Under the pieces are notes generated by a model. The model saw nothing but the letters and a program-made list of their open reading frames with translations, searched no databases and was not told the DNA's origin. Position numbers and translations under genes: made by a program. Shown here in pieces: positions 1 through 64,000 of a DNA stretch of 64,000 nt (positions within the stretch are counted from its first letter, which is position 1; every line of letters starts with the position of its first letter). Source of the DNA: an uncultured Candidatus Binatia bacterium (GTDB lineage: Bacteria; Desulfobacterota; Binatia; UBA9968; JAJDTQ01); assembly GCA_965221155.1 (NCBI GenBank), contig OZ244869.1, positions 4,895,321 to 4,959,320 on the forward strand, in the 5' to 3' direction.

Positions 1-1041
1 CATCCGATCGAACATCAGTACGGAGAAGACCACGACGACTCCCGGAAGAAAGCCGAAGAAGAGGACGGCGGCCCAGGGCTCCACGAAGACACAGGCGCCG
101 GTGATTGACACAAGGCCGGCGAGGGCGCCGTTGAGAGCCATGGTGACATCGGGTTTGCCGAACAGCAACCACGCCGACACGGTGGCGGCGATGGCGGCCG
201 CGGCAGCCGCAAGGCTCGTGTTGGCGGCGATAAGCGATATGTCGGCTACCCCGGCGCCCATGATGCTTCCGGTGTTGAAGCCGAACCAGCCGAACCATAG
301 AATGAACACCCCGAGCGTAGCGAGCATCAAGTTGTGACCCGGGAGGGCCAAGGGCATCCCCGTATCGCTGTATTTTCCGAGCCTGGGCCCCAGCACAATC
401 ACGCCCGCCAGGGCGAACCACGCACCGGTGGAGTGCACGACCGTGGAACCGGCGAAATCCAGCATGCCCAGTTCCGCAAGCCATCCACCGCCCCAGATCC
501 AGTGCCCCACGATGGGATAGAAGATCAGCGAGATGAAGAAACTGAATATCAGATAGCTCAAGAATCGGGTGCGCTCCGCCATGGCGCCGGCAACGATGGT
601 GGCGGCGGTGGCACAAAACATCAGGTGAAAGAACCACGCGGTCAAGGTCGGAACCGATGTCCAGCCCAGAGACTGATACAGGTTACCCGTGTCCGGCGAA
701 ACGAAGAAGCCCGTGGTTCCCAGGAAAGCGTTGCCATTGCCGAACATGATGCCGAAACCCAGTATCCAGAAGCCCAGGGAGGCCATGGAGAAGTCTCCGA
801 CGTTCTTCATCATGATGTTGACCGCATTCTTGGCGCGGGTAAACCCGCCCTCAACCATGGCAAAGCCCGCCTGCATGAGGAACACCAGTATACCCGCGAT
901 GCAGGTCCACAAGGTGTCCAGCGTTACCTGCAACTCCGGCACCGGCTTCCCGTCGATCCTGCCATCCAGCGCATACGCGATGGCGGGCAAAAGCATCAAT
1001 GCGAGCCCCATGGCAGTGAAAATAGGTAGTCGTCTCAGCAT
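1..1041 (-). CDS. amtB: ammonium transporter (Amt/MEP family), C-terminal part beyond window edge
   Basis: Minus-strand frame open from an ATG at ~1039-1041 (AGGAGG SD 8 nt upstream) to base 1. Translation MLRRLPIFTAMGLALMLLPAIAYA (signal peptide) ... FLMQAGFAMVEGGFTRAKNAVNIMMKN ... GMLDFAGSTVVHSTGAWFALAGVIVLGPRLGKY matches the Amt family. Absent from the ORF track only because it runs off the edge. ORFs 334..1029(+) and 689..1087(+) are its antisense shadow. Confidence 0.85.
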   Translation of the reverse strand, partial: MLRRLPIFTAMGLALMLLPAIAYALDGRIDGKPVPELQVTLDTLWTCIAGILVFLMQAGFAMVEGGFTRAKNAVNIMMKNVGDFSMASLGFWILGFGIMFGNGNAFLGTTGFFVSPDTGNLYQSLGWTSVPTLTAWFFHLMFCATAATIVAGAMAERTRFLSYLIFSFFISLIFYPIVGHWIWGGGWLAELGMLDFAGSTVVHSTGAWFALAGVIVLGPRLGKYSDTGMPLALPGHNLMLATLGVFILWFGWFGFNTGSIMGAGVADISLIAANTSLAAAAAAIAATVSAWLLFGKPDVTMALNGALAGLVSITGACVFVEPWAAVLFFGFLPGVVVVFSVLMFDRM

Positions 1042-1143
1042 GGATTCATCCTCCTGTCCCACCCACTCCTGCGCCGAGAACCCGTAAAGATTCGCCGGAT
1101 ACAGGTCCTGGAAGCCGCTTCCATCGGCCGTCCCTCCGCGTCG

Positions 1144-1743
1144 TCAGCGCAACGGAATGCGGATGACGACGCCGCCCATGACGTCTCCCTCCTTGAAGTC
1201 CGTCCGCGGACTGTCCTCGTGGGCGTTGTGACACGTCACGCAGGAGGGCGAGACGGCGACGTCGGCATACACCGCGGTGAAATACTCAACGTCGCCGACT
1301 GTCTCCCGGCCATAGAAAGGCTTCGACGGGTTCTTGGCGACACTGTCCAGTCCGGTGCCTTCCAGCTCGGTCCTGGGCCCGCTCTTCTTGTTGAGGGGCC
1401 ACTTGGACAGCAGCGCGTAGCTGAACGCATCGGTCTGCCTGGCCGCCATTACCGCGCTCATGCGGAACATCTGGGCCGGCAGCGGCAAGGCCTTCTTGTC
1501 CTGCCAATGCTCGCTGGCCTTGATCACCTCCTCCACGTCCTGCAGGCGATAGACCACCTCGTTCGCATAGACGTTCCGATCGGATGACATGACGGCGAAC
1601 AGCGCGTCCGCCATGATCCTCGGGGAAATCCCCACCGATTGTTCGGATTCGCCCGAGGGCTTGCCGTCACAGGCGGCCAGCCCCGCAACGAAAACGGCGG
1701 CGGCGAGGTGGAGAAGACTCTGTCTGGTCGGCAAGTGTTTCAT
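1144..1743 (-). CDS. lipoprotein with a single CXXCH heme-c motif (DUF3365/Tll0287-like heme protein)
   Basis: Signal peptide and lipobox (LAAC). C-terminal CVTCHNAHED matches the CXXCH heme-binding motif. Family assignment is from memory of the DUF3365 pattern, not a search. Confidence 0.5.
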   Translation of the reverse strand: MKHLPTRQSLLHLAAAVFVAGLAACDGKPSGESEQSVGISPRIMADALFAVMSSDRNVYANEVVYRLQDVEEVIKASEHWQDKKALPLPAQMFRMSAVMAARQTDAFSYALLSKWPLNKKSGPRTELEGTGLDSVAKNPSKPFYGRETVGDVEYFTAVYADVAVSPSCVTCHNAHEDSPRTDFKEGDVMGGVVIRIPLR

Positions 1744-2129
1744 GGCTCACTACTCCCATTTTTTCCGGCGGACCCGGACCATTTCTCTTCCGCGACAACG
1801 CCATGCCGATGCTCCGGACACGGCGAGACGGAGAACCTGTGAAGTTGCGCTGAACCAGCTCCGTATCGGCCTGCGCGTCGATGGAGAAAGTCGAATTTTC
1901 CGATACGACCTTAGTGTAGCCATACCGAGTAGAACTTGATATATACAACGATCTTATCGTAAACAGAACTAGTTGCCGCAAACGGAACTGATTGCCGTAA
2001 ACGGACCCGCCCTGTTCTTGAAGGCGGTTCTCACGCGACGCGCCCTGACCGGACGCCGCGCAAGCCGAGAGCATTCAAGCAAGGCTTGATGGGAGAGCTC
2101 CAACTCGGCCGGCATTCGGGACCCCTTCT
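1744..2129. promoter_or_regulatory. divergent intergenic region with locally AT-rich direct repeats TTGCCG(C/T)AAACGGA
   Basis: Sequence 1960-2010 reads tcgtaaacagaactagttgccgcaaacggaactgattgccgtaaacgga: two 14-bp direct repeats 18 bp apart in an unusually AT-rich patch. Lies between divergently oriented genes (1743<- and ->2130). Confidence 0.25.
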
Positions 2130-4496
2130 ATGGAAGGCAAGGAGATGGAAGACAGAGAACAACGAGCACCTGAACGAGCCTCCGCTCCGGTTACGGAAGA
2201 TGCGAACAGCGGAGGCGCGGAGAAGAGCGCCGGTCCCGACCCCGAAACTCCCGGCCGGTCTGACCGGCCTTGGGCGCCCGCTGCTGAATCGCCTCGGCCC
2301 ATGAGCGGGGCGCCAGGACCCGGGGATGCCCCGGACGAGAGAGTCGTCGATTCTCCCTGGTGGGAGGGCGGTTCGATGCCTGAAGAGGCGCCCGCTACGT
2401 ACAGGGGGGCGGGGTACATCTACAGGGGAGTGCGGTACGGCGAGCCCGTTCCCGAGCCCAAGTCTCAGCCGCCCCAAGAGCCGGACGACGACGATGACCC
2501 GGTGGACCTGTCCGTGCTGGCCGTGATGTCAGAGGACCAGCCGGCGGTTCCTCCCGCCGAAGGAACCGAGGCGAGAGAACCCTTCGTCGATTCTCCCTGG
2601 TGGGAGGTCGGTTCGAGGCCCGAGGAGACGGCCGACGACGATGACCCGGTGGACACGCCCGTGCTGGCCGTGATGTCAGAGGACCAGCCGGCCGTTCCCC
2701 CCGCCAAAGGAACGGAGGCGAGAGAACCCATCGTCGATTCTCCCTGGTGGGGGGGCGGTTCGCGGTCCGAGGAGACCGCCGAGGAGGAGCCCGATGCCGG
2801 CGGCGGGGAGGTAGCCCCGGGCGCGCCCTATCCGTACAGCGAGCCGGTATACGGCGAGTCCGTTCCCGAGCCCAAGTCCCAGCCGCCCGAAGAGCCGGAC
2901 GACGACGATGACCCGGTGGACCTGTCCGTACCGGCCGTGATGTCAGAGGACCAACCGGCCGTCGCTCCCGCCGAAGGGGGGAAAGCAGCAGAACCCGTCG
3001 TCAGTCCTCCCTGGTGGGGGGGCGGTTCGAGGTCCGAGGAGACGGCCGAGGAGGAGCCCGATGCCGGCGGCGGGGAGGTAGCCGCGGGCGCGCCCTATCT
3101 GTACAGGGGGACGGTATACGGCGAGTCCGTTCCCGAGCCCAAGCCCCAGCCGCCCGAAGAGGTGAACGACGACGATCAGCCGGTAGACATGTCTGTGCCG
3201 GCCGCGCTGTCAGAGGACCAACCGGCCGTCCCTCCCGCCGAAACGGGGGAGGAACACGCCGTGGAAGAGCCCCCGGCCGATCGCGGGGAGCCGGACCGGC
3301 AGCCTCCTGCTTCGCCGGGCGGCTTGTCCGCGGCGACGGAAGCGCTTCCCGAAGGTCCGCCCGGCGAGCTGATTCGCTCGATAGTCGCCGAGGTCTGTCC
3401 CGGCGAACTGCTGCTGGTCGGTACGGACAAAGCCCCATTACCGGAGTGGGCTCGCGCGGCCGTGACCGCGGCCCGCAACGATCTGGACCGGCGCCTGGCC
3501 GAGCGCAAGCCGGTCGATGCCAGAGAGTATCTTCGGCTGGCCATCGTTGAGAACGTCATGGGCCTTCACGAGGAAGCCGACGGTCACCTCAAGGAGGCGC
3601 TGCCGCGGAGCGACCGGTTCGGGCCGGTCCTGAACGCGCTGGCCGTTACGAGCCTGGCGCGGGGAAAAATCGCCCCCGCCATCGTCTACTGCAAGGAGGC
3701 ACTCCGCGAGACCGGCGGAGACGATTCCGTCCGCGCGGCCGCTTCATCCAACCTGGGAGATCTTTACCGTCTTGAAGGAAATACAGACCAGGCGGCTGAG
3801 GCGTACGAGACAGCCATCAAGTGCCTGGGACCGCAGGGGGAGTCTCGCTGGCTCCCGCGGTTGCATTTGCGCGTCGGCCGCCTCTACCGGCGCTTGGGCC
3901 AGACGGACAATGCGCGCCGGCACCTTTCCGATTCGGTCCGGCTGTTCAAGGAGACCGGCGACGAGGCCGGGTACGTCCGGTCCCTCGTAGCGCTTGGCTC
4001 GGCCTTGACCGAGTCGGGCTTGCACGACCTCGCTCTCAGGAATGTCGAAGAGGCGGTCCGGATTTGCCTGAGGACCGGGGACAAGCCCGGCGCCGCGCTG
4101 GTGCAGGACGAGCTGGGGGTGACCTACATGGCCCAGGACCAGTTGACGCGCGCTCTCGCGTATTTCGAAAGCGCCCTTTCGCTTCACCGTGAGTTGGGCA
4201 ACCGCACGGGCGAGGCGGCCACCCTGAGCAACATGGGGAAGATCTACGACTCCCGGGGTGACATCGGCGAGGCGCGGCAGTTCTACGAGGCAGCCCAGGA
4301 GATCAACCGCGAGCAAGGCCACGAGGTCGGCCAGGCCGCGAAGCCGCCGCAACTCGGGGCCGGCGATGAGGAAGGCGCACGGGCCAAGCTTCTGAAGGCG
4401 GAGGAAATCTTCAGCCGCGCCGGTTCGGCGGAACAGCAGGAGGACGCGCGGCAGATGACGGAAAAGCACGGGCCGGGGACCGAGGGTCTTCGGTGA
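2130..4496 (+). CDS. cytoplasmic TPR-repeat protein with N-terminal acidic tandem repeats
   Basis: 788 aa. N-terminal half has ~4 degenerate repeats (DSPWW-GGS ... PEPKSQPPEEPDDDDDPVDLSV-AVMSEDQPAVPPAEG). C-terminal ~350 aa are TPR-like (LGDLYRLEGNTDQAAEAYETAIKCLG; YFESALSLHRELGNRTGEAATLSNMGKIY). No signal peptide. Confidence 0.7.
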   Translation: MEGKEMEDREQRAPERASAPVTEDANSGGAEKSAGPDPETPGRSDRPWAPAAESPRPMSGAPGPGDAPDERVVDSPWWEGGSMPEEAPATYRGAGYIYRGVRYGEPVPEPKSQPPQEPDDDDDPVDLSVLAVMSEDQPAVPPAEGTEAREPFVDSPWWEVGSRPEETADDDDPVDTPVLAVMSEDQPAVPPAKGTEAREPIVDSPWWGGGSRSEETAEEEPDAGGGEVAPGAPYPYSEPVYGESVPEPKSQPPEEPDDDDDPVDLSVPAVMSEDQPAVAPAEGGKAAEPVVSPPWWGGGSRSEETAEEEPDAGGGEVAAGAPYLYRGTVYGESVPEPKPQPPEEVNDDDQPVDMSVPAALSEDQPAVPPAETGEEHAVEEPPADRGEPDRQPPASPGGLSAATEALPEGPPGELIRSIVAEVCPGELLLVGTDKAPLPEWARAAVTAARNDLDRRLAERKPVDAREYLRLAIVENVMGLHEEADGHLKEALPRSDRFGPVLNALAVTSLARGKIAPAIVYCKEALRETGGDDSVRAAASSNLGDLYRLEGNTDQAAEAYETAIKCLGPQGESRWLPRLHLRVGRLYRRLGQTDNARRHLSDSVRLFKETGDEAGYVRSLVALGSALTESGLHDLALRNVEEAVRICLRTGDKPGAALVQDELGVTYMAQDQLTRALAYFESALSLHRELGNRTGEAATLSNMGKIYDSRGDIGEARQFYEAAQEINREQGHEVGQAAKPPQLGAGDEEGARAKLLKAEEIFSRAGSAEQQEDARQMTEKHGPGTEGLR
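2341..3250 (+). repeat. intragenic tandem repeats (~150-260 bp units, 4 copies) encoding the acidic DSPWW repeats
   Basis: Near-identical stretches gattctccctggtggga...gaccagccggc recur at ~2341, ~2581, ~2728 and ~2992 with indels between copies. Confidence 0.7.
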
Positions 4497-4529
4497 CCGG
4501 GAAAGACGAAGCCGCAGGAGTATAAATCA

Positions 4530-6008
4530 ATGACTCATTCTCTTGGTGTTCGTTTCGGGTTGGCCGTGTTCTTTCTTGTGTGGGTTCCACTGCTGGCTGC
4601 GACGGGGTGGGGGGGCTACTGGTTGTGGCTGCGAATGGAGAGCCGCCCGTCCGCCGCCCTTCAGTCGCTTGCATTGCGCGGCGACGCATTGAAGCTCACC
4701 GAAGCCGCTTCGGGTCTGGCGGAGACGATCGACAGGTTCCTGCTCGATCGCATCGTCGAGGTGCAGACCTGGGCAACGTCCCCGGTGGTGGTAGCGGCGG
4801 TGCACAAGGCGCGAGCCGTGCACGCAAAAGACGGGTTGGACAACCTCGCGATTCAGCAGATCGAGGGCAAGTTCCGGACCAGAAAGAGCTTGAGAGTCGC
4901 GCCCGCGGCGCGCGCATACTTGAGCGAACAGGTCAGGATGTCCCCTCATTTTGCCGAGGTCTTCTTCACGGACGAGTTGGGCTTCAATGTGGCGCTGACG
5001 AACCCGACCTCGGATTTCGTCCAGTCCGACGAGGGCTGGTGGCAAAGGGCATGGTCGGCCGGATTTTCCGTAGGTGAAATCGAGTTCGATGCCTCGGCCA
5101 ATGTGTGGGCGGTGGACCTCTCGGTGCGCATTCAGGACAAGGGGACCGGCAACTCCATCGGCGTGATGAAGGCGATTCTGTCGGTACGCTTCGCCCAGTT
5201 GTTCGCCGACCGTCTCGCGCGCCGTCTTTCCGCGCCCGGCCAGCTATTGCATGCTCAGCTATTCGGTTCGACGCTCGATGGCGCCGCGCCGCGCGACTCG
5301 GAGACGGCGCGGACGCAGTTCCTGGTCGTGACCCGCGATGGGTCGTTGATCGCGGAGACGCGCTCTGGGCACGCTCGCGGGCGGATCATGCAGCCGGAGA
5401 TCAACCTGCTCACGGATGAGTCACTCACGCACTTGAACCTTTCCTATGAGGGCGACCGTTCCGGATCTTTCATCGCCACCCGGAAGGATACTCAGAATCG
5501 CCAGGACGGCAGGCTCGCGCCGAGTTATCTGGTCGCTTTCGCGCGTTCGGCGAGTACGGGCTTTTACGCGCCGGCCACGGAAAACTTCTCCGGTTTCGAC
5601 TGGATGATCATCGTGGAGGCGCCGAATCTGAGTAGTCACGCCGTTTTGCCGGAACTCGCCGGGACACGGTGGCAGGATCAACGGGATTGGGTACGCGATG
5701 TCCTGTGGCTCGGCGCCGCGCTGTGCGGGTCGCTGCTGTTCACTTCGATCATACTGTGCTGGCTGTTCGGCAGGTGGGTGCTGACGCCCGTACGCGCGTT
5801 GACCAATCGCGTGCAACGAATGGAGCAGGGCCACATCACCGGCAGGATCACGAGTTCGGCGAAAGGCGAGTTCGCCGAACTCGCGGCGGCCCTCGATCGT
5901 ATCCGCAATATGATCACCAAGATGGCCGACCGGCTACACCAGACGGCGGCGAGGCAGACGCAACCGAGAATGCCTGATGGTGATCCGCCTCGCCGGACCG
6001 GACCCTAG
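4530..6008 (+). CDS. membrane sensor with periplasmic Cache-like region and HAMP domain but no output domain
   Basis: TM1 FGLAVFFLVWVPLLAATGWGGYWLWL, ~300-aa periplasmic region, TM2 VLWLGAALCGSLLFTSIILCWLFG, HAMP (VLTPVRALTNRVQRMEQGHITGRITSSAKGEFAELAAALDRIRN), then a ~25-aa low-complexity tail. The stop codon TAG is the first 3 nt of the adjacent MITE. Confidence 0.65.
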   Translation: MTHSLGVRFGLAVFFLVWVPLLAATGWGGYWLWLRMESRPSAALQSLALRGDALKLTEAASGLAETIDRFLLDRIVEVQTWATSPVVVAAVHKARAVHAKDGLDNLAIQQIEGKFRTRKSLRVAPAARAYLSEQVRMSPHFAEVFFTDELGFNVALTNPTSDFVQSDEGWWQRAWSAGFSVGEIEFDASANVWAVDLSVRIQDKGTGNSIGVMKAILSVRFAQLFADRLARRLSAPGQLLHAQLFGSTLDGAAPRDSETARTQFLVVTRDGSLIAETRSGHARGRIMQPEINLLTDESLTHLNLSYEGDRSGSFIATRKDTQNRQDGRLAPSYLVAFARSASTGFYAPATENFSGFDWMIIVEAPNLSSHAVLPELAGTRWQDQRDWVRDVLWLGAALCGSLLFTSIILCWLFGRWVLTPVRALTNRVQRMEQGHITGRITSSAKGEFAELAAALDRIRNMITKMADRLHQTAARQTQPRMPDGDPPRRTGP

Positions 6009-6190
6009 TGTCCTGCGTAATGGTTTACAAAGATGCGCAGGATTTCTTGTTGTCGGCAAGGCGCGATGACTTGTAGGGGCGGGTTTCAAACCCGCCCGTG
6101 TGGCGGGCACCACGCGAGGAAGAGCAACGCAGCCGACGGCAAGAAAGACCAGCAGATTTGTAAACCATTACTTGGGACACCACACTAACC
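6006..6190. mobile_element. MITE copy 1 (~185 bp, imperfect palindrome, TA-flanked inverted termini; centre carries a REP)
   Basis: TA|GTGTCCTGCGTAATGGTTTACAAA ... TTTGTAAACCATTACTTGGGACACCACAC|TA. Centre contains GGGCGGGTTTCAAACCCGCCC. Same architecture at 33670-33857 and 53974-54186. Confidence 0.7.
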
Positions 6191-6225
6191 ACGAGAGGAG
6201 GGCGGCGACGATACGGCCGGGAAGA

Positions 6226-7941
6226 ATGGTGCCGGAAATCAAGTGGTTCTCCTGGATAGCACGCCGAATGGCGGTGACAGCCGGGCTCACCTTGTCTCTC
6301 GGCGCCTGTGGCGGGTTGCTGGTGGAGGAACGACGCACGGGCCAACTCGGGACGGCGGAGCGGCAGCAGTTGAACAACAGTCTGAATGTAGCGTCGGCGT
6401 CGGCCGATGCCGGCCAGCTCGAGGCCGCGGAGCGGCTGTATACGCAACTCTCCCGTCATTTCCCGAGCGCACCGGAGCCCAAGCTCGGGCTCGCTTACCT
6501 GGCGTTGGAGGCGGGTGACTTCACCCTCGCCGGCAAGCTTTTTGCCGAAGCGGACGAGAGATCAGCAACGCCGGCCGCCAAGGCCGAGGCGCTGCTCGGC
6601 GCGGGCCGGTCGAGCCTTGCAAGGGGCGACAGTGCCGGGGCGAAGACCCATTTTCTCACCGCTTCCAAGCTGGCCAAGGGAACGCCGGCTGAAGCCTGGG
6701 TGGCCAACGGCCTTGGCGTGGTGGCAACTCTCGAGGGCGACCATGCGGGGGCGCGGACGCGTTACGAAGAGGCCCTCACGTTGTCGCCGTCGCATCCGAT
6801 GATCACCGCGAATCTGGTGCGCGCGCTTGCCCAATCGGGCGCGGGAAACGAGGCGAGGCAGCTCTACGCCAAGTACCCCGCTTCCCATTGGTTGGAAGAC
6901 GACGGGGCCGACCTTTCGCGTTTGCTCAAAACCGGGAAAGGAGCCGCTACGGCTTCGGGCGCCCAGGTGCAGCTTTACTCCGCGCGCTCGCGCGACCGGG
7001 CGCTGGACGCCTGGGGCCGGCTCTCCTCGGAGGAAAAGGAGCTGCTTGGCTCTCTGACTCACCGCGTGGTGAAGGCCCAGATTCCGAAGAGAGGTGTGTT
7101 TTACCGCCTCTGGGCGGGTCCCCTGGCGGACAAGGCGGCGGCCAGGCGTCTGTGTGGCCTGCTGAAAGGCCGTGGCCGGGACTGCTTCGTCCTCGCAGGG
7201 AAATGGACCGAGAGCGACGGGGCAGGCGGGGCGGAGGAGAGCCCTGATGCCCAGCCCGGTGGCGCCCCCGAGACCGCGCGCTCCCGGCCGCCCGCGGTCA
7301 CGGCAGAGCCGGCTCGCGAGACGGCTCAAGCCGATACAGCCGCTACGGCTTCGGGCGCCCAGGTGCAGCTTTACTCGGCGCGCTCGCGCGACCGGGCGCT
7401 GGCCGCCTGGGGCCGGCTCTTCCTGGAGGAAAAGGAGCTGCTTGCCTCTCTGACTCACCGCGTGGTGAAGGCCCGGATTCCGAAGAGAGGGGTGTTTTAC
7501 CGCCTCTGGGCGGGTCCCCTGGCGGACAAGGCAGCGGCCAGGCGCCTATGCGGCCTGCTGAAAGGCCGCGGCCGGGACTGCTTCGTCCCCGCAGGGAAAT
7601 GGACCGGGGGCGGCCAAGAGACCGCGGGCTCCCGGCCGCCCGCGGTCACGAACGAACCGTCTCGCGAGGCGCCGGCGGCCGAAGGAGCCGTAGCGGCCAA
7701 GGTGCAGCTTTACTCCGGGCGCTCGCACGACGGGGCGCTGGCCGCCTGGGGCCGGCTCTCCTCGGAGGAAAAGGAGCTGCTCGGCTCTCTGACTCACCGC
7801 GTGGTGAAGGCCGAACTTCCGAAAAGGGGGGTGTTTTACCGCCTCTGGGCGGGTCCCCTGGCGGACAAGGCGGCGGCCTGGCGCCTATGCGGCCTGCTGA
7901 AAGGCCGCGGCCGGGACTGCTTCGTCCCGGCAGGGAAATGA
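6226..7941 (+). CDS. TadD-like TPR lipoprotein fused to three C-terminal SPOR (peptidoglycan-binding) domains
   Basis: Track ORF 6100..7941 begins inside the MITE; the likely start is the ATG at 6226 (MVPEIKWFSWIARRMAVTAGLTLSLGAC, lipobox). ~250 aa of TPR follow, then three ~85-aa repeats (QVQLYSARSRDRALxAWGRL...GVFYRLWAGPLADKAAARRLCGLLKGRGRDCFV) typical of SPOR domains. It sits directly upstream of cpaA and cpaB on the same strand. Confidence 0.6.
   Translation: MVPEIKWFSWIARRMAVTAGLTLSLGACGGLLVEERRTGQLGTAERQQLNNSLNVASASADAGQLEAAERLYTQLSRHFPSAPEPKLGLAYLALEAGDFTLAGKLFAEADERSATPAAKAEALLGAGRSSLARGDSAGAKTHFLTASKLAKGTPAEAWVANGLGVVATLEGDHAGARTRYEEALTLSPSHPMITANLVRALAQSGAGNEARQLYAKYPASHWLEDDGADLSRLLKTGKGAATASGAQVQLYSARSRDRALDAWGRLSSEEKELLGSLTHRVVKAQIPKRGVFYRLWAGPLADKAAARRLCGLLKGRGRDCFVLAGKWTESDGAGGAEESPDAQPGGAPETARSRPPAVTAEPARETAQADTAATASGAQVQLYSARSRDRALAAWGRLFLEEKELLASLTHRVVKARIPKRGVFYRLWAGPLADKAAARRLCGLLKGRGRDCFVPAGKWTGGGQETAGSRPPAVTNEPSREAPAAEGAVAAKVQLYSGRSHDGALAAWGRLSSEEKELLGSLTHRVVKAELPKRGVFYRLWAGPLADKAAAWRLCGLLKGRGRDCFVPAGK
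6943..7941 (+). repeat. three near-identical ~360-390 bp tandem DNA repeats encoding the SPOR domains
   Basis: gccgctacggcttcgggcgcccaggtgcagctttactc recurs at 6943 and 7333; a third diverged copy starts near 7690. Nucleotide identity >90 %. Confidence 0.75.
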
Positions 7942-7975
7942 TCGGCGCCGGCGGAGCCATGCGGGGAGGAGTCTC

Positions 7976-8440
7976 ATGCCCGAATTGTTGCTACTGATGG
8001 TCTGTTGTGCGTTGTTGGGGGCGGCGGTGATTTTCGACCTCTGCTCCCGCCAGATACCGAACACGGTTCCGCTCGCTCTGTTCGGCCTGTTCGCGGTCCA
8101 CGTCGCCGTCGCCGGCCATCGGGACATGGTGCCGCTCTGGGCTCACTTTTTCACCGGCGCGGTGCTGCTCGCACTCGGCTTTGTGCTGTACCTGATGGAC
8201 ATGCTCGGTGCCGGCGACGGGAAACTCATGGCCACAGCGGGGTTGTGGGTAGGGCCGGCTGACATCGGCAGCTTCCTGGTCGGAGTGGGGCTGCTCGGCC
8301 TCGGCCTCGGCCTCCTCTCCTTGTTGCCGTTTGATGCGACTCGCCGGCTGCGTAACGATCTTCCTTTCGCGGTAGCGATCGCACCGCCGGCCATCGCGCT
8401 CCTGGCGCTGCGGGCTTTTGTCGTGGCCGGCAGCACATAA
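7976..8440 (+). CDS. cpaA: Flp prepilin peptidase (A24 family) CpaA/TadV
   Basis: 154 aa, polytopic. Both catalytic Asp motifs present (AAVIFDLCSRQIPN; LGAGDGKLMATAG). Confidence 0.8.
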   Translation: MPELLLLMVCCALLGAAVIFDLCSRQIPNTVPLALFGLFAVHVAVAGHRDMVPLWAHFFTGAVLLALGFVLYLMDMLGAGDGKLMATAGLWVGPADIGSFLVGVGLLGLGLGLLSLLPFDATRRLRNDLPFAVAIAPPAIALLALRAFVVAGST

Positions 8441-8449
8441 GGCGGTCCT

Positions 8450-9382
8450 GTGATGCAAAAAGCCCGCTTAGCGCTCATCGTCCTTCTCGTGGGTATCGTA
8501 CCCATCACCGCCATCATCGGCGGCGCCTGGCTGTACTTCCGCCCGCAACCCGTCGCGCCCCCGCCGAAGGCGTCGCCACCGCCCAAGCCCCTGCCGGTGG
8601 TTCTCACCGCCTCCAAGGACATGAAGGTCGGGAGCCTGATCACCGCAAACGACATCGTCTGGTCGCCGCTGAAGAACGGCGCCATCCTCTCGGCGCACAT
8701 GCTCAAAGGCAAGACCGAGCCGGACAATGTGGTTGGAGCCGTCGTGCGCAGGGCGGTGTTCAAGGGCATGCCGCTGACCTGGTCGTCGATCGTGCGCCCC
8801 GGCCAGTACGGTTTCCTTGCCGCCGCCCTCAGGCCCAACCACCGCGCCGTCACCATCCTGGTCAACCGGGCGACCAGCCAGGCCGGGTTGATCTATCCGG
8901 GCGATCGCGTCGACGTGATCCTCACCGTGAAGGTCAACGAAGGGAATACGCGCAAGACGAATACCTTCACCGGGACGATTCTTGAGGACATCCGCGTCGT
9001 CGCCGTCAACCGCCAGGTAGAGAGCAGCCTGAGCAGTCAGACGCAGTCGAGCAGGAACGCTTCCCGAAACGGCGCCAGCACCATCACGCTCGAGGTGCTG
9101 CCGTCAGAGGCCGAGCGTCTGATCCTCGCCACGTCCAGGGGTGACGTCTCGCTCGCCATGCGCTCCCTCACCGACGCCCGGCGGCGCGAAAAGCGGGCGC
9201 CCACCGCCTTCGAGAACCTGCTCACGCTGCCGTCGATCGAGGCCAAACCGAAAGAAACCCCTCCCCCCAAGCCAGCGCCGACGCCCGTCGCCGCCCCTCC
9301 GCCACCTCCGAAGGAACCGACCCAGGTGCGCGTACAGATCTATCGAGGCAGCGCTCACGAGGAAGTGGTCCTGAAGAAATGA
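8450..9382 (+). CDS. cpaB: Flp pilus assembly protein CpaB/RcpC
   Basis: N-terminal TM helix, Pro-rich linker, SAF/CpaB-like body (VVLTASKDMKVGSLITANDIVWSPL ... RVVAVNRQ). Confidence 0.75.
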   Translation: MMQKARLALIVLLVGIVPITAIIGGAWLYFRPQPVAPPPKASPPPKPLPVVLTASKDMKVGSLITANDIVWSPLKNGAILSAHMLKGKTEPDNVVGAVVRRAVFKGMPLTWSSIVRPGQYGFLAAALRPNHRAVTILVNRATSQAGLIYPGDRVDVILTVKVNEGNTRKTNTFTGTILEDIRVVAVNRQVESSLSSQTQSSRNASRNGASTITLEVLPSEAERLILATSRGDVSLAMRSLTDARRREKRAPTAFENLLTLPSIEAKPKETPPPKPAPTPVAAPPPPPKEPTQVRVQIYRGSAHEEVVLKK

Positions 9383-9436
9383 TTAGTGTCCTGTCCGGTT
9401 CAAACCCGCCGGCGTCCGCCTCGTTCGATACCGCGT
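9383..9436. repeat. remnant: MITE-type terminus TAGTGTCCTG fused to a half-REP (GGTTCAAACCCGCC)
   Basis: Sequence ttagtgtcctgtccggttcaaacccgccggcg. The same TAGTGTCCTGT(C/G)CCGG-REP junction occurs at 33855-33912. Confidence 0.4.
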
Positions 9437-10426
9437 TTACTTGGAGCCCAGTCCCTGTATCGCCTCTATCGCGACCAGGAAGGCCGGGCCGCCCATCAGC
9501 AGGATAATACCCGGCACCACCAGCAGAAGCATCGGAAGGCTCATGATCACCGGCAGCCGCCCGGCCTGGGCCTCGATACGGGAGGCCCGCTGCAAGCGTT
9601 CGTTCCGGGCGATGTTCTGGATCGACTGACTCATCGGGGTGCCGTAGCGCTCCCCCTGAACGACGGTCATGGCGAAGTCGCGCAGCCCGTCGGCCCCGGT
9701 GCGCGTGTAGAGTCCCTGCAGCGCGCTCTTGCGGTCGGCGCCGAGGCGAAGCTCCGCCTCGACCGACCCCAGCTCCAGGGCGAGCTCAGGGGCGAGGGGC
9801 TGGAGTTCCTGCGAGACCATGGAGAGGGCACGTTCGAAGGTGTATCCGGCCTCGACGCACAGCACCATGAGATCGAGCGCGTCCGGAAGCGCACGGGAAA
9901 GCCTGAGGCGCCTTCGAGCGCTCAGGCGCCGCAGTGCCATTTCGGGGAACAGCCCGCCAACCACCGCCCCGGCCAATCCGGCGAAGCCGATCAAGAACGG
10001 GTTTCCGTCAAACTGTTCCACCCCCGCGGCGAGAAAGCCGGCCAGGACGCCGGCCGCGAGCAACACGATGATCTTGAGCGACAGGAAAAACGCCAGCGCG
10101 TCGCGTTGCTGGAAGCCGGCCTGCCTGATCAGCTCGCCGATCTTGGCGCGCTCCGACGCGCCCACCGGCACCAGCGTGGCGGCAATGCGGAGTGCGCCGG
10201 CCACAACCAGGGACACGTACGACAAGGTGGCCGCGGCGTCCTCCTGGAGCTTTCCCAGCTCGCCGCATGCGGATATCACCTGCGCCCGCAAGGCCTCAAG
10301 GCGCCGGTCGAGGGCGAGTGCCCTGCGGCTCTCCCGGAACAGGAAACGGACCGCGGCGCCCACCGCGATCAACGACGCAATTGCGGCGAACGCAACGATC
10401 CAGGGTATCGGCGGCCACCCAATCAT
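9437..10426 (-). CDS. tadC: Flp pilus assembly inner-membrane protein TadC (T2SS-F domain)
   Basis: Track ORF 9437..10717 trimmed to ATG MIGWPPIPWIV (10424-10426), which overlaps the tadB stop (ATGA). T2SSF-like body. Confidence 0.8.
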   Translation of the reverse strand: MIGWPPIPWIVAFAAIASLIAVGAAVRFLFRESRRALALDRRLEALRAQVISACGELGKLQEDAAATLSYVSLVVAGALRIAATLVPVGASERAKIGELIRQAGFQQRDALAFFLSLKIIVLLAAGVLAGFLAAGVEQFDGNPFLIGFAGLAGAVVGGLFPEMALRRLSARRRLRLSRALPDALDLMVLCVEAGYTFERALSMVSQELQPLAPELALELGSVEAELRLGADRKSALQGLYTRTGADGLRDFAMTVVQGERYGTPMSQSIQNIARNERLQRASRIEAQAGRLPVIMSLPMLLLVVPGIILLMGGPAFLVAIEAIQGLGSK

Positions 10427-11367
10427 CGTCCGAACCGGGCGGCAATGCCGCGCGCAACCAGCAGCCCCACCACCACGAGCCCGACGCCCCAACGCAACAG
10501 CGTCGGGCTGTCGAGCAGCATTTCGACCGCGTGCGGGTTGGTGAGGCTCTGCGCGCCCATCACCAGCACCGGAACCGCGGACAACACCAGAAGCGTGATC
10601 CGCGTCTGCGCCGTGGAGGCCTGCGCCTTCATCTCCAGCTCCAGCCGGGCGCGCAGCGTCGCCGAAAGATTGCCGAGCGCGGTCGAGATGCCGCCGCCGG
10701 TGGTCCGTTGCAGGCACAGCGCGGCCGAGAACAGCGTGAACTCCGGAATGCGCAGGCGCGCCGCCATTCCGCGCAAAACCACCTCCGGATCGAGGCCGGA
10801 CGAGAGATCATCGGAGACCTGCTTCAGGAGGCTCCCGACCGGTTCCGGCGCCTCCTCGGAGACCACCGAGACGGACTCCACCGCCGGCAGTCCGGCCCGC
10901 GTGAGACGCACGACGTGGTCCACGATCTCGGGGAACTGCTTGACGAACTGCTTGCGCCTCCCCGAATCCCAGATTACGAGAAGGGACCAGCTTCCGGCCG
11001 CCCACGCCGCCGGCGCCAGGATCGGGGCAAGCGTCCCGAACCGGAGGAGGACCGCGGCCACCGCGGCCGCCACCGCCACCAGGAAACCCAGCGCGACCGC
11101 CTTGGAGAACGCCCCGCGGCCTTCGAGCATGCAGAATCGGCGGTCGATCCGCTCGGACACCCAGGACTTGGAGCGCCGGCGGAGGAAGACGCTGGCCTGG
11201 GCATCACCGTCGCCGGCCGCGCCTTCTCCGCCGAGCAGCGCCGCGACCGCGCCCAGCCTGCGCTCGAGGCCCGCCTCCGCCGGCCGACCGCCCAGCCACA
11301 CGACGACCCACGTCCCGGCGACCAGAAACACGCCGGCCGCGGCCGCCACAAACAGCAGCGGGCTCAT
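10423..11367 (-). CDS. tadB: Flp pilus assembly inner-membrane protein TadB
   Basis: Track ORF 10423..11727 trimmed to [16 protein letters not shown] (11365-11367) with GAGGGGG SD; overlaps the cpaF stop. Confidence 0.75.
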   Translation of the reverse strand: MSPLLFVAAAAGVFLVAGTWVVVWLGGRPAEAGLERRLGAVAALLGGEGAAGDGDAQASVFLRRRSKSWVSERIDRRFCMLEGRGAFSKAVALGFLVAVAAAVAAVLLRFGTLAPILAPAAWAAGSWSLLVIWDSGRRKQFVKQFPEIVDHVVRLTRAGLPAVESVSVVSEEAPEPVGSLLKQVSDDLSSGLDPEVVLRGMAARLRIPEFTLFSAALCLQRTTGGGISTALGNLSATLRARLELEMKAQASTAQTRITLLVLSAVPVLVMGAQSLTNPHAVEMLLDSPTLLRWGVGLVVVGLLVARGIAARFGR

Positions 11368-12746
11368 CTCACCCCCTCGGCCTCGTTGTTGCTCATCTGA
11401 AGCACCTCCATCAACTCGGTCCGCAAACCCGCCTTGTCGACCGCCTCCATCCAGGACGGTTGCCGGCCCGTACCCTCGAACTCTCCATCTGTCGTGATGC
11501 GCCACATCTCCTCGGTGATGGCGATGTCGTTCTCCATCCCCACCACGTCGGTGATGCTGGTGACGCAACGCCGGCCGGAACGCAGCCGCGCCACTTGCAG
11601 GACCATGTCGACGCTTGATGCCACCTGCTGGCGTATCGCGGTCAGGGGCATATCCACCGCCCCCATCAAGAGCATGTTCTCGAGCCGCGTGAGCGCATCG
11701 CGGGGGGTGTTGGCATGGATCGTGCACATGGAGCCCGGATGGCCGGTATTCATGGCCTGCAGCATCTCCATGGCCTCCGGGCCGCGCACCTCGCCGACGA
11801 TGATGCGATCGGGCCGCATCCGCAGCGCGTTGATCAAGAGCGCACGCATGGTCACTTCTCCCGTGCCCTCGGCGCTCATGGTGCGCGTCTCCAGCCGCAC
11901 CACGTGAGGCTGTTGCATCTGCAACTCGGCCGCGTCCTCGATGGTGACCAGCCGCTCGTCACTATTGATCTCGCGGGACAGGGTGTTCATCAACGTCGTC
12001 TTGCCGGCGCCGGTGCCGCCGGAGATGAGAATATTCAGACGCGACTTGACGCAGATGCGCAGCAGCCTGGCCATGGTCGGCGAGAGCATCCCCCCCGCGG
12101 CCAGGTCCTTGAGGCTGACGCCGGTCATCAGGAACCGCCGGATCGCGATGGTGGTGCCGTCGATGGCAAGCGGCGGAATGATGATGTTGACGCGGCTGCC
12201 GTCGGGCAGCCTGAGGTCCACCATCGGGCTCGCCTCGTCCACCCGCCGCCCGACCCAGCCCGCGATGCGGTGCGCGATGCGCAGCAGGTGCTGACCGTCG
12301 CGGAACTTGATGTCCACCGGCTCCAGCTTGCCGCGGCGCTCCACGTAAACCGACCTGAGGCCGTTGACGAGAATATCGGAGACGGCCGGGTCATGGAACA
12401 ACGGCTCGAGCGGCCCCAGGCCTTTGATGTCGTTGATCAGGCAAGCCACCACGCGCCGGCGGTCGAGAGGCGTGAGGTCCGGGACTCCGGCCTCCTCGGT
12501 CTCGATAAACGCCTGGAGCTGCGCCGCCAGATCGTCCAGGTTCAGTTTCACGGCCTGCGCCATGTCGACCGCCTTGGCCACGATAGGATGCACCCGCGCC
12601 GCGATGTCGGCGATCATCGCATCCGAGGTCTGCGGACGCAGGGGCACCGCGGCCACGGGAGCCGAGCCCGCGGCGGGGAGCGCGGGCCCCGGGCCCCCGC
12701 CCTCCTCGGCGGCCTTCGGGCGCCGTCCGAAAGATCTCAATGCCAT
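11364..12746 (-). CDS. cpaF: Flp pilus assembly ATPase CpaF/TadA
   Basis: Walker [10 protein letters not shown], Asp box, Walker B and His box ([14 protein letters not shown]); T2SS-E family. AAAGGAGAG SD upstream of the ATG. Confidence 0.9.
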
Positions 12747-12820
12747 CGCGTCTCTCTCCTTTCCGAGTGGACAACGTCCATCCCGAGACCTGGTATCGGC
12801 CGGTGGCGCGGTGCGAGCAC

Positions 12821-13390
12821 GGGCGGGTTTGAAACCCGCCCCTACATCGGATGTCCGGTTCCTACGCCCAGGAGGACGAGGCGTAGCGGGCGGGTCTGAA
12901 ACCCGCCCCTACATCGGATGTCCGGTTCCTGCGCCGCAGGAGGACGTGCCGTAGCGGGCGGGTTTGAAACCCGCCCCTACATCGGATGTCCGGTTCCTGC
13001 GCCGCAGGAGGACGTGCCGTAGCGGGCGGGTTTCAAATCCGCCCCTACATCGGATGTCCGGTTCCTACGCCCAGGAGGACGAGGCGTAGCGGGCGGGTCT
13101 GAAACCCGCCCCTACATCGGATGTCCGGTTCCTGCGCCGCAGGAAGGACGTGCCGTAGCCGGGCGGGTTTGAAACCCGCCCCTACATCGGATGTCCGGTT
13201 CCTGCGCCCAGGAGGACGTGGCGTAGCGGGCGGGTTTCAAACCCGCCCCTACATCGCATGTCCGGTTCCTGCGCCGCAGGAGGACGTGGGCGTAGGGGAC
13301 GGGTTTCAAACCCGCCCCTACATCGCATGTCCGGTTCCTGCGCCGCAGGAGGACGTGGGCGTAGGGGCGGGTTTCAAACCCGCCCGTGCC
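12821..13390. repeat. REP array A: 9 tandem ~69-70 bp units inside the tad gene cluster
   Basis: Unit is GGGCGGGTTT[G/C]AAACCCGCCC + CTACATCGGATGTCCGGTTCCTGCGCCGCAGGAGGACGTGCCGTAGC. The segments between palindromes are near-identical, so these are not CRISPR spacers. Confidence 0.9.
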
Positions 13391-13419
13391 CGCGCCGCGC
13401 TGCAGCGCGATACCAACTC

Positions 13420-14574
13420 CTAGGCCGGCTCCCGGTCCGCGCTGGAGGCGCCGGCCAGCGATACCGTCGGCCTTGTCAAGCTCTCGACCAGGCGGTCGAG
13501 GGCCTTGCGGTAACTCCTGCCGAGGGATCCGTCCGGCGTGCCGCGATTGGTCGCGCCGGGCAGCTTCGGCTCGAACGGTATGGTAAAGTCCGGCTCGCGC
13601 CCGGCCAGCGCATGGCTGATCTGCTTGGGGGCAAGCGCGCTCTTCCGCGCCCGCGTGTGGTTCTCCACCAGGATGGCGTCCCGCCCCTCGCCAAGCAGCA
13701 CGAGGGTGTGCGCCACGTGGTTGAGGCTCACCAGGGTCGGTTCGTAGACCAACACCCGCTCGTCTGCGTTCTCCAGCACCGGAACCAACGTATCGGCGTC
13801 CGACATTCCGTCCACCACCACCAGATGGGAACGATTGGCAAGGTGCTCGGTCAACCACTGGAGCGCGGCGGCGCCGGGCACCGGCGGCACCCCGTCGCCC
13901 GGCCGGTAGCCATAGACCGAGATCCGCGGGCCCGCCGCTGCGCACACGGAGTCGATCATGTCCGAGCCTGCCGGTTCGCCCTCCGCAAGCAGGCCGAACA
14001 ACTCGTCGAGTCCGGCCGCCGGCTCGACGTCGAGCATCCACGGCAGCGCTCCGAACGTCCGATCGAGATCAAGAGCCGACACATAGCTGCCTCGCGCCGC
14101 CGAAGCCTGCACCGTCACCGCGGCCAATGTGGTTGCGCCGCAGCCGCCGCCGCAGCCGGTGAAGGCAATCACCCGGCCGGCGTGCAGGCGTGCCGGGGCG
14201 CCCTCGCCCTCCAGCGCCGTCTTCACCGACTCGCGGATCTCGCGCACCGAGACCGGCTTCGGCAGGTAGTCGTTGACGCCGGTGGTGAGCAGCTCTCGGG
14301 CAAGGCGCGCCGTATCGTTGGATCCAACGGCAATCACCCTGGTGCCGAACTCGCAAACTCCAGCCAGCTCGTGGATGCTGCCGGCGGGGAACTGGGTCCC
14401 GTCGAGATCGACGATCACCACCTGCGGCGATGACGCCCCGGTCAGGTGCTTGATCGCCGCCGCCATGTCACCGCGGTAGACTCCACCCTTCTGGCCGTCC
14501 AACGCCTCACGCAGGACCCGCTCGGTGCCGGCATCGGCAGCGAATGCGCATATGTCCCGATCCTCGCCGTTCAT
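13420..14574 (-). CDS. cpaE: Flp pilus assembly protein CpaE/TadZ (receiver-like N-domain + MinD/ParA-like ATPase)
   Basis: Track ORF 13420..14652 trimmed to MNGEDRDICAF (14572-14574) to avoid a 58-nt overlap with the upstream gene. Deviant Walker A TGCGGGCGATT. Confidence 0.75.
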   Translation of the reverse strand: MNGEDRDICAFAADAGTERVLREALDGQKGGVYRGDMAAAIKHLTGASSPQVVIVDLDGTQFPAGSIHELAGVCEFGTRVIAVGSNDTARLARELLTTGVNDYLPKPVSVREIRESVKTALEGEGAPARLHAGRVIAFTGCGGGCGATTLAAVTVQASAARGSYVSALDLDRTFGALPWMLDVEPAAGLDELFGLLAEGEPAGSDMIDSVCAAAGPRISVYGYRPGDGVPPVPGAAALQWLTEHLANRSHLVVVDGMSDADTLVPVLENADERVLVYEPTLVSLNHVAHTLVLLGEGRDAILVENHTRARKSALAPKQISHALAGREPDFTIPFEPKLPGATNRGTPDGSLGRSYRKALDRLVESLTRPTVSLAGASSADREPA

Positions 14575-14594
14575 TCGGGCAAAACCACCGAGGG

Positions 14595-14918
14595 CTATTG
14601 GCCTGCCTGGAAGGCGGATTCCGGCAACTCCCGCACTTTCCCCTCCGCCCATCGCTGATAGGCTTGATGGAAGGTACCGCGGGAAGCCGCCGGCCGTTGC
14701 GCCGCGCCGGCCTTGAGATTCAACTCGTAGTGGGCCTGGTGATGGACAAGCGAGAGTTGCGCCCAGGCCGCGGCTTGCGCGGCGCTCGACGGGGGGTTGA
14801 CGAAGCTCGCCCGGTCGACGTCAATTGACGACGGCGCGCAGGCTGACAACGACACGACCACCCATCCCGCGGCGGCGAGCCGAAGCGCCCCGGGCGCGAT
14901 TCGCGGAGTTGCGCACAT
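14595..14918 (-). CDS. small lipoprotein in the RcpB/CpaD position of the tad locus
   Basis: Track ORF 14595..15002 begins inside a REP. The likely start MCATPRIAPGALRLAAAGWVVVSLSAC carries a lipobox. Its position between the secretin gene and cpaE matches rcpB/cpaD in canonical tad loci. Confidence 0.4.
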   Translation of the reverse strand: MCATPRIAPGALRLAAAGWVVVSLSACAPSSIDVDRASFVNPPSSAAQAAAWAQLSLVHHQAHYELNLKAGAAQRPAASRGTFHQAYQRWAEGKVRELPESAFQAGQ

Positions 14919-14943
14919 GGTAACGTCTCCTGTCCCCGGAGCC

Positions 14944-14997
14944 TGCGCCGCAGGAACCGGACATCCGATGTAGGGGCGGGTTTCAAACCCGCCCGTG
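14944..14997. repeat. single REP unit
   Basis: gcgccgcaggaaccggacatccgatgtaGGGGCGGGTTTCAAACCCGCCCgtg. Confidence 0.85.
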
Positions 14998-15055
14998 TCC
15001 ACTATCGCCTGGTGGGCCGATACATGCTTCCGGCGTTTCGTGAGTCTTCCACCGC

Positions 15056-16357
15056 TTAATAGCGATAGCCCTGGACGCGGCGGCCCGACGTCCGCTTCTC
15101 TCTATTTTCCGCGCGCGCTTGCGTCGAACCGATGAGCCTCGCCGTGACGACAACGATGAGCTCCGTCGAATTCGAGCGTGACGTCCGCTGGCCGAACAAC
15201 CGGCCCAGCGCCGGGATATCCTTGAGCGCCGGGACGCCGGCTTCCGTCGAATCGCTCTGGTTGCGGTAGAGCCCGGCGATGACGATGGATTCACCGTCCC
15301 CGACCTCGATCGTCGTCTCCGCGCGCCGCACGTCAATGACCGGTATCTCGGTATCGAATATCTTGAGGGAGTCGGTGCCTGCGCGCTGGGACACTTCCGG
15401 CCGCACGGTCAGGGCGATCCGCTTGCTGTTGATCACCGTGGGCACGAAGTCGAGCAGCACGCCGTACTTCTTGTAGTGGAAGGTGATCTGCCCGTCCTGG
15501 ACGCCGCTCGGCAGCGGATACTCACCGCCCGAAAAAAAACTCGCCGTCTCGCCCGAAACCGCAGTGATGTTGGGCCGGGCCAGCACGGTCGCGAGCCCCG
15601 CCGCGGCGAGCGCGTCGATCAAGCCCCGCACCGAAGTAGAACGCGAGGAATGGGACCCGAACAACGCGGACGACTGTCCTTCGGGAAAAATCGCACCGGC
15701 GAACGCGTCACTCACGAGACGTCCCACGCGAAAACCGAACAGGCCGTCTCCACGTTGGCTGAACGCTTCCCAGTTGATACCGAGGGACTCGCTCACGCTG
15801 CGCTGCACTTCGGCGATCTGCACCTCCAGGTTCACCTGCTGCGCGCTCGTGACGGAGATCCGGTTGATCACCGAAGCCTTCTCGGGCAGGGCCGCCTTCG
15901 CCAACTGCAACGCCCGGGCCGCCGCTTCCGCCGACGCCACCACGCCGCTGAGCTCGGCCCCCTGGCCCCGTTGGCGCACCTGAACGTCCCGGAGGTCCGT
16001 GTCTTCCGACAGAGCCGACCGAACCGGCCCCACGTCAAGCGCCACCGTCACCGTCCACCGTCCCACCAGGGCGCCGTCGCTCCCCAGCGCCGCCACCGAA
16101 GTCCGGCCGGCGGCCTTGCCGAACACGAACAGCACCTGCGACGAGACGACCTGCACGTCGGCGGTGGCCGGTTCGGCGACGAACACGGAACCGACGGGTT
16201 TGCCGAGCCGTATCATCCGGCTCTGGCCTACATGAAGGGTCAACGCGGCGCCTCCGCGCGCCTCCTGGCCGTAGCCGCTCTCGGCAAACATAAGGGCCAC
16301 GACGAGCGCAACACTCAGCCGGCACATGACGCGGGCGATGTTCTTCACCCGAAACAT
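15056..16357 (-). CDS. cpaC: Flp pilus secretin CpaC/RcpA
   Basis: Track ORF 15056..16414 trimmed to MFRVKNIARVMCRLSVALVVALMFAESGYGQ (signal peptide). Secretin C-domain (GETASFFSGGEYP ... LIVVVTARLI). Confidence 0.8.
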   Translation of the reverse strand: MFRVKNIARVMCRLSVALVVALMFAESGYGQEARGGAALTLHVGQSRMIRLGKPVGSVFVAEPATADVQVVSSQVLFVFGKAAGRTSVAALGSDGALVGRWTVTVALDVGPVRSALSEDTDLRDVQVRQRGQGAELSGVVASAEAAARALQLAKAALPEKASVINRISVTSAQQVNLEVQIAEVQRSVSESLGINWEAFSQRGDGLFGFRVGRLVSDAFAGAIFPEGQSSALFGSHSSRSTSVRGLIDALAAAGLATVLARPNITAVSGETASFFSGGEYPLPSGVQDGQITFHYKKYGVLLDFVPTVINSKRIALTVRPEVSQRAGTDSLKIFDTEIPVIDVRRAETTIEVGDGESIVIAGLYRNQSDSTEAGVPALKDIPALGRLFGQRTSRSNSTELIVVVTARLIGSTQARAENREKRTSGRRVQGYRY

Positions 16358-16406
16358 TGAAGGCCTCCAACCGCGACATCTCGAACGAATGAAGGGACCC
16401 AGGGCG

Positions 16407-16426
16407 GCCGGCACAACGATGCCGGC
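16407..16426 (-). terminator. GC-rich hairpin downstream of flp (possible partial terminator or attenuator)
   Basis: GCCGGCA-caacga-TGCCGGC: 7-bp stem, 6-nt loop. No clear U-tract follows. Confidence 0.25.
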
Positions 16427-16474
16427 ACGCCCCGCTTTACACCTGCAAGCCCGGAAGGAAATATCAACCGAGCA

Positions 16475-16699
16475 TCACTCGGGGCGTACTTGATCGGTTG
16501 CTATCGCGGCGCGAGTGGTTACGAGGTCCGCCGTCACATCGTCAATCATTCCCACGATCTGATCCTGGAACAGACCCACGGCCAGTCCGACGCCGACGAC
16601 GACCACGCCGACGATGATCGCGTATTCCATGGCGGCGACGGCCCGGGTGCCTCGCAGATACTGACCCACGTACCATGCACAGTTCTTGATGATGTTCAT
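16475..16699 (-). CDS. flp: Flp/Fap family pilin
   Basis: Track ORF 16475..16735 trimmed to MNIIKNCAWYVGQYLRGTRAVAAMEYAIIVGVVVVGVGLAVGLF. Strong GGAGGAG SD; Flp-type G/xxxxEY processing motif followed by a hydrophobic stretch. Confidence 0.8.
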   Translation of the reverse strand: MNIIKNCAWYVGQYLRGTRAVAAMEYAIIVGVVVVGVGLAVGLFQDQIVGMIDDVTADLVTTRAAIATDQVRPE

Positions 16700-16794
16700 C
16701 ACTTCTCCTCCATTTTTGTTCCTTGAGCGGAACACGTTTGTGGACTAACCGACTCTGCTTTGGCCGACTGCCCTGCTGCAATCGACATCGCTTG

Positions 16795-18471
16795 CTATAA
16801 CCCGGATATTACTGTCCTTGTCCTTCGGATCCCTTGAACCATCCGGCCGATCTCTTGAAACGCCGTTTGCATGCGCTCCGGATCGCTGTTTTCGACAAAA
16901 GCGTGTTCTTCGGACGTCGCACAAGCGACGAGCCGTTCACGCAACTCCTGCTCCCTCGGGTGGCCGTTCGGCACCGCCGAAACGGTGAACACGGTGATGC
17001 CGTCGGCTTTCGCGAACTCGCAGGATTCCAGGAAGATCGCGTTGAGGATATCGCGGTCCTCGCTGTCGTTGCCCAGATCCGTCAACCGGGTCCCCGCCCG
17101 ATAACCTTCTTCGAGGCTGCCGCTCCCGGCCCGGCCGTATCCGGTATACTGCGAAGTATATTCCGTGCGGGAAACATTGCCGCGCCGGTAGTTCCCGGGG
17201 TAGGTCCGCTGGCTGTCGTAGGCATCGTTGATGCCGTCACTCAGGAGCACCAGAACCTTCTGCTTGCCCAGCTCCGTCCGGTCATCCTCCGGAAGGCCCC
17301 AGGCGTTTCGCCATTCGGGAGCCAGCAGCCGCCTTCCCCACACGGCCCCCAGATGCGTCATGGTGCCGCCGCCGGACCAGGGTTGCAGATTCGCAATCGC
17401 CTGCTCCACCGTTTCGCGGTCGGTGGTGAGCGGAACGATCTCGTCGCGCGGGCAACCATAGTGCGGGCTGCTCGAATAATCTTCATGAGGGTTGTCGGCG
17501 GACCAGTCGTTCTCGCCACGCACCTCCGCGCCGGTCTCCGCGGCCAGCGCGGCGCGCTCCGCGGGGCGGAATTCCAGCGTGCTCGGCGAAAACCACGTCG
17601 TGAACGGCGCCTCGCCGGGCGTGACGAGGGAGAGATCCAGATCGTCTTCCTGCTCACGGTGTTCGATGCAGCCGCGCCAGGGGCCGAACCCCGGGGGGAT
17701 GGCCTTGTGTCCCTGGCCCAGGTCGCTCACCCAATCCTGCCGCGCCGCCCCGACATTGACGGTGGTGTTGAACGGCACCAGGCCAACCGACATATGCCCG
17801 GTGTCGCCCACTTCCTGGTCGTACAGAGCAGCCACCAGGACTTGCGCCGCGTTTCGGACGACGTTGATCCGGCGGTCTTCCTCGGGAAACAAGATCCCTG
17901 CTCCCGTATGGATGCTGCTGTTCATCGAACCGGTGACGTCGATCGCCAGCACCAGATCGACGGGGGCCACAATGCGCTCGGCGCCGCTTGCAGCGTTGGT
18001 TTTTTCGATCAGCCGACCCCAAATATGCCGGCCGACAATTGCTCCGCCGAGGTCGGCGGACGCCTCAACGCCGATAACGCCGGCTTCGCGATCCGGTGTG
18101 AGGGTTAGCTCCAGCGTATCCGCCGCCAACTCACGAGCCCCCTCGGACAGGTTGGCCAGAATATAACGTCTGGCCAACGGCTTCAGTTGCTCAGCGATCT
18201 CCTCCTCGGTCAAACCGGCGTCGAGTTTGGCCAGGTGCTGCGTCGCCGCAAGGCTCGCCGAAGCGGCGGCGGCCTGCAGAACGTTGCGATGATGGAGCAG
18301 TACGACATGATCGCTGACGAACGCGGTGCCCGTGAAGCACATCAAGGCGATGAACACGGACGAGATTCCAACCGCGCCGGCCCGCGTGTCGCCAAAAAAA
18401 CCGTCCATGAGCCCGGACCGGCCGGCGAACCCGCACGACCCTTGCTTTGTTGCTCCGTCCCCCACCGTCAC
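16795..18471 (-). CDS. tadG: TadG-like pilus-associated protein with TadE-like N-terminus and vWA domain
   Basis: GTG start overlaps the tadE stop (GTGA). N-terminal hydrophobic segment AGAVGISSVFIALMCFTG. vWA MIDAS motif VLAIDVTGSM. Confidence 0.65.
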   Translation of the reverse strand: MTVGDGATKQGSCGFAGRSGLMDGFFGDTRAGAVGISSVFIALMCFTGTAFVSDHVVLLHHRNVLQAAAASASLAATQHLAKLDAGLTEEEIAEQLKPLARRYILANLSEGARELAADTLELTLTPDREAGVIGVEASADLGGAIVGRHIWGRLIEKTNAASGAERIVAPVDLVLAIDVTGSMNSSIHTGAGILFPEEDRRINVVRNAAQVLVAALYDQEVGDTGHMSVGLVPFNTTVNVGAARQDWVSDLGQGHKAIPPGFGPWRGCIEHREQEDDLDLSLVTPGEAPFTTWFSPSTLEFRPAERAALAAETGAEVRGENDWSADNPHEDYSSSPHYGCPRDEIVPLTTDRETVEQAIANLQPWSGGGTMTHLGAVWGRRLLAPEWRNAWGLPEDDRTELGKQKVLVLLSDGINDAYDSQRTYPGNYRRGNVSRTEYTSQYTGYGRAGSGSLEEGYRAGTRLTDLGNDSEDRDILNAIFLESCEFAKADGITVFTVSAVPNGHPREQELRERLVACATSEEHAFVENSDPERMQTAFQEIGRMVQGIRRTRTVISGL

Positions 18472-19118
18472 GACGGCTCCTCCGGCACCCTATCGCCGCG
18501 CACCGGAAGGATCTGATGTTGGTAGAAAAACGTCGGAAACAGGTTGCCCGACAACAACCCGCCGCCCACGAACGCCCGGGGCAACAGGTCGACGCAGACC
18601 TCTACCACGACGACCATCTCACCGGGCTCCATCCCAAGCTCCGTCTGCAGCACCACTTCCCCGTCACTGGAATCGCCGAGCCGGCCGCAGGTCTCGCCAA
18701 ACTCCAGCGGGGGGGAGTCGGGGTCTTCGCCGACGGCGGTCTTCCGGTTCCACCGCACGACGACCGGTGGGTCAGGCTCCAATGCGGTTGCATCGGACCG
18801 GCTGACCGCCGATACCACGAAGGCCACCTGCGACGGCAGCGCGATCTCTTTGCGATACGAGAACGCGGCCAGGTCGTCGATTAACGCGGCCTGCGGCGCC
18901 TGCTCCAGCGAGACATAGTCCGCCATGGTGGTCGCCGCGCGCAAAGCCACCGATTGGGTATTGATCACACGGTACAGGTCCAGGCCGGCCACCGCCGTCG
19001 TGACGATGAGAACGGAGCCGATCACGAACTCGACGCTGGCCGAGCCCCGCCTGTCCCGCATCCAGGACGAGAGGATCGTCGAGAGCCAAACCGTCAGTGG
19101 ACCCACCAAGGTATTCAT
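18468..19118 (-). CDS. tadE: TadE-like pseudopilin
   Basis: N-terminus RDRRGSASVEFVIGSVLIVTTAV (TadE N-terminal motif). Start overlaps the tadF stop (ATGA). Confidence 0.6.
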   Translation of the reverse strand: MNTLVGPLTVWLSTILSSWMRDRRGSASVEFVIGSVLIVTTAVAGLDLYRVINTQSVALRAATTMADYVSLEQAPQAALIDDLAAFSYRKEIALPSQVAFVVSAVSRSDATALEPDPPVVVRWNRKTAVGEDPDSPPLEFGETCGRLGDSSDGEVVLQTELGMEPGEMVVVVEVCVDLLPRAFVGGGLLSGNLFPTFFYQHQILPVRGDRVPEEPS

Positions 19119-19744
19119 CGAATTGTCACCGACTCCACCTCGGGTTGGGGCAACCCCACCGTTCGTTCGTTTCGCGCCACCGCCAGCGCACGGACGGTGA
19201 AATCGTCGGCCTGTAGCCTCTGTTTCATCCAGCCAAGCGGCGTCTGGGGCGTGAAGCCCAGGCGCACCACCACCATGTCACCGGCGTCCCCGCCAAGCAG
19301 GCCATTTTCGCCCCCGGACAATTCGCCTAGCAACATCGTCGAGGGGTTGTCGTAGACGTCGATCTCGATCCTCAAGAGATCGGGATCCACGCTGTCCCCT
19401 AGCTCGGCCCGTATTGCCCCCAGTGCCCGCTCAAGCAACTGCTCTTCGGTCTCTGCCGCCTGTTCTTGCAGTGAGGCGTCTCTCGCCACCGCGTGGGCCG
19501 CGCGATCCAGGAGGTCCCTGACGAACAAGGTATTCACGACTTCAAACACGCTACCCGCCACAACCACCATGAAGCAGAGGCTAAAGACGCTCTCCAACGT
19601 CGTCACCGCCTGTCGCGCGGACCAGAAGGACCGCAGGCCTTTCGCCGCCGCCCGGCGACTGCGAACCCTTGCGGGAAGCAATTTGGATGCGAGAGAAGAT
19701 CTGTCAAGACTGTTCACGATTCGCGTTCCGATTTCACTCGTCAA
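19115..19744 (-). CDS. tadF: TadE/TadF-like pseudopilin
   Basis: Hydrophobic N-terminal segment TLESVFSLCFMVVVAGSVFEVV. First gene of the minus-strand tad operon. Confidence 0.5.
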   Translation of the reverse strand: MTSEIGTRIVNSLDRSSLASKLLPARVRSRRAAAKGLRSFWSARQAVTTLESVFSLCFMVVVAGSVFEVVNTLFVRDLLDRAAHAVARDASLQEQAAETEEQLLERALGAIRAELGDSVDPDLLRIEIDVYDNPSTMLLGELSGGENGLLGGDAGDMVVVRLGFTPQTPLGWMKQRLQADDFTVRALAVARNERTVGLPQPEVESVTIR

Positions 19745-19800
19745 TTTGACGATACGCCAACAAATTTACAAGATAAGGACAAGTTGACGATATACGTAGT

Positions 19801-19817
19801 TAGCATGAATCGTGCCA
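19801..19817 (-). promoter_or_regulatory. candidate sigma-54 (-24/-12) promoter of the tad operon
   Basis: Minus strand reads TGGCACGattcATGCTa against the consensus TGGCAC-N5-TTGCW. It lies ~55 nt upstream of the tadF start and 190 nt downstream of a palindromic enhancer-like site; an NtrC-type activator is encoded immediately upstream. Confidence 0.45.
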
Positions 19818-19990
19818 CTAGGGCGGGATACGGATAAGTTAATGCAAATCGGGTAGTTGGGGAGATACCCGCGTGGCGACCGGACGCCTTTGTAGTGTTG
19901 CAGAACTATCGAGCGAGGGAGCGGGCGACCTTCAGAAATGGGCCACAACCCCTTGATTATTCATCATTTATACAAGAAACCGGAGAAATT

Positions 19991-20023
19991 GTTGCAGTTT
20001 GCAACAAAGTTGCAAACTGCAAC
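19991..20023. promoter_or_regulatory. perfect 15-bp inverted repeat with 3-bp spacer (GTTGCAGTTTGCAAC-AAA-GTTGCAAACTGCAAC): candidate enhancer/UAS for the sigma-54 activator
   Basis: Read directly from the sequence. An AT-rich, bendable segment lies between this site and the -24/-12 element. Confidence 0.45.
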
Positions 20024-20046
20024 ATGCGCGCGCCAAAGTGTCAGGT

Positions 20047-21912
20047 TCAGTCCTTGGCGAGCAGGCCGTATTTCTTCAGTTTCCGGTGCAGGGTCACCCG
20101 GTCGATGCCCAATGCCCGGGCCGCCTGCGTGATGTTGTTGCCCGAGGCTTCGAGCGCTTGGGCCAGCGCCCGCCGCTCGACTTCCACCAGCGGCCGGACC
20201 GACGCCGGTGTGGAGTGATCGCTTGAGGAAACATGGGGCAGGAAGAGCTGGGGCGGGAGGCTGTCCGCTTGCAGCACGTCGGTCTTCTCCAACAGAACGG
20301 CGCGCTCGATTGCGTTTTCGAGCTCGCGCACGTTGCCGGGCCAATCGTACTGGAGCAACAGACGCAACGCCGCGGTGGAGATGCCGCTCATGGATCGATC
20401 GCTGCGTTCGGCGTATTTCTTCAGAAAATGGTTGGCCAGCAAGGGAATGTCTTCACGATGCTGCCTGAGCGGCGGCATCACGATGGGGAACACAGCGATG
20501 CGATAGAACAGGTCTTCCCGGAACTCCCCCACCTTGACCGCAGCCTCCAGGTCCTTGTTGGTCGCCACGATCACCCGGATGTCGACGGGGACGGTGACGG
20601 CGCCACCCACTCGCTGGATTTCCCGCTCCTGCAGCACCCGCAACAGCTTGGCTTGCAGCGCCGGCCGCATGTCGCCGATCTCGTCGAGGAGGATCGTTCC
20701 CCCCTTGGCGCGCTCGAAGGCGCCGATTCTCTGCCTCGTCGCCCCGGTGAAAGCCCCCCGTTCATGGCCGAACAACTCACTTTCCATGAGCGCCTCGGGA
20801 ATGGCGGCGCAGTTGATGGCCAGAAACGGCCCATCTTTCCGCGGGCTGTTGAAGTGGAACGATTTTGCCACCAACTCCTTGCCGGTCCCGCTCTCGCCCT
20901 GGAGCAGCACCGTAATGTCGCTTTCCGCGGCCTGCCTCATCAGCGCGTACACCTGCTGCATGGGAGGGCTGGCGCCTACCATGCCGTCAAAGGAGTAGGC
21001 CGTCTCCAGCTCGGCGCGCAAGCGCAATACTTCCACCTTCATCCGCTCTGCCTCCACCTCCTTGGATACGTCCCGGTACACATGGAGGCTGCCCATGACC
21101 TCTCCCTGACCGTCATGCACCGGCGCAGTCTTTCGATAGAACAGCCGCTGTTCCGGCACGGTACCCGCGGCGCTTTCCTCCCCCAGGGCGCCGCCCTCCT
21201 TGAAGATGAACCTGCCCTCGACGTCGGGCAGGTCCGGCTCCCGGAACCGTTCCCGGAACTGCGCCGCGAGCGCATCCGGCGAGAGCTCCTTCAACTCGTT
21301 TTCCGTCAGGTCGGACAACTTCTCGTAGCCTCGATTGGCGAACACCAGGTGCCCGGTGAGGTCGTACATGGCCATGGCCTCCCCGGTGGTGTTGAGCACG
21401 GCTTCCAGCCTTTGATGGCCGATGGCAAGCTGCCGCCGTTTCTCCGCCAACTCCTGCTCGACGTTCCACTTGCCGACCAGGGACAGCGTGATCTGCTGGA
21501 TCTCCTCGCGGGCGAAGGGCTTTCGGATATAGAGCGTCTTGTGAAGCAGATCCACTTTCTGGATGATCTCGGGCAGAGACCTGTCGGTGTAAGCGGTCAT
21601 GATGACGAACTCGACCTCGCGGTCGACCTCTCTCATACGGCGGATCGTTTCGATACCGTCGACGCCCGGAGGCATTCGGATGTCGATGTAGGCAACGGCA
21701 ATGGGACGGTCCCATTCCTTTCCAGCTCTCACGATCTCGCAGGCTTCCTCTCCGTTCCTGGCGTGAAGCAACTGGAACTCCGGCGGAAAGGACCGCTCTT
21801 CCTCGACGACGAACGCGGCCGCCAGCTCCGACGCCGCCAACAGTTGCGGTTTCAACATTTCTCTAAAGTCGTCGTGAATCTCTCTCTGGTCATCGACGAC
21901 CAAGACGCGCAT
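20047..21912 (-). CDS. sigma-54-dependent response regulator (REC-PAS-AAA+-HTH, NtrC family)
   Basis: Track ORF 20047..21942 trimmed to MRVLVVDDQ. Walker [15 protein letters not shown] motif, C-terminal HTH ([24 protein letters not shown]). Confidence 0.85.
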
Positions 21913-21935
21913 GTTGGCGTATTCCCTGAAGTCCA

Positions 21936-24098
21936 TCAGCAATCCTCTCCGTGGTCCACGATAGCCGGGGTTCTTGCCTTTTCGACCGGGCGGGCCAGTT
22001 GCCTTGGGGGGAGTCGCAGGCTGACGCGCACGGTCGCGCCCTTGCCGACGCCGTCGCTTGAAAGGTCGATCCGCCCACCCGATCCAACGACGAAATTCGC
22101 GGCCGAATGGAGACCAAGGCCGGTGCCCGATTCTTTCGTGGTATAGCCGGCGGCAAAGAACATCCGGGTATCCTTACCACCGAACCCGATGCCGTCATCG
22201 ATCACTTCAAGGTTGAGAAAATCCCCCTCCGTGCCGGCCCGTATCCGAATGCGAGGCTCTTCCTTGAGTCCGTCCGACTCTCGGAGCTCGTGAATCGCCT
22301 GCACCGAATTCTGGATCAAATTGACCATCATCTGATGAAACTGACTCTCCTGAATCCTGACCTCTTTCGGCGCCTCCGCGCAGTCGACGTCGATCCGGAT
22401 CCCGCCATTGTCGAGCGAATCCCGCACTACCTTGACGGCATCCGAGAGCGCATTCCGAAGGTTGACATCTTTCCGGCTCATACCCGAACTGCCAGGCGAC
22501 TTCTGGGTACGCACAATATCAGCGATGTGCTTCGCCCTGTCTCTGACGCGCTCAACCGTCCTTGCCAACCCTCTGTTGTGTCTGACGAAGTCTTCGGCGA
22601 GGGCGATAATGAACGGCCTCACCTTCTGGCCTTGCGAGTCGTTCTTGATGTAGTCGATCCAATCATCCCGGTGCGGCTTTATGGCGTCGGCAAGGGCGCG
22701 GAGGCGGCGCACCAACTGATCGTTCATGAAATTCTGGTAGAGGGTCTCGGTTCCCGTGGTTACGCTGTTGATGGCGTTGCCGATGTTGTGAAGGATGGTA
22801 TCGACCACCTCCAACCGTCCTTGGGCGAATGCCTCCACCAATGCCTCTTCAGCGAGCACCCGATCGGTGACGTCGCGGAAAATGAGGACACCCCCTCTGA
22901 TCTCGGCGGCGTCGTTCAGGAGCGGCCGCGCGCTCGTCCAGAGGTAAATGCCGCCGTTCGGGTGGTTCGGCCTGCGGACGAATATGTTCATGTCGTCAGT
23001 GGCCTCGCCGTTGAAGATGGCCCGGGGAAGCGGCAGGTCCTCGTTGTCGATGGGCGTCACACGATCGGAATAGTAATAGACATCGTTGGATTTTTCCGGC
23101 CATTTGCCCTGGCGCCTGACGAGGTATTCCTGGTCGAGAATCTCCTTGGCGCCGGGATTGACGTAGAGGAACTCTCCGCTTTGGTCGCTGACGATGATGC
23201 CTTCCCGGATGCTGTCAAGAACGGTTTGCAGCAGCTCGCTCTGTTCCCTCATCTCACCTATGGTTTGTTGCAGGCGGGTTTCCGTCTCCTTCCTGCCGGT
23301 AATGTCCTGAAAAACGATGACGCCTCCCGCTTGCCTCTTGGAGGTGTCCTTCAGAGGCCGGCCGGTGACGCTGACATAGACGCCCTGGGGGTGCTGCTCA
23401 TTACGCACGAAGACCTCAAGCCCGTCCGTATCCTGGCCGCGCATGGCAAGCACGAGCGGATTCTCGTCCACCGGCAGGAAAGTTTCCTTGTCGAGACGAA
23501 AAACACCATGCAGCGCGGCCCATTCATCGATCTTGTCGGTGGGTTCACGCATGCCGCCGATCCGTACCGCGCCTGAATTGAAAGCCAGGCGCTGCCCGTT
23601 TTGATCCGTAGCGATGACGCCCTCTTCCATACTGTTGAAAATGACGTTCATCATATCGAGTTGATTCCGCATCTCATCGATTTCGCGCTCAAACCGGCTC
23701 ATGGCCTCCCTATGCCCGCTTTCCCGCCCGCGCAGAGAAAGAGCGTTCAGGAGGTTCAGGCGCAGTTGCCGCCGGTCGAACGGCTTCAGCACATAGCCGA
23801 ACGGAAAGGCCGTTGGAGCCGGTGGACACGGGTTTTCCTCGGCGCCGTCCGTCAGACAGACCACGGGAACGTCGAGCTCGCTCCCGATCCGTCCGGCCGC
23901 TTCGAGGCCGTTCACCTCCGCTTCAAGGTCGAGATCGATCAAGGCCGCATCGGGAGCTGCTTCCGGCGCTTTTTCAATGGCTTCGGCCGCGGACGCGGCC
24001 ACCGCGCACACCGTGAAACCAAGACCCCGCAGGCATTGCTCCAAACCCTCGGCGCCGGGCCCGTCGCTCCGGACAACCAGTATCCTTGCATTCGTCAT
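21936..24098 (-). CDS. hybrid sensor histidine kinase (atypical REC - 2x PAS - HisKA/HATPase)
   Basis: N-terminal receiver lacks the DD pair ([10 protein letters not shown]). Two PAS-like regions, then a kinase core (...GTGLGLHSA). Overlaps the regulator gene by 7 nt. Confidence 0.7.
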
Positions 24099-24169
24099 CG
24101 CGTTCTCATCCCTTCCCTTCCATGCTCCTCACGCCTGTCAATGGTGTTCCTGTCCCGAGTCGCCGGCAA

Positions 24170-24215
24170 GGATACAACAATTTTTATAAATTACAAAAAT
24201 TTTTCACATATGAAG
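24170..24215. promoter_or_regulatory. strongly AT-rich island (caacaatttttataaattacaaaaatttttcacatatgaag) in a 556-bp intergenic region
   Basis: Base composition departs sharply from the ~68 % GC background. Divergent promoter region between the kinase gene (<-24098) and the ispH-like gene (24655->). Confidence 0.3.
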
Positions 24216-24265
24216 ACCCCCAGGCCCACGCAGGCCGGATGAGCGGAGCGTGATCCGGCTCGGGA

Positions 24266-24316
24266 AGCCGCACCCGCGTGTGGTTCTCCACCAGGATGGC
24301 GTCCCGCCCCTGGCCA
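24266..24316 (+). other. ~48-bp fragment identical (2 mismatches) to an internal segment of cpaE (13640-13690), antisense to the cpaE mRNA if transcribed from the + strand
   Basis: cccgcgtgtggttctccaccaggatggcgtcccgcccct occurs at both loci. Track ORFs at both loci share the peptides GRDAILVENHTR and ARGGTPSWWRTTRG. Confidence 0.6.
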
Positions 24317-24654
24317 AGCCGCGCCGCCGGGCGCGGAAGCCGGGCTGCCACCAGCGGAGGAGAGGCACGATGCTCGCGTAGTCGTCCGTCCAGGCCCGGA
24401 CGCGGCCGGGAGAACCGAGAGAGGGCCATCCGGGGCAAGGACGCGCAGGTAGATCCGGAACGCCTCCAGTGTGAGCAGGTGGACCGGGATCGCATCGGAG
24501 GCGAAAGTATCGAGGGCAAGGAAATCGAGGGTTCCCTGCCCGCGATCGAGGAGAAGCCGCGCGTGTCGGTGCGAAGGGGCGGCGCGGGATTGTAAAACCG
24601 GCTCCGATTTGCAAACATTCCGCAACCAGGTTCGTTTTCAGTCAGGAGGCTCTC

Positions 24655-25539
24655 ATGGAAGTGGTCAAGGTAGACTTCAAGCACACCAAGGGCATTCCGC
24701 CCAGCGGTCTCTGCGTGGGCGTGCATCGCGCCGGCGCCATGCACCAGAAGATGGTGCAGAAGCACGGCGACGGCATCGCCGTCTGGTCTCTCCGACCCGA
24801 GAACGACTTCATCGCCTTCAAGGCGCTGGAGGACGAAGAGGGCATCCGCTCCACCAACGACATGGACTCCATCAAGGATGAGAAGCTCATCTACGGGGTC
24901 CGCGGCGCGCCGCCGGAGGTTCGCCGGCAGGCGCGGGAGCAGGGTCTCGAGCTCTTGGCCGACGCCACGTGCCCCTTCGTCGTGCAGCAGGAGGAGGCGG
25001 AGTTGGAGCTGCTGGATCAAGGTTGCCACCTGGTCATCCTGAGCAGCCGGACGCACCACGGCATCCCGCGCCTCATGGGCATCGCCAAGGAGAAGGAACG
25101 GGAGGTGTTCATCGTCGAGAACGAGGACGACGTGAAGGACATCCGCCTGACCCGGTTCGAGCCCGTCGGGGTCATCGTCCAGACGACGTTCTGGATGGAC
25201 AGCTACAAGAAGATCATGGCCCTGATCCTGGAGCGGTTCGCCAACGTCCGCATCCGCAACACCGCCTGCATCGACTCGCTGCAGCGGTTGCCGAAGGTCG
25301 AGGAGCTGGCGCGCGACGTGGAGGCGGTGGTCATCTTCGGCTGGACCGAGGGAATGACCAATCGCATGGAGGAGGTGGCGAAGGCCTTCAACGACAACGT
25401 CTACCGCATCGAGAAGATCGAAGACCTGGATCGCGCGTGGTTCACGGGGAAATCCAGGATCGGCATCGTCGGCGCCAACGAGACCACCGATGAACTGGTG
25501 GAAAAGGCCGTGGAACGCATCAAGTCCATGGCCGCCTGA
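24655..25539 (+). CDS. IspH/LytB-family [4Fe-4S] protein, divergent paralog
   Basis: All three cluster cysteines aligned (GLCVGVHRAG; DATCPFVV; NTACIDSLQR) and the QTT motif present. The catalytic Glu (E. coli E126 in GHAGHPEVEG) is replaced (RTHHGIPR) and His74 is Arg. AGGAGG SD upstream. Confidence 0.6.
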   Translation: MEVVKVDFKHTKGIPPSGLCVGVHRAGAMHQKMVQKHGDGIAVWSLRPENDFIAFKALEDEEGIRSTNDMDSIKDEKLIYGVRGAPPEVRRQAREQGLELLADATCPFVVQQEEAELELLDQGCHLVILSSRTHHGIPRLMGIAKEKEREVFIVENEDDVKDIRLTRFEPVGVIVQTTFWMDSYKKIMALILERFANVRIRNTACIDSLQRLPKVEELARDVEAVVIFGWTEGMTNRMEEVAKAFNDNVYRIEKIEDLDRAWFTGKSRIGIVGANETTDELVEKAVERIKSMAA

Positions 25540-25551
25540 ACGGCGAAAAAC

Positions 25552-27018
25552 ATGTCCACGCTCAACACCATGGAAGCCAGGCTACCTTACCACGACCTCC
25601 GCGAATGGATGGCCCGGGCCGACGCCCTGGGCGAGCTCCGCACCGTCACCGGCGCGAGTTGGGAAGAGGACATCGGACTGGCCGCCGATGCGGTGATCCG
25701 GGTCGACGACGGGCCCGCGGTACTCTTCGACGAGGTCCCGGGCTGTCCCAAGGGATTTCGCGTCCTGATCAACACCTTCGCCGGCAAGCGCCGGAACATG
25801 ACGCTGGGATTTCCCGAACACCTCACCAAGCAGGAATTGAGCCAGGCCTTCTTCGACCACTACATCAAGGTGCAGCGGCGGCTGCCCCACGTGGTGGTGG
25901 ACGACGGACCGATATTCGAGAACGTCCTCACCGGCGACGACATCGACGTGACCCGGTTCCCCACCCCCAAGTGGCACGCGGACGACGGCGGCCGCTACAT
26001 CGGCACCGGCTGCTTCTGCGTAACCATCGACCCCGACGAGCGCTGGATCAACGTCGGCACCTACCGGGCCATGGTCCAGGACAAGAAGTCCGTGAGCCTG
26101 CTCTTCGTCCCCGGCAAGCACGCCCACATGCATCGCAAGAAGTACTTCGACAAGGGACAGCCCATGCCCGTGGCGCTGGTGGTGGGCGGCGACCCCATGT
26201 CGTTCTTCGTAGGAGGCACGGAGTTCCCCTACGGCGTGTGCGAGTTCGACGTGGTCGGCGGACTGCGCGGCACCCCCGTCGAAGTGGTGCGAGGCAAGGT
26301 CACCGGCCTCCCCATCCCCGCCAACGCCGAGATCGTGCTGGAAGGATTCCTGACCGCGGACAAGCGCGCGGTGGAAGGGCCGTTTGGCGAATGGACCGGT
26401 TACTATGCCGGCGGCGCCAGCGAACAGCCCACACTCGACATCCGGGCCATCTACCACCGCAACGATCCCATCATCCTGGGAGTTCCTCCGCTGGGAGCCG
26501 GCTCGGACGAGATGGCCCGCTACCGCGCCATCATGCGCTCGGCCATGCTCAAGCAGGAGCTGGCCAACGCCGGCGTCCCGGACGTGACTCAGGTGTGGTG
26601 CCACGAGGTCGGCGCCTCGCGCCTGCTGCACGGCATCGGCATCAAGCAGCGCTATCCCGGCCACGCCCGGCAGGCAGGCCTGCTGGCCTCCACCTGCGGC
26701 TCGGTGGTGTACGGCTGCAAGTTCGTCATCGTGGTGGACGACGACATCGACGTATCGAACCTGGAGGAGTTGATCTGGGCCATGCTCACGCGATGCGATC
26801 CCGAGACCTCCATCGAGATCCTGCGCAAGATGCGCACCTCCCCCGCCGACCCGCGGGTCACGCCGGACCAGCGCAAGGTCCACGACATCACCAACTCCCG
26901 CGTCGTCGTCGACGCCTGCCGTCCCTTCGAATGGTTCGACAAGTACCCCAAGGTCAACGCGCCCAGCCCCGAGGTAGTCCGCAAGGCCCATGAGAAATTC
27001 GGCTATCTGCTGGAGTGA
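25552..27018 (+). CDS. UbiD-family (prFMN-dependent) decarboxylase/carboxylase homolog
   Basis: 488 aa. Family-typical segments (GGRYIGTGCFCVTIDPDE; LLFVPGKHAHMHRKKY; GVPPLGAGSDEMARY). Starts 13 nt after the ispH-like stop. Confidence 0.7.
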   Translation: MSTLNTMEARLPYHDLREWMARADALGELRTVTGASWEEDIGLAADAVIRVDDGPAVLFDEVPGCPKGFRVLINTFAGKRRNMTLGFPEHLTKQELSQAFFDHYIKVQRRLPHVVVDDGPIFENVLTGDDIDVTRFPTPKWHADDGGRYIGTGCFCVTIDPDERWINVGTYRAMVQDKKSVSLLFVPGKHAHMHRKKYFDKGQPMPVALVVGGDPMSFFVGGTEFPYGVCEFDVVGGLRGTPVEVVRGKVTGLPIPANAEIVLEGFLTADKRAVEGPFGEWTGYYAGGASEQPTLDIRAIYHRNDPIILGVPPLGAGSDEMARYRAIMRSAMLKQELANAGVPDVTQVWCHEVGASRLLHGIGIKQRYPGHARQAGLLASTCGSVVYGCKFVIVVDDDIDVSNLEELIWAMLTRCDPETSIEILRKMRTSPADPRVTPDQRKVHDITNSRVVVDACRPFEWFDKYPKVNAPSPEVVRKAHEKFGYLLE

Positions 27019-27088
27019 GAGCCCCCGTGGCCTTTCCCTGCGCGAATCTGCCTGCGCACTGCGCGGTAAAGGTCACTAGGAAGGCCGC

Positions 27089-27643
27089 GTGACTCCCGGC
27101 GCCGTACGTTTCGCCCAAGCCGCCCTGGTAGGGGACTCCGACCCTCCGGGGCATACCCTGGCGCTGGCGGAGCACGCCGGCGAGATGCTGGGGCGCCGCG
27201 GCATCACCCTGGTCACCGGCGGCCGCGGTGGAGTGATGGAAGCCGCCGCCCGTGGAGCCGCCCGGGCCGGCGGCCTGACCGTGGGGATCACCCCCGGCAC
27301 CGACACGAACTCGGCCAACCCCTGGTGTGACATCGTCCTGCCCACCGGCCTGGGCCACGCCCGAAACGTCCTGACGGCGCTGGCCGGCGACTTCATCGTG
27401 GCCGTGGGCGGCGGCGCCGGCACCCTCTCCGAACTGTGCTTCGGATGGGTCCACGGACGGCCCATCTACGTCCTGCAGGGATCGGGAGGATGGTCGGACA
27501 GGCTCGCCGGCGGCGCGCTGGATCACCGAGCCTCTTCGGTCATCGTCACCTGCGACGGCGTCGAAGCGCTGGAACGCGAAGTGGTACGGTTCTGCGCCGC
27601 GAAGGAGCTCAGGATCAGAGAGCCGGACGGACGTCCTATGTAG
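27089..27643 (+). CDS. TIGR00725 / LOG-like Rossmann-fold protein
   Basis: GTG start with AGGAAGG SD. Motif LVTGGRGGVMEAAARGAARAGGLTVGI ... GGGAGTLSE. The stop codon is supplied by the adjacent REP flank (atgTAGgggcggg). Confidence 0.55.
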   Translation: MTPGAVRFAQAALVGDSDPPGHTLALAEHAGEMLGRRGITLVTGGRGGVMEAAARGAARAGGLTVGITPGTDTNSANPWCDIVLPTGLGHARNVLTALAGDFIVAVGGGAGTLSELCFGWVHGRPIYVLQGSGGWSDRLAGGALDHRASSVIVTCDGVEALEREVVRFCAAKELRIREPDGRPM

Positions 27644-27700
27644 GGGCGGGTTTCAAACCCGCCCGTGCCCGCATCGGGCTGTCGGGCGATACAGGCTCGC
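27639..27700. repeat. single REP unit
   Basis: tgtaGGGGCGGGTTTCAAACCCGCCCgtgcccgcatcgggctgtcgggcgatacaggct; the same extended flank recurs at 35260. Confidence 0.85.
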
Positions 27701-27734
27701 GCGCGGCCGTGCCGCTGAACGGCGACGGTAGTTC

Positions 27735-28802
27735 ATGAACGCACGCTCACAGGCATTGTTCTGGCTCCTGGTCCTCGCAGCGGCGTTGCTGCTGGTCTGG
27801 CTCCTGAGCGCCATCCTGCTTCCCTTCGTGCTGGGCATCGCCCTCGCCTATTTTCTGGACCCCGCCGCGACGTGGCTGGAACGGCGCGGCTGGTCACGCA
27901 TGGCGGCCACCGTTCTCATCGCCGCCGGCTTCTTCAGCGCCGGACTGTTGCTGTTGCTGCTGCTCATTCCACCGGTGGCGGAACAGGCTGCGGACCTGCT
28001 CCAGCGGCTTCCGGGGCTGGTCTCCCGCCTGGTCCAATCCATCGGCCCGCTCCTTGCCCGGATTCTGAACGCCATCGGTGCTGAACAGCCCGAGGGGCTG
28101 CACCAGACCCTGGCCGGGAACCTGCAGCGGACGGCCGCCCTGGGACTGGGGCTGCTCAAGGGTCTGATGGGCGGCGGCGCCGCGGTCGTCAACGTCGCTT
28201 CCCTCCTCACCATCACGCCCCTCACCACCTTCTACGTGCTGCGGCAATGGCCCGTGATCATCGCCTCCGTGGACGACTGGCTGCCCCGCGACCACGCCGA
28301 CGCGGTGCGCGGCATCATGCGCGACATCGACGTGGTGCTGAAGGGATTCCTCCACGGCTCCGTCATCGTCTGCGCGGCGTTGGCGATCTTCTACGGCATC
28401 GCCCTTTCGCTGGCGGGTCTCGACTACGGCCTGACCATCGGACTCGCTACCGGCGCCGTTTCCTTCATCCCCTACGTGGGAACGATCTTCGGGCTGGTCT
28501 CGTCCATGGGAGTCGCCTTCCTGCAGTTCTGGCCCGACTGGATCCGCATCGCCGTGATCCTGGGAATCTTTCTCGTGGGGCAGTTGGTGGCCGACTACGT
28601 GCTGACCCCGCGGGTCATGGGCAGCCGCCTGGCCGTCCATCCCCTGTGGCTGATCTTCGGCCTGTTCGCCGGCGGCGCCCTCTTCGGCTTCGTCGGCATG
28701 CTGCTCTCGGTACCCGCCACCGCCGCCATCGGCGTCCTCACCCGCTTCTTCATCGGGCGCTACAAGGAATCTTCGTTATATCGAGGATCGAGCGGATCCT
28801 GA
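27735..28802 (+). CDS. AI-2E family transporter (UPF0118/PerM-like)
   Basis: 355 aa, ~8 TM segments, typical topology. Confidence 0.7.
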   Translation: MNARSQALFWLLVLAAALLLVWLLSAILLPFVLGIALAYFLDPAATWLERRGWSRMAATVLIAAGFFSAGLLLLLLLIPPVAEQAADLLQRLPGLVSRLVQSIGPLLARILNAIGAEQPEGLHQTLAGNLQRTAALGLGLLKGLMGGGAAVVNVASLLTITPLTTFYVLRQWPVIIASVDDWLPRDHADAVRGIMRDIDVVLKGFLHGSVIVCAALAIFYGIALSLAGLDYGLTIGLATGAVSFIPYVGTIFGLVSSMGVAFLQFWPDWIRIAVILGIFLVGQLVADYVLTPRVMGSRLAVHPLWLIFGLFAGGALFGFVGMLLSVPATAAIGVLTRFFIGRYKESSLYRGSSGS

Positions 28803-28874
28803 CGCTGGGCAAACAGGGAGCCTGCCCAGGGGACCCGCTGCACCGTTTCGTTCCGCACACCATACAACCGTGGT

Positions 28875-29290
28875 TTCACGAACGCGGACGGGTTTGAAAC
28901 CCGCCCCTACATCCGCCTCTCCGGACCTGGCGAGGAATGGTCGGACATTGGTCCCCGTCCTGTCCGGCCGGGACGCGCCAAGGCGGACGGCGGGGGGTGT
29001 TTTCGCCCGGTGGGCGCGTGGGAACGCGATGCCTGGCGACTTCGCCTTGCATGAACGTGGTGCATGTAGGGGCGGGTTTCAAACCCGCCCGTACATCCCC
29101 CTCTCCGGACCTGGCGGAATGGTCGGACGTTGGTCCCTGTCCTGTCCGGGCTGGGGACGCGTCAACGCGGACCGCCGGTGGTGTTTTCGCCCGTTGGGCG
29201 CGTGGGAACGCGATGTCTGGCGACTTCGGCATGCACGAACGTGGTGCATGTAGGGGCGGGTTTCAAACCCGCCCGTGTACAAGATTAGCG
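28875..29290. repeat. REP array B: 2 x ~190-bp composite units (3 REP cores), 5' flank of the RAYT gene
   Basis: REP cores near 28875, 29067 and 29254; the intervening 170-bp segments are >90 % identical. Confidence 0.85.
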
Positions 29291-29312
29291 GGTCCGGCCG
29301 ATATATTGGAAC

Positions 29313-29855
29313 ATGAACACGCACCGTGACACGAACCAACCTGCACGCCGCTCCATCCGGCTGCGTGGTTTCGACTATGCCCAACAGGGGGCCTATTTCG
29401 TGACCATCTGCACGCACCAACGCGCATGCCTGTTCGGTGAAATCGCGGACGATGAGATGCGATTCAACACAACCGGGAGCGTGGCACACGGCGTGTGGAT
29501 GGGACTACCCACGCACTATCCCCACGTTGAGCTGGATGCCTTCGTCGTGATGCCGAACCATGTCCACGGCATCGTCGTCCTGGGATCAGGCATCCAACCG
29601 ACGCCCGTGAAGCTAGAGTCCCTGTCGGAGATCATTCGGGGATTCAAGACCTTCTCGGCTCGCCAAATCAATCGGTCACGGTCCAGGCCGGGAAACCGTG
29701 TGTGGCAACGCAACTACTACGACCATGTCATCCGCGATGAAGTCGGCCTCGACCGAATCCGGCAATACATCGTGGACAACCCGGCCCGCTGGGCGGAAGA
29801 TCCGGAAAACCCGGCCCGTCGGTCTGACGGGCGCGGGCGGGACCAAGGCGGGTGA
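29313..29855 (+). CDS. REP-associated tyrosine transposase (RAYT; IS200/IS605-like Y1 HUH)
   Basis: HUH motif MPNHVHGIVVL; catalytic Tyr region RVWQRNYYDHVIRDEVG; N-terminal FDYAQQGAYFVTICT. Flanked by REPs in opposite orientation. Confidence 0.85.
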   Translation: MNTHRDTNQPARRSIRLRGFDYAQQGAYFVTICTHQRACLFGEIADDEMRFNTTGSVAHGVWMGLPTHYPHVELDAFVVMPNHVHGIVVLGSGIQPTPVKLESLSEIIRGFKTFSARQINRSRSRPGNRVWQRNYYDHVIRDEVGLDRIRQYIVDNPARWAEDPENPARRSDGRGRDQGG

Positions 29856-29884
29856 CCGGTCCTACACCAACGCGGCTGCCGGCC

Positions 29885-30810
29885 CGAGCGCGGGCGGGTT
29901 TCAAACCCGCCCCTACGTCCGCCTCTCCGGACTTGGCGGAATGGTCCGACGTTGGTCCCTGTCCGGGCCGGGGCCGGGGACGCGCCAATGCGGACCGCCG
30001 GGGGTGTTTTCGCCCGGCCTGCCGGCCAGCGCGCGGGCGGGTTTGAAACCCGCCCCTACAATCGCCTCTCCGGACCTGGCGGAATGGTCGGACGTTGGTC
30101 CCTGTCCGGGCCGGGACGGGGATGCGTCAATGCGGACCGCGGGTCGTGTTCTCGCCCGGCCTGCCGGCCAGCGCACGGGCGGGTTTGAAACCCGCCCCTA
30201 CGTCCGCCTCTCCGGACCTGGCGGAATGGTCGACGTTGGTCCCTGTCCGGGACGGGACGGGGATGCGTCAATGCGGACCGCGGGTCGTGTTCTCGCCCGG
30301 CCTGCCGGCCCGTGCGCGGGCGGGTTTGAAACCCGCCCCTACAATCGCCTCTCCGGACCTGGCGGAATGGTCGGACGTTGGTCCCTGTCCGGGCCGGGAC
30401 GGGGATGCGTCAATGCGGACCGCGGGGGGTGTTCTCGCCCGGCCTGCCGGCCAGCGCACGGGCGGGTTTGAAACCCGCCCCTACGTCCGCCTCTCCGGAC
30501 TTGGCGGAATGGTCGGACGTTGGTCCCTGTCCGGGCCGGGACGGGGATGCGTCAATGCGGACCGCTGGGGGTGTTTTCGCCCGGCCTGCCGGCCAGCGCA
30601 CGGGCGGGTTTGAAACCCGCCCCTACGTCCGCCTCTCCGGACTTGGCGGAATGGTCGGACGTTGCGCCCTGTCCGGGACGGGGCCGGGGACGCGTCAATG
30701 CGGACCGCGGGGGGTGTTTTCGCCCGGTGGGCGCGTGGGAACGCGATGCCTGGCGACTTCGCCTTGCATGAACGTGGTGCATGTAGGGGCGGGTTTCAAA
30801 CCCGCCCGCG
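29885..30810. repeat. REP array C: 6 x ~142-bp composite REP units plus one 190-bp unit, 3' flank of the RAYT gene
   Basis: REP cores at ~29891, 30035, 30178, 30317, 30460, 30602 and 30786. Unit is REP + CTACGTCCGCCTCTCCGGACCTGGCGGAATGGTCGGACGTTGGTCCCTGTCCGGGCCGGGACGGGGATGCGTCAATGCGGACCGCGG...CCGGCCAGCGCACG. Many track ORFs here are translations of the repeat. Confidence 0.9.
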
Positions 30811-30842
30811 CCTCGGTGTCACACGACTGGGACGGGGAGCGC

Positions 30843-31610
30843 TCACTGGGTCAGCTTGCGCCGCATGAGGCGTGCCGCGTAGGCGATCAGCACTGTGGAG
30901 AGGCCCAGAATATACGCGACGTCCCACAACAGCGTGGGCGATGCCGGGCCGAAGAACGAGGCGCGTGCGAGCCGCACGGGGTGGAGCAGCGGCAGGCATT
31001 CGGCCACCCAGAGCCAGGACGCCGACAGGCGTTCCTCCAGGGGGAAGAACACCGACGAGAAGAGGAACAGGGGCGTGAGGAACAGGGTGAAGTAGAAGCT
31101 GTAGAGTTCGATCGTGCCGATGCGCAGGGTGAAAGCCAGCCCGATGGCCGAGAAGAGAAGACCCGTGAGGGGTATCACCGGCAGCACCCACAGAGCCTGC
31201 GGCAGCGGCGCAAGCCCGGCCGCGGCCACCACAAGCACGAAGGACAGGCCGTAGACGCACGACCGGGTCATGGCCCACAGCAACTCGCCGGCGACCACGT
31301 CCGCTGGCTGGATCGGAGTGGTCAGCATGGCGTCGTAGGCCTTCTCGATATTCATGCGCACGAAGATGTTGTAGGTCACCTCGAAGCTGGCGCCGTTCAT
31401 GGCGGCGACGCACACGAGCCCCGGCGCCAGGAACTGGATGTAGGAGGTACCGCCCATGGTGGTGATGTAGGCGCCGAGGCCCACGCCGAGGGACACCAGA
31501 TAGAGGACCGGCTCGAAGAAGTTGGGCAGGATGTTCCATCTCCAGGTCCGGCGGTACATGGTGGCGTTGCGCCGCCACACCGCCAGGGCGTACCGCCAGG
31601 ACAGGGTCAC
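30843..31610 (-). CDS. ABC-2 type transporter permease
   Basis: 255 aa, 6 TM segments, ABC-2 topology. Overlaps the ATPase gene by 4 nt. Confidence 0.7.
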   Translation of the reverse strand: MTLSWRYALAVWRRNATMYRRTWRWNILPNFFEPVLYLVSLGVGLGAYITTMGGTSYIQFLAPGLVCVAAMNGASFEVTYNIFVRMNIEKAYDAMLTTPIQPADVVAGELLWAMTRSCVYGLSFVLVVAAAGLAPLPQALWVLPVIPLTGLLFSAIGLAFTLRIGTIELYSFYFTLFLTPLFLFSSVFFPLEERLSASWLWVAECLPLLHPVRLARASFFGPASPTLLWDVAYILGLSTVLIAYAARLMRRKLTQ

Positions 31611-32536
31611 GGGCCTTCCTCGAGACGGGTGCCGGTGAGGGTCAGGAACACGTCCTCCAGATTGGTGGGCCGCACCGCCACGGCACGCGCACCGGCTCCG
31701 GCCTGGAGCCCGAGCCTGATCCGCTCCAGCAGCAAGGCGGGATCATCCAGATAGATCATGCTGCGGTTGCCCGAGCGGTAGCGCGGCAGGCTGTCGTCGA
31801 GGCCCCGTAACAGGGCGTGTTCCTGTTCCGGCGTTGCCTCGAGCTCCACCGCCTGCGGGGCCAGGTAGCGTTCGATGAGCTCCTCCGGCGCGCCCTGGGC
31901 GATGACGTCGCCGGCGGACATGATGGCGACGGTGTCACACAGCCGCTGGGCCTCGTCCATGTAGTGGGTGGTCAAGAGAACGGTGGCGCCGTCGCGGCGC
32001 AAATCGCGCACCCGGGACCAGAGAGCCAGGCGCACCGCCGGGTCGAGGCCGGTGGTGGGCTCGTCCAGGATCAGCAGCTCCGGACGGTTCATCAGCGAGA
32101 GGGCCACCGCCAGCCGGCGCTGATAGCCGCCGGAAAGCTTGGCCACCGGTACGTCGGCGTGGGAGCGCAGCTCCATGAAGTCGATGAGTTCTTCCACCCG
32201 CCGCGCCAGCCCGGCGCCGTCCATGAGGTGGTAGCGCCCGAAGATGGCGAGGTTTTCCCGCGGCGACAGGGTCTCGATGAGAACGTTCTGCTGCAGCGTG
32301 ACGCCCAGACGTTGGCGCACCGCGCGCACGTTGCGCGACACATCCATGCCGAACACGCGGATCTGGCCGCTGGTGGGCAGGGTGACGCCGTAGATCATGC
32401 GCAGCGTCGTGGTCTTGCCGGCGCCGTTGGGACCCAGCAGACCGAAGCAGACGCCCCGCGGAACGTTCAGGATGAGCTCGTCTACGGCCACCCGCTCGCC
32501 GAAGCGCTTGGTGACGCCGGAAACTTCAACGATCAC
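31607..32536 (-). CDS. ABC transporter ATP-binding protein
   Basis: Walker A GPNGAGKTT, signature LSGGYQRRL, Walker B LILDEPTTGLD. Confidence 0.85.
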   Translation of the reverse strand: MIVEVSGVTKRFGERVAVDELILNVPRGVCFGLLGPNGAGKTTTLRMIYGVTLPTSGQIRVFGMDVSRNVRAVRQRLGVTLQQNVLIETLSPRENLAIFGRYHLMDGAGLARRVEELIDFMELRSHADVPVAKLSGGYQRRLAVALSLMNRPELLILDEPTTGLDPAVRLALWSRVRDLRRDGATVLLTTHYMDEAQRLCDTVAIMSAGDVIAQGAPEELIERYLAPQAVELEATPEQEHALLRGLDDSLPRYRSGNRSMIYLDDPALLLERIRLGLQAGAGARAVAVRPTNLEDVFLTLTGTRLEEGP

Positions 32537-32566
32537 GCGCAGTGGCCGTGAGCCCGTGGCGAGGCA

Positions 32567-33631
32567 TTAGTTGAGGCCGTAGAAACGGCGCGCGTTGTCT
32601 CCCAGCACCGCCGCCTTGTGCTCCTCCGAGAGCTCCGTGTGGTTGCGCGTCTCCTCGATCATCTTCCGGGCCGCCGGCAGGTCCACCTCGTGAGGATAGT
32701 CGGACGAGTAGGCGAACGGCTCGACGCCCACGCGACGGGCCAGATACGGCAGGCTGACGTCGTTTCCCTCGCAGCCGATAAGGATCTGGCCGCTGGCGAT
32801 GTACTCAGGCAGCGGACGGCACGAGAGACCTTCCAGCTCCGCGTCGCGTTCCATGCGGTCGGCGATGCAGGTGAGCCAGGCGCAGCCGCCCTCCAGAAAC
32901 GCCACCTTGAGGGTCGGGTAGCGGTCGAACCAGCCATGATAGATGAACGAAACCAAGCCGATCATGAGCGGGACCGGGTGGTGCAGCAGCCGGGAGCCCA
33001 ACCGGCTGCTGAACGAGTCCAGGCCCACGCCGCGGTTGGAGCCGCCGTGAATGCCCAGCACGCAGCCGAGCTCCGCGGCCTCCTCGTAGACGGGTGCGTA
33101 GAACTCGTGGCCCAGGTGGAGATCCAGACCAGTGGAGGGAAGCATGCCGCCCAGCAGGCCCAGCTCCTTCACGCACCGGCGTAGCTCCGCGGCCGCGGCC
33201 TTGGGGTCCTGCATGGGCAGCAGCGCGATCGGATGGAGCCGTTTGCTGATGCCCCGGTACCGCTCGGTGACATAGTCGTTGTAGCCGCGGCACACCTTGA
33301 CGGCGTAGCTGGGCTGCTGGATGAAGCCCAGGGACAATCCTTCGGTGGCGTAGAGAACCGAGTCCGTGATCTCCGCTTTCTTCACGAACTCGAAGATGTC
33401 CTCGCCCGAGCCCGGCCGGCCGTCACTGGCTCTCACCGGGTTGATGCGGTTCTCCGCGGTCATTTCCTCGGTCTCCGGGTAGTGCATACCGTCGATGGAG
33501 GGAAACACGCCCGCCCGGTTCCGGGGCGGATTCAACGCGTACTCCCTCGCTTCCGGGACCATGTACTCCGCCATCTCGGGTATGGACTCGATCAGATGGC
33601 CGTCGGCGTCGACAACGGATATCTCGCTCAT
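32567..33631 (-). CDS. amidohydrolase-2 family metal-dependent hydrolase
   Basis: Track ORF 32567..33757 runs into the MITE. True start MSEISVVDADGHLIES (ATG 33629-33631, GAGG SD). TIM-barrel hydrolase motifs. Confidence 0.65.
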   Translation of the reverse strand: MSEISVVDADGHLIESIPEMAEYMVPEAREYALNPPRNRAGVFPSIDGMHYPETEEMTAENRINPVRASDGRPGSGEDIFEFVKKAEITDSVLYATEGLSLGFIQQPSYAVKVCRGYNDYVTERYRGISKRLHPIALLPMQDPKAAAAELRRCVKELGLLGGMLPSTGLDLHLGHEFYAPVYEEAAELGCVLGIHGGSNRGVGLDSFSSRLGSRLLHHPVPLMIGLVSFIYHGWFDRYPTLKVAFLEGGCAWLTCIADRMERDAELEGLSCRPLPEYIASGQILIGCEGNDVSLPYLARRVGVEPFAYSSDYPHEVDLPAARKMIEETRNHTELSEEHKAAVLGDNARRFYGLN

Positions 33632-33669
33632 TTCAACCTCCCGCGTGGTCAGGGTTCGCAGAATATGCC

Positions 33670-33857
33670 TAGTGTTGTGTCTCACAAATAGGTTTACAAA
33701 TCTGCTGGTCTTTTTCGCCGTCGGCTGCGTTGCTCTTCCTCGCGTGGTGCACGCCACAGGAGGGCGACCGCCGGTCGCCCCTACAGGTCATCGCGCCTTG
33801 CCGACGACGAAAAATCCTGCGCATCTTTGCAAACCTATTTGTGAGACACAACACTAG
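33670..33857. mobile_element. MITE copy 2 (~188 bp; termini TA|GTGTTGTGTCTCAC ... GTGAGACACAACAC|TA)
   Basis: Perfect 14-bp inverted termini flanked by TA. Conserved GGTTTACAAA arms. Centre is a different hairpin (GGGCGACCGCCGGTCGCCC). Confidence 0.75.
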
Positions 33858-33891
33858 TGTCCTGTGCCGGGCGGCAGCGCCGGGCGGGCGC

Positions 33892-33950
33892 GGGCGGGTT
33901 TGAAACCCGCCCCTACAGCGGATGTCCGGTTCCTGCGGCGCAGGCCACTA
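33892..33950. repeat. single REP unit abutting the MITE
   Basis: GGGCGGGTTTGAAACCCGCCCctacagcggatgtccggttcctgcggcgcagg. Confidence 0.85.
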
Positions 33951-34007
33951 GTGGCCACTACCACCGGGTACCGGTGACGTCAACCGGGACAAAGCGAAAC
34001 GCCCGCG

Positions 34008-35219
34008 TCAGTCCCTTCGGAACCTCAGGGGCAACACGATGCACGCACCTAACAGCAGACAGGCGCCAGGGAAGAAGAAGGCCGTCATGATGCCGAAACG
34101 TTCGCTGAGATATCCTGCCAACGTGGGCGCGGGCACCACCAGGATGTGGGTGCCGAAGGACACCAGCCCGAAGGAGGATGCCTGGCTGTCTTTTCCCGCC
34201 GCGTCCAGTGCCGCCGCCGTCGTCACGTTGGCCACCGTGTAGAAGAGAAACCCGATGGCGACGACCACGATCGCCAGCGCCACTTCGTTGGTCGCCCACT
34301 GCAGCAGGAAGTATACAACCCCAAGGAGCACCAGCGAAGGCGCCAGTACCGGCTTGCGGCCCAAACGGTCCGACAGCACCCCCATCACGGGCTGGGCCAC
34401 CAGGCCCGACACCGCCATGCACGTGAGATAAATGCCCATGAGCCCCAGTCTGTAGCCCAGGTGCTCGGCGAGGTAGATGGGCAGAAACGTCATGGTCACC
34501 TGCCGTGCGATCTGGTTGAAACTCCGCACCAGCATCACTGCGAGGATCACCGGATTCCGCACCAGCTCCTTCATCTCCCGGAACAGCTTGGGCTTCTTCG
34601 CCGGAATCTCGTCGCCCTCGAACATGCGCGCGGAATAGATCCACACCACCCCCGCCGCGGCGAGCCCTACCAGGAACTGGCTTTGCATCACCCGTTGCCA
34701 TGCGAAGTTCTCCAGCAAAAAACCCATGGCCAGCGGGGTCACGGTGGTGCCCAGGGTGGCGCCCATGCCGTAGACCGCAATGGCCGTGGCCCGGCGCTCC
34801 GGGAACTGGTTCGAAAGCGAGGCCACCGACGCCGGATGAAACAGCGTGGTTCCTATGGCCAGGAGCGCGACGGCGAGCAGCGCCCACCCGTAGCCGGGCA
34901 GTGCCCCGAACACCCAGCAAAAAAGCGCCATGCACACCAGCGACGACGTCACGATGAGCCCGCGCCGGTGAACCCAGGTGTCGGCAAGCATTCCCGACGG
35001 GACGTCCAACGCGGCCTGAACGAACATCCGCATGGAGGCGAGACCGCCCACCTGCACGTCGTTGAGTCCCATGCTCGACTTGAAGACCGGCCCGAGGACC
35101 CACTGAAGCTGCATGAACCAGTGGATGACGGCATGGGCCAGGGTGATGAAACCCAGGAGCCTGAGGCGCTGTCGCCCAACCTGGCCGGCCAGAGTGCGGA
35201 GCGATTGGAGTGTCTTCAT
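34008..35219 (-). CDS. MFS transporter
   Basis: 403 aa, 12 TM segments, MFS motifs (GMLADTWVHRRG; LSDRLGRK). Confidence 0.75.
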   Translation of the reverse strand: MKTLQSLRTLAGQVGRQRLRLLGFITLAHAVIHWFMQLQWVLGPVFKSSMGLNDVQVGGLASMRMFVQAALDVPSGMLADTWVHRRGLIVTSSLVCMALFCWVFGALPGYGWALLAVALLAIGTTLFHPASVASLSNQFPERRATAIAVYGMGATLGTTVTPLAMGFLLENFAWQRVMQSQFLVGLAAAGVVWIYSARMFEGDEIPAKKPKLFREMKELVRNPVILAVMLVRSFNQIARQVTMTFLPIYLAEHLGYRLGLMGIYLTCMAVSGLVAQPVMGVLSDRLGRKPVLAPSLVLLGVVYFLLQWATNEVALAIVVVAIGFLFYTVANVTTAAALDAAGKDSQASSFGLVSFGTHILVVPAPTLAGYLSERFGIMTAFFFPGACLLLGACIVLPLRFRRD

Positions 35220-35259
35220 GAGGGTGCGCCGAATCAGGCAGCCGCTGATATCGGACGCC

Positions 35260-35323
35260 CGATGTAGGGGCGGGTTTCAAACCCGCCCGTGCCCGCATCG
35301 CTCTACCGGCCGATGCAGGTTCC
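35260..35323. repeat. single REP unit
   Basis: gatgtaGGGGCGGGTTTCAAACCCGCCCgtgcccgcatcgctctaccggccgatgcaggttcc. Confidence 0.85.
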
Positions 35324-36801
35324 TAACCCGTTCCATTGACCCCGCGGGCCTGGAGCACGAGCCGGGTCTTCATTTCGTGGAGCCGCGCTTCGAGGCCCAC
35401 CGGATATTCGTGCGGATTCACCCGGCGTTTGATGCTGTTGTGGAAACCCGCCAGCTCGGCCTGGGCCCGCTCCCTGGCCGCGTGCACGGACGGCACGTCG
35501 TAGACCAGCCCGCCTTCGCGGAACACCGGGATCAGCAGATCCTCGCACTCGGTGCCGCCGGAGATGTGTTTCCTGCGGGTCATGTTCATGGGGTCGACGA
35601 TGGTGCAGCCGTCGGCGATGCCCAGGGTCTCATCGTAGATGGCGTCCGCCAGGAACCGGTCCCCACGGCGGAAACGCCGCGTCTGAAGGATCCCCGGCGT
35701 CGACACCTTGATGGCCTGCTCCGAGAGCTTCACCTTGTTGATCCACTCGTTCCCCTCGGACCGCACGCACGACAACTTGTAGACGCCGCCGAGAGCGGGC
35801 TGATCATAGCCGGTGGCGAGCTTGGTGCCGACGCCCCAGACGTTGATGCGGGCGCCCTCCTCCTTGAGCGACGCGATCAGGTGCTCGTCGAGATCGTTGC
35901 TGCCGACGATGACCGCGTCCGGGAAACCGCTCTCGTCCAGGATACGGCGCGCTTCGATGCTGAGAAAGGCCAGGTCTCCGGAGTCCAGTCGAATGCCCAC
36001 CATCTCGTGGCCCCGCTCCCGCAGCTTGCGGCCGATCTCCACCGCCTTGCGGACGCCGTTCAGGCTGTCGAACGTATCCACCAGCAACAGACAATTGTTG
36101 GGCATGGCGTCGGCGTAGGTGTCGAAGGCCTCCATCTCGTCGTCGAAGGACAGCACCCAACTGTGGGCGTGGGTCCCCTTCACCGGGATGTCGAAGAGCT
36201 TGCCGGCAAGGGCGTTGGAGGTCCCGGTGCAGCCGCCCACGTAGGCCGCCCGGCTCGCCGCCAGCGCTCCGTCGAACCCCTGCGCCCTTCTCAATCCGAA
36301 CTCCAGCACCGGCTCGCCGCGGGCGGACTGGCACACCCGCGCCGCCTTGGTGGCGATGAGGGTCTGAAAGCAGATGATGTTGAGGAGCACCGTCTCCAGG
36401 AGCTGGCACTGCAGGATGGGACCCCGGACCCGCACCAGGGGCTCGTGCGGGAACACCACCGTTCCCTCGGGGATGGCGTCCACGTCACAAGCGAACCGGC
36501 AGTCCCGCAGATAGTCGAGAAAGGCGTCCTCGAACAGCCGCTCGTCATCGTTCCCACGCAACTGCGACAGATAGTCGAGATCGCTCTCGTCGAACCCGAA
36601 ACGGTTCAACACCCCCACCACGTGCCCGAGCCCGCAACCCACCGCAAACCCGCCATGGTAGGGATTTTCACGAAAGGAGAGGTGAAACACCGCTTCCTTT
36701 TGAGCGGTTCCGGACTTCCAGTAGGCGTACGCCATGGTGAGCTGGTAAAGGTCCGTCAGCAGCGCGAGGGAGTTGTTGTAGAGCTGTTCGAGAGTATGCA
36801 T
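35323..36801 (-). CDS. pncB: nicotinate phosphoribosyltransferase
   Basis: Track ORF 35323..36831 trimmed to [10 protein letters not shown]. NAPRTase family similarity over the whole length. Confidence 0.8.
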
Positions 36802-36912
36802 ACGGGAGCACTTGATGTGTCGGGGCGACACCCACGGCCAGTTTAGGTGCTGGCACGCAGGTAATCAAGCGGCTCCGGGAGCCGGTATCGTCCGACAGCA
36901 CAGGCCGGGCAC

Positions 36913-37063
36913 GGGCGGGTTTGAAACCCGCCCCTACAGGGTGGGTGGCGGGGGTAGACGCGCTCCATCTACCCCCCCCCCCGAGGGCTTGCCTACGGGG
37001 GGTGGCAGCCCTCTCAACTCCCTCCGGGGGGGAGAGGTGTAGGGGCGGGTTTCAAACCCGCCC
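36913..37063. repeat. inverted REP doublet (REPIN-like) with ~110-bp spacer containing a C11-12 homopolymer
   Basis: Forward REP at 36913 and reverse REP at 37043. Spacer reads ggtagacgcgctccatctacccccccccccgagggc. Confidence 0.75.
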
Positions 37064-37154
37064 GTGCCCGAACACGACGACGGCGGCCGGAACGCTACGA
37101 CCGGGACGAAGCGCCGAATTCCGGGAATGCGGTGTTGCCATGCTCCGTGGCATT

Positions 37155-37241
37155 TCTTCATCATGATGTTGGCCACGTTCTTGGCTCGGGTGAACCCGCC
37201 CTCGACCATGGCAAAGCCCGCCTGCATGAGGAACACATGCT
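37155..37241 (+). other. ~85-bp fragment ~93 % identical to amtB codons ~50-80 (window 800-886), antisense orientation relative to amtB
   Basis: Aligned directly. Minus-frame peptide FLMQAGFAMVEGGFTRAKNVANIMMK against amtB FLMQAGFAMVEGGFTRAKNAVNIMMK. The mismatches are mostly synonymous. Confidence 0.65.
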
Positions 37242-37351
37242 TGCGCCGGCCGCCCAATTGTTTCACAATCACTGCACGTATTTTGGGCACTGCCTCGATT
37301 CCATGCGGTCGCCAACGGCCCTTAACCCACGTCATTGTTCGGAGGTGTTAC

Positions 37352-38118
37352 AGGTGGCAAAGCGAAAAGAGAGCCTTCGGTACGACCGGGAAGCTGCCAG
37401 GCAGGCGCGCCTTGATCTCGCCGCCGCCTACCGTCTCGCGGTCCGCTTCGGGTTTCACGAAGGGATCGACAACCACTTCAGTCTTCTCCTGCCCGGCCGA
37501 GATGACCTGATGTTGTTGAACCCTTATCCGCTCCACTGGTCGGAAGTGACCGCCGGCAACCTTCTTCTCGTGGACTTCCAGGGCAACCTCATCGAGGGCT
37601 CGGACCAGGTCGAGTCCACCGCGCTGCACATCCACGGGCCGCTCCACCAGGCCAACCCGAAGGATTTCCGCTGCCTCCTGCACACCCACATGCCCTACGC
37701 CACCGCCATCGCCTGCCGTCAGGGAGGCCGCCTCGAGATGGTGCACCAGGTCAGCACCCGGTTCGAGAACGATGTCGCCTATCTCGAGGACTACAACGGG
37801 TTGGTGCTCGACCGAACGGAAGGCGGACGCATCGCTCATGTAATGGCGGACAAGAACGTGCTGTTCATGGCCAACCACGGGGTGATCACCGCCGGGCGGA
37901 CCGTGGCGGAGGCCTTCGACCGGCTGTATTTCCTGGAACGCGCCTGCAGGGTGCAGGTGCTGGCGGACATGGGCGGACACCGGCTCCAGCACCTGTCACG
38001 GGAAACCCTCGACTACCTCAGCCGTCAACGAGGCGGCGGAGAGGCGCTGGCGGCCGAGCGCCACTTCAGCGCCCTGAAACGCATACTGGATCGCGAAGAG
38101 CCGGACTACGCGGGTTGA
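37352..38118 (+). CDS. class II aldolase/adducin-family protein
   Basis: Start placed at GTG 37352 with GGAGG SD (the track ORF starts further upstream, inside the amt fragment). Motifs AAAYRLAVRFGF and FMANHGVITAGRT. Confidence 0.6.
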
Positions 38119-38155
38119 CGCGGGTCCCTGTCGCGGGGTGCCGAGACTGTTGCGC

Positions 38156-38176
38156 GGGCGGGTTTGAAACCCGCCC
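38156..38176. repeat. single REP
   Basis: GGGCGGGTTTGAAACCCGCCCctacatc. Confidence 0.85.
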
Positions 38177-38252
38177 CTACATCTCGTGATCGAACCTTGC
38201 CGAGAAATGCCGGCAGGCCTGGAAACCCTCCCCTAACCTTGTTTTGGGGCGT

Positions 38253-38987
38253 TCATTCCGGCGGCTTGCGGCCGAATAGATACGCGATCCCGATGCTCAG
38301 GACATAGAGGCCGATCAGCGGCCCGGCCAACAGGACCTGCGAGACCACGTCCGGCGGCGTCAACACCGCTGCCAGGACAAACATCACCAATACCGCGTAG
38401 CGGAAATGGTGCCAGAGGAAGCGGTGGTTCCAGACCCCCATTCGCGCCAGGAAGAACGAGAATACCGGGAGTTGGAAGGTTACGCCGAAGGCGACGACAA
38501 TGCGGAAGAAGAAGGAGAAGTACTCGGCGACACGGATCTCCGGATTGATCCCGAGCGTGCCGTATTGATCCAGAAAATACAGGAACGCCAACGGCAACAC
38601 GGCCTGGTAGCAGAACGCCGCACCGGACAGGAAGAACAGCGAGGTGGTGCCCACGAAGCCCACCAGGTAGGCTGTCTTCCCTTCGGCGCCGAACAGCGGC
38701 GCCAACAGACGCCATACCTGAAAGAAGATGACCGGACTTCCCGCCAGCACGGCGGCGAGGAACGCCACCTTGATCTCGACGAAGAAGACTTCGGCCACAC
38801 CGGTTCCGATGAGGCTCTGTCCCGGTTGGAGCCGGCTTCTAAGGGGCTCTACCAGGACCTCAAAGAGTTGTGGAGCGAGCAGGAAGCTCACGACGAACAA
38901 GACCAGCACGGCTGCCAGCGATCGGGTCAGCGACGAACGCACCCTTTCCAGCTCATCGGTGAGTCTCGGGAGTATCGGGGTCATGGC
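38253..38987 (-). CDS. tatC: twin-arginine translocase subunit TatC
   Basis: Track ORF trimmed to MTPILPRLTDEL. 6 TM segments, TatC family. Confidence 0.8.
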   Translation of the reverse strand, partial: AMTPILPRLTDELERVRSSLTRSLAAVLVLFVVSFLLAPQLFEVLVEPLRSRLQPGQSLIGTGVAEVFFVEIKVAFLAAVLAGSPVIFFQVWRLLAPLFGAEGKTAYLVGFVGTTSLFFLSGAAFCYQAVLPLAFLYFLDQYGTLGINPEIRVAEYFSFFFRIVVAFGVTFQLPVFSFFLARMGVWNHRFLWHHFRYAVLVMFVLAAVLTPPDVVSQVLLAGPLIGLYVLSIGIAYLFGRKPPE

Positions 38988-39244
38988 ACCGGTGATCAAG
39001 CGTTGCCGACGGAGGACGGACAGCGCTGGGCGCGTTCGCGGAATCTCGCCGTCGGGCACTCCCATCTGTACCAGATCACCTCACCAGGCGCGATGGAACC
39101 CCCGCGAACAGACGAATTCCGCACTCCAATCTCTTTTGGAGCGCATATGTATTGAACTGGCGAACGAATCAGGATAAGAGAGTGTGGTTGACGTATGAAA
39201 CACGCGACGTCATTGAACCGACGGCTAACGAGAAGGAGGCAGTT

Positions 39245-39580
39245 GTGAACTTTTCAACCAAACACGCGAAGGTACTCGGCAGGTTCGCTATTTCCCTGGG
39301 GGCCCTCACCCTGATGGGTACTGCTTGTGGGCCTATTGAACACGAACACCCACAGTACAAGGTCAACGTTCAGGCGGTCGAAGCCGCGACCAAGAAGTCG
39401 CAGGGTGCCGCCAGTGACGCAGCGGCTGCTGCCAAGAAAGCCGACGGCGCTGCCGCGCGGGCCGAAGCCGCGGCCGGTAAGGCAGGGGAAGCCGCCGCGC
39501 GGGCCGAAGCCGCCGCGGAACGAGCCGAACGCGCCGCCGCGAAGGCAGAGGCGATGTTCGAAAAATCCATGAAAAAATAG
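39245..39580 (+). CDS. alanine-rich alpha-helical lipoprotein with C-terminal Lys (Lpp-like?)
   Basis: GTG start with AAGGAGG SD. Signal peptide and lipobox LTLMGTAC. Ala/Glu/Arg-rich repeats; ends ...KSMKK. Confidence 0.45.
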   Translation: MNFSTKHAKVLGRFAISLGALTLMGTACGPIEHEHPQYKVNVQAVEAATKKSQGAASDAAAAAKKADGAAARAEAAAGKAGEAAARAEAAAERAERAAAKAEAMFEKSMKK

Positions 39581-39612
39581 CCGTACGGTGACCTTCGCGA
39601 GATAACGCGAGG

Positions 39613-41295
39613 TCACCTCCTCACCCGGATGGGGAATCGCTCCATGAGAGCGATTCCCACGTTCCGTGCTACCGGCCAATCCGGACTTCGTAATAGCCAT
39701 ACAGCCGTGGTGTAAAGCGCCACGCCGCCTGCAACCAAGCCAAGAAAGCTCAGAACCTGCACCAGCAGCGTTCCCGAGCCCAAATCCAACTGCATTCGTC
39801 CGGCCACCAGGAACAGCGGACCCGCCATTACCGCCGCGGCCGTGAGATTCCGCCACAGTGACGAGAGGTACTCTCTCCAGGCAAATCCCCCAAGACGGCG
39901 GGTCGCGAGCCACATGAGCGCCGCGAACTGAAAGGTCGCGGACAACGAGTTGGCTAGCGCCAGGCCCGCATAGGACAGGCTGAGGGCGCCGATGCCCTGA
40001 CTCAGAGCCGCCACCGCCAGCACGAACGGGTTGTCCCCCTCGACGGCATCCACGCGGCCCATCAGCATCAGGCTCAGGAACAGGTTGAGCACGAAGGTCC
40101 AGAACGCCACCCTGACCGGCGTTTTCGTATCCTGCATGGCGTGAAACAGGGGAACGAGAACGCGTGAGGCGGAGACGGCCCACAAACCCATGGCGAGGAA
40201 CACCAGAGCCCGGGCGCTGGCCAGCACGTCCGCGGCCCCGAACGCTCCTCGTTGGAACAGCAGCGAGAACGCGGGCACGGCGATGACCATCAACCCCAGG
40301 GCGGCCGGTAGCGAGACGAAGTTCACCATCCGGAGCGAATAACCGAGAGTCATCTTCAAACCGGAGACGTCGTTACGCGCGGCCAACGACGAGAAGCTCG
40401 GCAGCGCCGCCGTGCCCAGGGCGACGGCAAACACCCCCAGTGGGAACTGGAGCAGCCGGTCGGCGTAATAGAGGTAGGAAACGCTGCCCGGCTCCAGCAG
40501 CGAAGCCAGAATGGTGCTGACAAGGACGTTCAACTGATAGACGGCGGCTCCGATGACCGCGGGACCCATGAGCCGCAGGAACCTGAGCAGCGCCGTATTG
40601 CGAAAATCCAGGCTTGGCCGCCAGGAAAACCCGTGCCGGTGGAGAAAGGGTAACTGCAGCAGCAACTGCGCCACGCTGCCGAGCAGGACGCCGTAGGCGA
40701 GGCACAGGACCGGTTGGGACAGGAAGGGGATCAGCAGGAAGGCGGACGCGATGATCGACAGATTCAGCAGCACCGGCGCCACCGACGGAGCCATGAAATG
40801 GCGAAAGGTGTTCAGATAACCCATGGCGAGGGCCACGAGACTGACGAAGAAGATACTCGGGAACATGACCCGAACCAACTGCACGGTGAGGGAGAACTTC
40901 TCCGGTGTCGCGGAGAACCCCGGCGCGAACAAGCGGGTGAGCGGGGACGTAAAGAGCAGGCCCGCGGCGGTGAGCAGGATCAGGAACAGCACCGCGAAGG
41001 TCACGATCACGCGGCTGGCGTCGACGGCCTCCCGCCGGCCCCGGGTGGTCAGATATTCGGAAAGAACCGGCACGAAACCCGCGGAAAGGGCCCCCTCCGC
41101 GGTGAGGCGCCGCAACAGGTTCGGAATTCTGAAGGCGACAAAAAACGCGTCGGCCGCACTTTGCGCGCCCAGAACGTACCCGATGACGATATCCCTTGCG
41201 AGGCCCGACACGCGGCTCAGGAGAGTCAGGGAACCGACCACTGTCGTCGCTTTGGCTACCCTGCCGAACTCCCTCGCCGTTGACTCATCACTCAT
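39613..41295 (-). CDS. murJ: lipid II flippase MurJ/MviN
   Basis: 560 aa. N-terminus SLTLLSRVSGLARDIVIGYVLGA...AFFVAFRIPNLLRRL; 14 TM segments. Confidence 0.85.
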   Translation of the reverse strand: MSDESTAREFGRVAKATTVVGSLTLLSRVSGLARDIVIGYVLGAQSAADAFFVAFRIPNLLRRLTAEGALSAGFVPVLSEYLTTRGRREAVDASRVIVTFAVLFLILLTAAGLLFTSPLTRLFAPGFSATPEKFSLTVQLVRVMFPSIFFVSLVALAMGYLNTFRHFMAPSVAPVLLNLSIIASAFLLIPFLSQPVLCLAYGVLLGSVAQLLLQLPFLHRHGFSWRPSLDFRNTALLRFLRLMGPAVIGAAVYQLNVLVSTILASLLEPGSVSYLYYADRLLQFPLGVFAVALGTAALPSFSSLAARNDVSGLKMTLGYSLRMVNFVSLPAALGLMVIAVPAFSLLFQRGAFGAADVLASARALVFLAMGLWAVSASRVLVPLFHAMQDTKTPVRVAFWTFVLNLFLSLMLMGRVDAVEGDNPFVLAVAALSQGIGALSLSYAGLALANSLSATFQFAALMWLATRRLGGFAWREYLSSLWRNLTAAAVMAGPLFLVAGRMQLDLGSGTLLVQVLSFLGLVAGGVALYTTAVWLLRSPDWPVARNVGIALMERFPIRVRR

Positions 41296-41331
41296 GCGGT
41301 GCTACAAGACTAGTCTTTCAGGAGGTAAACT

Positions 41332-41631
41332 TTGGCGAACCACAAATCGGCAGTCAAGCGACACCATCAGAGCATCAAGCGCCATCATCGTAACCAATCG
41401 GTCCAGTCCAGCGTCAAGACGTTGATCAAGAAGGTCAAGGCTACCATCGACGGCAAGAACCCTGAAGCCATCGCGGAAAAGATCAGGGAAGTCAACGGTA
41501 TGCTCGACAAGGCCGTGGGCAAGGGAGTCATCAAGCGCAATACCGCGTCGAGAAAGCTCTCCCGTCTGGCTCGGGCCGCCCATCAGGCCGTGACCTCGGA
41601 GGGTTCCGCCGAAGCGACACCCTCAACGTAA
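41332..41631 (+). CDS. rpsT: 30S ribosomal protein S20
   Basis: MANHKSAVKRHHQSIKRHHRNQSVQSSVKTLIKKV... Confidence 0.9.
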   Translation: MANHKSAVKRHHQSIKRHHRNQSVQSSVKTLIKKVKATIDGKNPEAIAEKIREVNGMLDKAVGKGVIKRNTASRKLSRLARAAHQAVTSEGSAEATPST

Positions 41632-42273
41632 AAACCCCTCCGCCATCCGCTGCCGTACCAAACGGGCGAACCTTTCGAGCAGCCGTTTCCTGGCCCTCGT
41701 GCGAGAATCTTCGGCCAGTCTGGCATCGGCCAACCGGCTCACGTCTTCCAGGTTCAGCGCTTTTTCGAGGAATCCGGAGGAACCGGGCACGACTGCGCCT
41801 CTCGCGGCGTCGTAAACCTCCCGGAGCCTCAGGACTTGCCGCGGCCACAACACTTCCTTCGACTGCCTGCGCCGAAGCGTCGCTTCCGCGTCGAATAGGG
41901 CTTCCACCTGCAAGACCTCATCGAACCGATTGACCGAGACGTTCCTGATTCCGTAGTTCCGTATGACTCCCGAAAGAATCGCGTCCGCGTCTTCCGGCCG
42001 TTCCGCCACCCGTGGCCTCGGCTGGGCCGACAACTCCCGCCTGAGTGCCAGCGCCAGGCCGTCCTCCAGGCCTACCACGCGGGTGCGATTGATGAAGGGC
42101 TCTACATAGACCGTGCCGACATCGTCCGGCAGCGCCGCGTTGGAGTCCACGAACCGATAGCCACACCCTCCCGCCAGAAGCACCACGGCCAACGAGACCC
42201 ACAGCAGCAAGGCGCATCCGCGGTTCAAGCTGATCCCTTCAGTGGCATCTTCCCTGTGGTTGATACAGGACAC
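41623..42273 (-). CDS. lptE: LPS-assembly lipoprotein LptE (start uncertain)
   Basis: Lipoprotein (LLAGGCGYRF) directly downstream of leuS, as in many proteobacteria. The GTG start overlapping the leuS stop is a guess. Confidence 0.5.
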   Translation of the reverse strand: MSCINHREDATEGISLNRGCALLLWVSLAVVLLAGGCGYRFVDSNAALPDDVGTVYVEPFINRTRVVGLEDGLALALRRELSAQPRPRVAERPEDADAILSGVIRNYGIRNVSVNRFDEVLQVEALFDAEATLRRRQSKEVLWPRQVLRLREVYDAARGAVVPGSSGFLEKALNLEDVSRLADARLAEDSRTRARKRLLERFARLVRQRMAEGFLR

Positions 42274-44759
42274 TACACCAGCACGATGTTGACCAGCCGG
42301 CCGGGGACCTGCACGACTCGCCGGACGGAGCGGCCGTCGATGAAAGACGCCACCCGCGGGTCGGCCAGCGCGGTCGTCTCGATGTGCTCCGCGCCGGCAT
42401 CCGCCGGAACGGAAACCTTTCCGCGCAGCTTGCCGTTGACCTGCACGACGATGAGCTGGCTGTCCTGAACCAGCGCCGCCTCGTCGTACTCCGGCCACCC
42501 CACGTCCGCCAAGGCTTCGGTGTGGCCCAGCCGCTCCCACAGCTCGCTGGCGACGTGCGGCACGAACGGCGCCAGAAGAACGATCTCGGTCTCCAGGGCG
42601 GCCTTCGCCAACGCCGCTCCGCCCTCCGCTTGGAGGTCGTCGCCGCTCACCGAGCTCACGGTGTTGTGGAGCTCCATGACGGCTGCGATGGCGGTGTTGA
42701 AATGAAACCGCTGTTCGATATCGTCCGTGACCTTCTTGATGGTCCAGTGGATCCGGCGGCGCAACTCCTTGAGTCCGTCCGTGGACGCGATGCGGCTGGA
42801 ATCCGCCGCCACGTCCGCCAACTGCTCACGGTGGCTCATGGCGAAACGCCACACGCGGTTCAGGAACCGGTGGGCTCCCTCGACCCCCTGGTCGCTCCAA
42901 TCCAGGTCCTTCTCCGGCGGGGCCGCGAACAGCGTGAACAGACGCGCCGTGTCCGCGCCGTAGCGATTGATGAGCTCGTCCGGGTCGACCACGTTCATCT
43001 TGGACTTGGACATCTTGGCCCCGTCCTTGATGACCATGCCCTGGGTCAAAAGATTCGTGAAGGGCTCCGCCACCGACAACCAGCCCATGTCCCGCAGAAC
43101 GCGGGTAAAGAAACGGGCATAAAGCAGGTGCAGCACCGCGTGCTCGACGCCGCCCACGTACTGGTCCACGGCCATCCAGTAGCCCGTCCGTTCCCGGTCC
43201 AGCGGTTGACCGTCCTCGTCGGGACAGGCGTAGCGCGCGAAGTACCACGATGATTCCACGAACGTGTCCATGGTATCGGTCTCCCGGCGGGCCGGGCCAC
43301 GGCACGTCGGACACGCGGTCTCGTAGAACTCCGGAAGATTGGCCAACGGCGATCCGCCGGCACCCGTGAACTCCACGTTGGTGGGGAGCCGTACCGGCAA
43401 CTCGTCCACGGGGACCGGGACCATGCCGCAGCCGTCGCAATAGACCACGGGGATGGGCGCCCCCCAGTATCGCTGACGGGAGATGCCCCAGTCCCGCAAC
43501 CGGTAGCGGACGGTTCCCTTGCCCCAGTCCCGTTCCTCGAGGAACGCGGCGACCGCGCCCCGGCCTTCCCCGCTGCCCAGGCCGCTGAAGCTGCCGCTGC
43601 CGGCCATCACGCCGTCATCCGTGTACGCCTCGGTCATATCCTCGGCAACCAGGGTGGCGCCGCGCGGGTGGATCACCGGACGCACCGGAAGGTCGTACTT
43701 CCTGGCGAACTCGAAGTCCCTCTGGTCATGGGCCGGAACCGCCATGACCGCGCCGGTGCCGTATTCCATGAGCACGAAATTGGCCAGATAGACGGGGATC
43801 TTCTCCTGGGTGAACGGGTTGAGACAAAACGCACCGGTGAAGATGCCCTCCTTCTCCACCTCAACGTCGCCGCGCCGCGAATGGCTGATCCGCTTCACCC
43901 GTTGGGCGAACTCCTCCACCGCGCGTTGTTGCGGCGTGCCTGCCGACAGCTCCAGGGCCAGGGGATGTTCGGCGGCCAGGGAAACGAAAGTCGCCCCGTA
44001 GATGGTGTCCTGGCGGGTGGTGAAGACCGTGAGGTCGCCTTCCCGGTCCACCAGCGGGAAGCGGATCTCGGCGCCGATGGATTTCCCGATCCAGTTGCGC
44101 TGCATGGTGAGCACCTTGTCCGGCCACCCCTGGAGTTCGTCGCATCCCGCCAGCAAATCCTCGGCGTAGGCCGTGATGCGGAAGAACCACTGGGGCAGCT
44201 CGCGCATGACCACCTCTCGCTCGCAGCGCCAACAGCAACCGTCCACCACCTGCTCGTTGGCCAGAACGGTCCGGCAACCGCTGCACCAGTTGACCGCCGA
44301 GTTCCTCTTGTACGCCAGGCCGCGCTTGAGCATCTCCAGGAAGAACACCTGCTCCCAGCGATAGTAGCTCGCATCGGACGTGGCCAACTCACGGGTCCAG
44401 TCGTAGCTGAAGCCCATCTTCTTGAGCTGCGCCCGCATGTAGTCGATGTTCTCCACGGTCCACCGGGCGGGATGGACCTTGTTGGCGATGGCGGCGTTTT
44501 CCGCGGGCAGGCCAAAGGCGTCCCAGCCCATGGGGTGAAGCACGTTGAATCCGCGCATGCGCTTGTAGCGCGCGATCACGTCTCCGATGGAGTAGTTCCG
44601 CACGTGGCCCATGTGTATCCGGCCCGACGGATAGGGAAACATCTCCAGCAGATAATACTTGGGCAGGTCCGGGGTCTCGTCCACCCGAAAGCTCTCGAGT
44701 CGCTCCCACTCCCCCTGCCATCTCTTCTCGATATTCCAGAACTCGTACTTCTCAATCAT
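42273..44759 (-). CDS. leuS: leucyl-tRNA synthetase
   Basis: HIGH motif (HMGHVRNY), KMSKS, CP1 editing domain; 828 aa. Confidence 0.95.
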
Positions 44760-45196
44760 GGTTCCGGCCGCTCACTCTCATTCTCCTTGAGTCCTTTGGC
44801 CTGCGCGACGTGGTCGAGCACTCCGTTGATGAACGCGGAGGAACCGTCCGACCCGTAGCGGTTGCCGATCTCGATGGCTTCGTCGATGCTGACGTTCAAT
44901 GGAATGTCCGGGCAAAAGAGCAGCTCGTACGTGGCGAGCCGAAGGATGATGAGGTCCACCTTCGACAGGCGGCCGAGCTTCCAGTTGTCCACGGCCTCCT
45001 CGAGCAACCCGTCGATTTCCACGCGGTGCTCCACGGCGCCGGCAATCAGGCGCTGGGCGAAATCCCTGGCCGCGGGACGCGACGGGAAATGACCCCAGAA
45101 ACTGTCCGGACCCGTGGGAGAAGGGTCTCCGGTGATCTCCATCTGATAGACCACCTGCAACGCCAGCTCCCTAGCCTTGCGGCGAATACTCACCAT
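44756..45196 (-). CDS. nusB: transcription antitermination factor NusB
   Basis: [13 protein letters not shown]...; 4-nt overlap with the leuS start. Confidence 0.85.
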
Positions 45197-45230
45197 CGAA
45201 TCGTTACGATTGGAACCGGAGCCCGGGATG

Positions 45231-45698
45231 TCAGGAGAGCTCTTGGCTCAAGCTCGCCATTTCAATGGCAGTGACGGCAGCCTCGAATCCCTTGTTGCCC
45301 ATCTTCGCCCCGGCGCGATCGACGGCCTGCTCCACCGTGTTGGTGGTCAACAGGCCGAAGGCAATGGGGATACCGTGCTGGTTCATGGCATTGCCCACCC
45401 CTCGCGAGGCTTCACCGCAGATATAGTCGAAATGGGGCGTGTCCCCGCGAATAACGGCCCCGACACATATCAGCGCGTCGTACTTGCCGCTTTTCGCCAT
45501 CTTGTGGGCGCAGAAGGAAATCTCGAAGGCGCCGGGGACCCACACCACGTCCACGTGCTCGTCCGTGTCCGCCCCGTGCCGCCTCAGGGCGCTCACCGCG
45601 CCGTCGAGGAGCCGCTCGGTAATGAAGCCGTTGAACCGGCTGGCGATGATGCCGAACCTCATTGCCGTGGCGTCCAGTTTTCCTTCGATCACTCGCAT
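45231..45698 (-). CDS. ribH: 6,7-dimethyl-8-ribityllumazine synthase
   Basis: MRVIEGKLDATAMRFGIIASRFN...VVWVPGAFE. Confidence 0.9.
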   Translation of the reverse strand: MRVIEGKLDATAMRFGIIASRFNGFITERLLDGAVSALRRHGADTDEHVDVVWVPGAFEISFCAHKMAKSGKYDALICVGAVIRGDTPHFDYICGEASRGVGNAMNQHGIPIAFGLLTTNTVEQAVDRAGAKMGNKGFEAAVTAIEMASLSQELS

Positions 45699-45717
45699 GG
45701 CCGGCACCTTCAGTGGG

Positions 45718-46938
45718 TTAGTGCAGGTCGTCCTTGACGTTGGTCAGGAGATGCCCGAGCTTGTCGCGTTTCGTCTGCAGATAGCCGGCATTGCCGCGGT
45801 GGGGCTTGACCTCCAGCGGAATCCGTTCGCTCACCGACAAGCCATAGCCCTCCAGGCTGACGATCTTGCGCGGGTTGTTGGTCAACAGGCGCAGCCGCTG
45901 GATGCCCAGGTCGCGCAGTATCTCCGCCGCCACCCCGTAGTCCCTCAGGTCCACCGGAAACCCCAGCTCCAGGTTCGCCTCCACCGTGTCGCGCCCCGCG
46001 TCCTGCAACGCGTATGCCTTGATCTTGTTGGTCAGGCCGATCCCGCGGCCCTCCTGATGCATATAGACGATGACGCCGCACTCTTCCTGGTCAATGATCC
46101 GGATCGCCGCCCGCAACTGGTCGCCGCAGTCACACCGTTGCGACGAAAACACATCCCCGGTGAGGCACTCCGAATGCACGCGTACCGCCACATCGTCGCG
46201 CCCGCTGACGTCACCCTTCACCAGGGCCATGTGCTCGAACGGATCGAGATTGGTCCGGTAAAGGATCGCCTTGAAGGACTTGCCGTGAATGCTCGGGAAA
46301 TCTTCCTCCCACACCTGCCGGATGGTGGCTTCGTTGCGGAGGCGGGACGCGAGGAGGTCCACGATCGAGACCATTCGGAGATCATGCTGCTCGGAGAAGG
46401 CGAGGAGGTCGTCCCCCACCGCGATGGAACCATCCTCGCGAAGAACCTGACAGATGGCCGCAACGGGTTGCAGTCCGCAGAGCGCCGCGAGATCCACCGA
46501 GGCCTCCGGGGGGCCTGCCTTGGTCAACACGCCTCCCTTGCTGGCCTGGATCGGCAACACGTTGCCGGGGGTGACGAAGTCCCGGGAACCCACGTCTTGC
46601 CTGGCGGCCGTTCGGATGGTGTGCGCCCTGCCCGCCGCCGACACCTCGATGCCGAGGGCCGAGCTGGCGCCGATGGGCGCCCAGACGGGCGCCTGTCCCG
46701 GGACCTGGTTCGCCGCCGCGTCCGCGCCGAGCCCCAGCTTCTCCAGGTGCGAGGCTTCCATGGCCAGATAGAGCACCCCTCGCGCGTGCCGCAGCATGAA
46801 ATTGACGTGCTCCGGCGTCACCTTCTCGGCGGGCATGCACACGAAGCCCACCCCATCGTCGCTTTCCTCGTCCATGAGCAGGATCGGACGACCCTGACCG
46901 AGCTCTTCCCGGATGGTTTCGATGGGAGTCAATGACAT
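45718..46938 (-). CDS. ribBA: bifunctional DHBP synthase / GTP cyclohydrolase II
   Basis: RibB N-domain and RibA C-domain (CDCGDQL; GRGIGL). Confidence 0.9.
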   Translation of the reverse strand: MSLTPIETIREELGQGRPILLMDEESDDGVGFVCMPAEKVTPEHVNFMLRHARGVLYLAMEASHLEKLGLGADAAANQVPGQAPVWAPIGASSALGIEVSAAGRAHTIRTAARQDVGSRDFVTPGNVLPIQASKGGVLTKAGPPEASVDLAALCGLQPVAAICQVLREDGSIAVGDDLLAFSEQHDLRMVSIVDLLASRLRNEATIRQVWEEDFPSIHGKSFKAILYRTNLDPFEHMALVKGDVSGRDDVAVRVHSECLTGDVFSSQRCDCGDQLRAAIRIIDQEECGVIVYMHQEGRGIGLTNKIKAYALQDAGRDTVEANLELGFPVDLRDYGVAAEILRDLGIQRLRLLTNNPRKIVSLEGYGLSVSERIPLEVKPHRGNAGYLQTKRDKLGHLLTNVKDDLH

Positions 46939-47026
46939 GTCTTGTGTCGAGCGTCCTGTCAGGTTGATTGGGTTGGCAATTCGCTGGTGTCTTGGATACG
47001 CCGGCCGCGTCGTTCGTGCCGCCGCG

Positions 47027-47047
47027 CGGGCGGGTTTGAAACCCGCC
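47027..47047. repeat. single REP (ribBA-ribE intergenic)
   Basis: GGGCGGGTTTGAAACCCGCCCctacagg. Confidence 0.85.
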
Positions 47048-47048
47048 C

Positions 47049-47660
47049 CTACAGGCCCGGCGCGCCCATGCGATAGGCTTTCACGAACTGGAGAACGTAC
47101 TTACCAATGATGTCGGCTTCGAGGTTGACTCTATCACCAACACCACGGCTCTGCAAATTAGTATGCGCCAGCGTGAAGGGTATGATCGCCACCGAAAACG
47201 AACGTGAAGTACACTCGTTGACCGTCAGGCTGATACCGTTCACGGCAATGGAACCCTTGGGGACGAGAAGACGGCTGACCGCACCCGGGGCGCGGAAACG
47301 GAAGGTGGTGAAGTCGCCGCTGTTGTGAATGCGTGCGATCTCTCCCACGGCATCCACGTGGCCGGTGACCCAATGTCCTCCCAGCCGGTCATTGACCTTG
47401 AGAGGCCGCTCCAGATTGACGGTGTCACCCTCACGCACATCCGCGAGATTCGTCCGCTGCAAGGTTTCGGGAGAGACGTCCACGGTGAGCCGCCGTCCGG
47501 TCTTCTTGACCACCGTCAGACAGCACCCGTTCACCGCGATGCTGTCGCCCAGCGAAATCTCACGCCCCGGCAGCGCGGTCTCGAACGTGAGATCCCCCCC
47601 GTCGTCGCCGGCGCGCCAGCGGGAAACCCTGCCGACGTCTTCGATGAGTCCCGTAAACAT
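47049..47660 (-). CDS. ribE: riboflavin synthase
   Basis: Track ORF 47049..48230 reads through a REP. True start MFTGLIEDVG (47658-47660). Two lumazine-binding repeats. Confidence 0.85.
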   Translation of the reverse strand: MFTGLIEDVGRVSRWRAGDDGGDLTFETALPGREISLGDSIAVNGCCLTVVKKTGRRLTVDVSPETLQRTNLADVREGDTVNLERPLKVNDRLGGHWVTGHVDAVGEIARIHNSGDFTTFRFRAPGAVSRLLVPKGSIAVNGISLTVNECTSRSFSVAIIPFTLAHTNLQSRGVGDRVNLEADIIGKYVLQFVKAYRMGAPGL

Positions 47661-47700
47661 GGGCTGGTTCCTCACCCCGAATGCATACACCCTCGTGTAG

Positions 47701-47721
47701 GGGCGGGTTTCAAACCCGCCC
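47701..47721. repeat. single REP (ribE-ribD intergenic), inverted relative to the one at 47027
   Basis: gtgtaGGGGCGGGTTTCAAACCCGCCCgtgccc. Confidence 0.85.
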
Positions 47722-47788
47722 GTGCCCGGCCCCCCCACCGGAGCCTGCGGCTCGAAGCCGGAGCCTCGAGGTTCATGCGCTTCGAAGC

Positions 47789-48886
47789 TCACAGGTAGGC
47801 GGATACCAGAATATCCTCGCCGAGCCGCCTGACCGCCGGGCTCGCAAGGTGCGGGCATTGACGCATTCGCGCTATGCCGAGTTCCCCCACCATGGGCGGC
47901 CCCTCGGCGCCGATGAACTTCGGCGCATAAAAGCACAGCACCTTGTCCACCACCTTCTCCGCGATGGCCCGGCTCGCCGTCACCGCGCCTCCCTCCACCA
48001 TGACGCTGAGCACCCCCAGGCGACCCAGCTTTCGAAGCACGCGCCTGAACGAGATCCGGCCCTGCCTCACGGGGAAGCTCCACACCTGGACTCCCAGGTC
48101 TTCGAGCCGCTTTCTCCGAGCCGCCGGAACGCCGTTGCCGGTGACCAGTACGGTCTTCTCGGGCTGTTGCTGGTTGACCAGCTTGGCAGTGACCGGCGTC
48201 CGCAGCCGGCCATCCAGCACGATGCGCCAAGGGTCCCGTCCCCCCGGCAGCCGGCAGGTCAGTTGCGGATCATCCGCCAACACGGTGCCCGAGCCCACCA
48301 GCACGGCATCATACTCGTTGCGCAGCCGATGGACGTACTTCCGTGCGGCCGGTCCCGTCACCCATCTGGAGTCTCCGGTGGCGGTGGCGATCCTGCCGTC
48401 CAGGGAGGCCGCCAACTTGAGCGTGACGAAGGGAAGCCCTTGAGTGACGTGCTTGACGAAGGCCTCGTTCAGCCGGCGGCATTCCTGCTCCCGCACCGGC
48501 ACGTCGACCCGAACACCGGCCTCCCTGAGTGCGCTCACCCCGCGGCCGGCCACCAGGGGATTGGGGTCCACCATCCCCGCCACCACCCGCCTGACGCCCG
48601 CGTCGAGGACCGCCCTGGCACACGGGGGCGTGCGGCCGAAATGGCTGCAAGGCTCCAGATTGACGTAGAGCGTGGCGCCGCGGGCCGCGTCACCCGCCTT
48701 TCGGAGCGCCACCACCTCCGCGTGATCATCGCCGGCCCGGGCATGATAACCGCGCCCCACGATGCGGCCGTCCCGCACCACCACCGCTCCCACCATGGGG
48801 TTCGGACTGGTCCGGCCCGCGGCCCTGCGCGCCAGTTTCAGGGCCGCCTTCATGTAAACCTGATCGCTGTCCTGGGAGACGTTCAT
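47789..48886 (-). CDS. ribD: bifunctional riboflavin deaminase/reductase RibD
   Basis: Track ORF trimmed to MNVSQDSDQVYMKAALKLA (the start could also be the MKAALKLA codon). HAEVVAL and LEPCSHFGRTPPC zinc motifs. Confidence 0.85.
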   Translation of the reverse strand: MNVSQDSDQVYMKAALKLARRAAGRTSPNPMVGAVVVRDGRIVGRGYHARAGDDHAEVVALRKAGDAARGATLYVNLEPCSHFGRTPPCARAVLDAGVRRVVAGMVDPNPLVAGRGVSALREAGVRVDVPVREQECRRLNEAFVKHVTQGLPFVTLKLAASLDGRIATATGDSRWVTGPAARKYVHRLRNEYDAVLVGSGTVLADDPQLTCRLPGGRDPWRIVLDGRLRTPVTAKLVNQQQPEKTVLVTGNGVPAARRKRLEDLGVQVWSFPVRQGRISFRRVLRKLGRLGVLSVMVEGGAVTASRAIAEKVVDKVLCFYAPKFIGAEGPPMVGELGIARMRQCPHLASPAVRRLGEDILVSAYL

Positions 48887-48920
48887 CCCTTTGTCGAGGG
48901 AGCCGGCCTCGTTCCGTCCC

Positions 48921-49040
48921 AAATTTAACCCCTCTCCCTCTGGGAGAGGGTGGCCGAAGGCCGGGTGAGGGCGCCACAACAACTCTGCCCGCTCCGAAGC
49001 ACCCTCACCCCGACCCTCTCCCGGAGGGAGAGGGGGTCGG
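48921..49040. repeat. two CCCTCTCCC...GGGAGAGGG-type hairpins between nrdR and ribD; the first is followed by an AT-rich tail (terminator-like)
   Basis: cccctctccctctgggagaggg...gttaaattt on the minus strand; and gaccctctcccggagggagagggggtc. A third family member is at 51196-51228. Confidence 0.4.
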
Positions 49041-49568
49041 AGGGCTAACGGCCCGCGGGGTCTTCCGTCGCGCCTTCCGTGCAGTCCCCACGGCCGGGGC
49101 CACAGTCCGTTGCTTTCGCTCGTGGAGCAGGTCCTCCAACTCCACCATGAACTCGTCCAGGTCCTTGAAAGAGCGGTAGACCGAGGCGAATCGCACATAG
49201 GCGACCGTGTCGGTATCGTGAAGCTCGCGCATCGCGGCCTCGCCGACAATCGAGCCCGGTATCTCCTTCTCCCCTCGTTCCTGGATCCCGCGCTCGATGC
49301 GGTCGGCGATGGCCTCGATGGCGTCCATGCTGACGGGGCGTTTCTGGCAGGCGCGCTTCAGGCCGTTGATGATCTTCAGCCGGTCGAACGCCTCGCGCCG
49401 TCCGTCCTTCTTCACCACCATGGGCATGGCTTCTTCCACCCGCTCGTAGGTGGTGAAGCGACGCGAGCACGCGATGCATTCCCGGCGCCGCCGGATCATC
49501 TCCCCGTCTTTCCCGAGACGGGAATCGATGACGTGATTATTGGACTGGCGGCAAAAAGGGCATTTCAT
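49005..49568 (-). CDS. nrdR: transcriptional repressor NrdR with C-terminal extension
   Basis: [17 protein letters not shown] zinc ribbon plus ATP-cone; ~35-aa basic C-terminal tail. Confidence 0.85.
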
Positions 49569-49616
49569 GGCATGCCTGACGGTTCCGGGACGTGGAGGCC
49601 CGGCAGCGCCCCGCTG

Positions 49617-50884
<1,268 letters not shown>

Positions 50885-50888
<4 letters not shown>

Positions 50889-51121
50889 CGATGACTTTCG
50901 ATGTACGCGATGACGTCGTGGACGGTCTTGATCTTCTCGGCGTCTTCGTCGGAGATCTCCATCTCGTATTCTTCTTCCAACGCCATCACCAACTCGACGA
51001 TGTCCAACGAATCGGCTCCCAGGTCCTCGATGAACGAAGCTTCGGGGCTGACTTCACCGTCGCTCACTCCCAGTTGTTCGCATATGATTTCCTTGACCCT
51101 CGCTTCCACTTCCGTTGCCAT
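50885..51121 (-). CDS. acpP: acyl carrier protein
   Basis: Track ORF trimmed to [12 protein letters not shown]. Phosphopantetheine site [19 protein letters not shown]. Confidence 0.9.
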
Positions 51122-51195
51122 ACCGTACCTCCTGTCTCGTATCACTAGTGCTGCGTTCCGAATATCGGGCGACCTTGAAGGCACCGGGCACCCAC

Positions 51196-51228
51196 ACCCC
51201 TCCCTCTCCCAGAGGGAGGGGTGTGAAA
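51196..51228. repeat. 13-bp-stem hairpin CACCCCTCCCTCT-ccc-AGAGGGAGGGGTG between fabG and acpP
   Basis: Read directly. Possible attenuator, analogous to the fabG-acpP intergenic structure of E. coli. Confidence 0.4.
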
Positions 51229-51256
51229 CCAACCTCGCGACAACCCGGTCCTGGGG

Positions 51257-52009
51257 TCACATGTACAGGCCGCCGTTGACGCCGATGGTCTGTCCGGTAA
51301 TGTATTGGCCCCCCGGACCTACCAGAAACGCCACCGTCTGAGCTACATCGTCGCTACTGCCGAAACGACCCAAGGGGATCGCGTCAAGATACTTGCTCCG
51401 GGTGTCCGCGTCCAGGCTCGCCATCATCTCCGTTTCGATGAAACCGGGAGCGACCGCATTGACGGTAATCCCGCGTGACGCCAGTTCGCGGGCCATGGAT
51501 TTGGTAAATCCCACGATGCCCGCCTTGGAAGCGGCATATACGGACTGTCCAACGTTACCCATTTGTCCGGCCACCGAGGTCAGATTGATGATCCGGCCGT
51601 GCCGCTGTCGAATCATCCTCCGGCTGGCTGCCTTGGTGCAGTGGAAAACACCCCGGAGGTTGACGTCGATGATCCTATCCCAATCGGGAGCCCGTTGGCG
51701 CAGCAGTAGACCATCGACAGTGATCCCCGCATTGTTAACTAAAATATCAATTTTATCATACTGGTCAACGACATTCTTGACGGCATCCTCGACCTGATCC
51801 TGCCGGGCGACGTCAAACGGCGACAGCTCGGCGCGGCCGTTGCCGCCCAGGACCTGCTCCAGGACATCCTGTGCCGCTTCCCGGTTCTCCCGGTAGTTGA
51901 TGATCACCCTGGCTCCAAGACGAGCCAGACACAGGACGATCTCCCGTCCAATGCCCCTGCTGCCGCCCGTCACCAGCGCCACCTTGTCCGCCAGTGGTCC
52001 CGCGGCCAT
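51257..52009 (-). CDS. fabG: 3-oxoacyl-ACP reductase
   Basis: Trimmed to MAAGPLADKVALVTGGSRGIGREI; catalytic YAASKAG. Confidence 0.9.
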   Translation of the reverse strand: MAAGPLADKVALVTGGSRGIGREIVLCLARLGARVIINYRENREAAQDVLEQVLGGNGRAELSPFDVARQDQVEDAVKNVVDQYDKIDILVNNAGITVDGLLLRQRAPDWDRIIDVNLRGVFHCTKAASRRMIRQRHGRIINLTSVAGQMGNVGQSVYAASKAGIVGFTKSMARELASRGITVNAVAPGFIETEMMASLDADTRSKYLDAIPLGRFGSSDDVAQTVAFLVGPGGQYITGQTIGVNGGLYM

Positions 52010-52011
52010 GG

Positions 52012-52959
52012 TCAGACTCCCAACTCCGGCAGGAGCTTGTCCAAGTCCTCGGGCTTTTCCAGATTGAGGGTGCTCATCCGCCGATCGATCCGTCTCACGA
52101 GCCCGGACAAGACCCTCCCCGGACCCAACTCGATCACGCGCTCGCAGCCAAGCCCGGCCAGGACCTTCATGGACTCCTCCCACCGAACCGCCGCCACCAC
52201 CTGCTCGACCAGAAGCGGCTTGACGCGCTCCGGGTCGGAGTTCAAGGCCGCCTCCACGTTGGTGATGACGCCCGCCCGGAACGGCAGTACCTCGACGCTC
52301 GCCAGCACCGCCCGCAGCCCCTCCGCCGCCGGTTTCATCAGCGCGCAGTGGAACGGAGCGCTCACCGCCAACTCCACCACTTTCCTCGCGCCCCGGTCGC
52401 GGGCCAGTTGCACCGCTCGCCGGACCGCCTCGCGGGCGCCGGAAATGACCACCTGTCCGCCGCCGTTCAGGTTGGCTGGAGCCGCCACCTCACCCTGCCC
52501 GGCGATTTCGCAAACCTCACGCACCGCCGCCGCCTCGAGCCCGAGGATCGCGGCCATGCTCCCCTCTCCCTCGGGTACGGCCTGCTGCATCAGGCGGCCC
52601 CGCTCCCGGACCACCTTGACCGCGTCCGCCAACGCGAGGGCCCCCGCGGCGACCAGGGCGCTGTATTCGCCGAGGCTGTGTCCGGCGACCCACGCGGGCC
52701 CGTGGGTACCATGGCCTTGCAGCACCCGGAGCGCGGCTACCGATACCACCAATACCGCCGGCTGAGTGTTTTCCGTCCGGTTCAGATCGGCGTCCGGGCC
52801 GCCAAAGCAAAGCTCGCGGAGGTCCAGGCCCAACGCGTCCTCCGCTTCCTCGAAGACCGCGCGCGCTTCCGGGAACCGGTCACACAGGCCTCTTCCCATG
52901 CCCACGTGCTGTGAGCCCTGGCCCGGAAAAACGAACGCGGTGCCGTTTCGGTCCGTCAT
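52012..52959 (-). CDS. fabD: malonyl-CoA:ACP transacylase
   Basis: FVFPGQGSQHVGMG; GHSLGEYSALV. Confidence 0.9.
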   Translation of the reverse strand: MTDRNGTAFVFPGQGSQHVGMGRGLCDRFPEARAVFEEAEDALGLDLRELCFGGPDADLNRTENTQPAVLVVSVAALRVLQGHGTHGPAWVAGHSLGEYSALVAAGALALADAVKVVRERGRLMQQAVPEGEGSMAAILGLEAAAVREVCEIAGQGEVAAPANLNGGGQVVISGAREAVRRAVQLARDRGARKVVELAVSAPFHCALMKPAAEGLRAVLASVEVLPFRAGVITNVEAALNSDPERVKPLLVEQVVAAVRWEESMKVLAGLGCERVIELGPGRVLSGLVRRIDRRMSTLNLEKPEDLDKLLPELGV

Positions 52960-53951
52960 CAGTCTCGTTTGGCCAACGCACTCGCGATATACCCGTTGAT
53001 GTCCTGTGAAACGGCTTCAGCCGCTACCCGGACGGCATTCTTGATGGCCTCGGCCGAGGAACCTCCGTGGGCCACGATGGCGACGCCGTTCAAACCCATC
53101 AAGGGTGCTCCACCGTAATGCGCGTAGTCGAGGCGGTCATAGGCTTGTCTGATGGCGCCCCGGCAGAAAAGATAGCCCACCCGGCTCAATAGGCTGGCCC
53201 GGAATGCTCCCTTCAGGACCGAGGAAACGAACTGCCCGAGTCCTTCCATGGTCTTCAACGCCACGTTGCCCGTGAAACCGTCACAGACCACCACGTCCAC
53301 GCGGCCGTTGGTGATGTCCCGCCCTTCCACGTGACCCATGAAGTTCAACTCCGTGGAGCGCAACTCACGGACCGCCTCGCGCGTGAGGTCATTGCCCTTG
53401 CCGTCCTCTTCGCCGTTGCTCAGGACGCCCACGCGCGGGTTTGCGTGACCCAGGATCTTCTCCGCGTAGATGGCGCCCATGTGCGCGAACTGGACCAACT
53501 GCCGCGGCTTGCAGTCCGTGTTGGCGCCCCCGTCCAGGAGCACCGTCCCCCCGGACATCGAGGGGGTCACCGTCAGGATCGCCGGGCGGTCCACTCCCGG
53601 CAATCGGCCGAGCACGAACATGCCGATGGCCAGCATGGCTCCGGAATTCCCGGCGCTCACCAACGCGTCACCCTCACCGGCCTTCAACCGGTCAAAGGCC
53701 ACTCTCATGGAAGAAGCCTTCTGTTTCAGCGCGCGGCTCGGCGAGTCGTGCATGTCGATGGTGCAGGCAGCGGGGAGGACACGTACGGCTGACGGGTTGA
53801 ACTTGTGACGCGACAACTCGGACTCCACGGCGTCCGATTGGCTTATCAGGGTGACCTCCACGCCGTATTCTTCCGCGGCCCGGAGGGCACCCGCTACGAC
53901 AACGCCCGGGCCGTGGTCACCGCCCATCGCGTCAACGATAATCCGCCGCAT
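52959..53951 (-). CDS. plsX: phosphate acyltransferase PlsX
   Basis: Track ORF 52959..54086 runs into the MITE. True start MRRIIVDAMGGDHGPG (53949-53951). Confidence 0.85.
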   Translation of the reverse strand: MRRIIVDAMGGDHGPGVVVAGALRAAEEYGVEVTLISQSDAVESELSRHKFNPSAVRVLPAACTIDMHDSPSRALKQKASSMRVAFDRLKAGEGDALVSAGNSGAMLAIGMFVLGRLPGVDRPAILTVTPSMSGGTVLLDGGANTDCKPRQLVQFAHMGAIYAEKILGHANPRVGVLSNGEEDGKGNDLTREAVRELRSTELNFMGHVEGRDITNGRVDVVVCDGFTGNVALKTMEGLGQFVSSVLKGAFRASLLSRVGYLFCRGAIRQAYDRLDYAHYGGAPLMGLNGVAIVAHGGSSAEAIKNAVRVAAEAVSQDINGYIASALAKRD

Positions 53952-53973
53952 CACGGACAAAGAGAAGGCAACG

Positions 53974-54186
53974 TTAGTGTCGTGTCCCACATAAGAGTTG
54001 ACAAATCTGCTGGTCTTTTTCGCCGTCGGCCGCGTTGCTCTTCCTCGCGTGGTAACGGCCACTGCTCGTCCTGAGCCCTTCGACAAGGCTCAGGACAGGC
54101 TTCGCGCAGCGAAGTCGAAGGACGCCTTGCCGACAACGAAAAAACCTGCGCATCTTTGTCAACTCTTATGTGGGACACGACACTAG
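53974..54186. mobile_element. MITE copy 3 (~213 bp) filling the entire rpmF-plsX intergenic region
   Basis: Termini TA|GTGTCGTGTCCCAC ... GTGGGACACGACAC|TA. Centre is a third distinct hairpin (cgtcctgagcc...ggctcaggacag). The terminal TAG serves as the rpmF stop codon. Confidence 0.75.
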
Positions 54187-54365
54187 GCTTCCTCGCCGGG
54201 TGTCACGGAACGGGCCTTGTAGTAGCCGCAGCCGGCACAGACTCTGTGCCTCAGGGTCGCTGCGCCACAGCGCGAACACGTTACCCACTGAGGGGCGGCA
54301 ATAGCGTCATGAGAGCGGCGCTTGTTTCTCTTGCTGTTGGAGGTTCTTCTCTTGGGTACGGGCAT
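54183..54365 (-). CDS. rpmF: 50S ribosomal protein L32
   Basis: MPVPKRRTSNSKRNKRRSH...CSRCGAATLRHRVCAGCGYY. Confidence 0.9.
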   Translation of the reverse strand: MPVPKRRTSNSKRNKRRSHDAIAAPQWVTCSRCGAATLRHRVCAGCGYYKARSVTPGEEA

Positions 54366-54387
54366 GTCTGATATCCGTCCTGCCTGT

Positions 54388-54966
54388 TCATTTCTGCCGA
54401 TTCGCCGGCCTTACCGGGTCCAATCGGAGGTTACGGAAAACGGCCATGCGGGGGTCCCCCGGCAACGTGCACCCGCAGCCAATCCGGTTCAACTCGGCAC
54501 CGCAACCGGGGCACAGGCCACGACAGCCTTCGCTGCACAGCGGCCGGAGGGGCAGGGCGAGTAAGGTTTGCTCACGGACGTAGGGCGAGAGGTCGATATC
54601 CTCCCCGGAGTAGAAACTCAAACCCATTTCGTCCGCCGTGAGTTCCATGTTTTTATTAGTCGGAAGGGGTTCCGGGGTCAACACGAAGTCGAAAGATTTT
54701 TCGATAACGAGCGGGATGCTCTCCAGACAACGGCTGCAGTCCCCTTCCGCCTCCCCCTTCAGGCCGCCATGGAAAAAGATCTCTTGGCCGGACCGGTAAC
54801 AGGTCACTTGCACGTGGATCGGCGCAGGAAAGCGTACCGCCCCCGAGAGTCCATCCTGGTCGATGTCGGGTATCTCGGAGAAACGGCTTTCCCTGGGTAC
54901 GGTGTCGATCCGGTTCAGGGGAATTCTCAAGGCGGCTCCAGTTACCGACATCTTCTTACCCGGCAA
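54388..54966 (-). CDS. yceD: YceD/DUF177 family protein
   Basis: Conserved yceD-rpmF-plsX context. Cys cluster CSEGCRGLCPGCG. Confidence 0.7.
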   Translation of the reverse strand: MPGKKMSVTGAALRIPLNRIDTVPRESRFSEIPDIDQDGLSGAVRFPAPIHVQVTCYRSGQEIFFHGGLKGEAEGDCSRCLESIPLVIEKSFDFVLTPEPLPTNKNMELTADEMGLSFYSGEDIDLSPYVREQTLLALPLRPLCSEGCRGLCPGCGAELNRIGCGCTLPGDPRMAVFRNLRLDPVRPANRQK

Positions 54967-55058
54967 ATGCCGCCCTTGTCAACGTGGAGTCTCCGGCAGG
55001 GACACGGGCTAACACCTTGTGAACGCGGACTGTTTCTGTTAACGCAAGAGGCCGTGGG

Positions 55059-56063
55059 TTGCCTGGACTATCTTGGAAGGCTGGAATCGGACCGCTCATT
55101 CGTCGTCCCCCGAACGGGGGAACCCGTCGGAGGCAGGGCGTGAACGCGCGGTTGGGCTTGCTACATGCCGTTCTGCCGGCCACGGTCGATCTCAGTTCCA
55201 AGGTGCCGGCGAGTCATCCGTCCGCACGGAACCTGGGCACCGAGAGAATGGGCTCCGGGACCATCGTCGATCCCACGGGCACCATCCTGACCGTCAACTA
55301 CGTCGTCAACGGAGCCGAAGCCATCACCGTCACGCTGTCGGACGGGAAGGAATACCCTGGCCGTCTCACGGCACAGGACTTCGACTCCGGTCTTGCCCTG
55401 GTCAACATCGACGCCGTGGATCTCCCGTACCTCCGCCCGGCCGAGACCGTCACCGTAGGCCAGCCGGCGTTCATGGTCGCCAGCAGCGGGCAGCAATCCC
55501 GACGGGTCAGTGACGGCGGCGTCACCTCCCTCGAGGGTTACGACGGACAGTGGGAATACCTGCTTGAACGATCCATCCGGTTAAGCGCCTTCAATCCCGG
55601 CTTCGGCGGCGGCACGCTGGCCGACTCCCGGGGCCGCCTCATGGGGGTGGTGTCCCTGAATCTGAACGAGATCGGCAAGTTCACGTTGGCGATCCCGGTG
55701 GAATACTACCTTCGAGACGCGGATGAGTTGAAACGGTTCGGGCGGGTCCGCAGCCGACCGCCTCGCCCCTGGCTCGGCCTCTACCCTCAAGCTCTGGGAG
55801 GGCACGTGGTCGTCACCGGGGTCACACCGTCGGGGCCCGCCGAGAAGTCCGGCCTGAAACAGGGTGACATCATCCTCACGGTCGAGGGCCAGGAAGTGCA
55901 GACGCGCCCCCAACTCTACCGGGAAGTCTGGAAGAAACACGCCGGGGACGCCATCACCTTCCACGTGATCCGGGGAGACGGTTCACTGGACGTCCAGGTG
56001 GCCAGCGGCGACCGCTGGGACTTCAACCAGTCCAACCCGCCAGGCGGAAAAGCCGGCAACTGA
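55059..56063 (+). CDS. HtrA/DegP-like trypsin-fold protein with one PDZ domain; catalytic His and Ser substituted (likely pseudo-protease); start uncertain
   Basis: LTVNYVVNG where S1C proteases have TNNHVV. Asp retained (DSGLALVNI). GFGGGTL where GNSGGAL is expected. PDZ: VVVTGVTPSGPAEKSGLKQGDIIL. No obvious signal peptide. Confidence 0.55.
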   Translation: MPGLSWKAGIGPLIRRPPNGGTRRRQGVNARLGLLHAVLPATVDLSSKVPASHPSARNLGTERMGSGTIVDPTGTILTVNYVVNGAEAITVTLSDGKEYPGRLTAQDFDSGLALVNIDAVDLPYLRPAETVTVGQPAFMVASSGQQSRRVSDGGVTSLEGYDGQWEYLLERSIRLSAFNPGFGGGTLADSRGRLMGVVSLNLNEIGKFTLAIPVEYYLRDADELKRFGRVRSRPPRPWLGLYPQALGGHVVVTGVTPSGPAEKSGLKQGDIILTVEGQEVQTRPQLYREVWKKHAGDAITFHVIRGDGSLDVQVASGDRWDFNQSNPPGGKAGN

Positions 56064-56068
56064 CCCGC

Positions 56069-56473
56069 GTGAAGCACGTCACCACTTATCGGGTCATCTA
56101 TGGCGACACGGACCAGATGGGGGTGGCCTACTACGCCAACTATCTCCGGTGGTTCGAGATCGGCAGGACCGAGTTCATGCGTGAGGCCGGGATACCCTAC
56201 GAGCGGGCGGAACGGGAGGGGATCTTTTTCCCGGTCACCGAAGTACAGTGCCGTTACCGCAAACCGGCCCTCTACGACAACCTGCTCCGGATCGAGACGA
56301 CCGTCGAATCCCTGAGCCGCGTGGCGCTGAAATTCCACTATTGGATCGGCCTCGAAGGAACCCGCGTCACCCTCGCGTCAGGTTGGACGAAACACGCCTG
56401 TCTCGACCGCGACCGCAAGGTGACCAGGCTGCCCGGCGCGTATGCACTGGCGTTGGGATTGAACCCCGGGTAG
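56069..56473 (+). CDS. acyl-CoA thioesterase (4HBT/YbgC-like)
   Basis: YRVIYGDTDQMGVAYYANYLRWFEIGRTEFMREAG. Confidence 0.75.
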   Translation: MKHVTTYRVIYGDTDQMGVAYYANYLRWFEIGRTEFMREAGIPYERAEREGIFFPVTEVQCRYRKPALYDNLLRIETTVESLSRVALKFHYWIGLEGTRVTLASGWTKHACLDRDRKVTRLPGAYALALGLNPG

Positions 56474-56485
56474 GGACCCGCAACA

Positions 56486-56563
56486 CGGGCGGGTTTGAAA
56501 CCCGCCCCCTACAAATCGTCGGCAGGGCGCGGTGACCATGTAGGGACGGGTTTCAAACCCGCC
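56486..56563. repeat. inverted REP doublet (REPIN-like), ~35-bp spacer
   Basis: GGGCGGGTTTGAAACCCGCCCcctacaaatcg ... catgtagGGACGGGTTTCAAACCCGCCC. Confidence 0.8.
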
Positions 56564-56578
56564 CGCGCCTGCAACGCG

Positions 56579-57922
56579 CTACCGATCGTCCGAAGCGGCA
56601 GAGTTCTCTCCCGCGGCACCGACACCGCAATACGTCTCCGCCACCTGCCGCAACAGTGCGATATTGTCCGTATGACCGGTCATATTCGCCGTCACGCGGC
56701 CGCGTACGGGCCGGCCGATGAGTGAGAAGTCCCCGACGATATCCAGGATCTTGTGACGCACGAACTCATCATCGAATCGGAGGGTCGTGTTGATCACCTT
56801 CTCGTCGTCGATGAGGATGCAGTTGCCGAGCCGGCCGCCCTTGATCAGTCCCAGCCGCTCGAGTTTCTCGAAATCACGCAGGAAACCGAAAGTCCGAGCC
56901 GGAGCGATCTCGTCACGGAACGAGTCCGCCCCCTTGTAGACATACGTGTACTCCTGCGTTCCCACGGGGCTTGGATACCGCAGCCGATAGTGAACGGTGA
57001 AGCCGTCCGCCGGCTCGATGATGATCTCCTCTTCCCCGTCCCCAACGACGCGAAGGGTCCGGTCGATGACGATCTCCGGGCGCTTTCCCTGCTGCTCTTC
57101 CACGCCGGCTTCCTCGATCAACCGGCAGAACTCGATGGCGGAACCGTCCATGATGGGAATCTCGCCATACATCTTGATCAGCAGGTTCGTGATCCCGTAC
57201 GAGTGGAGCGCCGCCAACAGGTGCTCCACCGTCCCCACCACCACGCCGTCCCGCTGCAGCGAGGTGGCGAAATCAGTGGAGCGTACGTAGTCCAAATGGG
57301 CAGGGACCGTGGCATCGGCGGAGATTCCGCCGAAATGGATACCGCTGTTCTCCGGCAAAGGGTGCAGAATAACGCCCGTGCTGACACCCGAATGCAGCCC
57401 CAGACCGCATGCCACCACGCTTTTCTTGAGGGTCCTTTGCGGCACGCCGCTGCCGCCGTTGCCATGGAAGCCGGACTGGTATGCCGGCTGCCCGACGCCG
57501 CCGCTTCCGGGCGCTTGGAGCCTCTCCTCGCTGGTCGAGGCCTCTCGCCTCGCGTCACCGCAAGCCCGCTCGATGGTGGCCAGCAAGCCGTCCAGGGACA
57601 GCGGCTTTTCGATAAAATCAAAAGCCCCGAGCTTGGTCGCCGTCACCGCCGTGTGGATGCTCCCGTGGCCGGAGATCATGATGACTCGGGCCTCCGGATG
57701 CTCCCGCCGAATCTGCTTGAGAAGCCCGATCCCGTCCATTTCGGGCATCCAGACGTCCAGGAGGATGACGTCGGGAGCTTCTTTCGCTACCAGGCTCATG
57801 ACTTCCGACCCGTCCAGGGCCGCGATCACGCGGTAGCCCTCGTCCGTGAGAATCTCCCGCACGGTTTCGCGAATGACGTCCTCGTCGTCCACGACCAGCA
57901 CGGTTCGTTGCACTGACTGCAT
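56579..57922 (-). CDS. lpxC: response-regulator receiver domain fused to UDP-3-O-acyl-N-acetylglucosamine deacetylase (REC::LpxC)
   Basis: Residues 1-120 form a CheY-like REC (VLVVDDEDV; ILLDVWMPEMDG; MISGHGS; DFIEKP). A Gly/Ser-rich linker follows. From RTLKKSVVACGLGLHSG onward it is a full LpxC (TVEHLLAALHSYGITNL; IPIMDGSA; ARTFGFLRDFEKL; DEFVRHKILDIVGDF; GHTDN). Confidence 0.8.
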   Translation of the reverse strand: MQSVQRTVLVVDDEDVIRETVREILTDEGYRVIAALDGSEVMSLVAKEAPDVILLDVWMPEMDGIGLLKQIRREHPEARVIMISGHGSIHTAVTATKLGAFDFIEKPLSLDGLLATIERACGDARREASTSEERLQAPGSGGVGQPAYQSGFHGNGGSGVPQRTLKKSVVACGLGLHSGVSTGVILHPLPENSGIHFGGISADATVPAHLDYVRSTDFATSLQRDGVVVGTVEHLLAALHSYGITNLLIKMYGEIPIMDGSAIEFCRLIEEAGVEEQQGKRPEIVIDRTLRVVGDGEEEIIIEPADGFTVHYRLRYPSPVGTQEYTYVYKGADSFRDEIAPARTFGFLRDFEKLERLGLIKGGRLGNCILIDDEKVINTTLRFDDEFVRHKILDIVGDFSLIGRPVRGRVTANMTGHTDNIALLRQVAETYCGVGAAGENSAASDDR

Positions 57923-57993
57923 GGTTGCTGGATCCTCCCTGGTCCCTCTTCGTCCGGCGCCGGATACCGGATCTGCGCGGGCATGGCTCCGGC

Positions 57994-60225
57994 TCAGGAA
58001 GCCTCGCTGGTGCGGACATCCAACGGGTCCGCCTGCGCCGCCACCGGAAACTCGATGATGAAGCGCGTGCCGTGGGGCTGATTCGGACGCACGCGAATGT
58101 AGCCCCGGTGATCGGCCACGATGGTCCCGACAATTGACAAACCGAGTCCGGTGCCCTCTTTCTTGGTGGAGTAGTAGGGTTCGAAGACCCGGCCCCGATC
58201 CTCCCGGGCGATGCCTTCACCCTCGTCCGCCACCTCCAGGCGAACCATGCCGAAGGTCTCGTCGAACCGGGTCGCGATCTCGATGCGTCCTTTCCCGTCC
58301 AGGGAAGCCACGGCGTTGTCCAGCAGATTGAACAGGGCGCGGTTGATTTGCTCGCGATCCAGCTCCACGGACGGGATCGATGCCTGCTCCGAGAAATCGA
58401 ACTCGACTTCGCGGTGCCCCTCCTTGAACAGGAACAACGCTTCGCGGACCACCTCGTTGAGATCGTCCGGCAGGAGCTGCGCGGTGGGCAGCCGCGCGAA
58501 GTTCGAGAACTCGTTCACCAGGGTTTTGAGCTCATCCACCTGCCGGATGATGGTGGACGTACATTTGTCCAGGACACCCCCGTCTCCGTCCAGGACGTTC
58601 TCATAGCGCTTGCGAAGACGCTGCGCGGAGAGCTGGATCGGCGTGAGCGGATTCTTGATCTCGTGAGCGATACGGCGCGCCACCTCGCGCCACGCCTCCA
58701 CGCGCTGGACCTGTTGGATCTCGGTGATGTCCTCCATGAAGACCATGATGCCGAGCGTGTGGCCGTCGTCGTCCTGGAGGCTGGCGGCCACGGTCATAAG
58801 CGTCCGGTTGCCGTCAGGACCTCCGAGACGGATGCCGCGTTCCACACCCCCGCCCCCCTTCACCTGTTCGATCACCTCCAGCAACGGTCGCAGCTCGGGG
58901 GTTCGCAACGCCTCCTCGTAGTGCCGGTGGAGCACCTCCGACGCCTCCAGGCCGAGGGTCTGTTCGGCTGCCTTGTTGACGATGGTCACCTTGCCGAAAC
59001 GATCCACCGAGATCACCCCGGCGGTGATGTTGGCCAGCAGCGTTTCCATGTACTGCCGGCGCTGCTCCAGTTCGGAGTGGGAATGCTTGAGATCCTCGGT
59101 CATCTGGTTGAAGGAAGCCACCAGCGTTCCGATCTCGTCGTCACCGCTGGTCTCGATGCGATAGTCCAGGTTGCCGTGGGCAACCTCGTGGGTCCCTTCG
59201 GCCAACTGCTGGATCGGCACGGTGATGCCCTTGGCGAGGGCGAGGCCGAACCACGTCGCCGCGAAGATCATGACGAGGGTGATGAGGAGCAGGGTCAGCA
59301 TGTAGGTTTTCTTCACCGGGTCCTTGAGAATGGCCAGATGTTTGTGCTCCTCGTACGATCGGGATATCTGCTGCGCCTTCTTGCTGATGCTCTTGGGCAC
59401 GAAATAGTCCACCACCACGACCCCGATGATTCTCCTTCCGTCGCCGTACACCGGCACCGCGCCCCGCAGCACGTCGCCCTCACCCAGCGGTTGTGTTCGG
59501 GCCACTTCGAGTCCCCGCAGGGCGCTGTTCAGAAAATCCGCCTGGGGGCTTACCGTTACCCCCGTGGGCACCTGGTCGTTGAAGGCCTTCACCAGCGCGG
59601 TCCCATCGGGCTTGTAGATCTCCACGGTACCGAGATTGTATTCCTGCTGCTTGTCCTCCACGAGACGCTTCAGGCCGTCGAATTTCTTCGGTTCGAAGAG
59701 TTCCTCGTCACCGATGCGCTGGCTTAGCTGCCGCGCGAAGAAAAGCGCGTTGTTGGCGGAGTTCTGATAGTAGGTCAGGCTGATGTCGAGGGACCCCTTG
59801 AGTGCGTTCACGATCTGGGAGTCGAACCACTTGTCCACCGAACGGGTCACGAAGCTTTCGGCAATCAGGAACAACATCACGGTGGGCACCAGTGAGATGC
59901 CGATGAAGGCCAACACGAGCCTGCCCTGAAGACGGGAGCCCAGGATTCGCCTCCTCCGGTCCAGGACCAGCTTCAGGAGGTTCCGGGCCACGAGAAACAC
60001 CAGCAGCACCAACAGGATGATGTTGATGTTGACCAGGAGAAAGAACGCGATGTTGCTGGTGAGGGAGTATTCCGCCGCGACGTCCGGCAGGAGGTCCTCG
60101 AAGAACGCGAACAGCAGAATCATCAGGGCGGCGATGAGAATCACCCACCCTTCACGCCTGCGCCGCTTCCGTTCCTCCGATCGAAGCTTCTCCGCCAGTT
60201 CTTCGTTCGTCTTGGCCGTGCTCAT
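57994..60225 (-). CDS. ntrY: NtrY-type sensor histidine kinase (multi-TM, HAMP, PAS, HisKA, HATPase)
   Basis: Three N-terminal TM segments, a periplasmic loop, a fourth TM, HAMP, PAS, H-box HEIKNPLTPIQLSAQRL, and G-boxes (GTGLGLSIV). Lies 71 nt upstream of REC::lpxC on the same strand. Confidence 0.75.
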   Translation of the reverse strand: MSTAKTNEELAEKLRSEERKRRRREGWVILIAALMILLFAFFEDLLPDVAAEYSLTSNIAFFLLVNINIILLVLLVFLVARNLLKLVLDRRRRILGSRLQGRLVLAFIGISLVPTVMLFLIAESFVTRSVDKWFDSQIVNALKGSLDISLTYYQNSANNALFFARQLSQRIGDEELFEPKKFDGLKRLVEDKQQEYNLGTVEIYKPDGTALVKAFNDQVPTGVTVSPQADFLNSALRGLEVARTQPLGEGDVLRGAVPVYGDGRRIIGVVVVDYFVPKSISKKAQQISRSYEEHKHLAILKDPVKKTYMLTLLLITLVMIFAATWFGLALAKGITVPIQQLAEGTHEVAHGNLDYRIETSGDDEIGTLVASFNQMTEDLKHSHSELEQRRQYMETLLANITAGVISVDRFGKVTIVNKAAEQTLGLEASEVLHRHYEEALRTPELRPLLEVIEQVKGGGGVERGIRLGGPDGNRTLMTVAASLQDDDGHTLGIMVFMEDITEIQQVQRVEAWREVARRIAHEIKNPLTPIQLSAQRLRKRYENVLDGDGGVLDKCTSTIIRQVDELKTLVNEFSNFARLPTAQLLPDDLNEVVREALFLFKEGHREVEFDFSEQASIPSVELDREQINRALFNLLDNAVASLDGKGRIEIATRFDETFGMVRLEVADEGEGIAREDRGRVFEPYYSTKKEGTGLGLSIVGTIVADHRGYIRVRPNQPHGTRFIIEFPVAAQADPLDVRTSEAS

Positions 60226-60343
60226 TGGAGTGACCTGACCGCGTGTCCCGCGTCACACCGTTCTATCGCTTCCACCCGTAAAGCACAAAAGAAATGATAG
60301 CGCTCAACAGCCAGGAATCTGCGCCGCAGGAAGACGAGGGTGT

Positions 60344-60364
60344 AGGGGCGGGTTTCAAACCCGC
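60344..60364. repeat. single REP
   Basis: gtgtaGGGGCGGGTTTCAAACCCGCCCgcgcc. Confidence 0.85.
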
Positions 60365-60398
60365 CCGCGCCTGCATGGCGCTGTCGGTCGATACACCC

Positions 60399-61436
60399 TC
60401 ACAACAACCGCTTCTGCCGCTTCTCCCGGTCCACGCGCGACGCGGACTGGGATCGCCCCAGATGCCGGTAGGCCACCGGGGTGGCCACCCGGCCCTGCGG
60501 CCGGCGCTCGAGAAAGCCCGCCTGGATGAGATACGGCTCGTAGGCGTCCTCGACGGTGCCCCGTTCGTCGCCGATGGCGGCCGCCAGGGTATCCAGTCCC
60601 ACGGGTCCGCCGTCAAACTTGTCGATGATGGTGGTGAGAATCAGCGTATCCATCTTGTCGCAGCCCTGCTCATCCACCTCCAGCATCTCCAGGGCCTGGC
60701 ATGCCACGGGCCGGGTGATCCTTCCCTCGCCGTGGACCTCCGCGTAGTCCCGGACCCGCCGCAGCAGCCGGTTGGCGATACGCGGCGTGCCGCGGGAGCG
60801 GCGGGCGATCTCCATGAAGCCCGCGTCATCGCCGCCCACACCCAAGAGAGACGCGGACCGGACGAGCAGCTTCGCCAATACCTGGGGTTCGTAGAAGTCG
60901 AGCCGGAACACCGCGCCGAACCGGTTGCGCAACGCGGGGGTCAGCAAGCCGGAACGGGTGGTGGCGCCGATCAGCGTAAACCGCTTGAGGTCCAGCTTGA
61001 TGGATTTGGCGCCGGGTCCCTGACCGATCATGACGTCCACCTGGAAGTCCTCCATGGCCGGGTACAGCACCTCCTCCACCACGTGGTTGAGGCGATGGAT
61101 CTCGTCGATGAACAGGACGTCTCCGGTGTCGAGATTGGTGAGCAGCGCCGCGAGGTCTCCGGGCCGCTCGATGACCGGACCGGAGGTAGGCCGGATCTCC
61201 ACCTCCATCTCCCTGGCGATGAGATGCGCCAGGGAGGTCTTGCCCAGACCCGGAGGGCCGTGGAAAAGGAGATGGTCCAGCACGTCGCCGCGCCGTTTGG
61301 CGGCCGTAATGGCGATCGCGAGGTTCGCCTTCACGCGGTCCTGTCCGAAATATTCGCTGAACCGTCGGGGCCGGAGGCTCGATTCGTAGACGACGTCCTC
61401 TTCGGTGCCCGCGGGGGAGATGGTCCTGTTTTCCAT
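60399..61436 (-). CDS. ruvB: Holliday junction helicase RuvB
   Basis: Walker [12 protein letters not shown]; full-length RuvB. Confidence 0.95.
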
Positions 61437-61469
61437 GAATGCCGTTCCGTTGCACAGACCGGCAGTGGG

Positions 61470-62051
61470 CTACCGGCTGAGTTGACGCAGGGTTTCCTTG
61501 AGCACGGTTTCCAGCTCCGAGGCTCCCTGGCCCAGCACCTGGCGCACGGCACGGTCCGCATCGGCACGGCGATAACCCAGATTCACCAACGCCGATACCG
61601 CGTCGCCTCTGATTCCGGGATCCGCCGCCGGTGGGCCAGCGTCCGGAAGTGCGTATATTCTATCACGCAGCTCCACGATCATGCGATCGGCCAGGCGCTT
61701 GCCCACCCCCGGAATCGATACCAGCCGGGCGACGTCGCCGTCCCTGAGGGCGCCCAACAATTCCCCGGCCGCCATACCCGACAGGATGTTGAGGGCCAAC
61801 CGGGGGCCGATGCCCGAAACCCCGGTCAGCAGCACGAAGGCCTGCTTCTCCGCGGAGTCGAAGAAACCGAACAACTGGAGGGAGTCTTCCCGGACGTGCG
61901 TATACACCAGCAGCGTGACGGGCTCTCCCACCTCCGGCAGCCGGTAAAAGACACTCAGCGCCGTAAAAAGCTGGTAACCGACGCCGCCGACGTCGACGAT
62001 GACCTCGCCCGGCGCCTTGTGGTCCAGTGTTCCGCGAACCTTGGCTATCAC
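61470..62051 (-). CDS. ruvA: Holliday junction DNA-binding protein RuvA
   Basis: Track ORF trimmed to GTG start (M)IAKVRGTLDHK. Confidence 0.85.
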   Translation of the reverse strand: MIAKVRGTLDHKAPGEVIVDVGGVGYQLFTALSVFYRLPEVGEPVTLLVYTHVREDSLQLFGFFDSAEKQAFVLLTGVSGIGPRLALNILSGMAAGELLGALRDGDVARLVSIPGVGKRLADRMIVELRDRIYALPDAGPPAADPGIRGDAVSALVNLGYRRADADRAVRQVLGQGASELETVLKETLRQLSR

Positions 62052-62077
62052 GACGGCTCTCGGAAGACCCGCATGGT

Positions 62078-62642
62078 TCAGCCTTTGCCTCCGGGAAGGG
62101 CATCCGCATCCCACCGCAACCCCCTTGAGCCTCTCCCCCTCCGGCCCGTGGCGGCCAGGACGCTGGTCTGGAAGGCGTGTAGATGGCTGTGGCATATGGC
62201 GGCCGCCAGAGCGTCCGCCGCGTCCTCCTGGGGTTCATCGGCCAGCCGCAAGATGGCCGTGACCATTTGCTGCATCTGGGCCTTGCCCGCGTGTCCGTAG
62301 CCCGTCAGGGCCTTCTTGATCTGAACGGAGTTGTACTCGGACACGGCGATGTCGCGTTCCGCCGCGGCCAGCATGGCCACGCCGCGCACCTGACCGAGCT
62401 TCAACGCGCTCTGGACGTTGCGCGCCAGAAAGACCTTCTCCAGACTGACGTGCCCAGGTTCGTGTTCCCGGATGACCTTGGCCAGCTCCGTGAATATGCG
62501 GTACAGGCGCCGGTCCTGGGACTGGCTGGGAGAAGCTCGGACCGTGCCGTGGGCGACATGTTCCAGGCGGATTCCATCCCCGCGGATCACGCCCCAGCCG
62601 GTCTTCACGGTTCCGGGGTCTATGCCCAGGATCGTTTCGATC
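62078..62642 (-). CDS. ruvC: Holliday junction resolvase RuvC (5' end unresolved: no canonical start upstream of the catalytic GIDPG motif)
   Basis: The in-frame sequence upstream of the track start encodes ...KIETILGIDPGTVKTGWGVI, including the essential first Asp. There is no ATG/GTG/TTG in frame between the yebC stop (62661) and this motif. Confidence 0.7.
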
Positions 62643-62660
62643 TTTCCTTCTCCAACGACG

Positions 62661-63407
62661 TCAGCCGGCCTTCTCCAGGATCTCGTCGGGGATGTCGAAG
62701 TTCGCCGCGACGCTTTGAATGTCGTCGTGGTCTTCGAGTTCCTCGGTGAGGCTGAGGGTCTGCTCGGCTTCCTTCCCGCCGAGTGCGGTGGTGGTCTTGG
62801 GGATCATGGTCACTTCGGCGGAAGCCAAGGGGATCTTCCCGTTCTCGAGACTCTCTCGAACGGCGGCGAAATCCTCCGGCTGGGTGACGACCTCGAACAC
62901 GTCGTCGCTCTCGGTCACGTCCTCGGCGCCGGCCTCCAGGGCCAGCCCCAGCAGCACCTCCTCCTCCACCGCCTCCTTGGACACGACGATGAGTCCCTTG
63001 CTGTCGAACATCCATGCCACGCAGCCCGTCTCTCCCAGACTGCCACCGTGCTTGTTGAACATCCGCCGGATGTCCGACACCGTACGGTTCCGGTTGTCGG
63101 TCAAGACCTGCACCAGAAAAGCCGCGCCTCCGGGGCCGTAGCCCTCGTAGCTGATCTCTTCGTAGGACACCCCTTCGAGCTCGCCGGTGCCCTTCTTGAT
63201 GGCACGGTCGATGTTTTCGTTGGGCATGCTGTTGTCACGAGCCGTCTGCACGGCCGTGCGCAGGCGCGGGTTGGCCGCCACGTCTCCGCCGCCCATGCGG
63301 GCCGCCACCGTGATTTCCTTGATGAACTTGGTGAACAGCGCGCCTCTCTTGGCGTCCTTGGCAGCCTTTTTGTGCTTTATGCTACTCCACTTCGAATGTC
63401 CGGACAT
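62661..63407 (-). CDS. yebC: YebC/PmpR-family transcriptional regulator
   Basis: Track ORF trimmed to [22 protein letters not shown]. Confidence 0.9.
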
Positions 63408-63545
63408 GGCGCGAACCTCTCCTCGAACAGCTACTTGCAAAACCGCCCGCCCATGGCGCGTTCGCAACCAAAAAGTACCACAATCCGGGTCGTTCCGTAA
63501 ATGGAGCCAACCGGGCCGCCCACGCTTCCATGGGGCCGACATTGC

Positions 63546-63551
63546 GCTATA
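63546..63551 (+). promoter_or_regulatory. TATAAT -10 hexamer 12 nt upstream of the rlpA ATG (near-leaderless transcript?)
   Basis: gcgcTATAATctacccttgATG. A perfect -10 element is rare in a 68 % GC genome. Divergent from yebC. Confidence 0.3.
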
Positions 63552-63562
63552 ATCTACCCTTG

Positions 63563-64000
63563 ATGGTTCCTGCACGTCTCTGGTGGCGGAGCGCCGGTCT
63601 CCTGTCGTGGGCCGCCGTCTTCCTTCTGCTCTCCGCCTGCGCCTCCACGAAGCCCTCCTTCACGCCCCCGGTGCCGCTCTCGCAGGAGGGCATCGCCTCC
63701 TGGTACGGGCCCGGCTTCCACGGAAAAAAGACCACCAGCGGAACCGTTTACGACCAGTACGCCATGACCGCCGCGCACCAGACCCTGCCGCTGGGCTCCA
63801 GCGTGGTGGTCACCAACCTCACCAATAGCAAGTCGGTGACCGTGCTGATCAACGACCGGGGACCATTCGTCAAGGAGCGGGTGATCGACCTTTCGTACGC
63901 CGCGGCTCTGGCGGTGGACATGATCGGACCGGGAACGGCGCCGGTTCGCGTCGATGTCGTGGACACCGGCGGACACCGGCTCACCGGCATCCCCGACCGC
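63563..64000 (+). CDS. rlpA: septal ring lytic transglycosylase RlpA (N-terminal part; continues beyond window)
   Basis: Lipoprotein signal (LLLSACAS) then a DPBB domain ([22 protein letters not shown]...[22 protein letters not shown]). Not in the ORF track because it runs off the edge. Confidence 0.8.

Follow-up and report, generated by a model that had tools for sequence, protein, structure and literature searches.

Two co-oriented genes lie one behind the other on the minus strand of the window, the 64-kb stretch of DNA analysed here. The upstream one encodes an NtrY-type sensor histidine kinase of 743 aa (57994..60225, domains by Pfam) and the other, identified by its ORF, Pfam and TIGR00325, a 447-aa fusion of a response regulator receiver (REC) to LpxC (56579..57922). 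An initial annotation had both sets of coordinates right, and also the spacer between the pair, which is exactly 71 nt (57923..57993, minus strand as read from the sequence). A ribosome-binding site, GGAGGA (57933-57938, minus strand), is positioned 10 nt before the ATG of the fusion. No promoter-like or terminator-like site was found in 56000-60700, a result that fits kinase and fusion being cotranscribed. Ahead of the kinase, and in the same orientation, is a block recognized by Pfam and synteny, yebC-ruvC-ruvA-ruvB (60399..63575, minus strand).

Within the fusion, the minus-strand segments are REC, aa 8-117 (57572..57901; Pfam Response_reg, 114.5 bits), an inter-domain linker, aa 123-157 (57452..57556), and the LpxC domain (UDP-3-O-acyl-GlcNAc deacetylase), aa 162-428 (56639..57439). 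The linker is Gly/Ser-rich, as had been claimed, with pLDDT <50 and no majority residue in alignment A1. The motifs earlier picked out are all present: VILLDVWMPEMDG with D56, VEHLLAAL with E233/H234, FVRHKILDIVGD with H390, K391, D394 and D398, and GHTDN with H417.

Is so unfamiliar a joining of domains real? Both are present in 120/120 of the best database homologues, and the fusions from an exhaustive search fall into ~35 or more clusters at 50% identity, so the architecture is, by sequence comparison, far beyond chance. We give practically no credence to a single-domain response regulator having been falsely joined to lpxC in assembly or gene calling; nothing was found in favour of this, and the conservation of the fusion across assemblies refutes it. 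The ORF is unbroken in more than 139 independent sequences, from NCBI, ENA, JGI and Logan assemblies, with no sign of the stop or frameshift between REC and LpxC that would have undone the initial proposal. Several homologues are on Mb-scale contigs, one of them a 5.3-Mb long-read contig at 29x (ENA ERZ25069711) where the copy is 93% identical and the gene order is the same. In alignment the linker sequence varies among homologues, yet the frame is always kept, and GC3 is 0.80 across the ORF.

The receiver has an acidic pocket (D12/D13), the phospho-acceptor D56 (codon 57755-57757, minus strand), S84, an aromatic switch residue (F103) and K106. The description of it as complete and non-degenerate holds, with D12, D56, S84 and K106 in 139/139 sequences and D13 in 138/139, the phospho-switch quintet being kept across three fusion architectures. 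Among NCBIfam models the region matches the NtrX receiver best (129 bits), and in the PDB it is matched best by Brucella NtrX (4d6x and 5m7n). However, Pfam detects neither AAA+ (Sigma54_activat) nor HTH_8; there is REC only, then LpxC, and the 129 bits on the NtrX model NF051870 compare with a cutoff of 600. On this domain content and score, the N-terminus of the fusion is an NtrX-derived receiver and not an NtrX. It could be asked whether the receiver is a relic which no longer signals and merely stabilizes or dimerizes LpxC, with NtrY signalling to another regulator. Other families do include receivers that work independently of phosphorylation, and in several lineages no kinase lies beside the fusion. 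Nevertheless, pseudo-receivers usually lose some of the five phospho-switch residues that here are all but invariant, the kinase is kept directly upstream with its DHp helix unchanged, and the operon has no other regulator gene, so that we regard a mere relic as very improbable.

The other half had been described as a full LpxC with intact zinc and catalytic residues, and so it proves. The Pfam match covers profile positions 1-267 of 268 (281.9 bits, cutoff 27) and that to TIGR00325 lpxC, at 259 bits, is over the equivalog cutoff of 187.25. Residue-by-residue alignment to P. aeruginosa LpxC, the reference for zinc ligands, catalytic Glu/His and Thr/Lys, places H234, H390, D394, E233, H417, T344 and K391 column for column with H78, H237, D241, E77, H264, T190 and K238. 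The relevant codons, all on the minus strand, are at 57221-57226 (E233/H234), 56729-56755 (H390-K391-D394-D398) and 56672-56674 (H417); T344/F345 are also in the active-site region. In the 139 sequences, which span three fusion architectures, these residues do not vary, save for a single departure at F345. Foldseek aligns the AlphaFold model to solved structures of LpxC at TM 0.78-0.87 (normalized to target); confidence is low for the Insert II region (aa 346-380). Only 19 residues extend beyond the Pfam LpxC domain, of which the last 14 (aa 434-447) are non-conserved with pLDDT <50. The consensus of alignment A1 stops with the LpxC domain and no conserved C-terminal degron tail was found in it, though comparison with the E. 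coli degron itself was not made. The best explanation is that the gene product is a catalytically competent LpxC with a functional NtrX-type receiver as its N-terminus, its deacetylase activity being inferred.

A cell might instead make its lipid A with a separate stand-alone LpxC, and have the fusion as an accessory paralogue or signalling device, the LpxC domain being used conditionally or serving as a sensor of substrate or product, or as a sink for phosphate, with feedback to NtrY. Forms that have an HTH (REC-HTH_8-LpxC, REC-AAA+-HTH-LpxC) could still bind DNA with LpxC as ligand sensor, and a second lpxC elsewhere in the genome is not excluded. There was, however, no second LpxC match in the 64-kb window nor within ±10 kb of 17 fusion loci, and in fusion loci the ancestral lpxC slot is empty. 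The invariance of all zinc and catalytic residues in a clade that diverges to ~34% identity points to selection for catalysis and not for binding alone, and the equivalog cutoff is exceeded. In addition, a genuine stand-alone LpxC, P0207, nests within the clade of fused LpxCs, as expected if the lineage is that of a working enzyme. An accessory role thus seems improbable. Three other seeming stand-alone LpxCs in that clade, P0163, P0164 and P0200, are contig-edge or frameshift fragments, an artefact of the opposite kind to a false fusion.

For the whole protein AlphaFold predicts two well-folded domains with the linker between them disordered, and pTM is 0.64. No confident or fixed REC-LpxC interface is present in this model, for which there was neither a PAE nor a multimer prediction. 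With no fixed interface predicted and a disordered linker, steric autoinhibition of LpxC by the receiver is not supported by the modelling.

The description of the kinase as an NtrY-type multi-TM HAMP-PAS protein is borne out by Pfam (NtrY_N, HAMP, PAS, HisKA and HATPase_c), with the NtrY_N match just above cutoff (26.3 versus 23.2 bits). Three N-terminal hydrophobic segments (aa 23-51, 53-90 and 99-127) are followed by a loop of ~180 aa, a fourth segment (aa 304-336) and then HAMP, PAS, HisKA and HATPase_c. From H-box/DHp comparison the predicted phospho-accepting His is H521 (codon 58663..58665, minus strand) in the H-box AHEIKNPLTPIQLSAQRL. The H-box/DHp helix is near-identical in kinases beside fusions and kinases beside NtrX-type regulators. 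No NtrX-type regulator follows the kinase, as had been noticed. The pairing of kinase with fusion is kept in 9/9 Binatia-type loci with upstream sequence (L001-L008 and L015, where the kinases in the same position are 47-66% identical to that of the window), and in two more distant architectures, the further loci being L081, L082 and L090. In L082, which has the REC-AAA+-LpxC form, the NtrY_N hit of the partner kinase is unmarked. No kinase is adjacent in the fusion lineages L011, L012, L014, L017, L084 and L086. That the adjacent NtrY-type membrane kinase is the cognate partner of the fusion is the best explanation, with phosphotransfer between them inferred.

What occupied this position before there was a fusion? 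In related MAGs of Desulfobacterota, Acidobacteriota and Myxococcota, ntrY and the gene for an NtrX-type σ54 activator are immediately preceded by a stand-alone lpxC. The activator is REC-AAA+(GAFTGA)-HTH, has a receiver ~50% identical to that of the fusion, and lies just where the fusion does, which upholds the contention that the fusion sits in the usual NtrX slot. Kinase and receiver of the lpxC-ntrY-ntrX loci are 36-55% identical to those of the window. The yebC-ruvC-ruvA-ruvB block is kept ahead of lpxC-ntrY-ntrX in these non-fusion relatives and ahead of ntrY in fusion-bearing genomes; in fusion loci the ruvB-ntrY interval has an empty lpxC slot and is a gap of just 170-300 nt. A σ54 promoter is present 24-164 nt upstream of the stand-alone lpxC in 9/25 loci with ≤1 mismatch and in 17/25 with ≤2 mismatches. 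In each 300-nt window 0.006 and 0.026 sites respectively would be expected, so that the 17 loci compare with about 0.65 expected, and such a promoter is essentially absent from the 17 fusion loci. Adjacency of lpxC and ntrY is not universal: ~15 NtrY/RR loci with ≥7 kb of upstream sequence are without lpxC, and the ranking of loci was biased toward those matching both halves of the query. Separate genes in the order lpxC-ntrY-ntrX are the likely ancestral state.

Intermediate architectures are extant, REC-Sigma54_activat-lid-LpxC and REC-HTH_8-LpxC. The AAA+ module of REC-AAA+-LpxC proteins has in 20/20 cases lost GAFTGA, the arginine finger and the Walker B glutamate; a Fis-type HTH is kept in about half of the 20. 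In phylogenetic trees the LpxC domains of the fusions group as a single clade, with support of 200/200 bootstraps against the LpxCs of neighbouring-type loci and 134/200 in a broad tree; in a tree of REC, a short domain, the fusions were not recovered as one clade. Given the ancestral neighbourhoods, the intermediates and the single clade of fused LpxC domains, it appears that LpxC acquired the regulator of its own gene as a fusion partner, which was then trimmed to a receiver. Beginning from lpxC-ntrY-ntrX with lpxC driven by its σ54 promoter, a whole NtrX-type regulator (REC-AAA+-HTH) would have been joined to LpxC, every σ54-activating feature of the AAA+ module lost, and the AAA+ and HTH modules deleted stepwise to leave REC-LpxC. 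Control of lpxC transcription would in this way have been replaced by control exerted on the enzyme.

LPS synthesis depends on LpxC, whose step is essential and controls the flux, and which is a major target for antibiotics. The enzyme is known to be regulated by proteolysis (FtsH/LapB, Lon) and, in a small number of taxa, at the level of transcription. The reading that we favour, and consider probable, is that the NtrY-type kinase signals via the receiver to control a fused and active LpxC, with the fusion derived from an NtrX-type regulator; phosphotransfer and the effect on LpxC are inferred, without biochemical evidence. NtrY would sense an envelope, periplasmic or redox cue, autophosphorylate at H521 and hand the phosphoryl group on to receiver residue D56; the receiver's conformational or oligomeric switch would alter LpxC output post-translationally. 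In the preferred version, modelled on the receivers of CheB and NtrC1/DctD, LpxC would be kept less active by the unphosphorylated receiver and relieved by phosphorylation, retaining the ancestral sign, under which phosphorylation of the regulator turns lpxC transcription on. Which way the regulation runs is nevertheless ambiguous. The σ54 ancestry points to activation, whereas alphaproteobacterial NtrYX lowers lpxC mRNA, its effect in R. sphaeroides, where loss of NtrYX raises that mRNA 8.8-fold, being indirect and negative (PMC7240162, PMC12444477).

Receiver phosphorylation may, on the other hand, set the abundance or location of LpxC and not its catalysis, with the receiver acting as a regulated degron, as a docking module for the adaptor of an AAA+ protease or as a tether to the membrane kinase, and functionally replacing the E. 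coli route by FtsH/LapB and a C-terminal degron. LpxC is under proteolytic control in every well-studied system (PMC12444477), the weakly predicted tail offers no evident E. coli-type degron, and a long flexible linker with no predicted interface is more what would be expected of a tag than of an allosteric clamp. Distant fusions are beside or overlap Clp-type AAA+ genes, L086 following a ClpB-like gene and L084 being near clpX, but these are two lineages only and could be coincidence, and Binatia-type fusions have no conserved neighbour that encodes a protease or adaptor. Though sequence cannot distinguish this from direct control of activity, we think it unlikely, if deserving of being kept in mind.

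Several known systems come close to the pair of genes in the window. NtrY/NtrX of alphaproteobacteria (Brucella, Rhodobacter/Cereibacter, Caulobacter) has the kinase layout found in the window and the receiver best matching that of the fusion, by profile and in the PDB, together with a physiological tie to the envelope and lpxC expression (PMC7240162, PMC12444477). In contrast to NtrX, the output of the fusion is LpxC in place of AAA+/HTH, and so enzymatic and not transcriptional. Desulfovibrio vulgaris has a two-component system, DVU2931/DVU2934, for whose regulator, DVU2934, lpxC is the sole mapped target (PMC3333781). There, as in the lpxC-ntrY-ntrX loci, lpxC is not joined to the gene of the regulator and is controlled through σ54-dependent transcription (orthology to these loci has not been verified by sequence), whereas the fusion has dispensed with the σ54 route, retaining neither promoter nor AAA+ module. 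CheB (REC-methylesterase), PleD/WspR (REC-GGDEF) and RpfG (REC-HD-GYP) share with the fusion an N-terminal receiver, flexible linker and C-terminal catalytic domain, and as in them phosphorylation is expected to gate enzyme output. Unlike theirs, that output is the biosynthetic enzyme of the committed step to lipid A and not a chemoreceptor or second-messenger signalling enzyme, and the autoinhibitory interface of CheB-type enzymes is not predicted. By its layout, REC-LpxC belongs with the enzyme-output response regulators.

The catalytic domain is that of P. aeruginosa LpxC and of FtsH/LapB(YciM)-controlled E. coli LpxC (~38-40% identity). In E. coli LpxC, in LpxC-FabZ fusions (PRK13188) and in REC-LpxC alike, LpxC is a regulated or fused node of the pathway. 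The fusion differs from the first in being without a conserved C-terminal degron tail and having its regulatory input in an N-terminal receiver, and from LpxC-FabZ in that the partner is a signalling domain and not the next metabolic enzyme. The suspicion that no such protein had been characterized stands in that the literature searched yielded no paper on a REC-LpxC protein, and neither receiver nor fusion is mentioned in a 2025 review on how lipid A is regulated.

Whether the only LpxC of the cell is a response regulator in Binatia, in Nitrospinota and in several more lineages without cultured members, with a third regulatory logic and envelope control as the core function of NtrYX, is a broader proposition that is quite possible, though we stop just short of calling it probable, a second lpxC not being excluded. 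If true, FtsH/LapB proteolysis and transcriptional control would be joined by another logic, the first two-component phospho-control on the LpxC enzyme itself, and the fusion would be a 'Rosetta stone' for the enigmatic NtrYX, with control of lipid A and envelope synthesis as its ancestral core function. A testable answer to the purpose of NtrYX is offered, since the lpxC-ntrY-ntrX module and the fusions link it to lipid A beyond alphaproteobacteria. REC-LpxC would also be an unusually clean case of a regulator captured by its target, with the whole series extant: separate genes with a σ54 promoter, REC-AAA+-HTH-LpxC, REC-HTH-LpxC and REC-LpxC. On the practical side it would provide a soluble single-polypeptide system for receiver control of a metabolic enzyme. 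There is in addition a warning for annotation, as databases currently label REC-LpxC proteins as plain LpxC.

The minus-strand open reading frame at 56579-57922 encodes a 447-aa protein in which a receiver domain (REC; aa 8-117, 114.5 bits, Pfam) is joined to a complete LpxC (aa 162-428, Pfam profile positions 1-267 of 268, 281.9 bits), and which scores 259 bits with TIGR00325 against an equivalog cutoff of 187. Among protein families the receiver matches that of NtrX best (NCBIfam NF051870, 129 bits), and the closest solved structures are those of Brucella NtrX, 4d6x and 5m7n. The zinc ligands H234, H390 and D394 match P. aeruginosa LpxC residue for residue, and the catalytic E233 and H417, as well as T344, F345, K391 and D398, align with their counterparts there. 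Upstream on the same strand, at 57994-60225, is the gene for a 743-aa NtrY-type histidine kinase with Pfam matches to NtrY_N (26.3 bits, barely over the 23.2 cutoff), HAMP, PAS, HisKA and HATPase_c; it has four hydrophobic segments, with a loop of ~180 aa between the third and the fourth, which precedes HAMP. The 71-nt spacer between the two genes (57923-57993, minus strand) has GGAGGA 10 nt before the fusion ATG, and a scan of the kinase-fusion operon for σ70 promoters and terminators found none. The initial annotation had raised as a possibility, from sequence alone, that the kinase controls LpxC through phosphorylation of the attached receiver; both reading frames, their strand and their spacing are real, and all the motifs it cited are present in the fusion.

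Is the joining genuine or an accident of assembly? Both Pfam domains are present in 120/120 of the best homologues (62-95% identity; NCBI, ENA, JGI and Logan assemblies), several of them on Mb-scale contigs. A copy at 93% identity comes from a long-read contig of 5.3 Mb and 29x coverage, with the same order as in the window: yebC-ruvCAB-ntrY-fusion, thioesterase, PDZ protease, yceD-plsX-fabD-fabG. Retention of the ORF across assemblies, including this contig of closed size, rules out an assembly or frameshift artefact, a doubt that the initial annotation had itself raised. Across 139 aligned sequences D12, D56, S84 and K106 never vary and D13 is kept in all but one, so the receiver is complete as first read and not degenerate; E233, H234, T344, H390, K391, D394, D398 and H417 of the LpxC half are likewise invariant, with one exception at F345. 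An exhaustive HMMER scan over 1.84 billion cluster representatives yielded ~17 REC-LpxC clusters of 412-461 aa, with identity down to 34%, together with ~18 clusters of 650-736 aa and several of 483-505 aa. All these homologues are named plain 'UDP-3-O-acyl-GlcNAc deacetylase' by their sources, which label the MAGs Candidatus Binatia, 'Deltaproteobacteria' or Nitrospinota; restriction of the fusion to Binatia is ruled out by its presence in Nitrospinota-labelled MAGs and several other deep lineages.

For comparison of neighbourhoods, fusion loci were taken with 10-kb flanks. An NtrY-type kinase is directly upstream of the fusion in 9/9 Binatia-type loci having upstream sequence (L001-L008 and L015 of the loci fetched), where it is full length and 47-66% identical to the window kinase, and most of the nine are within the same yebC-ruvCAB block. 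The pairing is also found at L081 (order DUF4390, kinase, REC-HTH_8-LpxC) and L082 (DUF4390, NtrY, REC-AAA+-LpxC, purN, lolA, rseP), and so is conserved in relatives, though not in all distant lineages: no kinase is near the fusion in L011/L012, L014/L017, L084 or L086. The H-box/DHp helix AWREVARRIAHEIKNPLTPIQLSAQRL is near-identical between fusion-adjacent kinases and kinases beside canonical regulators, which fits a retained cognate interface.

Where did the joined partners come from? The stand-alone LpxCs nearest the fused one (35-42% identity) are in MAGs labelled Desulfobacterota, Acidobacteriota and Myxococcota, and there lpxC immediately precedes the gene for an NtrY-type kinase (36-47% identity), after which comes a regulator whose receiver is 47-55% identical to that of the fusion, often with yebC-ruvCAB ahead of the whole block. 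The regulator of one such locus, L021, is a canonical 454-aa REC-AAA+(GAFTGA)-HTH σ54 activator, and exact GAFTGA is present in 27/40 neighbouring regulators. With the pattern TGGCAC-N5-TTGCW, GG and GC being obligatory, a σ54 promoter precedes stand-alone lpxC by 24-164 nt in 9/25 loci at ≤1 mismatch and 17/25 at ≤2 mismatches, the expectation per 300-nt window being 0.006 and 0.026 sites respectively. The nine near-consensus sites (L019:9939, L021:9922, L022:9962, L026:9989, L027:232, L050:8231, L053:7820, L066:4248 and L074:7392) are each the sole one on that strand of a ~20-kb locus; tolerance of a second mismatch adds eight loci, and the lpxC-ntrY-ntrX loci concerned are from Desulfobacterota, Acidobacteriota and other MAGs. 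By the same pattern such promoters are essentially absent from the operon in the window and from 17 loci that carry the fusion. The 80 loci were ranked in a way biased toward those matching both query halves, and where a locus was centred on LpxC alone, kinase and regulator are downstream in 7/7 cases; ~15 NtrY/regulator loci whose upstream sequence extends 7 kb or more are without lpxC, so its adjacency is common, not universal.

Architectures between these extremes are extant. Nitrospinota-type proteins comprise REC, Sigma54_activat, AAA_lid_14 and LpxC, and REC-AAA+-(HTH)-LpxC examples are at L014:9839-11971 and L082:8001-10139 and among the homologues P0122-P0147 (650-736 aa), Nitrospinota where labelled. 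None of 20 REC-AAA+-LpxC proteins retains GAFTGA, the Walker B glutamate or the arginine-finger motif, whereas Walker A is mostly kept, and about half have a Fis-type HTH between AAA+ lid and LpxC; the AAA+ module could be a dead ATPase kept as an oligomerisation scaffold. In P0134 (L081:5913-7388) and P0135 the Fis-type HTH sits between receiver and LpxC, and such REC-HTH_8-LpxC proteins could be both DNA-binding protein and enzyme.

Phylogeny was by numpy NJ with 200 bootstraps. Fused LpxC domains are monophyletic with respect to the LpxCs of lpxC-ntrY-ntrX loci (200/200), the REC-AAA+-LpxC forms being sister to REC-LpxC. A broader LpxC tree took in 85 stand-alone-sized sequences beside 59 of fusion type; there the smallest split with all fusions has 63 tips (support 134/200), its non-fusion tips being three fragments and P0207, the one genuine stand-alone, in which REC seems to have been lost secondarily. 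The REC tree, with 122 columns, is unresolved on a single origin. Candidate unfused 'ntrX then lpxC' intermediates inside the fusion clade were rejected, P0163 and P0200 being contig-edge fragments and P0164 on a frameshift-ridden contig. Only 170-300 nt separate ruvB from ntrY where the fusion is present, and thus the ancestral lpxC slot is empty. The simplest history would start with an lpxC-ntrY-ntrX module in which lpxC was σ54-dependent; LpxC would then have been joined C-terminally to the complete regulator, the capacity to activate σ54 lost, and the AAA+ module deleted before the HTH, leaving REC-LpxC. Descent from a regulator-target pair, a transcription activator having been fused to its own target, is unusually well documented here.

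Might NtrX itself merely have been displaced? The 631-aa σ54 activator at 20047-21942 (minus strand) was considered and rejected: its receiver is weak and partial (Pfam, 38.7 bits; 26% identity to the L021 receiver), and it has its own hybrid kinase, a preceding 720-aa REC-PAS-HATPase_c protein without a HisKA match at E ≤ 1e-5 (the pair spanning 20047-24098), and a location beside a Tad-type pilus cluster (secretin 15056-16414; CpaF-like ATPase 11364-12746). Its presence does mean that σ54 activator genes remain in the genome though the NtrX route has gone.

A different doubt is whether the fusion is only an accessory paralogue. This cannot be excluded, whole genomes having been outside the scan and a second lpxC being therefore possible; against it are the invariance of the catalytic site, the emptied slot, the lack of a second lpxC in any sampled locus and the nesting of a secondary stand-alone LpxC inside the fusion clade, and these points speak for the fusion as the working enzyme.

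Response regulators with an enzyme as output are a known category, and the fusion is one in kind, unstudied and mis-annotated as plain LpxC. Receiver and LpxC are intact and the kinase is of a conserved cognate type, and as far as sequence goes the phospho-control interpretation is supported. By inference NtrY would phosphorylate D56 and the receiver switch would then change LpxC output, and we favour a version in which phosphorylation relieves inhibition or changes oligomeric state, with CheB and NtrC1/DctD-type receivers as the model; relief of inhibition has that precedent and would preserve the sign of the ancestral activator. A serious alternative is that phosphorylation governs LpxC proteolysis or localisation instead, and in its favour are a non-conserved tail after the LpxC domain and no evident E. 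coli-type degron. The favoured version has its own difficulties. An AlphaFold model (input alignment of 62 sequences) has both domains well folded, the LpxC half agreeing with solved LpxC structures at TM 0.78-0.87, with the linker, aa 123-157, disordered and no confident REC/LpxC packing predicted (pTM 0.64); structure comparison found no solved chain spanning both halves. The alphaproteobacterial data indicate the opposite sign: in R. sphaeroides and C. crescentus transcription of lpxC is lowered by NtrYX, according to a review from 2025 on how lipid A is regulated, in which receiver or fusion is nowhere mentioned (PMC12444477), and lpxC mRNA is up 8.8-fold in ΔntrYX R. sphaeroides, an indirect effect since no NtrX site was found at lpxC (PMC7240162).

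For the D. vulgaris regulator DVU2934 lpxC is the single mapped target, and in S. fumaroxidans lpxC adjoins an operon that the authors describe as orthologous to that of DVU2934 (PMC3333781); lpxC is common to that system and the lpxC-ntrY-ntrX loci, any orthology of the two being putative. No published description of REC-LpxC was found in the literature on LpxC output domains, Binatota/Nitrospina LpxC or σ54-dependent lpxC, and σ54-dependent lpxC beside an activator is absent from the σ54 regulon papers checked (Geobacter RpoN regulon, σ54 comparative study).

Several smaller observations remain. Aa 346-380 of the fusion, presumably LpxC Insert II, which builds the acyl-chain tunnel, are modelled with low confidence (pLDDT ~42-60, the remaining LpxC domain being mostly 80-97), and this may reflect a flexible segment or a substrate tunnel that differs in this lineage. 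Four long high-GC3 ORFs of 410-703 aa (9386-11497, plus; 13420-14652, minus; 16795-18471, minus; 45439-46935, plus), three of them within the pilus region, have no Pfam match at E ≤ 1e-5. A DUF4390 gene directly precedes the kinase in two fusion lineages (L081:3028-3627; L082:4725-5525); in the window and the Binatia-type loci ruvB does so. At 34% identity P0198 (422 aa) is the REC-LpxC most distant of all; its gene overlaps the stop of one that is Complex1_30kDa-like (L084:7426-9269, L085), with STAS and HDOD genes near and no kinase nearby; a STAS gene, with yggT, also precedes P0207 (L092:338-1850), a recurrence for which there is no explanation. The orphan fusion P0144 (L086:1715-6029) overlaps the end of a 992-aa ClpB-like AAA+ gene, and that of L011 (L011:8316-12223) is flanked by sigma-factor-like, small heat-shock-protein-like and murI-like genes, as read from translations without a profile check; the stress or envelope character of these neighbours is suggestive. 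Locus L089:653-8879 keeps the yebC-ruvCAB, kinase and LpxC synteny with ruvB, kinase and fusion all broken into fragments, is probably a noisy long-read assembly, and illustrates how false 'stand-alone' LpxC database entries originate from such assemblies.
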